A stretch of DNA of 63,072 nucleotides, filler included, from Hausera hauseri (Eukaryota), in assembly GCA_046269625.1 (NCBI GenBank). It is 12 parts of 12 records of this genome, joined end to end, with 100 filler letters (N's around TTAATTAATTAA, not from the genome) between each part and the next. Parts side by side here need not be neighbours in the genome. Positions count along the whole stretch, not along the records: positions 57,889 to 63,072 come from JBJURY010314052.1; 11 more parts are not named here. One strand, given 5' to 3'. How positions within the stretch are numbered: position 1 is the stretch's first letter; the number at the start of each line of letters is the position of its first letter. A program made the position numbers and the translations under genes. Under the pieces are notes generated by a model. That model did no database searches. It saw only the letters and a list, made by a program, of their open reading frames with translations, and was not told the DNA's origin. Shown here piece by piece: positions 1-63,072 of the stretch.

Positions 1-13875: not shown

Positions 13876-14109
13876 TCATATTCGATATCCCCGAATAATA
13901 CTCCACATTTCAAACTGAATATCTTGACAATAAGAATTAGCATGCTGATAATTTGAAAACTGTTCCGGATTATCGCGAAATAAATTTGAATCCAAATTAT
14001 TAAGAAAACGACCAAGAGCATAAAGACGCTCATAAGCACGAATAATCAATTTAGACATTTGATACTCAATCTTCCGAGCATCAGGAGAACGTAAAAAAAT
14101 CGTAGACAT
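13876..14109 (-). CDS. Small hypothetical protein (77 aa) downstream of rep
   Basis: ATG at 14109 just after the rep poly(A) signal, open to 13876. No recognisable domain. Confidence 0.4.
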   Translation of the reverse strand: MSTIFLRSPDARKIEYQMSKLIIRAYERLYALGRFLNNLDSNLFRDNPEQFSNYQHANSYCQDIQFEMWSIIRGYRI

Positions 14110-14175
14110 ATTTAAAACACAAGTAATTAAACACAAAACAATATATAATTTTATTCAACCAATCACAAAAATGAG

Positions 14176-15673
14176 TCAATGTCTTTGTGACGAAATTGTT
14201 TCATTTGAGTCGCCACTGAACTGCTCTTCAACTGCATCCATCGAATTAGGCATACGACGACTATTAGCCTCAATAACACGCCGAACATCAATGACATTGG
14301 AAGAAAGAAACACATCACGAGACGCCGAGCTACGATATAACAACTGATTGCCACAATCATACATTAAAAGACGTTTAATACACGCCTCCTTCTGGAAACC
14401 ATCCATACGAGAAGGCCAAAAACTAAGCGCACAGTTATATGTAAAAATAACTGGCACAACACTTGGGACAACAACCGATTTATAAAGACCACGAATCGAA
14501 CGGTTGTCCAATTCATGGTTACATTGCAGAATCGAAAGAAACAAGTCAGGAGATAGATCGTGGAAACCCACGTCATCAAAAATAATCACATCGTACTCCC
14601 CAGTCCACTCATTAGGAGTATCGTGGAGGCTATGCAAAAGTAACGGATTATTTCCATGACTTAAAGCGAACGACGTCTTCCCGATATTAGACGAGCCAAA
14701 GAGAACAGCGGAATTCCTCCCATCCTTAACAGAAAAAGGAATCTTAGGAATTAAGAAAACAAGATCCCTAATAGGAATAAATTTAGGCCGAAACTTATTA
14801 CGTACATATTGATTAAGCATTTTATGCCGCGTAATATATTCTGCTCTATCGCCATCCTTCATAATAGCGAGAGCATCCTCAACCGTAGGAGCCTCATCAA
14901 AAAGGCGATAAAGGGCTTTACGGGAGTTATTTTCCTTATAAGCATTAATAGGAGGATTCCCACAAGAAAGAATAATAGCTCCATCAAAAGAGGGTTTATA
15001 ATGATAAGAATATACGGCAAAAACATCTGCCCTAAATGGAACCACATAAGATTGAAGTTTCCTATGCATAAAAGACACCTTATTAGCATTCGGAGTGTAA
15101 ATCAAGACGTGGAGATGATGAAACCCTGAAGGCGATTTCTCCTCCTGAAGCCGTACAAACCAATTACGCGCACGATACAAATCATAATAAAAACGAAAAA
15201 TATCCCATACTTCATCACTACTACGCAAAGAATGAACCAACATCCAGTGCCTGAACGTAGCACCAGGAGGTGGATATGCTAAAGTGCGCACATCATCTTT
15301 AAATTTAGACTGCAAAGCGTCAAATACGTGATCACCTAATTCACGTTGAAGAAGAGGAATGTCATCGTCACCGAGCATCAAAAAAAATTTTTTGTATTGA
15401 TTAATTCTCCCATTATTATTATCCTATAAGGAAATTAAACAATATATAAAATAAATAAATAAACATTTAAAACAATTCTATCCAATAAAGGAATATCTTC
15501 TAAATTAGGAAATTCATTATCACCAACATCAATTATTTCATCCTTTAATTAATTAATAAAATTAATAAAATAAATTAAAATACTTGAGGTGCAATAATTT
15601 CCTCATGATGTACATCATCATTAATAATATTATTCCATATGTCAGCACAATCTATATCCACATTATAAGCCAT
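14176..15673 (-). CDS. rep: CRESS-DNA-virus-like Rep (HUH endonuclease plus SF3 helicase). Predicted exons 15673-15584, 15542-15474, 15423-14176 (~468 aa).
   Basis: Motif II HHLHVLI, motif III YHYK..DG, geminivirus-like oligomerisation helices, Walker A GSSNIGKT, Walker B IIFDDV, motif C FTYN and Arg finger IKRL. Two phase-0 GT-AG introns (41 and 50 nt) link an upstream ATG in frame. AATAAA follows the stop. Confidence 0.88.
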
Positions 15674-15747
15674 TATATTATATCAAATAATGAAATAATT
15701 CTATTTTAATTCAATTATATAGGTGCATTTGTTTTAATTCATCAATA

Positions 15748-15925
15748 CTGAATTTTTATTGGTTAAATCATATATAATATTTTCTACCCCTTAAACAGTT
15801 CACAAGAAAATTGAGTTACCAATAAGAATGAAGCAAAAATACTCGAATATGATTGGAGACTCAATTTAAATCTAAACTGTTTATGGGGTACAAAAAATTA
15901 TAAACGAGTATCCAATCAGAATTTA
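15748..15925. promoter_or_regulatory. Long imperfect palindrome with four CCAAT/ATTGG boxes between divergent ORFs
   Basis: TTTTCTACCCCTTAAACAGTT..AAATTGAGTTACCAAT (15780-15823) pairs with ATTGGAGACTCAATTT..AACTGTTTATGGGGTACAAAA (15852-15895); weaker pairing extends outward. Confidence 0.65.
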
Positions 15926-15944
15926 GATAAATAATAAATAAATG

Positions 15945-16137
15945 AACTACTTACTAATGTAAGTAGCATATATCGAAAAATAATAATCCAATATTCCAAA
16001 ATAATTTTATAATATTTGTAAATAACAAACTACTTACTAATGTAAGTAGTATATGGCAACTAAATCCAAAATAAATTTATATTTACCGATATTAAATTAT
16101 GATTTAACAAACTACTTACTAAAGTAAGTAGTATATA
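15945..16137. repeat. Three palindromic direct repeats AACTACTTAC-TAA(T/A)-GTAAGTAG(T/C)ATAT with an 82-83 bp period
   Basis: Cores start at 15947, 16030 and 16112; each has an 8-9 bp perfect stem and a 4 nt loop. Confidence 0.9.
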
Positions 16138-16308
16138 ACAGTAAAATGCATTAAATAAATAAAGTGCAAACGAGTCAGAATTCTATTTTTAGAATAACAG
16201 CATGACTGAATAAAGAAGCCTTGTTACTAATTAGTCTTTATGTCCATATTGACTTGTTTTAATTTACTACTGACATTTATTTATTTATTTATTTATTCCG
16301 AGGACCCC

Positions 16309-16425
16309 ATGAAGTACTACACGTACTTCATGGCACTGCCAACCGAAGTCCAGGTGGCCAGAATCAAGGAGCTCGAGAATGAAATAATGAACTTAAAATC
16401 GGGCATGTCTAATATTTTGATGTAA
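16309..16425 (+). CDS. Small (38 aa) putative protein divergent from rep
   Basis: MKYYTYFMALPTEVQVARIKELENEIMNLKSGMSNILM. GC-richer than its flanks, preceded by a pyrimidine tract and AG, followed by AATAAA at ~16443. Confidence 0.4.
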   Translation: MKYYTYFMALPTEVQVARIKELENEIMNLKSGMSNILM

Positions 16426-16754
16426 TATGTATATGTTATATTAATAAATGTTTATTATGTTAACTTGTCTGGAGTTAATTGCTCCAAATTTACCCGTGCA
16501 AATTATTTTAGAAAAAGGCAAAACCGTATGCAAATAGAAGAAATAGAAGAAATAGAACAATTATAGAACAAACTGAAAAGCAGAGGTAAATACAAACAAC
16601 AACCAATAATAAATGCCTCTGCACAAACAGAACATTACAATACAGTAATAACAAATAAAATAAAATAATTATTAACGCATTTGTTGGTTGCTAATGACAT
16701 CATTTTTGCTAATAACAATAAATAATATAATAATAATAGTTTTACTGTTTAAAA

Positions 16755-17164
16755 TAACTACAGGATGCCTCCTTTTCAAACGGTTCCTTAAATTCGTTTA
16801 TCCTCCAGCTGTTGTTATTCACTTTTCATAAATCTTGCATTTTGATTTACCATCCTTCATGTTGCTTTTGTTAAAATGCTTCCATACGTATAAAATGGCT
16901 GAAAGTTCCACAAATTAAAATTTACCTAAATATTTTTATAAATTTTATTTTTAAATTATTAATTCATTCAGACTTCATGCATATTTAATAGAATATTAAA
17001 AGTATGGACATTAATGACCTTACAAAAATTTAAATTACATACATAATGACATAATTATTCAAAATTAAATTTTAAATCTTACTTAATATTAGTTTCACTG
17101 TGCACCGTGCTGAACCGCTGCAGACGTCTAATTTAGGTGCAGCGGTGCACTGGTTCAAGCCCTA
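16755..17164 (-). mobile_element. hAT-like transposon 5' end with a degenerate BED zinc finger
   Basis: Terminus TAGGGCTTGAACCAGTGCACCGCTGCACC with subterminal repeats. Translation KCKIYEK*ITTAGG*TNLRNRLKRRHP. Confidence 0.55.
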
Positions 17165-18101
17165 ATTATTACTGAAGTGTCACTGCTTATTATGTTAACT
17201 TATTTGATTTTCTTGGACGATATTAATCTTCTAAACTCATTTTTAGTGCTTGTGGGTACTGTTATACGTATTTAATGAAGTGGATTCAACTGAGCATATC
17301 CTGCCCAATTAGCTTTCGGTTTGCAGTAGAAGTGGCAAACTGTTCTATTTACAAATGGTTCAAAATTATTGTATTACTTTATTAAAATTCTCCTCAACAC
17401 TGGTGAAATAAAGACTTGAGTTAGGTATGAATTTTGCTTGTCATTTTCGTTTTTTAACAGCAGTCAAACGATTGATAAATATAATGGAAAATTTCATTAT
17501 TTATTCCTTGTCATAGACCTGTTCTAAAAATTGCTTGACTTCAAATATGGTCTAAGCTAAATGTAAGTACGATTCCATTTTCTAACTATTTAGTGAGTTC
17601 ATTGAGTGCATCTATAGGTATTAAACACTGTCCATGTTTATTCTTTAGCTAAAACAAAATTTAATTTCATTGTTTATAATTTCATATTTACTATTACTCG
17701 CAGGCTCATAATCTGGGATACTGTTCTGAGTTATTTGACCCTCATGTGTCGGGGTATATTCTCCAAACAAGTCATCGAGTGTCATGTTGTTCTTTTCTTT
17801 GTTCATNNNNNNNNNNNNNNNNNNNNNNNNNNNNNNNNNNNNNNNNNNNNTTAATTAATTAANNNNNNNNNNNNNNNNNNNNNNNNNNNNNNNNNNNNNN
17901 NNNNNNGCTGAAATATTATGGCCGTCGGTCGCGGATCACACTTTAAGAACCACTGCTCTAAATAATAGTTGTACACTTTCTTTGAAAAGCTCTTGTTTCG
18001 AACTCATTCTAAAAATGTAAATATTTTAAATAATTAAGTTTACTATATATGTAAAGAATTCGATGCGCTACAAAATTAGCATCTTGGTATTCAAAAATAA
18101 G

Positions 18102-19367
18102 ACCTGTATCGAAAAGTATTGACGCTGCATAAAGTACATTTTTGTGTGAAAAGTCACTTGCTGTATAATGATTGGGTGGTGTGAAGAAACACGTGAGTAC
18201 TCTGAACAACTATGCGTAGGTGATTAGAAATATCTTTTGTATTTTAATGGCCTGGATGACGACGAAGAGAAATTGCGCAAATTGGTGGCGTCTGTGTACA
18301 AGGCCAATCCAAAAAATCAACACTTAGTACATCAAGGGAAGTTGGCGTTTCAATTAGAACAGTTTAAAGGGTGATAAAGAAGGTTCAAAATTTGGAAGGC
18401 GTAGAAACCGGATACCGTAGTGGCTGCCCTAAATGTTCTTCCATAACGATTTATGGAAAGGTGATTAAGGCCTTTCACATATATCCATCGATTTCTGTTC
18501 GATACGTAGCTAAAGAAGTGGAAAAATCTGCAGCAATGGTGCAGCGAGTGAAGCAGAGCTGGATTGAAAACCTATAAGAAACAAAAGTGTCTGAAACGAA
18601 GTGACAGTCAGACGAAAACAGTGATTCAACGAGCCAAATCATTGTACAAGGAAATGTTCGAAAATTCAACTGCTTGTGTCGTTATGGATGAAGAATCCTT
18701 CCGTAAAATGGATTTCAGTACATTACCTGGACCACAGCATTATACTGAATCTCCAGGTGTACCAGTGAAAGATTGTGTGAAGAAAATTGCCATCACAAAG
18801 TTTTGTGCCAAAATGCTTGTGTGGCAAGCGATTTGCCAGTGCGGTCTTAGAATCTCTCCATTTTTTTATCAATGGACAATGACACAAGATACGTACCGCA
18901 AAGAATGTCTGCAAGCACGATTACTACCATTCATACGAAATCATTGTGGAGTTGTTATATTTTGGCCGGATTTAGCCACGGTCCATTACGCAAAGGCTTG
19001 CTTGGAATTCATGACCCTTAACAACGTCAACATTGTTCCGAAACGTTTGAATCCTCCGAATGTGCCAGAATTGTGGCCTATAGAGCTCTATTGGGCTTTG
19101 GTGAAACAGGCTCTTCGCAAGAAAGAAGTTCAAAACTTTATGGTCCAGGTTTTCCAAAAAGGTGACACAGGAGACCATCCAAAACTTAATGAGACGTGCT
19201 CAGAAAAACGTGAAGAAATTTGGTAACACTAAAGTGAGTGAATCTTCATAATTTCTTTTTTGTATTGTCCTGACTGTCTGTAATTGCCATTTTAATAATA
19301 AACCCATTGGATTAGTAATAACGGTTTCTCCTTCATTTTTCTAACGTCAATATGTTTCGATACAGTC
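18102..19367 (+). mobile_element. IS630-Tc1-mariner DD37E transposon
   Basis: TIRs CTGTATCGAAAAGTATTGACG / CGTCAATATGTTTCGATACAG. Motifs VVMDEES, FWPDLATVHY and NPPNVPELWPIE, with 37 residues between the second D and E. Confidence 0.88.
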
Positions 19368-19517
19368 ATTAATATTAGCATTTATAGTTTAGTTAGACTT
19401 TATGTTTGTCGCATTTTTGTCATAACCCGTTATATATAAACTTCTGTCTCTCCCAAGAATTTTTAACCTGGTATTGATCTTGATTTATCCGAATTAATTA
19501 TTTCGTTGATTGATATA

Positions 19518-20792
19518 CTACTGTGGACAAAAAGTAATGAGACTGTATTTATAAAAAGTACGCGCGTTGAATATCGATGTGTATATTTATTTGGTAGGGT
19601 TGTATGATTATTGTGAACAGCTGAAAGAAATTTCATGACATTTGCTTTGTTAGGTTAGAAATTACAGCGTCTTTTGTGTTTGAATAAAATTGTTCTCGGC
19701 GATTTTTTAATATGGATAAATATGTGGAACAAAGAATTTTTATCGAATTTGTCTAAAAAATAAAATGTCTTGTTCTGATGCATTGAAAATGTTACAAAAG
19801 TGTTACAGTTATGAATGTTTATTAAGATCACAAATTTTTAAGTGGTACAAATCATTTGTTGATGGACGTGAAGCAGTCGCAGACGAGCTTCGTTCAGGAA
19901 AACCATCAACCTCAACTAATGACGAAAACATCAACAAAATCAAAGAGCTTGTACTTTCCAATCATCGACTGACATAAAGATACCTCGTAGACAGTTTTGG
20001 TATATCAGAAGGATCAATACAAACAAAACTTAAAGGACGATTTAGATTGTCTCGTGTGTTTTCTCGTCTTGTTCCAAAAGCTTTGAATGCTTTTGAAAAA
20101 GAACATCGTGTTCAAGTGTGGAAGAGATGGTTCCTGTTACTGATGATGATCTAAAATACATAATTACTGGTGATGAAACTTGGATCAATTTTTATGACTT
20201 GGAAACAACAGTCCAGTGAATATCGTTCTGCAGGTGAACCAAAACGGAAAATCACGTCGAAGCAATTCAAAAATCAAGGTCATGTTGACTGTTTTGTTCG
20301 ACTGCCGTGGCCTTGTCCACAAAGAGTTCCTTCCAACTGGCCAAGCAATCAGCAAAGAATATTATTTAGGCCTTTTGCGTCGTTTATGTAAATCAATTGG
20401 TAAAAACGAACAGATTTATGGCAAAACAATTCATGGTTTCTGCATCATGGTAATGCACCATCGCATACAGCCTTAATTATTCGTCAGTAGTTCATCAAAA
20501 ATCTAGTGGATGTCGTACCGCAAGCACTGTATTCGCCAGATGTGGCTCCGATTGAAATTACCACTTCGCGCACATCGATTTGAGTCAATAGAAGTCATCC
20601 AAGAGAATTCGCTGACCGCTTTGCAGGCTATATCAGATGCTGCTTATAATAACTGTTTCAGAGACTTGAAAAATGTTGGAATAAGATTATTCAAGCGGGA
20701 GGGGATTATTTTGAAGGAGGCACAATAAATTTGGATGAATAAAATATTTTCTGTTTTATTTAATCAGTCTCATTACTTTTTGTCCACAGTAG
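19518..20792 (+). mobile_element. Mariner element, full length, transposase disrupted
   Basis: Perfect 28 bp TIRs CTACTGTGGACAAAAAGTAATGAGACTG flanked by TA. Motifs ITGDETW, KVMLTVLFD and YSPD. Confidence 0.92.
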
Positions 20793-22304
20793 TATATTAC
20801 ATTTTTAAAAAACTACATTTGTACGATAATTTACGTAATTTTTCAATAATTCCAAAAGAACTTTAATGATAAACGCACCCCATTCTATAATAAAAAATTA
20901 GAAAATGTGCACCTTATGATTTACTTTGAACTAGACTTGCCACAGTCCCGCATTCTATTTCGTACTTGTACAGTATCACCCACAAATTCATGGTCCTTAT
21001 TCATTTCATTTCCAATCCAAACATGCATGAACAAACGTTACGACTACTGTTATACGTTTTTTCCAATTTTCTAACCATATGTGTAACTACTTCATCTATT
21101 GAGAGGTAAACTGAATAAGAATCATGCTCTTTCCGAAATACGGTACAAGGATGTATAAAAGGCAGGATATCTGGCAACACTAATATGAACAAAAGTCGGC
21201 GTAAATTATTTCGTATTTTACTTGGGACAAATTACTTGGGACATAGCCAAATATATTTTAAAGCCAAAACTAAAGAATAAAATCAACATTCTATCCAAAA
21301 TGAAGGCGGTTAACAGTACTTGCCAATAATCTTTGTTAGCAAGCCGATTATTACATCACCATTAATTTCTTGGAATTCATAAACAGATATTTAAAATCGA
21401 TAAGGAGAAAGCAGTCATTAATTATTCCCATCATTAAGTTTGTTTTCTTTATTTTATCTAAAAATTGTTCAAATAATTTTTCCGATGAAATTGCCGGAAG
21501 CGTTTGAAATGGTTTTGTATAGATTTTTATAAACGTGACAGTGCAAAAATAGGATTAATTCCCATAATTGAAAAGTGGAATAAAGAAGTTTTTATCTTTT
21601 CCGAAATAATAAATGGGATATAAAATTGCCAGATCTACATTCAAGATTGACCCAAACGTTCAAGAGGCACTAATACATGCATTGGTATTTGATATTGAAA
21701 TAAAGCCATTCAGATATTACCTAACCCGTATCCTAAAAAATAGGTGCATTAGGGGCCCATATGGCAATGTGAATTTTTTTGTCCCAATAATTTGCACTGT
21801 GCCTATTCTCTTTCCTTTTGCATCATTAAATGCCTGTGCAAGATTTCTTAAAAATTGGCGAAGGTTTAGTGGTTGCTCAAAGCACTTAAAATTACTAATT
21901 TTGACATTCGAACTGCAATCATTATGCAAATTCATGTTAATACTACACTGTAACAATGTAACATATTCCACAATTGATTGTGTTGTCCGCGTTAGCATCC
22001 ACGCCGTCCACCTCGTCGCCCAGCTTGGGTAGGGTTGGAAAATCCCCGCCCCCTGGTATTTCCACTAAATCAGAATTTGATCGTTTGTAATTACTCATTG
22101 AAAAGTAACAACACTTGTTGAAAATTTTTATTAAAATCCAACTTATTTATTTGGAAACAAATTTTCCAAATTTAAATCAGACTTTTTAATATTANNNNNN
22201 NNNNNNNNNNNNNNNNNNNNNNNNNNNNNNNNNNNNNNTTAATTAATTAANNNNNNNNNNNNNNNNNNNNNNNNNNNNNNNNNNNNNNNNNNNNAGAATA
22301 TATT

Positions 22305-22973
22305 TCAGTTCCATTTCTTTTTATTAATAGATATTTCGATGGGTATTCCATATCCATCATCTCCTCTGCCACAATTTACTGCTATGATTCTTATGTTGCG
22401 ACCATCTTGGACTAGCCTATACGATTGCGTATGTTCGTTCTTTTCTACCTCGGTCGGAGTCTGTTCAAATTCTAGAACTGGCAAACCTAAGTTGAAGTTC
22501 TCTATATAGGTCACTTCGAACATAAGTTTAACAGGAAGGGCTGCTAATCTAAATTCTAGACCATAGTCGATATTTTCTAAGCCCTGTCTATTTATTCTAA
22601 ATGTACTAAACCGGTATTAACACTCTTCATTGGAATTTCATGCTTGACCTTCTACTCTATAATATAATTCTCCGGCAGCTAGGTGTATGTATACCTCTTG
22701 AGTTTTAGTAATTCGTTTTGAAATCAGTTCCTTTAGTGAGTAGACTCTTGCTTGGTTATTTTTACGCATTGCGTAGAGGCAAACGGTTCGATTTTCTTCT
22801 GTTATACCCTTTAGATCATTGGGAATCTCTGTCACCTTTGAAAATTTAATTGAAGTTTCTGCTTGGAGGGCTTCGGTTATGCGTCGGTAGACAGATTTTG
22901 ATTGTGGTATAAATACTTTCGCGTGTTCCTTTAGGAAATTGTCGACACTAATTCGGCTGATCATACTTACCAT
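22305..22973 (-). pseudogene. Additional unknown ORF(s) downstream of the env-like ORF of the gypsy element
   Basis: ORFs 22638-22973 and 22305-22523. The ATG is immediately preceded by a strong splice acceptor (TTATTTTGTATTTTCTTTCAG). Confidence 0.45.
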
Positions 22974-23162
22974 TCTGAAAGAAAATACAAAATAAGGGTC
23001 AATCCTAAAACAAATTATTGTTCTAAATCTAAACCAATTCTTTTTTTGATGGTGGAATAACCCGATCTGTAATTGTCAGGTTATTCCATCATTAATTTCA
23101 TTCTGTGGTATCATCATCCTTAATTCCCTCTCGGTGATTTTATGACGCTTATTACAACAGTT

Positions 23163-24480
23163 TTAGGTAATCAATTGACAAAGCGCAATAAAAGTTATAA
23201 GAGCAAACGTTGACGTTCCAATAATCGATATCAGTGACAAAGTTGTCCATTTAGTTAAGTTTTTCATTTTAACTGTAGTCGTAATTTCGTCTTCCATTTT
23301 TTTATTGATTCGTAGTTTCGTTAAAACGATCTCGTTTAGGGTTTGTACCATAAACGTTCTACTTTGCTTATTCCTTTTACATATTTGCACTATATAGTAT
23401 GTTTTAGGCTTCAAATAGGTACATTGGATTCGATAGTTACCTTTTGCCAATGTTACTTTCTGATTATCGTGTAGTGTTCAGCAGTTTATTTCGACGTCGT
23501 AATTAAGTACTTCTTCACAATGAACGTTATTTCATGTTGTTGTGTCCAATATTTTATAGGAATCATTTCTAGTTCTTTCTGAGGTAATCCACTTGTTCGG
23601 AGGGTTCTGTTAAAAACTGAAGTAGTCGTATTCATTCCTGTAGTCGTAATTCTACTTGTTGTTTGAAACGGAATTCCCCAAATTAGACTTTCCAATTGGT
23701 AACATCCTAAGAAGATACTCGGCTGGCTTGGTCGAACTTTATATAAGTCTAGTCGAATTTTATATTTTGTGCGTGGGGTAACTTGCAACATCTATTGGGT
23801 CTTTCGGCGTCATTTTAGCAATATTGTTGGTTATCCGCTGCTCTATTCTCTTTTATAAATTGAACCGTGATGACTCCTCCTTTAGTTAACCGTACCTTCG
23901 TGTTTATTTGGATACAATTATCCTTTGGCTTTTTCGTTACACTAGCTATATTTTTTTCTAGCATCCGTTTTAATGGGTCGACAGACTGGAGCATATCTTC
24001 TAGCTCTATATTGAGGTAGTCTCCATAAGTTTGTGGTATAACTAAGTGTGAATTCAGGTTTATTTCGGCGTGTACATTCTTACAATTTGACAAATACGAA
24101 CGATAACTGAGCGCGTAAGAATGTCCGTACTCTACGTTGCAGCAAATTTTATCGTCTTCTGGCTCGAATTTACGATCGGACTCGGCTTGGTTTAAAAGAT
24201 CTTGAAATAGTATTTGAATTTGTCCTTCATATGATCTTGGTATTCTAAACCCGACACATGGGGCTTCCGGCGAAAAATAATCTAATTTTATTGCTCTTAA
24301 GAATTTTTCGACCTTTTGGATTTCTTTGTGTTCTGGAGTTTCCTCTTTCGGTGGCGAAGGTTTTAATCCACTATTCCTGATTCCGCATATGTCGTTCAAT
24401 AAATTTTCATCTGCCCACCATTGGCCGTTAGACTTAGGGGTTAGGGCAGCAATCAACGATAGGGCTACAATCATCTGTAC
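23163..24480 (-). pseudogene. Env-like type I membrane protein, in frame with the integrase C-terminus
   Basis: Signal-like MIVALSLIAALTPKSNG, a Cys-containing ectodomain, a Thr-rich stretch and a C-terminal TM segment WTTLSLISIIGTSTFALITFIALC; broken into 3 ORFs. Confidence 0.5.
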
Positions 24481-24529
24481 ATAAGATACTGGTCTGGTGA
24501 CAATCGACGAGGTTTTAGCTTCTCGTTGT

Positions 24530-27384
24530 CTTAGGTTGTAATGTTTGACTGGTCTTATATCTGTTTTAACTACCCCTTGGATTGATACGACTTCCTCTTT
24601 GCCGTTTTTGTTAACATAGACTGTTGTGCGGATGATTTCATATAGTCCTCTTTCAGTATGTGTTAATTTCAAGGACGTACCTTTCTTCGCGACTGGGTAA
24701 TGTATATAAACCCAATTTCCTTTTTCCAGATTGTGAGACTTAGTCTTTTTATTATATTGCTTTTTAAATTGTTCCTGATATTCGAGTGATAAGGTTTTTG
24801 CAACTTCCCAACACTTTTGCAATATTGTCTGTAAGACTTCGGCAAAGTTTTGCTCTAAATCCTCGAGGTTCTTTTTGTACGGTGTCATGCCTCGATCTGT
24901 GGATAAGATTGCTTCTCGTCCATACATTATAAAGAACGGCGTAAATCCTGTTGCTGGATGTGGAGTTGTGTTAATCGCAAACTGTGTTCCTTCTAGGAAT
25001 TCGTCCCAATCCTTTTAGTCCTTGGCCACTACTGTTGATAATATAGGAATAACGGCCGCGTTCATTCGTTCGACCATTTTATTACATTGGGGGTGGTATG
25101 CGGTAGCGGTTAAACGTTCAATTTTAAATATCTTGGTAATCTTTTCAAATAAATCGCTTGTGAAGTTCCTTCCTCTATTTGTTAAAATTTGTTCTGGTGG
25201 TCCGTACCTGCAGATGATTTTTCGTACCACTGCGTCGGCTAAAGTTTCTGCCTTTTGATCTATTAGTGTCACCAATTCAACAAAGTGCGTTAGTCGATCT
25301 ACGAATGTTAGAATATATCTGTTATTTCTGTGAGTTTACGGCAAAGGTCCTACTATATCTATAGACATAGCTTGCATGGGCCTATCTGGTACGTTTATGG
25401 TTTTTAATTCTGCTACGTAGCCTTTCGTTTTCTTCTGTTTTGTCGCGCAAACTTCGTACGCTCCTACCCAATTCTTTACATCAATATAAATACTTGGCCA
25501 GTAGTATTTATTTAATATCCTTTTCAATGCCTTCTTCCAAGACATGTGTCCGGCTAAATATGAATCATGTTCGGCCATGAGTACTTCGATGCGTAGTCCT
25601 TTTGGAATAACTATTAGTCTTCTTTCTTTTCGCTTGTAATATAGGATATTATCTTGGTTCGATGCATGATATTATATCCGTGTTTCTGTAAATGCTTTTT
25701 CAGTTACCGTCCTTGGGGCATTTTGCCGTTTTGCGCGAATTCAACAATTTGTTGAATAACCTTATCTTTAGCTTGTTCTGCTGTAATTTTAATCGTCCTA
25801 TCCAGTATTAGAGTTCTTTGTCGTTCAACCAGTTGTTCGAGTTGCGGTCTATTTACTGTGGTAATTGCACTTGTTTTTATCTTTAATCTTGACAGTGCGT
25901 CGGCATTGACATATCTGTTACCTGGTTTGTATTGGAATTCAATATTATATCGTGAGATTTCCTCGATCCAACGGTTTAATCTACATGTTGGATTATTAGC
26001 TCGTTCTTTCAATGTCATAACTGCTTTGTGGTTGGTCACTATTAAAATCTTTTGTCCGTAGACATAGACATTAAAGTGTCGTAGTGCTTCCTTCAAGGCT
26101 AACGTTTCTAATTCGGTAACCGAATAATTCTTTTCTACTTTCTTTAACGAGCGTCCACCATAGGCTATTGGGTGTTCTAGTTCTTCATCTCCTCGTTTCT
26201 GAAATAATTCGTATCATATGCCTTCTTTACTTGCATCTGTTTTAATGATGATTGGTAGGTTAAAATCAGGGTATCTTAAAACTGGTTCGCTTGTCAAAAT
26301 TTTATTCATTTTGTCGAATGCTTTTTGTTTCAATTCCGTCCATCTCCACTTGGTTCCTTTTTGAGAAGGTGATATAGTGGCGCGTTAATTTTCGAATTGT
26401 CTGGTACGTAGGTGGCGTAATATCCATATAGGCCTAACCAGTGTATTAACTCTTTTTGATTTTGTGGTTCCATACAATCGGATATTTTATTTAGCAGGGA
26501 TTTATCCGGTTTTTATCCTCTTTCTACAATTATGTGTCCGAGGTACAAAACTGCGTTTTGTGCCCATTTACATTTCTTTGGATTTAGTTTCAACCCTGCT
26601 TGTTCCAGTCGCATGAGTGTATCTTCAATGTCCCTTAAATGCTCTTCTTCCGTTTTTGATGCTATAATTACGTCGTCTAAGTACGCGAATGCATGATCAA
26701 GTCCTATGAGCATCTTATCATCATAGTAAAAATAGCTGGTCCTGTGGTGATGCCGAAAGGTATAACATTAAATTTGTATACGCCATCGCGTGTCTTAAAC
26801 GCTGCCTTGTATCGATCTTCTTCTTCGATTTCTACTTGCCAGTATCCCGATTGTAAGTCGAGAATGGTAAACCATTTCGCACCTGATAGTCTGTTTAAAG
26901 CTTCCTTTACCGATGGTAGGGAGAACGAGTCTTTTATCATAAACGTGTTTATTGCTCGGTAATCTTTACAAAATCGCTGTTTTGTTGTTCCTTTCTTTTT
27001 AACCATAAGTATAGGTGAGTACCATGATCGGTAGCTTTCTCGAATTATATAGGCCTTTAACATTCGCTCCACTTCTTTAGTTATTTCTGGTCTCAAAGAA
27101 TGTGGAGGCGGGTACCATTTGGGCATTTTCTCTCCTTTTAGATCGATTTCATCATTCAAGCCGGTTTTCTTTCTTAATGGAATCGTTAATCGTAGGGCTT
27201 TGGCTCTGCCGATGTCTTCCTCATTTTGTGCGAGTATCGAACTGTATTTACATAATAATTTGTAGAACTTGCAATACTCCTCAGGAGAGAATTTAGTTTC
27301 GACGTGATGTGGAAATTCAGCACACTTATATGGTTTTTCTTCTATCGTTATTGCTGATACTCTGCAAGTGTGACCTAAAGTAGT
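24530..27384 (-). mobile_element. pol: Ty3/gypsy pol (RT-RNase H-integrase), disrupted, 5'-truncated
   Basis: LDLQSGYWQV, AYLDDVII, NADALSR, integrase H-H/C motif, SIDIVGPLP and TAYHPQCN..VER, in RT-RH-IN order. Confidence 0.92.
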
Positions 27385-27485
27385 NNNNNNNNNNNNNNNN
27401 NNNNNNNNNNNNNNNNNNNNNNNNNNNNTTAATTAATTAANNNNNNNNNNNNNNNNNNNNNNNNNNNNNNNNNNNNNNNNNNNNG

Positions 27486-27752
27486 AATGGAAAAACTACA
27501 TGTCCAGTATGCCGCGCAGAAGCTGCCGATCTAAAATACTATTCCAATGGCAGCTACACCCAAATAGTCAGGATCAAACCTTATCATAGCTATGAGCTTG
27601 AAAGACACTCTAGAGAAGATCAGCCAAGTACCAGCTCAGATTCTAGTCTAAGAAGACGTATGGAACTGTTAAGAGACCCACGTCGTCGCGGCACCTCTAC
27701 TGACGCAATTGGCACATCCGAGGATGCCGTTCAGGGAGGAGAAATGTTATAA
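27486..27752 (+). CDS. 3' end of an ORF with a RING-finger-like C-terminal half-motif, reading through the PPT into the LTR
   Basis: Open frame from the contig edge: NGKTTCPVCRAEAAD...GTSEDAVQGGEML*. Confidence 0.5.
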   Translation, partial: NGKTTCPVCRAEAADLKYYSNGSYTQIVRIKPYHSYELERHSREDQPSTSSDSSLRRRMELLRDPRRRGTSTDAIGTSEDAVQGGEML

Positions 27753-28495
27753 CTGAGCACAATGAAAAATACAGTGTAAAGAAACCTGTACATATTATCT
27801 AGCAATAATAATCATTCTATGCGTATATAGTAATTAGCAGTATCTATATTAATTAGCAATAGTTTTTGTTGTATTGTCTGCAATTTGTAATTAATCATTC
27901 CCGAGAGAAAGTAATGCTTTTGTTGTAAAATGATTATCAGCGAAAGTAATAGAAAATCAACAACAGAAATAAAGAAAAATACACAGATAATCTAAAAAAA
28001 ATTAGATGCTGAGGGAAGTCAGAAAGTTATATAAAGAACTGCTAAAACGAGAAGGGAGAGAACAAATTGGTGATTGCGATATTCAGCTCCGAAATAAATT
28101 CCTCAAATTTCGTCGCGATAGACATTGATATTGATACCTGTTTGTTCTTGATATTCGAGTGTATACGGATACGTCGTTGAGCGAATTGTTTTTATTTGGT
28201 AATTTTATTGAATATACATTTATTAAAATCTCTTGTAGTTTTCTTCGCCCCTTAAGGATGATTGGACCACAGTAAGGTTAAAATCCAGACTTAATATATA
28301 TATAGTTAGGAGAAGAATCTACTAGTAAATTACGCAAGAAGTAACGCACGCATTAACCGGCACAGAGATATAAATTCGTTAAGGTACAGGCAGTCTATAC
28401 GATTACGATAGACCGGCTTGCATAGAAATAGTAAATTCAAGTGAAATTATTGTTATATAGCGGGAGTCGAATAGGGCCCACCCCTATATATAACA
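27745..28495 (+). repeat. LTR (751 bp)
   Basis: Inverted termini TGTTATA...TATAACA. PPT AGGGAGGAGAAA lies immediately upstream and the PBS 2 nt downstream. TATA box at ~28028, ATTAAA at ~28222. Confidence 0.85.
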
Positions 28496-28497
28496 TT

Positions 28498-28515
28498 TGG
28501 CGACCCTAGCAGGAC
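28498..28515 (+). promoter_or_regulatory. Primer binding site, tRNA-Arg(UCG)-like
   Basis: TGGCGACCCTAGCAGGAC, close to the tRNA-Arg PBS TGGCGACCGTGACAGGAC of 412/mdg1-type elements. Confidence 0.75.
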
Positions 28516-28895
28516 AGTCTGAACCTCGCTAAACTCACTTCTCAGAGTTAAATAATTACATATCGGCGAACAGCGCCATTCATACCAAGTAATTGGATAT
28601 ATATATAGAAACTAAAATCTATTGGGATATAAGGTTATTCTGACGGGGATAAGTAAAGCAAACGTAACTGAGAACAATCATTGATAGACCAGGATTAAAT
28701 CATATACTAAAAGATAATTCCCCTATACGTGATACACATAGGAACATATATAGAGAAACAGAAAAAGTAGATAAACGTTCGAATTCTGAGAATAGAATTA
28801 AACTAGACGACATTAAGCACAAAAACCAATTTAAAACTCCACGCGAAAAACTTAAAGTAAATAAACCGAATATAGAGTTAGATAAAGTAAATATA

Positions 28896-29925
28896 ATTGC
28901 AGCCGATAACGCACCAGTAGCACAGAAGCTGGACGTCTTCACTTTCGATTCTCTAAACTTGCCGGCATATGATGGAGACCCAGACGGGCTTAACAACTTC
29001 TTGAGATCTTACAATTTGCATGCAGAAGGTGCTAGTCTTACTCCGGAGGTAATGATCAAACGCTTGTCGTTGTATTTAAAGAATTTAGCCGCGGATGCTT
29101 ATAGCGAACTTACTAACGATGAGAAGAAAACTTGGTCCTCACTGGTAGGAGCATTAAATCGTAAATTATTGCCGACCGTAACGCCGCAACAGAAACTTAT
29201 GGCATTTCAGAATAGAGTACAGCAAAAAGGTGAATCAGTAACCCAATTCGCTTTTGCGTTAAAGAAACTTGCTAATAGTTATATTAGTACATTACGAATA
29301 GCTAACGTAGCTAAAGCTAAGACAGATGCGGAACGTGAAGCCTCTGAGAAGGCAACACCGCCAGACCTAGACGTCATGATGACGACACAACTAATTTATG
29401 GTATTTGGTCACGAGATTTAGTCAAACAGCTAATTTTAGCTAGACCTGAAAATTTCGAAGGAACTTTACAGTTGGCTCAGGATTTAGAAATGGCGTTAGA
29501 CAAATACGCCAGATATAGTGATAGAAACGATAGAAATAAGGACCGAAGTGATCGCAGCGATAGAAATCGCGAAAGGGATGATAGACAATTTACAGGAAAT
29601 AAAAATTATGGGAATAAATATAATAACGGCGGTTATAGAAACGGTCGAGGTAATTACTCTAATATGAATCGGTTAGATTCTAACTGGGATAGAAATAGAG
29701 GAAATTATAAAGGTTCGAACTAATCGAGTCATAACGGTGACAACCGACATAATGATACTAGACGAAGTGCAGATAATATGCAAAATTCACCAAACCAGCA
29801 TAATAAAAGTGAAAGTAGATCTAAGTCACCAGTGAACGAAGATGGTCGACAAAGAGTCGGCAGAAATGGAAATTTAGTTTGTTTTACTTGTGGTAAAGAA
29901 GGACACATTTCGAGAACATGCCCAA
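28896..29925 (+). pseudogene. gag: Gag: capsid, R/N/D-rich region and a single CCHC knuckle; one in-frame stop
   Basis: PAYDGDP..L..FL, RVQQKGESVTQFAFALKKLA (MHR-like) and CFTCGKEGHISRTC at 29880-29921. Confidence 0.88.
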
Positions 29926-32900
29926 ATCCGCGTAGTGTCTCATTCACTAAGACCAACAAGACTAGTATGATCCGAACTAATGAAAATTTAGAGGCAAAGT
30001 ATGGCGTTCGCGGAGACACAGGTACTATCATTGATATACAGGACTTGAGAAAATTCTTGGATGCTCAGCCAGATACTAATAACTTACAAATTTTGATGGC
30101 TAGAAGAGAATACGGAGATAAGTTGAGACTACTAGAAGTGTACCACGGTTTAGCCGAACCAAGAACGGAATATCAGCATGCAATAGCACCTAAACGAATT
30201 GATATGACACGGAAAAGAGTGTTCCGATGAGTAATAAACCGTCTGATAAACCAAGTACATCGGCAGAAGTCGACTTAGATGCAGTGCCTGAGTTTACGGG
30301 CGAGAAAATGGATAAGCCTATTGATGACGAAACGGCAGAAAAGAAATTTATAGAACCGTTAATACTTAAAATTACGAAAAACAGAGGTCGTAGCCCTTCC
30401 TTAAAAACGGAACGTAGTACTCGTTCACGTTCCAAAATAACTAGAGAGAAAATTGAAGAAACGGAAAACTCGAACGTCGTCTTAGGAAACGACACGAAAC
30501 ATAGTTTGAATACCCCGGAAATCGACCCACTTACGCCTGTCGGAAGAGCGGAGTCGGTAGAATTGACTAATGAAATTAATGAAATTTGTCCACTTCCCAT
30601 TAGTGAGGAAGAAACGGCCAACAATTACGATTTCAATTCAAAAAAATGGAAAATCCGACGCTCATGGAAAAACGCCGACGAATTAAAGAAAATAAGAATT
30701 TACTGTTTAGAGCCCGAAATATTGCAACGAAATTTAGAGAAGCTCAAGCAGATTAGCGAACAAGTTGATATATCCGGTAAAGAGCAGCAATACGTCGAGA
30801 AGTTATATAAAAGCTTGAAATTACGCAGTGAAGGAAAATTCGTTGAAGCAATCGAGGTGAGGCAACCTGAAGAGGTGTCCCCGGAAATATTATGGAAATG
30901 GAAAGCAAATTGGAATTGTGAAGAGGGTTGGAAATTTCGGAAGGATGGAACAAAAATGAAGAAAGTATCGATGTAAAAATTACCCAAGCTCAAACGCTAT
31001 TATCAACGTTAGAGGAAAATCCAAAACTGAAGAGAGTAGTCCACAATTTAAAACGTATAATGGATGAAGTTCAATACGCAATAACTAAACGACTTAGGGA
31101 AAAACCGGTTAACCATCGAGGTAATATCGATCTGGAAGTATTGGGAATAGACCCGCTGGATATTCCTCCCCTAACGGAAATGATAAAAGTCGCATTTGAT
31201 ACGTCCAAACAATATACAAACTTGGAGAATCGGTTGAAGATAGAAAATGAAAAGCGAGCACAAATCTACAGCTTGAGAAATAGAATCATGTCCCCAACCC
31301 ACGAGGAGACTCAATATATAGTAAAGGCTTGTATCGTAGAGTTAGACGAATACAAGGACGAGTTTAGTTATATCGGACGAGTTATGAATTTCCTAAAAGA
31401 ACCGGACGATGAGTTAGAAGACGCCTATAAGATGCTAGATAAAGCCATAATGGCAAAACCTGTAATCACAAATCAATTGTCGGAATGGTTCGAGCTAGTA
31501 ACGCGACTAACCAAATTGGTAGAAGACCGTAGAACGAAATTTCCGCAAAGCGATTCAATGGTGAAAAAGCAACTAGAGGAATGTGTACACGACTTAGCCA
31601 CGTTGATAATAGAAATAAACATCCGTGCTTAATTTGAAGCGCTACGACAACTAAAATTTATGAAAAAGGAACAGGAAGCATCGACGATGGAAGAAATCTA
31701 CAAATTAATTGAAGAGACGAACTATACGGAGAAACGGAATATGATTTACGATGTATATTTGAAGTTAAGCATCGTCCGACTAGAAGGGATTCAATATTTA
31801 ATCGGGAAACCAATCGACGAAATTTCTGCACAAAATATTGAAATTTTGGACATTTGTCCAGGATACCGAGATACGCTAATGGATTCACTAAGGTTTCTAC
31901 ACAAACCTTAAGAATGGATAACCGAATTAGATTAGAATTTCCATACGAAATTGGTAGAAATCGGAAACGACCCACATTTTAGTTTTTAGGAACACAAGTT
32001 CGTGAAGAAATTATCGGATGCAATGGACCCTGATTCAAAGGCTATAAATGAGATGTACGAGTTAGTCTATTTATTGGTGGAAATGACAAAAATCAGTGAT
32101 TAACAGATGAGACAATTGATGCCCAGGATACATAAAGTAAAAGAAACATGTATTAAAACGAAACAAAGGGCGATAAGGTTAGACGAAATAACAAAAGAAC
32201 TTGAAGTCTACCGAAACAAATATGCTTTTACCGAGTCCGAAATTAAGAATAAACAAGAATTTGTACAAAGATGGCAAAAGGATGTGATTCTTGAATTAAC
32301 AGATTATCACCAAAAAGGGCTAATCGACTCTAACGAATTCGGTGAATTATTGAAGACGATTCAATATGCCTGCGGAAACGGAGTAGGTTTCCGAACGATG
32401 AAAATGAAAGAAATGCAACCTAAACTAAAGGAAATTTGGGAAAACATTCAAAGAGCCAATACAGCTTTAGTGGACTACCGACTTCCGGATGTCGGAAACG
32501 AACCCAAATGGGATGCATACTTCGACAAAATACTTGCCGGAAAACCAATGACTCCAGTACAGCTAAGCGAAATAGAAACATGTCCCAAAGACAGAAGATT
32601 CAATGTGGAAATGGTACTAGATTCAGCGCTAACTGAAAAAGATTCGATGGAATTAATTAACGTAAATATTACTGAGAATAAACTACAACTTATTCTAACG
32701 TTAACTAAATTATCTAGCGAAAACACGATTTATAGTACGGTGCAGAAACTTTTGATAAGGAAGTACGCAAAAATCTTAAGGAAAAAACCAGAGGTAGCGA
32801 CAAAAATACTGGTATCATCCGAGTGGATGGATGAAAAAGAATGTGAATTAACCACTTATTCCTATGTAAAGGATGTGAGAGAATAGTTATTAAACAATGG

Positions 32901-33735
32901 CGGGACAAATGAGTTAAATTACAGATTCTACTTTAGAATCTGTACTCGACGACTTAGAACAGCTGATAGATGTCGGAATTATTTCTGATGAAACAAATCG
33001 GATAGTGGTCACAATAGGTAACGAACAGACAAAAGAGGAAGCCACACGTAAGGCTAAAGCAGAACAATGCGTCGGACAAATTATGGGAGTCCGAGACGCT
33101 GCACTATATTTTGAGTATATACAAACGGACGAAGATAAAGAACAATACGACATAAATTTAGCACCACTAAGCGAAGCAAACCCGAAAGGCCCAAGGCCAA
33201 AACGTCCAGTAGGCAGACCTAAAAAATGCGAGAAGAAGTGGACTACAATGGAGAAATAATTAGATAATTGAAACAGATGTCGATTCCGACTTTTAGCCCA
33301 GATAACGAGGAATTAAGTGAATTAATGAAGAATTTAATACGAATTGTAAATTACTCCAGCCTTCGAGGAGATGTGTTAGACGATAAAGAAAAGATAATAT
33401 TTGATGCAGCCAAAATGATGAAAAGTTCACGTTTCAAACTATCAAAAAGTAACTTAACCGATGAGTCAGTAATAGAAAAGATCATGGTAGAAAACACGAA
33501 TAAAGAATTGAGAAAAGTTTTGCTGTATTTGGCTATCAAAGTAAGTCCTAACCGAGAGAACGAAATCAACAGAGCTATAAGCTTAGCACGAAAAGCAGCG
33601 AGAAGACTGCCCTACGAAGTAAGTTGGTCAAGGTTATTCGAGAAAGAAAAAGATAAACGCAATAACAATAAACTGGATGACATAATACGCAACCTGACAA
33701 TGTCAGACGTAGGAGGTCGAAAGAACGAATCAAAT
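29926..33735 (+). pseudogene. Long unknown, largely helical polyprotein region in the position of pol; includes a ubiquitin-like domain (~32800-33020) and an AT-hook (~33195-33225)
   Basis: Consecutive ORFs 29778-34443 separated only by single stops or frameshifts, colinear with the copy at 59160-62890. No RT, RNase H or integrase motifs. KRPVGRPKK present. Confidence 0.7.
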
Positions 33736-34391
33736 TGGCTAATTAGCTTGCTCACTTTAATGATGTTGATCAAGCACATAGGCGCTGTAACCGTCTATGA
33801 CTGCGATAAGTTTAAGTTAGGACAAAGATACTCCCTAATGGATCTGGAAGCTTGCGAAGATGCCAGACCGCACAAATTGGAAACAAGAGAGAAAAATTAT
33901 TTTCTATATCAACAGCAAGAATTGGTATCGTTAGATGGAATAAAATGCATGTTGAGACGATCGCGTAGCATTTTCCATTGTGGATTAATTCATGGTCACT
34001 CCTCTATAATTAAACCGACCACACCGCTTATTCCGATGAACCTAGAACGTCAACATTGTAAACAAGCCAAGGAAACTGGGAAATTACAATGGAATAGCCT
34101 ACAATTGGAAATGCAACCCGGAAAAATAATTAGAGCATATAAAGTAATATCTAGAAAGTTAGATATGCATAGCGGACATTGTAGCGGAGCAGAATACGAC
34201 ACAGAAAAAGGATTAGAACCAAACGTAGTAGTTGTAGATTTTTATGAATCAGAAATGCAATCACAAAAGGTAATGTTCCATAGTGTCACTAAATTATATA
34301 CAGAAAACCCAAAATGTCATTTACAAGACGGAACCTGTGCTTTTAGAAGCTCGGTTATAATATGGGAACCTCCCTCTGGAAGGAGTTGTAA
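33736..34391 (+). CDS. Signal peptide plus chuvirus-like (class III) envelope glycoprotein N-terminus, truncated by the contig end
   Basis: WLISLLTLMMLIKHIGA, then VYDC..YSLMDLEAC..YQQ..IKC..SIFHCGLIHGHSS..C..A..TG and GHCSG, matching the GYDC/SLLDVxxC/YCGxHSH pattern of Jingchuvirales glycoproteins. Confidence 0.75.
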
Positions 34392-34491
34392 NNNNNNNNN
34401 NNNNNNNNNNNNNNNNNNNNNNNNNNNNNNNNNNNTTAATTAATTAANNNNNNNNNNNNNNNNNNNNNNNNNNNNNNNNNNNNNNNNNNNN

Positions 34492-36602
34492 ATTTGCACG
34501 TTGCGCTATATTAAACTTAAACTATATTATATTAACCTTAAAGTAAATCCACAACTTCAATAAAACAGTTGTTTAAATGCACATGTATTCCTTGCTGTAA
34601 ACATTTATTTCAAGTTTGTATATAAATTTACATTAATTTATAGGTTTAAACCATATTTTTTGCTAAGGTTCTGCTGCATTATTCTTTTTAGAATTATATT
34701 CAGTAACTACCATGAATCGACAATGTGTTAATAATCCAGATACTTTCTGCTTCATTTGTGGACAATTCACAACTATAGCCAGACGCAAGCCAATTTAATG
34801 GGTAATAAAATCTTCATATCTGCAGTACCTTGGTGTTAAAGTCGGGGACCAGAACAAGCAATGGGCACCTCATATCTCTCGCTGAACATATTACAGTGGT
34901 CTTCGTGGATTGGTCAACATTAAGCGAAAAAGCATGCCGTTTGCAGTACCGATGGTTTGGCATGAACTAAGGGATCACGTAACAGACTGCTACTTTTGCC
35001 AAACTAATGTATCTGGGTTTTCCTGAGCAAATAAAGGCAAAAGTCAATATCCTGATGTCCCATGTGCAATCAGACCAGTACCACATTCAGACAAACTTTT
35101 GATTCTTGTCCCGTCGTTAACGAATATCGAGTTTTCCGGTGACAAACTGACAGCTGAAAACAGTAGCAGTGATTTTGAATATTTTGATATGTCATTTTTG
35201 AAGAAACCACACATGATTAGTCAGAGTGAACTGAACGAGCTAGTAATGGATCTTCGTCTATCAAAAAAACAATCCGAAATTCTTGGATCCAGACTTCACC
35301 AGTGGAACTTGTTGGCCCCTGAGGTCTGCATAGCAAAGTTCCGAGTATGTGCTAATGATTTCAAAGGTTTTTTCAAAGAGGAGAATCTAATCAGTTTCTG
35401 TTGTGACATTGATAGACTGCTAAATGCTATTCATTTGCATCATGATCCCAGTGAATGGCGTCTATTTATAGATGCCTGAAAAACAAGTCTGAAAGCAGTA
35501 CTTCTACACAACACTAACGTATTGCCAAGTGTTCCTGTTGCCCACTCTGTACATCTGAAGAAGTCCTATGAAGAAGTCCATTCAGTACGTCAAGTAAAAA
35601 TGCCATATATGTGGGGAATTTAAGGTAATTGGCTTATTACTTGGAATGCAGTTGGGCTTTACCAAAGACTGTTGCTTTTTTGCCTTTGGAATTCACGTGC
35701 GACAGAGGATTACTATACAAAGAAACATTCCTAGAGAAACATTCTCATCTGGACAGAGCCGTATGCAGCATGTGGATCCTCAGAAAATCTGTTTGTCTCC
35801 ACTTAATATCAAACTGGGGTTAATAAAGAATTTTGTAAAAGCCCTGGATAAAAGTGGCACTGCATTTAAATTTTTGATAGCCAAGTTTCCTACAATAACT
35901 GAAGCAAAGTTAAACGAGGGCATTTTCGTTGGTCCCCAAATCAGAAAATTAATGTGCAATACAGAATTTGAATGCTTCATGAATGAGACAGAACGAAATG
36001 CATGGACATCAGTCAAGGATTTGTGTCGTGGATTTCTGGGAAATGAAAAAGCAGAGAACTACGAAGAACTTATAGAAGCATTGCTTTTCTACTACCATAA
36101 ACGTGACTGCCAAATGTTACTGAAAATGGACTTTCTACATTCCCATTTTGATTTCTTCCTTTCCAACCTTGGCCATGTTAGTGGTGAACATGGTGAACGT
36201 TTTCACCAACAGACTACAGATGTAGAAAAACGTTATCAGCGAAAGTGGAATGGAGCTATGTTGGCAGAGTACTGTTGGTCAACATTTCGCGATTTATCAT
36301 ATGAACAATACAAAAGCAAATGTTAACATAACTTATGTACAGTCACCTATTGCTTTTTTAAATATAAAAATCGTTTGTGCAGTAACCACCTACTTTCGTT
36401 TTAAGACACATTACTCAACACTACTGTTTACAAACATTGTATATAAGATATTATAATGTAGAATATATTTTGCGAATATCTCATTAGTATGACATGATAG
36501 AATAAAAATAAACATATATTTGAAATCAGCGTGAAACGTTTTATAAGAATCATATAATTTGATTTCAGACACAGACAAAAAGTTAAAAATTGTTGTCCAG
36601 TG
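34492..36602 (+). mobile_element. Chapaev3-like (CMC superfamily) DNA transposon, transposase disrupted (~34712-36326)
   Basis: CVNNPDTFCFICG, WAPH, MPFAVPMVW..DCYFC, WRLFID, IKLGLIKNFVKAL, GIFVGPQIR and EHGERFHQ; terminus ..TTGTTGTCCAGTG. Confidence 0.75.
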
Positions 36603-36717
36603 TAATTAGTTATTTAGTTACCTTGCCTCCTTGGTTAACAAACTGTGTGTCTTGCACAGAAATGGAAGAGATACCCATCAGGGGATTTAACGTAATCAAA
36701 ACAGCATGCCATTTATA

Positions 36718-37800
36718 CGTGTTGCGTTAGATAAGTCCCTGGACTCGACAAGAAAAAAGGCCAAACCTATTCAAATTTTAATGACATTTACATAACCCAA
36801 CATACACTCATTTCTCAATGTATGAACCTTTTTCCTCCACACATCTCCTCCAGCGATAAAGGAGCTCCACAAAGATATTCTCGAAGAAATTTGGAGCCAA
36901 TTTTGTCGGGATTTGCTCCACTTCCTTCTTCAGTTCTTCTGCGGATTGAAAATGGTAGCCTTTCAGATGTCGCCTGAGGTGGCGGCATAGCACGAAGTCA
37001 CTGACAGCCAGGTCCGGGCTGTATGGAGGGTGCGCCACAAGCTAGAAGCCACACTCTTCTGTTTCGTCCGAGGAGATATGTGACGTGTGAATTGAAGCCT
37101 TGTCATGCAACAGCCAGAGGGGATGTCTGGAAACTTTCGCCGACGTTTTTGTACATCAAGCATAAGCTCACTGTAGTACTGTGTGTTCGTCGTGGCTTTT
37201 CGGTCCAGGAAACGATCTTAATAATGCCGCTAATATCCCAGAGCACAAAAAGTATGGCAGCCCGTCCGTGAGATGTCCCACTGTGGAGCTTGCATGGAGC
37301 CGAATCAGACGACATTCGCCATTCAGCAGAGTCTCTCTTACTCTCAGGAACATATAGACTAGCTGGAGTCTCGTCTTCTGTAAAAATGTTTTAAAGAAAG
37401 GCATCGCAATACTTGTCGTAGAGCTTCAGGTTGGCTTTGCAGCATGCCAGGCGTTGAGGAGCCATTTCTCCACTAATTAATCTTGAAACGAAACGCGAGG
37501 AGAGTTTTCCGATGCAACAATCCTTCAGGATTGCATGAGTTGTGAAAGTACTGACAAGAAGACGTTGCGCCAGTTCACGAATGCTAATTCTGCGTTCAGA
37601 GAGGGCAATTTTCCACCACAATGCTCGTTTTTCATGGGAAATTTCATGCGGTCTTCCCACTTTTTTTAAGTGTAGTCGGACAACGTTAGGGCCCACCGAA
37701 ACTATAACATTTGTTTCGGATCAACATGTCTTGTTTTGCACTGAGTACATATCCTCATACAACCGCGGCAATCCATCTGCATTTCCATGATGTTCGCCTT
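36718..37800 (-). mobile_element. Mariner element, disrupted, 5' end truncated
   Basis: HPPYSPDLAVSDF, WRRCVEEKGSYIEK, RRISIRELA and SSRFV; TA plus TIR-like end at 36716. Confidence 0.85.
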
Positions 37801-37804
37801 TCTT

Positions 37805-39468
37805 ATATTCTAGTGTAAAATTAAAATCGGTCATGTTTTATAGTCACGTCTGGAATTGTGGTGTTATTGTTTGGTAGAGGTCTTTATCTATACCAATGCC
37901 TTATGATCAGTTCTAGTCGTGAAGTGCTTACCACACAGATACTGTTTAAAATGCAGCACATATTCTTGTAATGCCAACAGTTCTTTTCTTGTAATGCAGT
38001 AGCCTTTCTCAAAAATGAAACTGTTCTACACGCATACGCTATTACCTTTTCTTCATTTCCTATTTGTGGACTGAGTACTGCTCCGATTGCATCAAACGAT
38101 GAGTCTTTATCCAAAATAGAATTCTTCGTTGGATTTATGGAGGTTAATACTCGCGCTTTATATAGCTTCAATTTCAATAGCTTGAAGCTATCCTCACATT
38201 CTTTTGATCAAAACAACTCTATACAAGTACTCTTGCAAGCCTGATGCAACGGCACCGCAAAGACTGCGTAATTCCTGATAAATCTTCTGTATATGCTCTC
38301 ATTAAAAATGCTGTCAACGACCGCATACACTTTGGGACTGTAAAATTCCGGATCACTATTACTTTTAGCTGATTTATTGACACTTCCTGATCATTAATGG
38401 TATGTCCGAGAAATATAAACTCTGAAACACCAAATGTACATTTTTGAATTAACTTTTAGATATGCATTTTGAACCTCTTCATCACCTCTTCTAGTAGTTT
38501 GCAATGATCAAAAATTGTCTTTGAGTAAATCAGCACGTCATCGAAGTAGGTAATAACACCCGAAAACAGTAAATCTTCTAATAGTGTATTCATCAGTCGC
38601 AGAAAAGTTCCAGGAGCCATTGATAGGCCAAATTGTACTCAGTTGAAACAATATTGTTGTGATTTCGTGCAAAAGGCTGTTTTATTTTGGGAGTCTTCAT
38701 CCAATGTGACTTAATGATATGCCTTAACGAGGTCTATACTTAAAAAAAATTTGAACCGCCAAACGCGTCAAATAATGTCTGATTTTCCGGCATTGGAAAA
38801 GAAATTATCTTTGCTATTTCATGTAACTTTCTAAAATCCAAACAAATTCGGATTCTTCCATCTTTGTTTTGAGCAACCACTAAAGGCGAATTCCATTCAC
38901 TTTTGCACTTCCGAATAATATCTGCTTTCTCCAAGTATTTCAAAAATTCTTCAATTTTACCTTCCATATGTACTGACTGTAGTCTGGGGTTCAAAAAATG
39001 GGTTTACTCTCAGTTTTGATTCTGTTTGACCAGATCCGTAAACTTTAAATCGTAATCGTGTTTTATAAACACCTCATCATTGCGTTTTACAACTTACAGT
39101 AATTGACCCTCCGCGATTTCCATTTTTCCCATGATTGTCTCCACTGTGTTTCGCTCGTTCGAGATCCATTAACATCGTTTTTCATTAATTTCTTACAAAA
39201 TACCTTTAAAATATCTATTTCCCCAATAGCTTCTGGTCTGATTATATTTACTACTCTCAATTTAATCTTATGTACTTCAACATCCCACTCCACGTTGACT
39301 TTTACTTTCCCCAAACAACCATCACTTTTCGAAAAGGTTCCACTCAATATCAAAGCGCACTTAGTTAACTTAGGTTGCCATATCGCTTTCTAAATATTTT
39401 CACTGATTACTGACACCGTGGCTCCACTATCCAACAACATTTCTATTCCACACTTGTTCAGCTTGACT
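37805..39468 (-). mobile_element. pol: Ty3/gypsy pol fragment (protease-RT-RNase H), degenerate
   Basis: MLLDSGATVSVIS, WNSPLVV..DGRIRICLDFRKL, YFDDVLI and DSSFDAIGAVL..VIAYA. Confidence 0.85.
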
Positions 39469-39568
39469 NNNNNNNNNNNNNNNNNNNNNNNNNNNNNNNN
39501 NNNNNNNNNNNNTTAATTAATTAANNNNNNNNNNNNNNNNNNNNNNNNNNNNNNNNNNNNNNNNNNNN

Positions 39569-42500
39569 AGAACGCTTAACAACACTGTATCTCATACAAA
39601 ATGTATGTACACAAACTACACATGGAAAACACGAGAACATAGGATGACATTGTATTAAAATATATCTTGTGATAGGCAGTACAATACCCCCCACAGTAAC
39701 TCGGATGAATCTGTAAATAAAGATTGAAAGAAAATACCCAGAACAAACTGTTTTAATAAAGTTTTGTGCGTACGAGGCGTTGTAATTCATCGTTATATAA
39801 TTGTCTGCTATATGTGCCGAATGTGACTGATTTTCGATGTACTTTCACCGTAGTGTCCGAATGCTGGCTGGGTTTGGCAAAGAAAAACGTTTGTTTTAGT
39901 ATGATTGGATGTTGTGTCTGGGTAAGGTAATACAGAAGATGGAGAAGAGATGATTGGAGGTAAATTATTCCAGTTTTCTGCTATAGTTTTAGAAGTTAAT
40001 AAGTTGGGAGGTGAAGTAGAAATAGGCGAGGTATAGAAATAGGGTGTGGAGCAGAATAGGGGTAAAAGTACGAGTAGAGTGTAATGCAGACATGGGGGTA
40101 GAAGTGGGATTTGTAGGTGACGATGTAGGCAGAGAAATAGGAGCAGAGGAATGATGTGTGGTAGACTGGGAAATTGAAGTAGGGGTAGAGGTGGGTACAG
40201 GGGTGAGGAATGAAGTTGATACTTTAGTTGGTAAGGTATCATTGACGTAAAAAGCCGGTTTTAAATTATTTATATGCACTACAACTTTTTTCCGTTTTTA
40301 AGGATAATAGAATTGTGTGAATGTAACTGCACTAATTTATAGGGTCCTAAGTACTGTCGCTGGAAATCACACAGTGTCTGGTTTTTTAGCCATACAAACT
40401 TTGCCGAGTATAAGTCTTCAGGTATGTACGATTTGTCGTTATGTAAAAGTCTGCAAAACGAATCCTTGCTGATTGTGACGAATTGATCCTGTGCTGCTCG
40501 TATTCTCTCGTCTGTAGGGATCTCTTCCAGAGTGGTTATTTTAAACAGTGACCGTACAGGGGTTCCGAATAAAGCTTCCGTTGGTGAGCATCCTGTGGAA
40601 GTAGACGGGGTGTTCCTCCATCCAAGCAGAACAAAGGGAAAAAGAGAAGTCCAATTGGTGTTGGATTGTACAAGTATTCTAAGCGATGTTTTCAATGTTT
40701 GGTAGAAGCGTTCGAAAAGGCCGTTCGATTGGGGATGATAAGGTGTTGTATGAATGTGGTTTATTCCCAACTGGTTGACTAGGGATTTAAACAAATTTGA
40801 CTCGAATTGCGGACCTTGGTCTGAGATGATATAACGAGAAGTCCCGAACCTACTAATCCACGTACGGATTAAAGTATCGGCTATAATGTCAGTGTTTGTT
40901 CTCCGCAGTGGGATGGCTTCCGGCCATCGTGAGGAACGTCCATCATGCTCAGAATAAATTGGTGCCCGTTGTTTATTGTAAAAGGACTGGCGATATCAAT
41001 ATGTAGTGTTTCAAAGATTGATGTGCAAGGGAAGTGGTATAATAGTGGTTTTAAGTGTTTTATGGTTTTATATTTCTGACAAGCCACGCACTATTTAACC
41101 AATGCTTGCACATCGGAGCGCATGGACGCCCAAACTACCTGACGATGAAGTAAGCGAAAAGTTGCCTTGTCACCAGATGATGTAATGACTGTATACTATC
41201 AAATGCTTATCTGTGTAAAGATGGGGCAAGAATTATTTTAGAACTTCCTGGTTTGGAAGTATCTAAGGCCACGCCATTAACGATGTGGTGAGACTTGAAC
41301 GACTTTAGAATGTCTTGGGATGGCTGATTTTCTTGCAGTTTTGTCTGAGTAAAAATTGGCGAAAAATTGATTGAACCGACTGATCTAAATAGGAAACCGG
41401 CAACTAGATTGTCAACACCGCCAATGTGTTTAATGTCAAAGTTTAACGTAGATAAATATGAAATTTGTCGTTCTTGTCGAGTTAAAAAATGTTTCATTGC
41501 TATTATATTAACCAACGGTTTGTGATCAGTCTGTATAACAAAATGACTAACTGTAAGTAAGTGAGAAGTGTCTTAAAGCGAGGACTATTGCCAGAAGTTC
41601 CCGGTCGAAAGTTGAATATCTAGTTCCAGGCGGCGTTAATTTTCGGGAAAAGAATTCTAAGGGATGATTTTCGCCTTTATATAACTGGTGTAGTACGGCG
41701 CCTACTGCGATGTTTGATGCATCTGTTGTCAAAATTAGCTCAGCATCAGGTTTAGGAAATAATAGTATTTCAACGGTCTTTAGTCCTTCGCGTAGTCTAT
41801 CAAACTTATTAACCAGTTGTGGTGTCCACATGATTTTCTGGTGTTTCACCTCCGCTTAAGTGTGCAAAAGCTGCCGTGAGTTCTAAACAATATGGGATAT
41901 ATTTGTGGGCAAAATTCAAGGTACCAAGAAAACTGCGCATTTTAGTGGTTGTCTTGGGTAGATGGGCGTTTTTAAGAGTCTGAACTCGATCAGGCTGAGG
42001 CAAATGGCCCCTTAAGGAAAAAATATGTCTAAGAAAATTAACGCGTTTTCGGAAAAAGTTACATTTCGCAAAATTGATCTGTAGTTTGACCTGATTAAGT
42101 CGTTGGAAGATAGATCGTAGGTGTTCCTCGTGTTGTTTAACAGAAGAAGATGCAACGAATATATTGTCAATATATGGATGCGCAAAAGAGAAGTCTGAAA
42201 GGATTGAGTCGACATGTCGCTGAAAAGTCTGCGCAGCGTTTCGGAGGCCGAAATGCATGTACAAATACTCATAAAGACCGAAAGATGTGGTAACTGCAGT
42301 TTTCTCGATGTCTCTCGGTGATACAGGAATTTGGTGGTAAGCTTTGGCTAAATCATTTGTTGAATAGATTGTAGTAGTATTAAGCCGATGTAATATGTCT
42401 TTGATTAATGGTAGTGGATATGCATCCATTATGGTTGAAGTATTAAAATGGCGGTAATCGCCGCATGGTCGGAAGTATCCATCTTTTTTGGACAACGTGG

Positions 42501-44626
42501 AGAGGCGAAGACCACGGGGATTTACTTCTGTGTACAATACCTGATTGTTCGAGTTCAAAAAATTCCGCCTCTACTGCATACCTGCGGCGCGGTGACGATG
42601 GACTGACTTTTTTCGAATTAATCTTTGGTGTCGTGTAATTATATGCTGGTAAATGCCGTTTACAGGAGTGGAATTCCGATCTTTCTGAAGTATACGAGAG
42701 CAAGAAGTATAGATGAATTGTTGTAAACTTACGGGTAGTTGCAGGAATATGGGTAGTGACAATGAATCGATGTTGATAGCAGCACTTGGTGAATGTTGGT
42801 TGATTGTTAGTGGAAAACCGAGTGGAGTTTGGTACAGAATTGTCGTGTCTGAGACCTTATTTGAGTAAGTCTTATTGTACAGTGTTTTTACTGAAGATAC
42901 AATATCGTGAGTGATGACATTGAGCTGTGACTGATTATCGACATTCCCCTTTGAAAGCTTACAAGGTAAAACGTGATAGTTAAGAGAATCAGGGTGTTGT
43001 GTTGACTGTTTTAAGATTGTTTGCCTACTTACCGTTGGCTATGCTGTCGTCGGGATGCCTGCTATTCCTATATTACAGTCTTCAGGTGTATTTTATTTCA
43101 GGCATCGTTGGTTACAATCGACTAGCAAATAATAGCGCAACAGGAAATCGGAACCAAGTATTGCCCTCTGGACGTTAACGACTGTAAACATCCTATGAAA
43201 TGGTGAGGAAAATTTTGGGAGAGTGAAAGAAAATTTGAACATTTCGGCAATATAATGAGGTTGACAAGAGGCGGTGTATGAAGGTTTTGTTTTAAGTGGA
43301 GAATAATGAACTGGAAAAGAAAGTGGTAGTAATGAGATCGCTGCACCAGTATGGACAAAAAAGTCTATGGAGTGAATGTTAGAAGTAGAGATAGCAGCTT
43401 TTAGTGTAAAGATTGCAAATGAAGTGTATCGGCAAGAAGAATTGGTAAAGTTACCTCTGCCAGAATCTGTCGTGAATACTGGCGGCGGAATCAGTTTTTT
43501 GGGATTGTTGAGATGGGGCGATTAATGTTAGAGAAACTGGGACGTCTATCAGTGGTATAGTTATGGTTAGTTTTATAGTGGCAGCCTGAAATACAGTTTT
43601 GAGCATTTGATCCAAATTTTGCATGATAGATGCAAACAATGTTATCTGAGTGTAGATGCGAGGAATAATATCTACAGCATTTATTTGCTTTGTTATTAAT
43701 TTTGTTACGATAATAACATAAATGACCGCGTTGGTTACGGTGTTCGATTTCTTGAGACAGAACGCGTTCGATGGGGAGGAAGCATTCCGTCGATGTGATG
43801 AAAGGTCATTCAGCTTATCATTGATTTTATTGATTGTAAGTAGTAGTGCCGCATTTTAGGCGCATAATTGGTTCAATTGGTGTTCGATAGATATATGTTG
43901 TTGACTATCGTCGGTCGTAATTGCGGCTGATATGATGGGTTGTGATTGATTTGTAAAACTTCGTGTGATTTATCGGCCAATTCAGCTAGTTTATCTAAAG
44001 CTGTAGAATCCTCATCAACAGTAAGCAAAGCCCTAATTTGGATGGATAAAGCGTTAAGAACATATCTGCGGAGTAAATCTGGATTGTGTTCCTTGGTGAC
44101 ACCCAGGGTACGTAAGTGGACCAACGAGATGTGCAAGAAATCAATAGTTTTTTGTGTCCCCATTGCATTTTAATTAAAGAATCTTTGTATTAGCGAGTCA
44201 ATTGGTGGTTTTGTTAGTTTTAATACAGCATTGAACAATTGCATATAAGGGTGAGGATGTTGAAAGATATCCAGTAAGTTATGAATTGAGGTCTTTATAA
44301 AGTTTGGTAGAAGGTAGTGTAGATTATTGGCTTTGGTTAATGAACCGGTAATGCCGTTGGATTGAAGCCAAAGTTGATGGAAGTGGAGCCAAGTCTTACT
44401 AGAGTTTTCATTGTCTGTAAAGTATTCAGAGCAATGTGAAGGTGTAATTGTAGGGGTTTTGTGAGAAAAGCTAGTATCGGTTAAAGGAGTTAGATGGTTT
44501 GATTTTGGATAGTAGACAATGGATTTGGGTTTTGTGGTCACCTTAACTGTGATGTCGTTGGTTGGTGAAAAAATCATACCTCCGCAGATTCTAGCGTGGA
44601 TGTGAATACAGAGGTTGTATTGTGAG
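39569..44626 (-). mobile_element. Ty3/gypsy element (gag-PR-RT-RH-IN), near complete and disrupted, with PPT and 3' LTR start at ~39682
   Basis: Gag with LAELADK and CIYHAKF, RPCGDYR, YIDNI, TTDASN..LEFFSRKL, TTPYHPQSNGLFER, and an S/T/P-rich integrase tail. GGGGGG precedes TGTACTGCC. Confidence 0.9.
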
Positions 44627-44740
44627 TGTGGTGCCCACAGAGGCCGGCGCCCTCTGGCCCAATTGGTTGGACACGACCGGGCCTCCGCTGCCGCCGCGTC
44701 GGACCTATAGGCGGGTCTCGATCTTCCGCCTCTAAAATTT
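44627..44740. repeat. GC-rich repeat, probable LTR terminus (copy at 3928-4011)
   Basis: On the minus strand it ends GGCACCACA directly before the gag leader, complementary in style to the TGTA(C/G)TGCC LTR starts. Confidence 0.55.
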
Positions 44741-45042
44741 CCGCGGAACAATGCATAAACAGACATTTTATTGGATTACCTGCAAAATATTCGGTATTAT
44801 TTTTTTTATTCATACTTGAAATTGTTTCACACATGGTTGCCGACAAGCCTAATGAATGTTGTTGATAGATCATTTAAATGTTAAACCGCAAATTTATGAA
44901 ACTGTAGTCACACATCAGTGATTTCTACACATTGATCGTTTAAATTCGGATGAAGAATTTTTCAGTGAGTAATGCTTTATCCGTAAATGTATCTTAAATG
45001 CCGGTACTTTGTCAAAATTGTACTAAGAAGCTTCAGTTTCAG

Positions 45043-46300
45043 GCGAGCATATAGAGATAGCTCCTACTTACTCCCACACCAACGCAACACTGTTATGTGA
45101 GATTAATGATATTAATGACGACGTAACCAACGTCTTTTTGAACTGCCCACTGCAAGCAAGTTTAAGCTACATAAATTGCCAACCATATGGATCCATATTG
45201 GACATGGAAGTCGTATCCGATTGCACAATGTTAAGAAATACGCCGAATCACGTCCAGTATGCCTGGACGTTGAATGTGGCGAAGATTAACGTTACGGGAA
45301 TCTGGCGCTGCCAAGTCAGAAATACCCTGTCGAACGTTGTTTCGATAGAAAGGTCCAAACCGAAATCCAAAGATTATAAGAGATTGAGTACTCCCAAAGT
45401 AGTTACCGACCCAATATCGATAAGTACGTTGACGTCGGTTGTGAAAAGTACAAAGCCGATGTCATTTGTCAACAGTAATCAGTTGCAACAATTTTCATCA
45501 CAATAATATTTGGGCAACACTCGTCAATCCGAACATTCTCTTAATTCTCGTATGTGCTCTCATAGTCTCCGTCATGTTCAATGTTGTCTGCATCAGTTAC
45601 TGTTCCCTCCAGAAAAGTCTACTCGTAGAGGTCAAATCTGATTCGGAATCAAATCCGTGTTTGCATCGATGTTTCTGTATCACTGCATCAAGAAAATCAG
45701 TCTTTTCCGAAATAAAGAACATCCATTATCGTAATTCTCCGAATGCATTTTCCGGCTATCATCGAGAAGAAACGTACGACGAAATGAGTTCAGAATTCCA
45801 TTCAGATCGCCATTTGATAAACAGCGTCATCACTAGTGACTTCGATCGAGTCGGTATCAGCTCGTAAAATATGGGCAACTGACCCATCGACGGGAATGAA
45901 GCATTATTCCACGCCGACGAGTCCAGATTAGGATATAAGTAAGTACGTGATTGTCACCGTTCCCTTTTGTGACAAAGGACACACTTAACCGTGTTCGCTA
46001 TCCAGCGCGAAGTTGACAATGAACTCCCAGCAGACTTGCGTGGCCGACATTTCGTCCCACTCGGCATCTCATGATATTTTGCATTCGGATAATTTACCTG
46101 ATAACGAAACTGCCATCTATTCACAACCGATTAAAAATCGATTGAAAACAGCCGACTTCAGTAAGGATCCGATGATGCAAGATTATCGCTCAAACTCGTT
46201 GATAACACCCGACAACTATCCAATAGACCTCGAATCATCGAAGCAACAAAATAGATCTGAGTCACATCAATATGGCAACGAGCTGGGCCAATCCAATTAG
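45043..46300 (+). CDS. Ig-like domain single-pass membrane protein, partial and possibly disrupted
   Basis: Phase-1 acceptor at 45042; ATLLCEI...GIWRCQV Cys pair; S/T-rich stalk; TM ILLILVCALIVSVMFNVVCI; cytoplasmic Tyr motifs; intron 45939-46005. The frame change near 45500 is unresolved. Confidence 0.6.
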
Positions 46301-47017
46301 CAAATTGGATTTCATTGAGAATCATTCCACAGTCACGCCAGTTTCGGATAAATATTCATTTTAAGTATTTAAAACTTACTCAACATTTTCTATACCATGT
46401 TATACGTTCTTCATTGACTCTAAGAATATCATTGTTTATTGAAGCTGCTATAAAAAGGATGAAGAAGGGTGAAAAGTCACTAATTACATTTGCACCATTG
46501 TATGCATTTGGTTCGTCTGGATCTGAAAAATAAGTGGTAAATTTTCGCAGTATACAAATATNNNNNNNNNNTAACCAGAGTTATATTGAAAGTTCAACAG
46601 ATATTTCAGAATTTTTGACATTTGTGGTTGAAATTTTGTGAAACAGTACACAATTTACTATCAGACTATATGAGATGATTGAAGAAATGAGCCGTTTAAA
46701 ATTTCAGCTACCTTTCCAGTGACATATTTGATCTTGTATTTTTATGAAAAATATTTGAAATTATAAATTTGTTTAAATAATACAGGCTTTTTCAACCTTT
46801 TGAATTTAAATTGTCACCTCCATTTTAGAAATTTTCATGCAATTGATTTTTAGTTTTGTTTAGTTTTTTTTATAACGCTTGTTGTCTACAGCTTTTGTTC
46901 TCTATCGATGGATATTTNNNNNNNNNNNNNNNNNNNNNNNNNNNNNNNNNNNNNNNNNNNNTTAATTAATTAANNNNNNNNNNNNNNNNNNNNNNNNNNN
47001 NNNNNNNNNNNNNNNNN

Positions 47018-50000
47018 ATACAAAACATAACAATAAAGGTTTATTTACACTAATGACATAAGTTGAAATAAATTTGAACGTGCAATACTATATCAGTCAA
47101 GAGTTATATACAATGGCTATAAAATAAGGAGTGTCAGTAGTTGTGTAAGATAAGGAACGTCAGTGATTAGAAGTAAAGATTATAACAATATACAGAACTA
47201 AATGGTTATACTAAAATACACAAGCACATAAAAGTTTGCGAGGTATCTAAATACGATCTCGCGATGCATGATGGCGAGTAAGCGTTCACGATCGAAGGAG
47301 ATAATCATTAGATTACGTATCAGAATGCCATTGATCGTTAGGTTTGAATGTGTGTTTCTGGGTGTACATCTGGTCGTCGCATCATGATGGAGACTGCCTC
47401 ATAGGTTCGGTTTGAAAGCCCAGTTATGAAGGGAGTTTCCTCATATGTGCCATGAACGTAGTTTACGTCAAATAGGTAGGTTTCGTTGTCGAAATTTTTA
47501 TTTAGGAAGGTTTCCAATAAGAGAAATCGTTTGAATACTATTGCAGGATGTAGTGGAGTACTGCGTAATTGTGGTTGGAAAATAGCTTAAAATACTTTTC
47601 TGTAGTAGGCATAATCGAATATTAGTGTTGCAGATTTATGTCGACCATGGCGTATAGCGAGTAGTAAGGGAATATCTCCATTAAAGTTAGGTAAATGTAA
47701 TGGTGTATGTGACAGAATGAGCATGAGTATAAAGAAGTCATGACATTCGTTCATAACGGCTAGGTGGTCGATGGCGTTACCATTCATGTCTTGGAACTTC
47801 AGTGCTTCGGCGGCTTCACTGTCTAGTTGAGTTATTCCTTTTCTGGATCTTTCATCATTTCTTGATATTACTGCTAGCATTAATGGGGTTGTTCAGGCAT
47901 TGTTTACTTTTGCCATAAGTGTGTGTATCATCCAACAGTTAATCATAAAGGATTCTGTTTGACCCTTATCTATTAGCGCTTCGCCATAACTCTTGAATAG
48001 TCCCAGATATCTATCGGCCAGTTTGACAATTCTTTTCGGCGGTTCATTTGTTATTAATTCCCGGAAGATGCTTCAGAGAAGATTAATTGTGTCCGCTTTT
48101 GGAAATAATAATGATTTTCCTAGTAAGAACGAGTGATAAGGACACGTTCTCTACGGCTTCCGACGAATAAAGGTTGATATTTAATTTTATCTCCATACAT
48201 TATGCTTTCCTCGTGGGTTAACTGGTATTTTTCTATTAATAGGTTGAATGACCGAAGACAACGTATTATTTGCAATGTAGAATGGGTTTCTAGTCTGTCT
48301 TTTAATAGTAATTCATGTTTTGGATATATGGGTTCATTACTTGTTATTCCACTTATATTATTCCAGGTTCCTATCATAATACTGATAGGTAGTAACCATA
48401 TAGGTTGTAAATTTATTTCCATTGAAATTTGTTTAAGTAGGTAAAATCGTTCATAATACACTCTGGTTCAAAAATCCCTCAACGGGCAGGATAGTAAATT
48501 ATTGGCTGGAATTTTATAAGAAGTATATAGGATGCTGGCTATCAAAAGTAATTGATATTTATAATCTGATTCTTTGAAGATTATTCCAGTTTCCTGTTTT
48601 AAAAGTTCAAAGTATGGTTTGTATAAGACAATATATAATTTCATGAAATTTGTTCGGTTATCTTTGGATAATTGATCTATACTGCCTCCTAATAATAAAC
48701 AATTAATAATATCCCTGAACCATTCACAAGGAGTTTCCCCAAATATATGAAGCACGATGGTATGGTAGTGATCATAAGGCATAGTGATAGGTTGGTTGTC
48801 TTTTGATTCGATGTAATATAACCATTGTTCGGTCATATTTGCTATAAGGAATAGCTTCTTTATAGTGCTCGAGATACTTTGGTNNNNNNNNNNCCAAGGG
48901 GCATATTTCTAATGAATCGATAATGGGATGGTGTAGGGTTTGATATACCAATCTATGTAATACTCGATTTAATTCTTCTGGCACCGACGGGAGGCTGCTT
49001 TGGTTTATTCTTAGAGTGTTTACTATCCTGAAGTAAGGAATTATCTGGTTAACCATCTTATAATTGTATTCTCCTAGGGGGTCTACTACGCCTGCAACGA
49101 TGGATAGGATTGTATTAGTTTCAGGAGTTGTCATTTTTGGTGTTATGTTAAGGTCCTCTTGTATTGCTTCTATTAAGTCCGACGAAATTAGCCATTTAAT
49201 TCTATACTTTTCCCATTCGTTTCCGTTTCTGTTAAATTCACCCATAGCTTTTTGTATCGGTTCTAGTAATTCTTTCCATTCTTCAGTATCAGAATAGTCT
49301 TTCTGAAATATCTATTTAGGACAGTAATATTTTCGTTTCTTTGGAGAAAGGTGATGTTGAAATTCGGTAATTTTCCAGCCTTTGAATTAGTTTGGGTATG
49401 GTATTCCTTTTTTATATGAGAAAAGCAGTCGTGGTTTACCTTCCATTTTTGGTATTCTCTCACTATTCGTACTAAATTAGAATAATCGTCGCTAGGTTTT
49501 ACCCTTTGGTAGTATTGTTCTTCAGATAATTGTCCATCAAATAATTGTTCAATGAGACATTTCGGATGGAACCCGATTCGACCACATTATGCAATATTTC
49601 ATCCAGTAATTTTCTATCTTCTATTGAATATCTCGGCATGTTTAATAATTTGAAAGCTGTTAATTAGGGTGAGTTTTCTTCATTCTCCAGAATGTTCTTA
49701 CTATGAATAAAATCTTCACGTTCCTTTTTAAAAGGCTTAGCTATCTCTTGATCGTCGTCCAGCATACAAAATAGTAATCTGTAACGCAAAGCATTTAGAT
49801 TACCGGACAATCTTCTGATGTTTACTTGTTCCAATTGATTAATATCTTCGTTATCTTCTTTAGTTAGAGGTGTATCTCTGTTTCAATGTAAATAGTTATT
49901 TTGTGGTACTTGAGATTCTTCCTTTTCCATTTCCTCCATTTCTTCTTTGTTTATTTCATCATTTATTGCCATTAATGTGTATGTTAACCAACAATTTATC

Positions 50001-51268
50001 ACAAATGAATTGGTTACTTTCTTGTTTACAAATTCTCCGCCAAAATTTGTGAACAGTCCGATGCATATTTCTCCTAATTTCTTGGCTCTTTCTTGAGATA
50101 ATTAGTCATCACATAATGGAGAGGTTTGTTTTAACAGGGCAAGTGTAGTTACAAGAGGGATTCGCGGTACTTCTTCTCTTAAAAAATGGGTAAGAAAAAT
50201 TCGTTCTCGTGGGCTTCCTATCAACAGGGGTTTGTATCTCATCACATCCCCGTAGGAAAAATAATCAACTGTTAACACCATTTTGGTGTAAACATTTTCA
50301 TTGTCATGCGTTAATTCACAGCTTTGCAGGTCCAAATCAAAGGTACGGGCGCAGCGTATTAGTTCTGATGGAGAATGCGTATGAAAGATTTAATTTGTTA
50401 TGGGTTGTGTTTTGCAGATTTCCTTTAGAGTCTCTGCTAATTTTCGACAGTCTGAGTATTCGTCTTCGGTTGGATAATGTAAGAGGATTCCGGCGAGGTT
50501 TCTGTATTATTTACGGGAGATTTATTTGATACTCAATATGTGTCGTTAAGTGTTTTGGGTTTTCTTTTATTGAAATGTCCATTCCAACTGAATGTTGGAG
50601 TACGTATTATCTTCCAAGATCTATTCGTCTCCTTGTCATCACTAGAAAGTGTACCGAACATAAATAATGAAAATATCCATAGTAATATTGAGATCATTTG
50701 GGATTCAGGTGTTGCAATGTGGTCTTATCTGCATTTGCTATATTAATCATGGATATAAAACATAATCCCATAAAAAATAACGTTCCTAATGAGAATGAAG
50801 AATAACCTTTTATTCCTGAGGATTCTCATTTTTTATGATTCTCTTGAAGGTCTTGAATATGCATGACTCTTGTCTCGTTTGCAATTTTGTCCAGGTATTT
50901 AATACTATTACCTGCAAACTGTAGTTGATCGATTTTCATCCATTGTTCTGGAGAGAGGTTGTTATCTAGGGATTGTCTCATTATTCTGTTCCAAGCTCCC
51001 TCTGCTTCTGCTACTCCATTAATGAGTTCTCGGCATCCTATATTTAGATTATGGTGTTTATAGATTTCTAACGCTCGGCTGGCGACTATATATTCGTGAT
51101 ATAGGGATTTTCATGGGCTGGCTAGATCGTGCATTGTGTAATATACCTCTTTACAACTTATCTTTATTAGAAGCTTACCCAGTGGGGTCAGTGCATTGAA
51201 ATCCAATTTTAAATCTTCCAAAATTAATTTTATTATGGGCCCATATTGTTCATCTGTTATCCCGAATT
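47018..51268 (-). pseudogene. Degenerate intronless multi-ORF region with C-terminal ankyrin repeats and an internally duplicated domain; possible LTR at 47018-47400
   Basis: TPLMLAV, GNAIDHLAV and NGDIPLLLAIRHGRHKSATL (ankyrin-like). YGDKIKYQPLFVGSRRERVLIT resembles YGDVMRYKPLLIGSPRERIFLT. Minus-strand TATATAA and AATAAA lie near 47040-47110. Confidence 0.5.
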
Positions 51269-51368
51269 NNNNNNNNNNNNNNNNNNNNNNNNNNNNNNNN
51301 NNNNNNNNNNNNTTAATTAATTAANNNNNNNNNNNNNNNNNNNNNNNNNNNNNNNNNNNNNNNNNNNN

Positions 51369-52167
51369 GGCAGCACAGAATATCAGGAAACCCGTACCAA
51401 GAATCAACACGACCAAACGCAGCCAACAAGTGTTATTCTTTATAATATATTCGATGATCCCAATTCATCTCCTGCGTTAACGGAAACACGAAAATCCAGC
51501 ACATCATCTCTACTTGACCAGATACAATTATCCCAAAATCTTGTTTATACAATAATTGATTTCAGTTCTCCGGCAAGGTTGATTTCACTCTTTTGTCTAG
51601 CTCTGTCTCCGGATAATTTTGTGAATGTGATACGTATTCTGAGTAATTGGTTATCCGGTAGTTTCATTTCCTTATCTTTAAACAATAGCGATAGAAGACA
51701 GATCGAAGCTGCTATTTTTGAGAATGTAAAGAAAACGAATATGATAAAAGAATCGGTTATTATTGTTCGTAATTCGAGAAGAAATAATGCATATATTTTG
51801 TGTAAAAAATCTACCCCAGTTTTTGACGTTCGAACTGCACGGCCTTTTCTTTGCTATCTTCAATATTTATCAACTAATGCTCTTCTTTCTGATCGAGCAT
51901 CATCTGTTAAAATAATGAATGGCAAAAGTGATTATAGCGACCTAAAACGTTTTCGAAATCAAGGAATGGCTCCTCAAGTCGCAGATACTGTTATACTCTC
52001 ACCACAAGGACAGATCAAGTCACACGGTGCCCATGTCAATTTAACAGCATTCGGTCTCGGTGGAAATTGCTCAGCGCAGTCATTCTGTATCAAAATCACA
52101 AGGTCAATGATTGGTGATGATGAGGATACTGTCATGGCGTTCAGCAAAACCACCTTCCGACACAGAT
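51369..52167 (+). CDS. Unidentified coding exon (open from the contig edge)
   Basis: The frame of ORF 51579 is open back to the contig start; donor-like GTGAGA at 52168. Confidence 0.35.
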
Positions 52168-52309
52168 GGGTGAGATTTTTTTCACTAATTTGCGCCCACC
52201 AGTGCGGCCATTTTTTGGACATGCATACATCCTTACCAGCTAACATCGATTTTAATTTTAAAAGGTTTCTAAGCTCGAAGACTAAATATTATTTTATCAC
52301 ATTTGGTAT

Positions 52310-55300
52310 TTGGCACTACTTCCGCGGCTATACGCCTAACCTTCTCAACCGAAAAGGAAGTCGACCAACCCGCCTGTACATTTCACCGCTCCTTAGGGAT
52401 CGCTTCACTGCAATTTTCTTTCCTGATCTTCAACAATAATCAACACAACCATAAAAGCTGCACTCCACGATACAGCACAGTTCTTATATGACGCCTTGTC
52501 CTCATCATACAGCACTGATTTCTATTTTACACATCGAGGTATAAATGTACATTCTGTCGACTCACTCCAGTCTTTCGTCTGCCGTGAACGTCCAATCATC
52601 CATCTTATGCTCCATTTTCGCCTTCGTGGTAGATCGGATCCAAATCCATCTTTCTCGGATGATAAATCCACGAATACAGGCAATGTCTACCGTTTGCAAC
52701 ACTCCCACCAATCACGAGCTTCCTTAAATTTGCCTTGTGTGGCATGTTTCCTCGACAAAAACCTCTCCAGCAAACCATGGCTCCAAATCCACCAACAGTG
52801 GCTAAAATCGAACAATATAACTGATTCTTTTGTGCGAGCCAATAGTCTTTTAATCCTTCTGCCTGCCAGCGTCAAGCAGCAGATTAGTAATATATCCGAA
52901 CTGCTACAATCCTCGACACTTTACGAGACACTCTGTGAAGCTGTACTGTATGTCACGGATCCTTCGATTAACAATATAATAAAAAAGTATTTTAACGACC
53001 ACGCGGTAGGATATCAAAAGCTATCCGATTTTCTCGAAACGGCCATTCTGCAGCTCAGTGTTCTAGGGGTGACACTTACGAATAACGCGGATTTAATTCT
53101 CCGTTATTTCTTATCATCTTTGCCCACCTCAATCACAGCCTTGCTCACCGTTGTCGATGAGTTTACTGCTATCGAAAAACTGGCAATAATGGCTGACAAA
53201 TCCTTTGAGATTCTTCATACCAACAGTTCTCTCTCTATTGCGGCTGCAACCACATGTGCTTCAACTACAGACACAACATTTTTACTCAACAGTTGCAAAT
53301 GATGCAGCAACAGTTTGACAAGTTACAGCAGTCGATTTCGGCCATTACTACCCAACTAAATAATCTTAATGGGCTTTGACGAAGTGAACCCAGACCTTCA
53401 ATGGAGAGAAGCATTTCCAGACACTCTGCTCGATCCATTTCACCTGGCGGACGCATGACTTGCTTCTATCATACGCGATTTTAAAGGGATGCTAGGAAAT
53501 GCTTTTTGGGTTGTCGGTTCTACATCGAACGGTACGCTGTGGACAACCCTATTTGTGTCTACCACAATAAGTTCCAGTCACAGGCTAGATCATGCGTGTG
53601 TGGTTGTAGAAATTACAATGATAAATATCCTCGCTTTTCTTTCTCTTCTTTCTTTTTTCCAAAACCTTCAAAAAACTAATAATGCGGCCAGATTTTACGG
53701 CTCATTCTGGCGCAGGCAATATCGCTCAATATTCTGGCCGTTTCAACATCGCCTCTGCAGTCTTCCTGTTGAAAGCTGCACTTTTATGCATAGATACTTC
53801 ACATATCGACTTCCTTATAGACTCAGGAGCTGCCTTTTCACTCCTGCCCTTGCCCTTCGTTCCTACATCGACTATAATTTCCTGTCCACCGCTTTTCATT
53901 GCCAGTGGCCAACCGTTGCACGTTGCAGGAAACATGGAATTGACTTTTACATTTGCCAACTTGCCAGACAAGTTTGTCTAGAAGTTCCACGTGGCCAATA
54001 TTAAATCTCCCATAATAGGCTCATATTTTCTTGCCGCACATGATCTATTGGTCGATTGCAAATACGGCTGTCTTTTAAGCAGGAACCCAATCGCAATTCC
54101 AAACATGTGTCGCGCAGGCAATCTAGCGAGCAATTCATTGCACTCATCTGTAAACATGTTGAACGCTTCGTCATCTATAAAAAAACTTCCGATAAAGTCG
54201 GTATTCCTACAATTATGAATGCCAATCATAAATCTATTCTAAAACAAAAATCCAAGTTAGGTGTCGACAGTGGCGATGCCAGCCGCTTTTCGTCAATCAC
54301 TGCCGCTGTTCTTTCTAATGATATGCCTCAATCATTCTTATCTCTAGATTTCGATCTTAAATCATACGTCACAATGTCTTGCTTTCGCATAGTTAAAAGG
54401 GACGTCAACTTTAAGCCTCCATCCACAACTTATCACCATATAGTAACAGGGCATCAGAGGCCGATCAAACAAAAGGTTAGACATATATCGCCACGTAGAC
54501 GTAAAGCTGTGGAACAGGAATTTAATGAACTGGAAAGCTCTGGTATCATTCGGAGATCGAATTCACCGTGGTATTCTCCTCTTCATATAGTAGAAGAAAA
54601 GATGGTACCTACAGGCCATGTAGAGATTATCGCCAATTAAACAACCTAACTATTGCAGATGCCTCTGCACTACCACTCATTAAGGATATTCTTCATAGCC
54701 TCAATAACACCAATACCTACTCTACCATTGATTTTAAAAGGCCTACCATCAAATTCCTGTTGCATCTGACGACATTCCAAAAACTGTTGTAATCACACTA
54801 TTTGGCCTTTATGAATACATCTTCATGCCTTTCGGCCTACTCAGAGCATCTCAGACCTTTAAGCGCCACATTGACACCATTCTGTCAGGACTAGATTTTG
54901 CTCACTCATACATAGACAACATATTAGTCGCTTTCGCCTCCATCAAACAACATCATAAGCACCTTAAAATTATTTTCCACAGATTACATCAAAGCAACCT
55001 ACAAACTAATTTCTCTAAATGCAATTTCTTCCAGAAAAGCATCAACTTCTTAGGCCACATAATTACGCCCAAGGTCATTCGCCCCAGCCTGATCGCTTAC
55101 AACAGTAAAAAATGTTATATTACCAACGACTACTATGGACATGAGGAGTTTTCTAGGGGCACTGCATTTCGTACACAAATATGTGCAACACTGCTCCGAA
55201 CTAACGGCACCTTTCGCACACCTCTCATCCGGGAAGAAAAGACAATTAATTCACTGGACTCCCGATCTAGTAAATCAATTTGATCGCCTTCGTGAAAGTC

Positions 55301-57788
55301 TAAAAGCCGTTGAGATCTTGGCTTTTCCAAAACCCAACGCGGAATTCATACTAACCACCGATGCCTCCACCACAGCCACTGGTGCAATATTACACCAAAT
55401 ATACAGTGGTGTCGATGAACCATTAGAATTCTATTCCCGAAAGCTCACGCAACCAGAAAGCCGATACTCAACATTCGATCGTGAACTTTTGGCTGTAATT
55501 CTAGCGTTAAAACATTTCAAGCATTTGCTTCCATCACGTCAATTTACCATCCAAACCGACCATAAGCCTCTACTTCACATAGTGACGTTAAAACAGCCAT
55601 CGCCGAGACAACAACGACAGATATCATATCTGTCGACGTTTACTTATTCCATGAAATATATTTCAGTCACCGAGAATTTAGTAGCAGACGTTCTTTCGCG
55701 GTCGGTGAACTCAATTACAGTTCAGCCAATTTTTACCTCTGAAGTCCTGAGAAGTAATCAGCCATCTTCTGATATTCTCCAAACTTTTAAATCGGTTGAG
55801 ATCGTCGATGGCATCGCCTACGACACATCCAACGCGACTAATAAAAAATCATTCTTGCTCCATTGCTACAAAAGACAGCTTTCACTCACTTTCACTCTCT
55901 TCATCATCCGGATTCAAAAGCCACATTTCGTCTACTGCAACGCCACGTTGTATGGCAAACTATGCGTACAGATGTACAAATCTGGGTTAAGGGATGTGCA
56001 GCATGCCAGCAATACAAGGTCAACAAACACCTCAAACCACAACTTTACCACTTTTCTTGCACATCTTGTTTTGACACTGTTCATTTGGATCTTGTCGGTC
56101 CTTTCCTATCCGATAAGGACTATCAATATATCTTATCCATGATGGATTGCGCTTCTCACTGGCCGGAAGTCGTTCCTCTTCGATCAACAAATACCGACTC
56201 GGTAGCAGATGCATTTATCAATATATAAGTCAGCCGTTTTGGCTCACCACGTCACATCATAACTGACCAGGGTCCGCAGTTTGAAGTTAATCTTTTCAAA
56301 TATCTTGTAAAGCACTTGGGGATAGCCCATTTCCATACGACGCCGTACCATCCCCAAGCAAATGGTTTTCCTTAAAAATTCTGGCAAACAACAATCATAA
56401 CTGGACCTCAATTCTTCCTCTTGGCCTACTCGCTTGGCGCAACACGCCATTCACGACCATAGGTTGTGCTCCAGCTGAGGCTCTCTTTGGGACACTAATT
56501 CATGCCCTATTTGAGCTCTCCAATCTCGATGAAAGTCCGTCAGATGAAGTTATTCGTGCGGCACCGTCCCACTTTGTAGATGTAAACTCAAACGCCTTTT
56601 GCCGCCTTATAAATAAAGACAAATCTTATATTCCAGAGGACTTATACTCAGCCAAGTTTGTATGGCTGAAGGATCCGTCACCTTCTGGTTTTCGGCCTCA
56701 AAACATTGGCCTTTACAAACTACTCAACCTTTCTTCGCATACCGCTACTATTTTACGTAAGGACAAACCTTAAAATGTACACATTTCTAACCTTAAGCCA
56801 GCTTTCTTCGTTGACGATGACTAGGATGACAGCATTGTTTCAAATCCCAACTCTAAATTCTCTACCCTCCAGCCATCATCTAATTTTCTTGCTGTTTTTG
56901 ATCCGTCATAGCAATCGCTATCACATCACAAGAAATTCGTTTCACTTCCTTCATCGTACACGGCTCTTTCATCACCTACTTAGCCGTCATTGCCTGCACA
57001 TTCACCAATCACTTCACCTTTATCGCATGATTTGCTTCCATCTCCAGTCTCGCCATCTTCGCGTGATCCTTTTCCCTCCTCAGTTTCTTCTCCACTTTCA
57101 CCTCTTCATGAATCATTCTCCCAAAACATTATAAAATGCACAGCGTTTCTACCTCAAACAATTCCACAAGCACCAGTAACATCCAACAGATCACGCCAAG
57201 TGACATTTAGTACTTACAGCAGGGAGAAGTTTATACATGTAATCCAACGTCTAACACGTACCAGAACCGATTAGGTACAAGTTCTTTTTCCTACTATAAT
57301 CTGCGCTTATTTATTCTCTTTATAGTCTTCATCTTCCCACGGGGGAAGGGTGATGTAGTGCCTGAAGTGTGGGTTAACGAATCGGTGAATACACCAAAAT
57401 GCTAGTCAATCTATTACTACAAATTTCAAATAGATACAAACGGGCCTGGAATTGTTAATTTCTCAAACCAGTGTCAGATTTGTCGTGCGATACACGCTCG
57501 TTCAAAATGTCAAAAGTGAAACTAATTTAAGGATTATATGTAACCATAAACACCGAATAATATTGCTAATTAATACACCAATGAATTCGTAAGTCTCATC
57601 GAATTATTGTCACAAGCCCTGACAACATGAATTCGTAAAAGTTCGTGACCTGAAATACAGCAGTCATCCATCTCCAGATTTTCTTATTCATTAAGGCAGA
57701 AGAGCAGAGAATTCTTCAACAGAGGTCCATTAAAAATGAAAATACAGCAGTGTCTCTAATGACGAAACGGTAAACGATACTCTTCTGA
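52310..57788 (+). mobile_element. Ty3/gypsy element (same lineage as 39569-44626), disrupted; 3' LTR starts at 57354
   Basis: Gag SKPWLQIHQQWL and CFYHTRF, protease FLIDSGA, RT YIDNI, RNase H TTDAST and integrase [23 protein letters not shown] precedes TGTAGTGCC. Confidence 0.92.
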
Positions 57789-57888
57789 NNNNNNNNNNNN
57801 NNNNNNNNNNNNNNNNNNNNNNNNNNNNNNNNTTAATTAATTAANNNNNNNNNNNNNNNNNNNNNNNNNNNNNNNNNNNNNNNNNNNN

Positions 57889-60800
57889 AGAATGGGAATA
57901 AGTAAAAGCTAATTAGAGAACAAACATTGATAGGTTTAACTCAAATCAAAATTTATTAGTAAACGGCGTAGAGAAACATAATCAAAGAAAAACTCGAAAT
58001 AAACTTTATATAGAAGACAAATTAATCGATAAGCATTGTTTATCTGACAGTGAACTAACCTCCGATAAAGAATTTAAAGCTTTTCCTAGGATTAAAGTAG
58101 ACAAACCGAATAAAATAAAGATGGCAACAGAGAACCCAGCTGTAGCTCAAAAACTTGACATATTTACGTTTGATTCCTTGAACTTTCCGGCCTATGATGG
58201 TGACCCAGACGGGCTAAATGACTTTTTACGAACTTATAAATTACACGCAAAAGGTGCCAGCCTTTCGCTCGAAGTTATGATTAAGCGATCGTCCTTATAC
58301 TTGAAAAATCTAGCTGTAGACGCTTATGGTGAACTTACTAATGATGAAAAGAAAGCATTGTCTTAGGTAGTAGGAGCCCTAAATCGTGAACTATTGCCAA
58401 TAGTGACGCTTCAACAAAAACTTATGGTCTTCCAGAATAGAACGGAACAAAAAGGTAAGTCGGTTACTCAATTCGAATTCGCATTTAAGAAACTTGCTAA
58501 TAGTTACGTGAACACGCTAAAGATAGCTAATGTGGCAAAAACAAAAACGGACGCAGAACGTGAACAGCAGAAAAGGCAAGTCCGCGGATTTAGATGTCAT
58601 GATGACAATTCAGTTAATATATGGCACATGGTCCAGAGATTTAGTTAAGCAACTAATTTTAGCTCGACCAGACAATTTCAAGACCTCATTACAGTTAGCA
58701 CAAAACCTAGAGATGGCATTAAATAGATACGCTAGACAGAGCGATAGACATAATCGAAACAATGATCGCGATAACCGCGATAGAAATCGAAACAATAGAA
58801 GATTTAATGATAATAATAAGAATCGAGGTTATAAGAATGGAGCTCAGAATACCATTAGCCGCCACTTGGGATACGATAATAGGAACATTGGTGATAATTG
58901 GAATTCATATAATTCGTATAACAAAACAGGATATATTTCAGTTAGAAATCAAAATAATGACCAAAGTAATAAAAACCGGTATATGGATAATCGGAGTTTT
59001 GAAAATAGAAATAACGGAATCGAAAAGCAGGCTCAAAATAAGACAAAAGGTAGAACCAAATGGTCAGTAAATGAAGATGGACGACAAAAGATCGGCCGAG
59101 ACGGAAACCTGATTTGCTATTCATGTGGCAAGGAGGGACATATAGTTCGATCATGCCCTAATCCACGAAGTGTATCATTTGAAGAAACCAGTAAAGCTAG
59201 CACGATAAAAGATAATTTAGAAGGAATTTATGGAATCGAGGCGATATAAGTATGATTATCGAGATGCAGGATTTGCGAAGATATGTGAAAAATATGGTCG
59301 AATCCAATAATCCACAAGTAATCAAGGCCAGGAAAGAGTACGAAGAAAAGCTGCATCAAATGGAAGTTTATTACGGGTTAAGAGAACCAAAAACGGAATA
59401 CGAAAAAGCGATAGCACCTAAGTATACATACATTGCCCGAAAGAAAAATCTAGATCAAGCGGCAAGAGAAGAGAAAGAAGAAAAACCAACTGCGTCTTCA
59501 AGCGTAGACTTGGATGCAGATACCAAAGACACACATCAAAATAAAGATAAAACAGAAGAATAGATTGAGAGTGAATTTATTGGGCCATTAATACTTGAAA
59601 TAACCAAAAATAGAGGCAGAAGCCCCTCACTTAAATGAAGATCACGAACTCGTTCACGATCCCCAATTACAAAGGACTTAGATAAAGAGGAAGATTTCGT
59701 TATTACCTTAAGAGACAAAACAGAGTTAAATACTCCTGTTTTAACAAATATTTCAAATATCAATAAAATTAATTAAATATGTCCATTACTGCCTAGTGAG
59801 GAGGAATCAGAAAAAAAGACTATCGGGTTTGGGAAAATCAGAAAATATTGGAAAAACGCAAAGGAACTAAGTGAAATAAAAGAGGCGCTGAATGATCCGG
59901 AAAGGTTACACGAAAATCTCCAGAAATTCCAACAGATGAGCAATCAGTTAGATATTTCCGGAAAGAAACAACAATCCATAGAAAAATTATAAAAAAATTA
60001 AAGCCAGTGCTCAACAGAAGGAAGAAAACACAAATGATAAATTCCAAGAGACGCCGAAATATGTGATAAAAAGATGGAAAATATACTAGAGTTGTGGATG
60101 AAGAGTGAAATCGAACTTTCGAAAATACGTGGAAATAGAGAGGAGCCGCTCTCCGACCAGATTAATCAAACAGAAGAACTACTAAATGCACTAAAACAAA
60201 ACCCAAAGCGGAAACGCGTAAGACGCAACTTAGAAGAATTGGTAGATGGAATCGAAGAATCAATAAATTCTTATCTTCACACTAAGCCGGCGTATGAACT
60301 AAACGAAGTAGAATTGAATATATTGAGCATAAACCCAACCGATATCCCCCTTCTGATAGCGATGTGTAACTTAATAACGGAGAACTCCAGAAAATACCCA
60401 AATTTAGAAATCCGATTTGGAAAAGAAAATGAAGCCCGAACCAAAATTAACTATTGTAAAAGTGCTATGGTTCACTCTGAAGAAGTAAAAACAAAAAGAA
60501 TAATATACGCTTGTCTTCTTGAATTAGACAAGTATAAAGAAGAATTTAACTATATGAAACATATTACAGAATTTATAATAGGTCCGGATTACGAACTAAA
60601 TACGGTCTTGCGACGCTAAACGAAATAATCGACACTAAACCCACAATATCCAAACAAATATGGAAGTGGATAGACTTATTACCTTCCATAACACAAGTGA
60701 TAAATGGAAGATTAAGAGAAATCGCTATGACGGAACCTATAATGAAATACCAATTAGAAGAAATGCTACTAGATATCGTTACAATGGAAGATGAAGCGAA

Positions 60801-63072
60801 ATTGCGAATTAAATTTGAATCATTCAGAGAACTTGAATTTATGAGCAAAGATCAAGACCGAACAATATTAACAGATATATATAGTATGATGGAAGGAAAA
60901 AAATTTTACAAAAAAGAAACAAGCTAAGTGATCTTTAGCGGATTTTGGTGAACATCCGTTGGGAAGGGATACAGCACCTAATGCAGAAACCGCTGAAGGA
61001 AATCTCAGTACAGGAAATCGAAACATTAGAAGTATGTAACGATCACCGGATCCCTCTAGCGCAAACACTACAATACTTACAGAATCCAGCAGAATGGACA
61101 CCAGGCTTCGACCTACATTGCTACACGGAACTAACAGATATTAGGAAGGTTTTTCAGTTGACAAGCGACGAAGCCAAGTTTATAGGCAGGTTAATAGATG
61201 CAATAGATCCGGATGCCGAAGTATTAAATCAAACACTAACTAATAGAACTATTAACAGAAATGGCTGAGATTGATGAAACATTAGCCAAACGGTTGATAA
61301 ATCGAATACGTCTGAAAGGAAATCCGGATACGTTCCGAGAAGAAACAACGCGAACTAAATGAACTACTAAGAGAAGTAGAAGTATACCAAAATAAGTATA
61401 CCCTTACGGAATCGGAAATGAACGACAAAATGAAATTCATACAGAGATGGCAGAGAGACAGAATAGCAGAGGTGACCAGCTACCAAGAGAAAGTCCTGAT
61501 ACAACCAGAAGAAATGTGCCGAATAATAACATTGATACAACAAGCTTTCGGGAACGGAGACGGATTTAGTGTATCCGTTATGAAAATATTGCAACCGCAA
61601 CTAAGAGAACTACGCGAAAGAGTCCAAGTAGGACACGTGGCATTAACGAATTACGAGTTACCCGACGCGTATAACGAGGATGAGTGGGATGAATACCTGC
61701 AAGGTTGAAACGAACAGAGTGAAAGAACCCCGATACAAATTTATTAGTCACCAGTCGGTATCCAGAAAACGAAATTTCATTACTTGACCCGATACTAGCA
61801 TAAAAAGAATTAGGTAACGTACTGAAAATAGACATAAGTAAAGACAGATTAAAAAAACTGATTCCAACCTTAACTAAGTTTTCTAGTGAAAACACTGCAC
61901 ACAGAGCCGTTCCCAAGCTCCTAATAAGAGAATACGCTAAACTTTTGAGAAACAAACCAGAAGCGGAGATTAAAGTGAAAGTATCATCTAAATGGATGGA
62001 TGATGAGGAATTCGAGTGCACTACTCATACCACCTTTGGGATATAAGACAACGAATAATGGATAAAGGCGGCAAAGAAGGAGTTAGTTACCGGCTCTATT
62101 TCAGGGGTAGGATATTAGATGAATTAGAATCCTTAATGGACGTTGGTATCATACCTCGCGAAGAAAATCGAATAATAGCAATAATTGTTAACGAACAAAC
62201 AAAAGACAAAGCCATAAGGAAGGCACATACAGAACACTGCGTTGGAAAAATCATGGGGATTCAGGACGCTGCAATGTACTTTGAATACTTACAGACGGAT
62301 GACGATAAACCGCAATACGATAAGAGTTTAGTCCCACAAAGCGAAACTTTACCATCACTAAAACAGAAACGACCAGTCGGAAGACCAAAGAAAATAAAAT
62401 AAGTGGACTATAATGCAGACCTAAACAGAGAACTAAGACAACTATCAGTACCCACTCCGAGTTCAAATAATAAAGAACTAGTTTAGTTAATAAAAGATTT
62501 AATAAGGATAGTTAATTATACCGGATTACAAGGTGACATACTATCCGAGAAAGAAAAACTAATATATAATAGAGCACAGACCATGAAGACTTCGCGATTC
62601 AAGTTATCTAAATGTACCTTCTCTGATGAAACAGTAATTGATTGTATTATGATAGATAATAAAGCGGAGGAATTAAGGAAAGTCAAGACATATTTAGCGG
62701 TAAAAACTAACCCCTTCCGAGAAAACGAAATTGACAGGTCAATCGGGTTAAATAGAAAAGGTGCAAGAATGGTACCTAAAGAAATAAAATGGGCCACACT
62801 ATTCGAACAAGAGGATAACGGAAAAAGAACCAATAACTTAGAGGACATGGTACGAAACATCTCTTCAAGAAAAGGGAACGAATCCAATTGGTTAATCAAT
62901 CTACTAACAATAATGATGTTAGTAAAGCAGATGGGAGCTATCAACATATACGATTGTGACAAATTTAAGGTAGGTCAGAAGTACTGCCTGATGGGTTTAG
63001 GAATATGTGAAGATGCAAGACATAATAAGCTCGAGACAATAGAAAAAGGATATATATTATATCAACAAAGGG
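57889..63072 (+). mobile_element. Second, diverged copy of the pol-less Gag-ORFX(UBL, AT-hook)-glycoprotein element
   Basis: MATENPAVAQKLDIFTFDSLNFPAYDGDPDGL (58121), CYSCGKEGHIVRSC (59115-59156), RLYFRGRILDELESLMDVGI, KRPVGRPKK and WLINLLTIMMLVKQMGAINIYDCDKFK (62889 onward), colinear with 28896-33920. Confidence 0.88.

Follow-up and report, generated by a model that had tools for sequence, protein, structure and literature searches.

A CRESS-type Rep gene with two predicted mini-introns and many diverged copies, possibly a capsid-less selfish element, in the Hausera hauseri assembly

The Reps of CRESS viruses are defined by HUH motifs I-III together with the SF3 Walker A, Walker B and C motifs and an Arg finger (PMC5923481), and a capsid gene and a nonanucleotide stem-loop are typical of the viruses themselves (PMC6186406). 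The introns found in the Reps of geminiviruses, genomoviruses and circoviruses occupy family-specific sites (10.1101/687855). Alphasatellites and Rep-only circular molecules are free circular replicons that have no capsid gene (PMC6186406). As endogenous sequences, near sixty Reps, some of them intact, were described in the salmon louse and Varroa by Liu et al. in 2011; selfish amplification was proposed for the Rep copies of both arthropods, while the flanks are unrelated and most copies were read as repeated invasions, and the word 'intron' is absent from the main text of that paper (PMC3198968). The same source covers two Rep-bearing planarian elements, the extrachromosomal PEVE and the integrated PIVE, as well as a geminivirus-like transposon of the truffle Tuber melanosporum with an interrupted Rep, transposase ORFs and 37-bp TIRs (PMC3198968). 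Replitrons, known from plants, algae and protists, encode a eukaryotic Y1 HUH Rep that is weakly linked to CRESS Reps and lacks a helicase, move by copy-and-paste and have a hairpin near one end (Craig 2023, PMC10288648); Helitrons are of the Y2 type, with an SF1B helicase (PMC10288648).

The stretch of DNA analysed here (the window, 1-63072; 63,072 nt) is a composite of 12 separate contigs of 4.0-7.3 kb each, joined by the spacer N44-TTAATTAATTAA-N44. Thus, arguments from neighbourhood across the spacers are invalid. In particular, an earlier note on this DNA had stressed that the Rep gene is intact among broken neighbours, and this argument fails, because the disrupted mobile ORFs (LTR) sit on other contigs. 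The sequence of the Rep-bearing contig is present in only two runs, X1, which may be the source run, and X2, which is from another organism. The features of the contig are given in Table 1.

Table 1. Features located or predicted on the Rep-bearing contig (positions are those of the window; -, Rep strand)
Feature	Position	Strand	Remarks
Rep-bearing contig	13676-17806		JBJURY010742320.1, Hausera hauseri; 4,131 nt, GC 0.31; N spacers on either side
High-copy repeat	13676-13745		Contig end; closes in a CTACTG...CAGTAG hairpin, 13724-13745
ORF2	13876-14109	-	77 codons
AATAAA	14150-14155	-	21 nt past Rep stop; GT-rich sequence comes next; likely poly(A) signal
Exon 3 / Rep frame	14176-15423	-	415 codons plus stop, unbroken
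Arg finger CIKRL	14382-14368	-	
Motif C IFTYN	14448-14434	-	
Walker B IIFDD	14586-14572	-	
Walker A GSSNIGKT	14697-14674	-	
HUH motif III YHYK	15006-14995	-	One catalytic Tyr
HUH motif II HHLHV	15120-15106	-	
HUH motif I FRHWMLVH	15255-15232	-	
Predicted intron 2	15424-15473	-	50 nt, GT-AG, phase 0, GC 12%
Predicted exon 2	15474-15542	-	23 codons, 8 D/E, contains DIPLL
Predicted intron 1	15543-15583	-	41 nt, GT-AG, phase 0, GC 5%
Predicted exon 1	15584-15673	-	30 codons from ATG, 7 D/E
TATATAA	15715-15721	-	28 nt upstream of a TCATT initiator-like site at 15693
Imperfect palindrome	15748-15926		180 bp, 71% self-complementary; fold z -7.6
CCAAT/ATTGG boxes in palindrome	15916, 15856, 15823, 15762		
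Three repeats	15925-16150		Period 82-83 nt; each with a 9-bp-stem hairpin
Repeat hairpins	15946-15967, 16029-16050, 16111-16132		
Hairpin	16307-16333		11-bp stem, 5-nt loop; z -4.6; adjoins (TAAA)n at 16275-16297

The protein encoded by the long exon is, as judged from its sequence and a structural model, firmly identified as a CRESS-type Rep with an HUH Y1 nuclease and an SF3 helicase. The exon is unbroken, as had been claimed, and all of the motifs claimed with it (HUH, YxxK, Walker A/B, motif C and the Arg finger) were located; in an alignment with 19-20 relatives, residues Y140, G243, K249, T250, D283, D284, N330 and R351 stand at invariant columns. The alignment and the model give a layout of about 55 further N-terminal residues, the HUH Y1 nuclease, a helical linker, the SF3 helicase and a low-confidence tail. 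Atlas assigned the protein to Cressdnaviricota Rep clusters (0.97), and the Rep family profile matches PCV2 Rep 7lar (E 2.5e-08). The alignment-based model (pLDDT 74.8) matches HUH/SF3 proteins of CRESS viruses, AAV and papillomavirus E1; a single-sequence fold was unusable (pLDDT 34.5). The relatives are remote: a phmmer search of 1.84 billion representatives gave 358 matches at E<=1e-3, of which 37 pass 1e-10 and none passes 1e-30; the nearest is only 30% identical. As a single sequence the Rep found no match in Pfam, PDB, plasmids, phages or viral contigs, word-indexed homolog searches returned nothing beyond one already known protein, and a search of viral contigs with protein P0001 yielded no additional loci.

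Upstream of the long exon, the two phase-0 GT-AG segments that the earlier note had read as introns are borne out as sequence features, their splicing being predicted, and the Rep transcript is very probably spliced at both. The note had also spoken of 53 acidic residues; exons 1 and 2 do add 53 residues, of which 15 are D/E and one is R. A second possible donor for intron 2, at 15464, would give an intron of 41 nt and 56 added codons. The DIPLL repeat is present as described, once in exon 2 and once in exon 3. The introns had further been likened to those of the host TAF1B gene; their sizes are comparable, but TAF1B lies on another contig and perhaps belongs to another organism. In geminiviruses, genomoviruses and circoviruses the Rep introns typically lie inside the Rep core. 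The TATATAA, TCATT and AATAAA sequences we take to be polymerase II signals.

The gene might instead be unspliced and start at Met16 (15378), the upstream exons being unused and the AT-rich segments serving as promoter or leader, an arrangement that could be combined with any of the origins discussed below and that we consider unlikely. A protein begun at Met16 would have 400 residues and the complete motif set, and the surroundings of the predicted introns are themselves 75-82% AT. However, when the 337 nt upstream were dinucleotide-shuffled 500 times, a spliced extension of at least 53 added codons was never obtained (at least 30 codons in two, any extension in 17), a TATA box lies upstream of exon 1, and the two DIPLL copies use different Leu and Asp codons. 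Furthermore, one paralog keeps the length of the segment, another (record 5 of X1), which spans both introns with gaps, adds 6 letters in frame upstream of Met16, and relatives have introns of the same size.

Intron 1 with exon 2 resembles intron 2 with the start of exon 3 (75% over 48 nt, within 15412-15578), and exons 2 and 3 both begin with Asp and both contain DIPLL. The acidic extension may have grown through duplication of an intron-exon unit. A reading of the IDCAD of exon 1 as an LxCxE-like motif was not supported; such a motif occurs in the examined N-terminal part of only 1 of 150 relatives.

The unit that contains the gene is about 2.5 kb long, roughly 13750-16300. ORF2, for which no family match was found in Pfam or Atlas, shares with Rep its T-rich third positions, and fourfold sites are skewed T>A and G>C (T 0.55, A 0.12). 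Apart from the frame of ORF2, the Rep contig has no ORF of at least 80 codons outside the Rep interval. The hairpin at the far end of the upstream region is possibly the 5' boundary of the unit, or the end of a neighbouring repeat. At the opposite end, the high-copy repeat could be either the element's own end or an unrelated repeat: the bin 13676-13782 has a depth of 5905 in X1 and 261 in X2, with 7-13 in the X1 flank, and the X1 contigs show several different loose ends after 13745 and no joint to the 5' region. These differing loose ends fit an unrelated repeat that stops at 13745. A CTACT...AGTAG hairpin occurs four times in 13676-16400, one of these being in the high-copy end, compared with a mean of 0.003 in shuffles; the remaining 58.7 kb contain one, and 3 of the 89 loci have it. 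These counts apply to a motif picked after inspection, and its tandem copies represent one event; in viral contigs the pattern gave 7 scattered single matches. The 9-bp inverted match TGTCAGTAG (13737/16267; once in L036) was rejected as a TIR, since matches so short are common in AT-rich DNA. No significant non-coding similarity between the query contig and any locus was detected by blastn, and Rfam and tRNA scans gave no match.

The locus can now be compared with the described systems. Examination of ORFs, Pfam and Atlas gave no capsid candidate on the Rep contig; the earlier statement that no capsid gene is visible therefore holds for this contig, while sequence beyond its 3' end, which is reached 200 nt past ORF2, lies outside the scope of that statement. 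There is no NANTATTAC between 13676 and 17100; it occurs only at 17165 and 17690, at least 1.5 kb from the Rep gene and at the level expected by chance in the window. The hairpins found in the unit have 4-5-nt loops, and none is a nonanucleotide stem-loop. Thus, the query has in common with Cressdnaviricota the HUH and SF3 motif set, whereas their capsid gene and nonanucleotide stem-loop are absent from its contig. Like Replitrons it is of the Y1 HUH type, but it has a full SF3 helicase, and no short terminal direct repeat has been established. Helitrons, as rolling-circle transposons with an HUH domain plus a helicase and a terminal hairpin, are similar in kind, but motif III of the query has one Tyr (Tyr140), its helicase is SF3 and no Pfam PIF1 match was found. 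The Tuber melanosporum element is also an amplified Rep repeat family; the query, however, has an unbroken Rep and encodes no further transposase. Alphasatellites and Rep-only circles are similarly capsid-less Rep replicons, but they are free circles and are not described in PMC6186406 as integrated or spliced. The endogenous Reps of Liu et al. are likewise of circular-ssDNA-virus type and multi-copy, but the query has in addition two predicted 5' introns, ORF2 and a structured repeat region. By the tests run, the element is a member of neither Cressdnaviricota, Replitrons nor Helitrons, other origin motifs being possible; we regard it as a previously undescribed form of endogenous CRESS-like element.

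Copies of the gene were sought by mapping the contigs of runs X1 and X2 at 80% likeness onto 13676-16880. In X1, 208 contigs match, a count that includes pieces of the high-copy end; 54 of them are at least 99% alike, 27 are 95-99%, 46 are 90-95% and 81 are below 90% alike. Mean depth in X1 is 67 over Rep and 7.4 on a 1,293-nt upstream contig, a ratio of about 9, although summed contig depth is a rough guide and not a copy number. The copy-number check indicates that the Rep gene is multi-copy in X1, with many copies 5-20% diverged. A second copy (record 1) joins Rep and ORF2 in the same order with a different spacer, and another (record 4) extends from the Rep 5' end to the palindrome with 312 letters for 310 and a differing sequence. 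Past about 15870, the X1 depth of the upstream repeats is that of a single copy, so that this end is not clearly common to the copies. Among the best-supported 40 of 305 rows, 17 of 35 differences in exon 3 are synonymous, compared with 21% expected (p 3e-4, every site being taken alone), 20 of the 35 are at third positions and none creates a stop. The synonymous bias and the lack of stops suggest that the copies diverged while Rep was under selection, which in turn points to an active element or a virus and not to one domesticated gene.

X2 has three short pieces, 90-99% alike, which extend across the introns, ORF2 and 16214-16379 at a depth of 2.5; most of the Rep core is without contig cover in this run, which is not evidence of absence. 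Another X2 contig, with a depth of 44.9, matches the upstream hairpin repeat at 15999-16020 and then diverges from the window, indicating that the hairpin-repeat motif is repeated in this second organism too.

These copies bear on whether Rep could be a domesticated gene, that is, one host gene with a cellular job that gained host introns after capture. Its intact frame, polymerase II signals, short introns and very long branch (2.88 in the mixture-model tree described below) would suit such a history, as would the likeness of the X2 pieces. However, many X1 copies are 5-20% diverged, every catalytic residue has been retained, as have the structured ends and a linked ORF2, and the X2 pieces, at their low depth, establish no orthologous locus. 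Because Rep belongs to a multi-copy family, domestication is disfavoured, and we regard it as very improbable indeed.

There is a slim chance that the contig does not come from the chromosomes of the animal to which the transposons elsewhere in the window belong, but is an extrachromosomal replicon, linear or circular and single or one of a swarm, or stems from a parasite or symbiont that was sequenced along with it. At 4.1 kb the contig is short, no host gene can be recognised on it and it has no repeat in common with the other 11 contigs, one of the virus-like relatives described below (L086) likewise has long AT-rich non-coding ends, and the codon skew of TAF1B relative to the LTR contigs suggests that the window may mix organisms. 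Against this, the 1,293-nt X1 contig of low depth runs unbroken and without a difference from exon 1 through 16864 (it is identical to 15584-16864), the 1.5 kb of the Rep contig beyond 16300 are non-coding, and the other end enters a repeat that is hundreds of times deeper in X1, and deep in X2, as expected of chromosomal DNA. None of the X1 contig joints closes a circle, though contigs show presence and not absence.

Relatives of Rep were found at 48 IMG/VR loci, all distant (23-44% in the best segment); among the loci listed, as judged by eye, most are circles of small size that encode an additional, Arg-rich ORF and frequently carry a nonanucleotide stem-loop. A 156-row tree places the query on a long branch next to a group of 52 rows, which includes only 1 of the 35 IMG/VR rows; neither in this tree nor in a 51-row mixture-model tree does the query fall in a starred set, and its branch measures 1.8-2.88 across the two trees, both of which are without named Cressdnaviricota family references. 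Profiles of three IMG/VR-poor groups score the query at 126-135 bits, compared with 98-111 for the other four, scores that are partly circular because the rows were found using the query. The profile of L036/L065 scores it at 104.8, compared with 134-135 for the larger groups, and an AU test of a clade uniting the query with L036, L065 and L086 neither rejects nor shows this grouping (p 0.106).

A scan for AT-rich GT-AG segments of 30-66 nt detected them at 5 of 85 loci, and within Rep at 2 of the 85 (L065 and L085), where 40-nt segments interrupt sequence that is contiguous in other members. L065 (1720-3480) contains a Rep with AT-rich introns of 43 and 40 nt and three 109-nt tandem repeats with CTACTGAGTAG, ATTGG and hairpin arms as in the query; a LINE-like Ulp1-protease ORF and a zf-RVT ORF lie on its flanks, and its 4.6 kb include no capsid-like ORF. 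L085 (1-1338), which comes from the same assembly as L065 and is not independent of it, carries a decayed Rep. A 40-nt intron follows its motif C, and an AT-rich segment stops just short of motif I, in the same position as in L065. The intron sites of the query differ from those of its relatives, and short introns may therefore have arisen more than once.

The closest relative of L065 is L036/L086, with a Rep 45% identical to that of L065 and 24% identical to that of the query. L086 (1-5699) is a virus-like record of 5.7 kb with 243-nt terminal inverted repeats and long AT-rich non-coding ends; its split CRESS-type Rep has candidate short introns in the 5' part and a long N-terminal extension, and there are two more large ORFs of 626 and 277 residues. 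The 277-residue ORF is capsid-like by eye, yet had no match in Pfam or PDB. This layout, a unique region between inverted repeats, may resemble that of PEVE, whereas the query contig has neither long terminal inverted repeats nor large extra ORFs. Related Rep genes also occur in L081 (3827-4648, on a 58-kb gene-dense contig) and in L076 (3257-4462, beside a PIF1 helicase), which suggests capture by large DNA viruses.

Three readings had been offered earlier for this locus, and the one that fits best is a capsid-less mobile element, a virus lineage being almost as likely. We tentatively favour a capsid-less selfish Rep element that would have formed a multi-copy family by multiplying inside the host genome, on the basis of the many diverged copies, the conserved order of Rep and ORF2, the structured non-coding ends and the lack of a capsid gene. 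Several observations argue against it: the short contigs of X1 revealed neither an empty site nor a target-site pattern, and neither a terminus common to the copies nor a junction that closes a circle, the synonymous bias and the T>A, G>C skew of fourfold sites are equally expected of viral copies, L086, with its virus-like terminal inverted repeats, has a similarly split Rep, and a capsid gene could lie beyond the 3' end of the contig.

The copies could otherwise be endogenous viral elements, left when a CRESS-type virus, or the Rep segment or satellite of a multipartite one, entered the germline again and again. The Rep would then have been spliced already in the living virus and the copies would not move by themselves, an origin that we hold to be possible but somewhat doubtful. 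The complete virus-type Rep, the ssDNA-like base skew of Rep and ORF2 and the unit size of about 2.5 kb are all in keeping with it, as are the terminal inverted repeats, intron-candidate Rep and two large ORFs of L086, the 40-43-nt AT-rich introns inside conserved Rep sequence in L065 and L085, and the precedent of the arthropod Reps, with their unrelated flanks and mostly repeated invasions (Liu et al. 2011, PMC3198968). However, no capsid gene flanks the Rep although promoter, poly(A) signal, ORF2 and repeat region have been kept, there is no nonanucleotide stem-loop, and the query is not placed with L036/L065, from which it also differs in intron positions. The selfish-element and viral-integration readings differ only in where the copying took place.

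On the selfish-element reading, transcription of Rep by host polymerase II from the TATA box is predicted, and once the two short introns are spliced out the product would be about 468 residues long and begin with an acidic head. From the chemistry of Reps, Tyr140 would then cut a single strand at one of the unit's hairpins. The helicase ring of Rep would peel the cut strand away while a host polymerase copies it, and finally Rep would close the strand into a circle or deliver it to another position in the chromosomes. The acidic head and ORF2 might be accessory, and at a guess could bind host cell-cycle or transcription factors. A bolder version, which we think rather unlikely, is a new group of eukaryotic rolling-circle transposons with the whole HUH plus SF3 Rep as transposase, capsid lost and host introns gained; the hairpin-ended repeat of high copy number would then consist of non-autonomous derivatives of this group, and L065, with the same hairpin motif in three tandem repeats, would represent the group in another animal.

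The idea that a CRESS Rep might become an autonomous animal transposon was proposed in 2011 (PMC3198968). In the literature searched, with most subscription papers and Repbase outside its scope, we found no description of an HUH plus SF3 transposon group or of 5' mini-introns in endogenous Reps, and no case of a CRESS Rep transposon with defined ends. In the present family the Rep is intact and is accompanied by expression signals of host type and by candidate cis elements, which makes the idea directly testable. If the copies are viral fossils, they would mark a very divergent ssDNA lineage and link Reps that are largely without known hosts to eukaryotes with small introns.

Elsewhere in the window, Pfam scans recovered only TAF1B, a decayed PARG copy, and Tc1/mariner and LTR elements. 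The TAF1B-like gene at 480-2247 (a weak Pfam match, E 0.002) has candidate introns of 42-48 nt, and its contig has G/T-rich third positions and a codon skew unlike that of the LTR contigs; it may represent a different, compact genome within one assembly, so that the window could mix organisms. The decayed PARG copy (7600-9366, minus strand) is apparently intron-less and directly follows a LINE-like 3' end with a (GAT)n tail. A decayed LTR element at 28668-34440 has a gag-like ORF, a weak Baculo_F match and a match to the fusion glycoprotein of Monjiviricetes (chuvirus-type; E 2e-17).

Follow-up and report, generated by a model that had tools for sequence, protein, structure and literature searches.

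A decayed, high-copy Ty3/gypsy element of Hausera hauseri with env behind gag and, very probably, pol beyond env

The window, the whole 63,072-nucleotide stretch of Hausera hauseri DNA that was analysed, consists of 12 joined short contigs separated by 11 identical N-TTAATTAATTAA-N spacers. As all 12 contigs measure 4–7 kb, their fragmentation comes from the assembly. The contig studied here, 6,907 nt long and bounded by such spacers, carries a putative LTR, a primer site, Gag, a long region termed X and the beginning of an envelope gene (Table 1). The LTR ends, TGTTATA...TATAACA at 27745 and 28495, are followed by TT and then by the primer site TGGCGACCCTAG at 28498. Because the contig has only one LTR copy, the LTR call, already made in an earlier note on this DNA, rests on these inverted ends and the adjoining primer site. 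In public contigs, both ends of the putative LTR were very deep and its interior shallow. Over the 12 nt compared, the primer site differs at 2/12 positions from the end of tRNA-Arg(CCG), as the earlier reading had it, but also at 2/12 from that of tRNA-Asn (Asn_GUU), so that Arg is plausible and not unique. Of the Arg-type primer rows examined in the supplement of PMC13524379 (30 of 32 places), all belong to F-type elements. Troyka, with its published CG...CG ends, was ruled out as the identity of the element.

Table 1. Features of the studied contig and of related contigs in the window (positions along the whole window).
Feature	Position	Strand	Basis
Separate contig: RT-RNase H-integrase, post-integrase membrane-anchored tail, further ORF	22295..27384	-	Pfam; pol tree; tail motif
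Putative 5′ LTR, 751 nt, TG...CA with 7-nt inverted ends	27745..28495	+	Sequence; single copy in contig
Primer-binding site, tRNA-Arg-like (Asn possible)	28498..28515	+	12-nt comparison with tRNA ends in PMC13524379 supplement 1
Gag: capsid domain (homology from 28953) and Asn/Arg-rich linker; putative start; in-frame stop at 29721	28668..29720	+	PF03732; relatives' profile; tblastn to complete polyproteins
Single CCHC knuckle, then RSVSF motif	29877..29945	+	PF00098, E 2.2e-6; motif common to relatives
Coding region without assigned identity, ~800 codons; 5 stops, frame changes near 30210 and 30950	30203..32590	+	Coding bias against second copy
Four-helix domain and ubiquitin/SUMO-like domain; stop at 32884, frame change near 32940	32650..33022	+	Profile of 13 modules from relatives
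AT-hook-like motif RPVGRPKK (presumed)	33203..33226	+	Sequence; kept in second copy
Helical domain in slot of relatives' Bcl-2-like domain, putative	33400..33640	+	Collinear alignment
First third of a class III (gB/Monjiviricetes-type) Env, led by an internal signal peptide and interrupted by the contig end	33739..34391	+	PF24664; hydropathy peak; phmmer
Assembly spacer between unrelated contigs	34392..34491	.	One of 11 identical spacers
Second, diverged copy arranged as Gag-X-module-Env start, likewise ending within env	57889..63072	+	Nucleotide blocks; collinear protein matches

The Gag capsid domain matched PF03732 (E 0.0047) and our own profile of nine relatives (E 8.5e-31), and its matches to gypsy polyproteins support the Ty3/gypsy assignment that had been proposed together with a single-knuckle Gag. 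Both copies of the element in the window have one CCHC knuckle; relatives have 1–3. In the studied contig, Gag lies directly upstream of env and pol is absent between them. The hydrophobic peak at 33739 agrees with the internal signal peptide described previously, and the sequence behind it matched PF24664 at positions 6–219 of 653 (E 3.4e-17). The predicted Env is thus of the gB/Chuviridae-like class III type. The contig stops at position 219 of this profile, about one third into env, and lacks the 3′ LTR. A search restricted to proteins of 656–2,000 aa found no homologue of Env, and a protein search unfiltered for length gave 62 phmmer matches to the Env piece. In the Env tree, the sequence grouped with the envs of polyproteins, apart from stand-alone glycoproteins of ~650 aa (split 99.1/90). 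To speak of 'chuvirus capture' is too strong a description of the link.

Region X comprises ~1,270 codons free of Pol motifs; counted from knuckle to env it has ~1,300, against 233–918 in 12 relatives. It had been described as near-continuous coding sequence; we found six in-frame stops and four frame changes within it, and Gag contains one further in-frame stop. This copy, interrupted as it is, would not yield a complete protein. Over ~800 codons, X showed 47–54% amino-acid identity to the second copy with a third-position bias, a codon-position test that is partly circular because the codon alignment followed the protein alignment and was filtered. At variant places in public contigs, the third-position excess was only mild (18/39). 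For these ~800 codons, a Pfam scan gave no match above cut-off and the relatives compared gave none, and an Atlas search with the piece 32104–32883 was likewise without a match. A diverged Pol was rejected as the identity of X, as comparison with complete relatives and a domain-profile scan showed no Pol there.

The last third of X, in contrast to its earlier description as unknown throughout, has recognisable modules. A profile of 13 modules from relatives matched the four-helix and ubiquitin-like stretch at E 2.6e-7 and 0.0019. The intact module of one relative gave a model with pLDDT 91.5, whose C-terminal half aligned with SUMO/ubiquitin (Z 11.9, rmsd 1.7, 76 aligned), and the relative P0071 matched PF00240 (E 4e-5) and PF11976 (E 0.0015). 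The four-helix half may resemble TFIIS N-terminal domains; no TFIIS-type match was obtained for it with Pfam, a 4-sequence profile against PDB, Atlas or fold searches, the last being dominated by the ubiquitin half. A literature search found no description of a TFIIS N-terminal-like domain paired with a ubiquitin-like one. Further downstream, RPVGRPKK is presumably an AT-hook-like motif, and GRP[KR] precedes env in six of the 10 relatives compared. In the slot that follows, the relatives P0005 and P0069 match PF00452 (Bcl-2) at E 0.001, and the relatives' family profile matches Bcl-xL at E 0.025 and above. The same slot here reached E 1.2 with the profile, and a fold search with its low-confidence model (pLDDT 45.9) returned generic helical bundles (best Z 5.3) and no Bcl-2 match. 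Part of X is accounted for by the helical plus ubiquitin-like domains, the AT-hook-like motif and the putative Bcl-2-like slot.

Scanning the 6.9-kb contig with domain profiles built from relatives, on which the negative result for Pol rests, detected no protease (best E 1.8), RT, RNase H or integrase. Elsewhere in the window, the same RT, RNase H and integrase profiles did find matches on other contigs, with best E values of 1e-19 to 1e-74. A whole-frame Pfam scan was too weak to serve as a negative, because it found only the knuckle and missed env. The reported lack of Pol motifs thus holds for a contig that is cut inside env, and for this reason the absence of pol from the element cannot be read from it; a Pol-less state was not observed. 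The overall anatomy of LTR, primer site, Gag, X, signal peptide and glycoprotein was upheld, but the polymerase-less status attached to it was not.

The nearest relatives, 25–33% identical, are single polyproteins of the order Gag-X-Env-protease(s)-RT-RNase H-integrase. We scanned 21 of the 62 phmmer matches with Pfam; 10 exceed 1,100 aa, and eight of these extend past env. In all eight, which were not biased for length, an aspartic protease directly follows env (one weakly, E 0.0018), and RT-RNase H-integrase is reached in four; the protein of the relative P0017 stops where env does. A second search, seeded with the relative P0063 and restricted to 2,664–8,477 aa and hence selected toward long tails, gave nine new proteins, all with env followed by protease and eight with RT to integrase. 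Seven of the nine match the studied Gag (E 7e-5 to 8e-22), and six are complete Gag-Env-Pol proteins that match both Gag and Env of the studied contig. In these six and in L001/L002, a single element carries gypsy pol (PR-RT-RH-IN) after env; the L001 DNA holds one ORF of 3,703 codons, matched in order by the studied Gag, its Env and then the pol contig of the window. The relatives share a kit of one or two copies of the four-helix and ubiquitin-like module, an AT-hook-like motif, a Bcl-2-like domain, one to six proteases and a membrane-anchored tail after integrase; ankyrins also occur after env.

The pol contig of the window falls inside the clade of env-before-pol proteins with support 99.3/96; a first tree, which had an additional outgroup, gave 81. 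The outgroups were six generic gypsy matches from an RT search, none with env; P0080 and P0060 were left out as too short, and the contig-8 element was left out of the second pol tree. The pol contig forms a long branch in the tree, and outgroups are few. It carries the post-integrase motif of the clade (6-segment profile, E 1.3e-7, the only match in the window), whereas single-sequence searches with post-integrase tails matched nothing in the window at E<0.05 (0/10). This contig probably represents the 3′ half of some element of the same clade, which may come from a sister family. In the relative P0070, the stretch corresponding to the gap between the end of the studied contig at 34391 and the start of the pol contig at 27384 measures roughly 900–950 codons. 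The second copy, with 65–72% nucleotide identity to the studied contig in three blocks, keeps the Gag-env junction and order and has no pol as far as it runs. All 30 bins of the stretch were covered in two public runs, with 121 + 15 contigs crossing its ends; these contigs are short and show nothing beyond the ends and no env-to-pol join. These two were the public runs with sequence, with no RNA run listed among them. In metagenomes, viral contigs and prokaryote genomes, no close relative was found. The studied element is a decayed, high-copy, retrovirus-like Ty3/gypsy element.

Overall, these data very probably identify the contig as the 5′ part of such an element, with protease-RT-RNase H-integrase beyond env in one Burro-like Gag-X-Env-Pol frame. 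The element is probably not polymerase-less. The earlier note had headlined a Pol-less, non-autonomous or 'structural-segment' element, and a Pol-less reading is unlikely given the cut in env and the protease that comes next in 8/8 long relatives passing env; its fallback of a rearranged gene order is the part that the env-before-pol relatives support. One form of Pol-less element would be a non-autonomous deletion derivative that retained Gag-X-Env without pol and relies on an autonomous sister family for its copying. The 6.9 kb without a Pol motif, two window copies without pol as far as they run and the missing direct env-to-pol link in public-run contigs fit such a derivative, but both copies are cut where pol is not yet expected and the clade's pol is present in the same window, and we regard it as decidedly unlikely.

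It is highly improbable that the structural contig and the pol contig are two segments of one retroelement, co-packaged and with shared LTRs. Their separation and similar A-rich coding-strand composition would suit two segments; yet the pol contig starts, at its very edge, shortly before RT, has no LTR or primer site and shares no DNA with the studied contig, and both halves form one ORF in L001, while the breaks are the assembly's. More generally, it is quite unlikely that the ancestral polyprotein has been divided between a high-copy element, coding solely for capsid, a class III fusogen and a further host-interaction protein of 800 residues, and a separate Pol-only partner that copies it. 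If true, the family would be an enveloped invertebrate retroelement of segmented or helper-dependent type. Any form genuinely lacking Pol, or a segmented one, would come as a surprise, and the data do not point there. Exceedingly improbable is a BEL/Pao element of the Anakin type, or a chuvirus glycoprotein gene inserted behind gag by chance: PF24664 also covers chuvirus glycoproteins and such captures are in print, but Gag matches gypsy polyproteins, Env falls outside the stand-alone glycoprotein clade and the same junction recurs in the diverged second copy.

For the preferred Gag-X-Env-Pol reading, we propose that one polyprotein would be expressed from the putative LTR, supplying Pol in cis. 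The internal signal peptide and an Env anchor would thread Env across the membrane, so that Gag/X and Pol stay cytosolic, and signal peptidase together with the element's own proteases would free the parts. By analogy, the ubiquitin-like, AT-hook-like and Bcl-2-like modules may target the ubiquitin, chromatin and cell-death pathways of the host, as has been proposed for the modules of Burro (PMC6431247). The element widens a little-studied kind, the giant env-before-pol gypsy polyproteins, and the module kit shared by its relatives makes processing and host targets testable.

Among known systems, Anakin has env after pol, with pol between gag and the glycoprotein, an order not found in the studied contig. 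Anakin elements are BEL/Pao elements that bear a chuvirus glycoprotein (PMC7642597), and thus share the glycoprotein family on an LTR element; they differ in that the studied element is gypsy and its Env lies apart from stand-alone glycoproteins. Closer are the GAG-ENV-POL Ty3/gypsy errantiviruses of Platyhelminthes, Bryozoa and Nematoda with HSV/gB-type Env (PMC13524379), which resemble it in gag-env(-pol) order, gB/chuvirus-like Env, LTR and tRNA primer site; of their two LTRs, the studied contig shows one TG...CA end pair with primer site. The main text of that paper does not mention Burro, Bcl, ubiquitin or polyprotein, and therefore does not describe the accessory region. Burro (GYPSM1), a planarian giant gypsy element of >30 kb, has a mononegavirus-like Env in frame between gag and pol and occurs in high copy number, with stops and frameshifts in decayed copies (PMC6431247); the high copy number and the decay recur here. 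Judged from its published description, the likeness extends to a Gag with knuckle(s), a long accessory region, a Ubi2/SUMO-like domain between Gag and Env, a putative Bcl-2-like slot and then Env, and Gag-Ubl-(Bcl-2)-Env repeats the published module order. Burro differs in having 2–3 CCHC knuckles, against one in both copies here, and the studied element in its 751-nt LTR, its ~800 codons without a match and the absence of pol from an env-cut contig; of Burro's MATH, BIR, RING, ankyrin and Smc-like domains, pieces of the broken copy gave no Pfam match. In the literature searched, the full module order is described only for planarian Burro, and the studied element is very probably a further case of this described env-before-pol gypsy kind, with the Burro or GAG-ENV-POL order.

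The element described in the earlier note is real: LTR-like ends, a primer site, Gag with one knuckle, an accessory coding region between knuckle and Env (X) and a PF24664 glycoprotein are all present in contig 7. Pfam and relatives' profiles identify the Gag capsid and its single CCHC knuckle, about 1,300 codons upstream of env. Identical N spacers separate the 12 contigs of the window, which measure 4-7 kb each; the elements they carry point to an invertebrate animal. In contig 7, the glycoprotein aligns with positions 6-219 of the 653-position PF24664 profile (E 3.4e-17), and the contig ends there, inside env. This copy is decayed, with seven in-frame stops and four frame changes. The primer site had been called tRNA-Arg-like; against the tRNA ends listed in supplement 1 of PMC13524379, it is identical to the tRNA-Arg(CCG) end at 10/12 nt, but equally so (10/12) to a tRNA-Asn end, so the match stands without singling out Arg.

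Coordinates of features in the window
Feature	Position	Strand	Description	Basis
Short repeat	15893-16150		palindrome-containing; three spaced copies, about 83 nt apart	
Contig 6 (pol contig)	22295-27384	minus	RT, RNase H, integrase, membrane-anchored tail, further ORF	
Contig 7	27485-34391		end abuts spacer	
5' flank of LTR	27485-27744			
Putative LTR	27745-28495		751 nt; TG...CA inverted ends	sequence
Primer site			3' of LTR, after TT	sequence
[RK]x?VxF site	29931-29945			
X, unmatched part	30203-32590		about 800 codons	
Four-helix domain	32650-32790			
13-module profile match	32650-32898		E 2.6e-7	
13-module profile match	32936-33022		E 0.0019	
Decayed gypsy element	about 37900-39470	minus	ordinary pol	
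Decayed gypsy element	39569-46917	minus	ordinary pol	
Decayed gypsy element	51369-57788	plus	ordinary pol; 65% alike with 39569-46917	
Second copy	57889-63072		65-72% nt identity; order as contig 7; also ends within env	

Protease, RT, RNase H and integrase profiles built from relatives found nothing significant in contig 7 (best E 1.8), as expected of the Pol-less element that had been proposed. However, the contig is cut in env, and what follows env in relatives argues against that headline. A phmmer search with the contig 7 env ORF gave 62 matches, 21 of which were Pfam-scanned; ten exceeded 1,100 aa, and eight of these extend beyond env, with an aspartic protease next in 8/8 and RT, RNase H and integrase further on in four, the remaining two stopping within env or at its end. 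A second search, seeded with one relative over a size range (2,664-8,477 aa) that favours long tails, added nine proteins, with env then protease in 9/9 and RT to integrase in 8/9; seven match contig 7 Gag and six are complete Gag-X-Env-Pol polyproteins. These relatives are distant (25-33% identity in env). At one relative's DNA locus (L001), an unbroken 3,703-codon ORF is matched in order by contig 7 Gag, contig 7 Env and the window's pol contig; a second locus (L002) resembles it. Contig 7 is thus very probably the 5' part of a decayed high-copy Ty3/gypsy element, with Pol likely lying beyond the contig end, after env, and Pol-less or segmented readings are, taken jointly, improbable.

RT, RNase H and integrase profiles strongly match 3-4 other window contigs. 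Contig 6 starts at its own edge, immediately before RT. A 22-row pol tree groups it with the 14 env-before-pol rows (SH-aLRT/UFBoot 99.3/96; clade support 81 with one more divergent outgroup). It is also the sole match in the window to the relatives' tail-motif profile (E 1.3e-7). Contigs 6 and 7 have zero DNA in common, as expected if they are non-overlapping halves, possibly of one family. Past integrase (22308-24600, minus), contig 6 carries a signal-like stretch, a clade-shared cysteine motif and a transmembrane end, followed by an ORF (23075-22308) where the relative P0074 has an Ig-like domain.

In the relatives P0003, P0004, P0063 and P0066-P0068, several tandem aspartic protease domains follow env (up to six stretches in P0063), in some interspersed with C2H2 fingers or ankyrin repeats, and some relatives have a further protease-like domain past integrase. 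A separate downstream ORF matches RNase_T (DEDD) exonuclease in L001 (12085-13470, E 0.0011) and L002 (10617-12104, E 1.4e-5). P0009, a 2,627-aa env-before-pol polyprotein that NCBI lists under a Flavobacteriaceae MAG as a hypothetical protein, is probably animal DNA within a bacterial bin.

Between the two window copies, X retains 47-64% aa identity in every part, and third codon positions hold most changes, by a codon-position test that is partly circular. As all 30 bins are covered in two public runs, by 16,309 and 1,067 short contigs, this is a high-copy family with X as a fixed component. The 5' flank is itself deeply covered in these runs, so the element was probably inserted within another repeat. 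The 13-module profile from relatives matches X twice and likewise matches the second copy. A relative's intact module is predicted to fold as four helices plus a ubiquitin fold (pLDDT 91.5), the latter half aligning with SUMO1 (Z 11.9, rmsd 1.7, 76 aligned). The four-helix domain, present in 1-2 copies per polyprotein ahead of the ubiquitin-like domain (relatives P0068-P0073), resembles TFIIS N-terminal domains by eye; Pfam, a PDB profile search and Atlas gave no TFIIS-type match for this half. An AT-hook-like motif lies 3' of the ubiquitin-like module, and then comes a helical domain, at the place of a weak Bcl-2 match (E 0.001) in relatives; for contig 7, the relatives' profile gives E 1.2 and the model is of low confidence (pLDDT 45.9). 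The unmatched part of X has no match in Pfam or the relatives compared, nor has the piece 32104-32883 in Atlas. Contig 7, the second copy and relatives share an [RK]x?VxF motif, present within 25 residues past the last knuckle in 9/14 Gag proteins (background 27/689 windows of 50 aa); it resembles a PP1-docking motif or may mark a processing site.

The glycoprotein had been called chuvirus-like. In a tree of 57 N-terminal pieces, contig 7 env is placed broadly among polyprotein envs, apart from stand-alone ~650-aa glycoproteins (99.1/90). It is therefore a retroelement env of long standing, of the gB/Monjiviricetes class, and not a recent capture from chuviruses. Domains, order and the break inside env are seen directly, as is the continuation into Pol in relatives. 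A single polyprotein would be produced, whose internal signal peptide and Env anchor would thread Env through the membrane; signal peptidase and the element's own proteases would free the parts, with Pol provided in cis. In PMC13524379, gypsy elements of GAG-ENV-POL order whose Env is gB-type are reported from Nematoda, Bryozoa and Platyhelminthes. Judging from the published description of Burro, the planarian giant gypsy elements, the contig 7 element probably works alike.

Follow-up and report, generated by a model that had tools for sequence, protein, structure and literature searches.

In Burro/GYPSM1, the giant gypsy-like LTR retrotransposons of planarians, a single open reading frame comprises Gag-CCHC, accessory motifs, an in-frame Env and PR-RT-RH-IN (PMC6431247). 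The accessory motifs named there include a Ubi2/SUMO-like and a BCL2-like one, the latter situated just before Env, and Env itself matches fusion proteins of mononegaviruses (PMC6431247). The order Gag-Env-Pol is already published (PMC6431247; PMC13524379), and in flatworms, nematodes and bryozoans the elements with a gB-type Env are reported to be GAG-ENV-POL (PMC13524379). The same source lists Smed_errantivirus_5 and Smed_errantivirus_6 at 16.9 kb and 18.0 kb including flanks, compared to 14.5 kb to 14.9 kb for Smed_1-4 (PMC13524379), an extra length which may offer room for a long insert. Within the literature searched, which comprised titles and the openings of abstracts, no pol-less Gag-Env lineage of the gB type is described.

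The window, i.e. the whole stretch of DNA analysed (63,072 nucleotides from Hausera hauseri, GCA_046269625.1), consists of 12 contigs with N/TTAATTAATTAA spacers between them. Several of these contigs contain transposon pieces, which fits a eukaryotic repeat set. Contig 12 as a whole (57889-63072, plus strand) represents one copy of the element under study, copy B, which starts inside Gag and ends inside Env. Its partner, copy A, is contig 7 (27485-34391, plus strand) and likewise ends inside Env. Both blastn and six-frame blastp reveal that these two contigs match each other and no other contig of the window. In a frameshift-aware pairwise alignment, in which 28671-33918 of copy A is matched to 57917-63071 of copy B, the two are collinear over 1,775 codon columns without any rearrangement, in agreement with the preliminary description, according to which a separate contig shows the same order. 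This order comprises Gag, CCHC, about 1,260 codons designated ORFX, then a segment resembling a signal peptide and finally an Env of gB/chuvirus type, with CCHC, ITKNRGRSPSLK, KRPVGRPKK, NESNWLI and YDCDKFK occupying the same columns in both copies. At a probability of roughly 0.85, we consider that both are decayed members of one multi-copy family of LTR retrotransposons. In this family Gag, ORFX and the gB-type Env would have evolved under purifying selection, and pol would likely reside downstream of Env and past the two contig ends, in the Burro-like order Gag-cargo-Env-Pol.

The Gag N-terminus and the capsid region of copy B extend over 57917-58748 (plus strand) at the beginning of the contig, which contains no LTR. 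The capsid part is 78% identical at the amino acid level to that of copy A, whose Gag including CCHC spans 28671-29963 (plus strand) and produces a weak Pfam match to Retrotrans_gag (E 0.005) as well as a match to the Gag of the public polyprotein P0004 (E 5e-17). The single CCHC zinc knuckle of copy B is located at 59115-59156 (plus strand; Pfam zf-CCHC, E 4e-6), and that of copy A, which also matches zf-CCHC, at 29880-29921. Upstream of its Gag, copy A contains an LTR candidate of 751 bp (27745-28495, plus strand) with a 7-bp terminal inverted repeat, TGTTATA...TATAACA. A polypurine tract (27733-27744, plus strand) adjoins its start and a primer-binding-site-like TGGCG motif (28498-28515, plus strand) comes after it. 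Gag with capsid and CCHC is present at the 5' end of the element, the preceding LTR and primer binding site being seen in copy A only. No second copy of this LTR candidate is found in the window.

Neither copy is intact. Copy A shows 13 breaks (nine stops and four frameshifts) and copy B 19 (nine stops and ten frameshifts). The lesions lie mostly at different positions, as had been claimed, since 11 of the 13 in copy A fall on columns which are intact in copy B. The other two share a column with a copy B break; one of them is a frameshift in copy A and a stop in copy B while the second lies where the alignment is poor (columns 733-775). At the level of single columns, breaks coincide more often than random placement predicts (P = 0.008), but no excess is seen once the comparison is widened to 2 or 10 columns (P = 0.15 and 0.11). 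Continuity of the frame from Gag to Env is consistent with the non-shared breaks, columns 733-775 being ambiguous in this respect, and the intact element may have a single frame. A programmed frameshift near column 768 was provisionally set aside; no shared slippery heptamer is discernible by eye in this poorly aligned region.

ORFX occupies 59199-62876 of copy B (plus strand; some 1,260 columns of the alignment, with stops and frameshifts interrupting the frame) and 29964-33723 of copy A (plus strand). Over 1,198 codon pairs the amino acid identity amounts to 0.44 and the DNA identity to 0.58, while the motif blocks are kept at identical columns, which bears out the described combination of extensive nucleotide divergence and conserved peptide blocks. 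For ORFX, pN amounts to 0.34 and pS to 0.73, the latter being near saturation. Codon-aligned dN/dS, suggested earlier as a check, is 0.16 (bootstrap 0-0.24) and hence not near 1. Its point estimate is at most 0.32 in all seven well-aligned ORFX blocks, dS being saturated in two of them; nothing can be read from an ambiguous block (0.57, with an interval reaching 1.69) or from the N-terminus preceding Gag (0.70, with an interval reaching 1.34). Because the frameshift-aware alignment favours amino acid similarity, two controls were run, a codon-blind DNA alignment and a neutral simulation. The former yields, for the longest ORFX stretch, identities of 0.56/0.71/0.39 at the three codon positions (P 1e-28), with a similar bias in 10 of 10 stretches tested. 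In the latter, 20 random ORFs diverged to 53% identity display flat positions, dN/dS values of 0.63-0.89 and 66-98 stop-bearing codons, compared to 15 observed. Both controls agree with the dN/dS estimate, and the codon-position bias together with the contrast to the neutral control therefore identifies ORFX as a selected coding region, i.e. one which was translated and under purifying selection. The breaks in both copies might also invite the view that they resemble each other through the neutral decay of a locus which was duplicated, non-coding or domesticated by the host. The identities by codon position of 0.59/0.73/0.40, compared to 0.28/0.30/0.30 by chance, and the behaviour of the control ORFs, however, render this view so improbable as to be negligible, and the abundance of related contigs in public data points in the same direction.

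The stretch of contig 12 is contained in two public runs, X1, which may be the source sample, and X2, which is deposited under another organism label. On copy B, run X1 places 6,523 contigs occupying 30 of 30 bins and falling into four identity classes, with 299 contigs at 99% or above, 775 at 95-99%, 2,375 at 90-95% and 3,074 below 90%. Run X2 contributes 542 contigs, again in 30 of 30 bins. The depth sums of these contigs do not equal copy numbers, and the listed pieces are short, none of them spanning the element. Among the matches listed, other contigs differ in length within 7 bases of no fewer than four of the ten copy B frameshifts and differ in letter at no fewer than two of its nine stops, so that at least those breaks are private to copy B. 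The Gag-ORFX-Env family is multi-copy in both runs and represents an evolved lineage, no one-off deletion product, just as the preliminary description had argued. Of the LTR pairs mentioned there, one LTR candidate is seen, that of copy A, without a partner in the window.

As to its content, ORFX contains a ITKNRGRSPSLK block (59600-59635, plus strand) identical in both copies and an AT-hook-like KRPVGRPKK (62367-62393, plus strand) in an identical column. GRP motifs are also present 100-227 amino acids upstream of Env in P0004, P0005, P0006, P0013 and P0048. A ubiquitin-like segment (61966-62189, plus strand) was recognised by eye and scores weakly, copy A reaching E 0.13 for DIX and copy B giving no Pfam match, while a pairwise comparison with the corresponding stretch in P0004 gives E 0.05. 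Neither Pfam, PDB sequence search nor ESM Atlas provided any homologue or family for ORFX, the PDB sequence searches returning nothing significant. Word-seeded protein searches (205-655, 656-2000 and 1266-4029 amino acids, the last for the Gag region), a method insensitive at about 30% identity, returned nothing, and no locus of this element was confirmed when viral and metagenome contigs were scanned for sequence patterns. Two AlphaFold2 models have pLDDT values of 33.7 and 36.5, too low to be used. Against a profile of the pre-Env segments of 18 relatives ORFX does not score above shuffled sequences, nor is any similarity to the Gag-Env interval of any relative detectable. On a profile of Bcl-2-like segments the last part of ORFX obtains 5.0 and 1.3 bits, with shuffles reaching up to 18.8. 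Copy A has a DTG at column 468, which was not accepted as the site of a protease as it is absent from copy B.

The length and the position of ORFX would fit a pol, and one might hence suppose that it is a pol diverged past recognition within an ordinary Gag-Pol-Env order. Yet nowhere in the alignment do the two copies have a motif of PR, RT, RNase H or integrase in common, and the 12 pieces scanned produce no Pfam pol match at E≤1. When nine fragments of pol, taken from contigs 6, 9 and 11, are compared, most of them recognise one another clearly (E down to 4e-80), but all their matches to contigs 7 and 12 have E≥0.8. Moreover, conservation is higher in Gag (67% identity) than in ORFX (44%). 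We therefore regard a diverged pol as very improbable. What is new in this family is ORFX itself, for which no homologue was found and whose length is about twice that in relatives which show both CCHC and Env.

Behind ORFX, copy B contains an internal signal-peptide-like segment (62877-62939, plus strand), which aligns with the hydrophobic segment preceding YDC or FDC in the relatives. Such a segment is common to both copies and to all 14 relatives shown; its hydropathy peak is 1.82 in copy A while no value in copy B exceeds 1.5. It is followed by the start of the gB/chuvirus-type Env (62940-63071, plus strand; YDCDKFK at 62949-62969), which is cut by the contig end. In copy A the signal-like segment and the N-terminal part of Env extend over 33724-34389 (plus strand), again up to the contig end. 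Signal and Env start are 69% identical in amino acid sequence between the copies. The last 200 codons of copy A match Monjiviricetes_fusion (PF24664, E 3e-17) at model positions 6-220 of 653. Thus, Env is represented by 44 codons in copy B and by about 200 in copy A. Of the labels given in the preliminary description, those of the ubiquitin-like and signal peptide segments are weaker than claimed.

A search profile built on the last part of ORFX and the beginning of Env, run on 1.84 billion representatives, retrieved 44 relatives, all through their Env part. Eighteen of them together with the cluster member P0048 were scanned with Pfam; the other 26, all shorter than 450 amino acids, were left out. 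Relatives which are short and without pol look the same as truncated ones, an observation which counts against a downstream pol. Nine scanned relatives run at least 700 amino acids beyond the Env start and in all nine an aspartic protease follows Env directly (in P0010 weakly, E 0.002). In five of these (P0006, P0012, P0019, P0024 and P0048) RT-RNase H-integrase follows the protease in the same ORF. CCHC upstream of Env is also present in P0005, P0010, P0012 and P0024. The top match, P0004, has the order Gag-CCHC-ubiquitin (weak Pfam match, E 0.03)-GRP-Env, as in the two copies and as listed in the preliminary description, and weak Bcl-2 matches precede Env in P0008, P0038, P0044 and P0045. 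The protease found right behind Env in all nine long relatives speaks for a pol downstream of Env in the present family as well.

In the copies, a gB/chuvirus-type Env follows Gag with no pol in between. The contigs, however, cover only Gag to the Env start and, as both end within Env, nothing 3' of Env is visible. The preliminary description took this architecture for an evolved pol-less lineage, a claim we do not uphold since in the relatives Env is followed immediately and in frame by PR, in many cases together with RT-RH-IN; the pol-less look is likely a contig-end artefact of a known gene order. A long-lived non-autonomous lineage which kept Gag-ORFX-Env, lost pol and used the Pol of a helper element such as contig 6 would agree with the finding that no pol is present across the 5.2 kb and 6.9 kb of contigs 12 and 7. 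It would also agree with a weakly resolved 30-row tree in which the Env of copy A, 24-32% identical to that of the long relatives, is placed outside these on a long branch and is therefore not nested among pol-bearing elements. Likewise, the frame in contig 7 preceding the polypurine tract (27486-27746) matches neither Pfam nor any protein of the relatives. Yet both contigs stop just short of the site at which the protease is found in nine of nine long relatives and, since relatives extend hundreds of residues past integrase, a 3' end without integrase is to be expected either way. We consider such a lineage unlikely. This judgement includes its most far-reaching form, in our opinion improbable, in which an ancient high-copy, helper-dependent enveloped lineage dropped pol and borrowed Pol from a relative such as contig 6, while Gag, a novel cargo of 1,260 residues and a gB-type fusogen stayed under selection for so long that synonymous sites became saturated. 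Were the family truly without pol, one would be dealing with an enveloped element that has long parasitised another retroelement, which would be unusual.

A candidate pol, not physically linked to either copy, is encoded by contig 6 (RT-RNase H-integrase of Env-Pol type, 24619-27384, minus strand). Contig 6 is the best match in the window to the pol of P0006, P0019, P0024 and P0048, with 32-40% identity in the integrase region. Compared to five pol-complete relatives, this region scores 134-173 bits in contig 6 and 61-89 bits in contigs 9 and 11. Its sense strand is A-rich (A 0.39), similar to contigs 7 and 12 (0.39-0.41) and in contrast to contigs 9 and 11 (0.29-0.31). Judged from its sequence, the genome possesses a pol of Env-Pol type, without a link to the Gag-ORFX-Env family.

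For a family with pol downstream of Env, the processing steps outlined here follow the way in which signal sequences and the proteases of retroelements commonly work. The LTR promoter would give rise to one long polyprotein, Gag-ORFX-signal-Env-PR-RT-RH-IN, the order being adopted from the relatives. Gag and ORFX would remain cytosolic, while the internal hydrophobic segment would function as a signal sequence which is cleaved just before the YDC motif and directs the Env ectodomain into the ER. Past the membrane anchor of Env the polypeptide would re-enter the cytosol, to be continued by PR-RT-RH-IN, and PR would cut the cytosolic parts free. With its helical region, ubiquitin-like module and AT-hook, ORFX would most likely be a cargo of accessory nature directed at the host cell, as has been proposed for the extra domains of Burro. 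As ORFX is kept under selection and no homologue was found in these searches, its roughly 1,260 residues are a candidate for new host-interacting domains. As read here, the family joins the retrotransposons of Gag-cargo-Env-Pol type, on which little work exists, and its cargo is unusually long. It also calls for caution, as contigs ending in Env lend this gene order a pol-less look.

Compared to Burro as described (PMC6431247), copies A and B show a similar layout with Retrotrans_gag and CCHC, a long accessory region and then Env. They have one CCHC as opposed to two to three in Burro, and Pfam finds no MATH, BIR, ankyrin or BCL2 match in ORFX, whereas Burro possesses such domains. A Ubi2/SUMO-like motif belongs to Burro, and the ubiquitin-like segment of ORFX, seen by eye, scores weakly. 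While Burro exceeds 30 kb, the contigs present here measure 5-7 kb with an LTR candidate of 751 bp. Since neither a BCL2-like domain nor MATH, BIR or ankyrin motifs with two to three CCHC were found, the family, although like Burro in layout, lacks two of the Burro features tested and is not filed as Burro. The weak Bcl-2 matches ahead of Env in four relatives do fit the Burro layout as described (PMC6431247). Anakin, a BEL/Pao element (PMC7642597), resembles the present family in that it combines a chuvirus-like glycoprotein with an LTR element and that defective copies are common; in contrast to this BEL/Pao element, the Env relatives of copies A and B place Env before PR-RT-RH-IN. The public polyproteins P0004, P0005, P0006, P0012, P0019, P0024 and P0048 share with both copies the signal-like segment and the YDC Env start, but the distance from CCHC to Env is 232-624 amino acids in the five relatives showing both, compared to about 1,300 in copies A and B. 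By eye, the Env of copy A is closer to six Platyhelminthes_C1a rows, Schmidtea among them, than to the rows of Insecta_C1 and of mosquito BEL, three of each (PMC13524379), a likeness based on cysteine spacing, Y..YQ, aromatic-x-CG and P.C, the cysteine pattern alone being common to all C1 types. The Ty3/gypsy errantiviruses of GAG-ENV-POL order with an HSV/gB-type Env (PMC13524379) possess the same type of Env and the same placement of Gag before Env as copies A and B.

Upstream of the candidate LTR of copy A, the decayed Gag-ORFX-Env retrotransposon copy on contig 7, a polypurine tract is found on the plus strand together with an open frame (27485-27744; frame 27486-27746). This frame harbours a CPVCR motif which we take to be RING-like, and a Pfam scan of it returned no match. 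The polypurine tract precedes the LTR and a PBS follows it, so that either two elements lie here in tandem or the assembly has collapsed at this site. The 3' end of the family formed by copy A and its partner, copy B on contig 12, appears to be coding.

Contig 6, the physically unlinked candidate pol of this group, comprises RT-RH-IN of the Env-Pol type (Env placed before the pol domains) and downstream ORFs (22295-27384, minus strand). Its integrase continues in frame into an additional cysteine-bearing ORF with a hydrophobic segment, followed by about 1.5 kb of further broken ORFs; no Pfam family was assigned to the ORFs beyond the integrase. Broken ankyrin repeats are found on contig 10 (47338-47892, minus strand; Ank_2, E 2e-4), preceded by a long, A-rich, broken coding stretch which bears an internal repeat. 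This ankyrin-bearing stretch is possibly cargo of a different large element.

Two related, ordinary gypsy-like Gag-Pol elements (39569-46917, minus strand, and 51369-57788, plus strand) share about 65% DNA identity in pol, and a DDE_3 transposase fragment lies at 18552-19226 (plus strand, E 1e-5). By eye, a 415-codon ORF with a P-loop (14176-15423, minus strand; weak AAA_24 match, E 0.04) resembles a small-DNA-virus Rep helicase, and translation of contig 2 (4112-9366, minus strand) suggests a PARG-like segment, which is broken, a putative coiled coil and a terminal part resembling an RTE LINE.

Among the public polyproteins related to the copy A/B family through Env, P0012 shows the order CCHC-Env-PR-RT-RH-IN. 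NCBI lists it as a hypothetical protein of a Flavobacteriaceae MAG, where it likely reflects eukaryotic DNA within the bin. P0048, an ORF of 4,844 aa, contains Env, multiple aspartic-protease repeats, C2H2 fingers and ankyrin repeats upstream of RT-RH-IN, and extends about 1,550 aa beyond the integrase.
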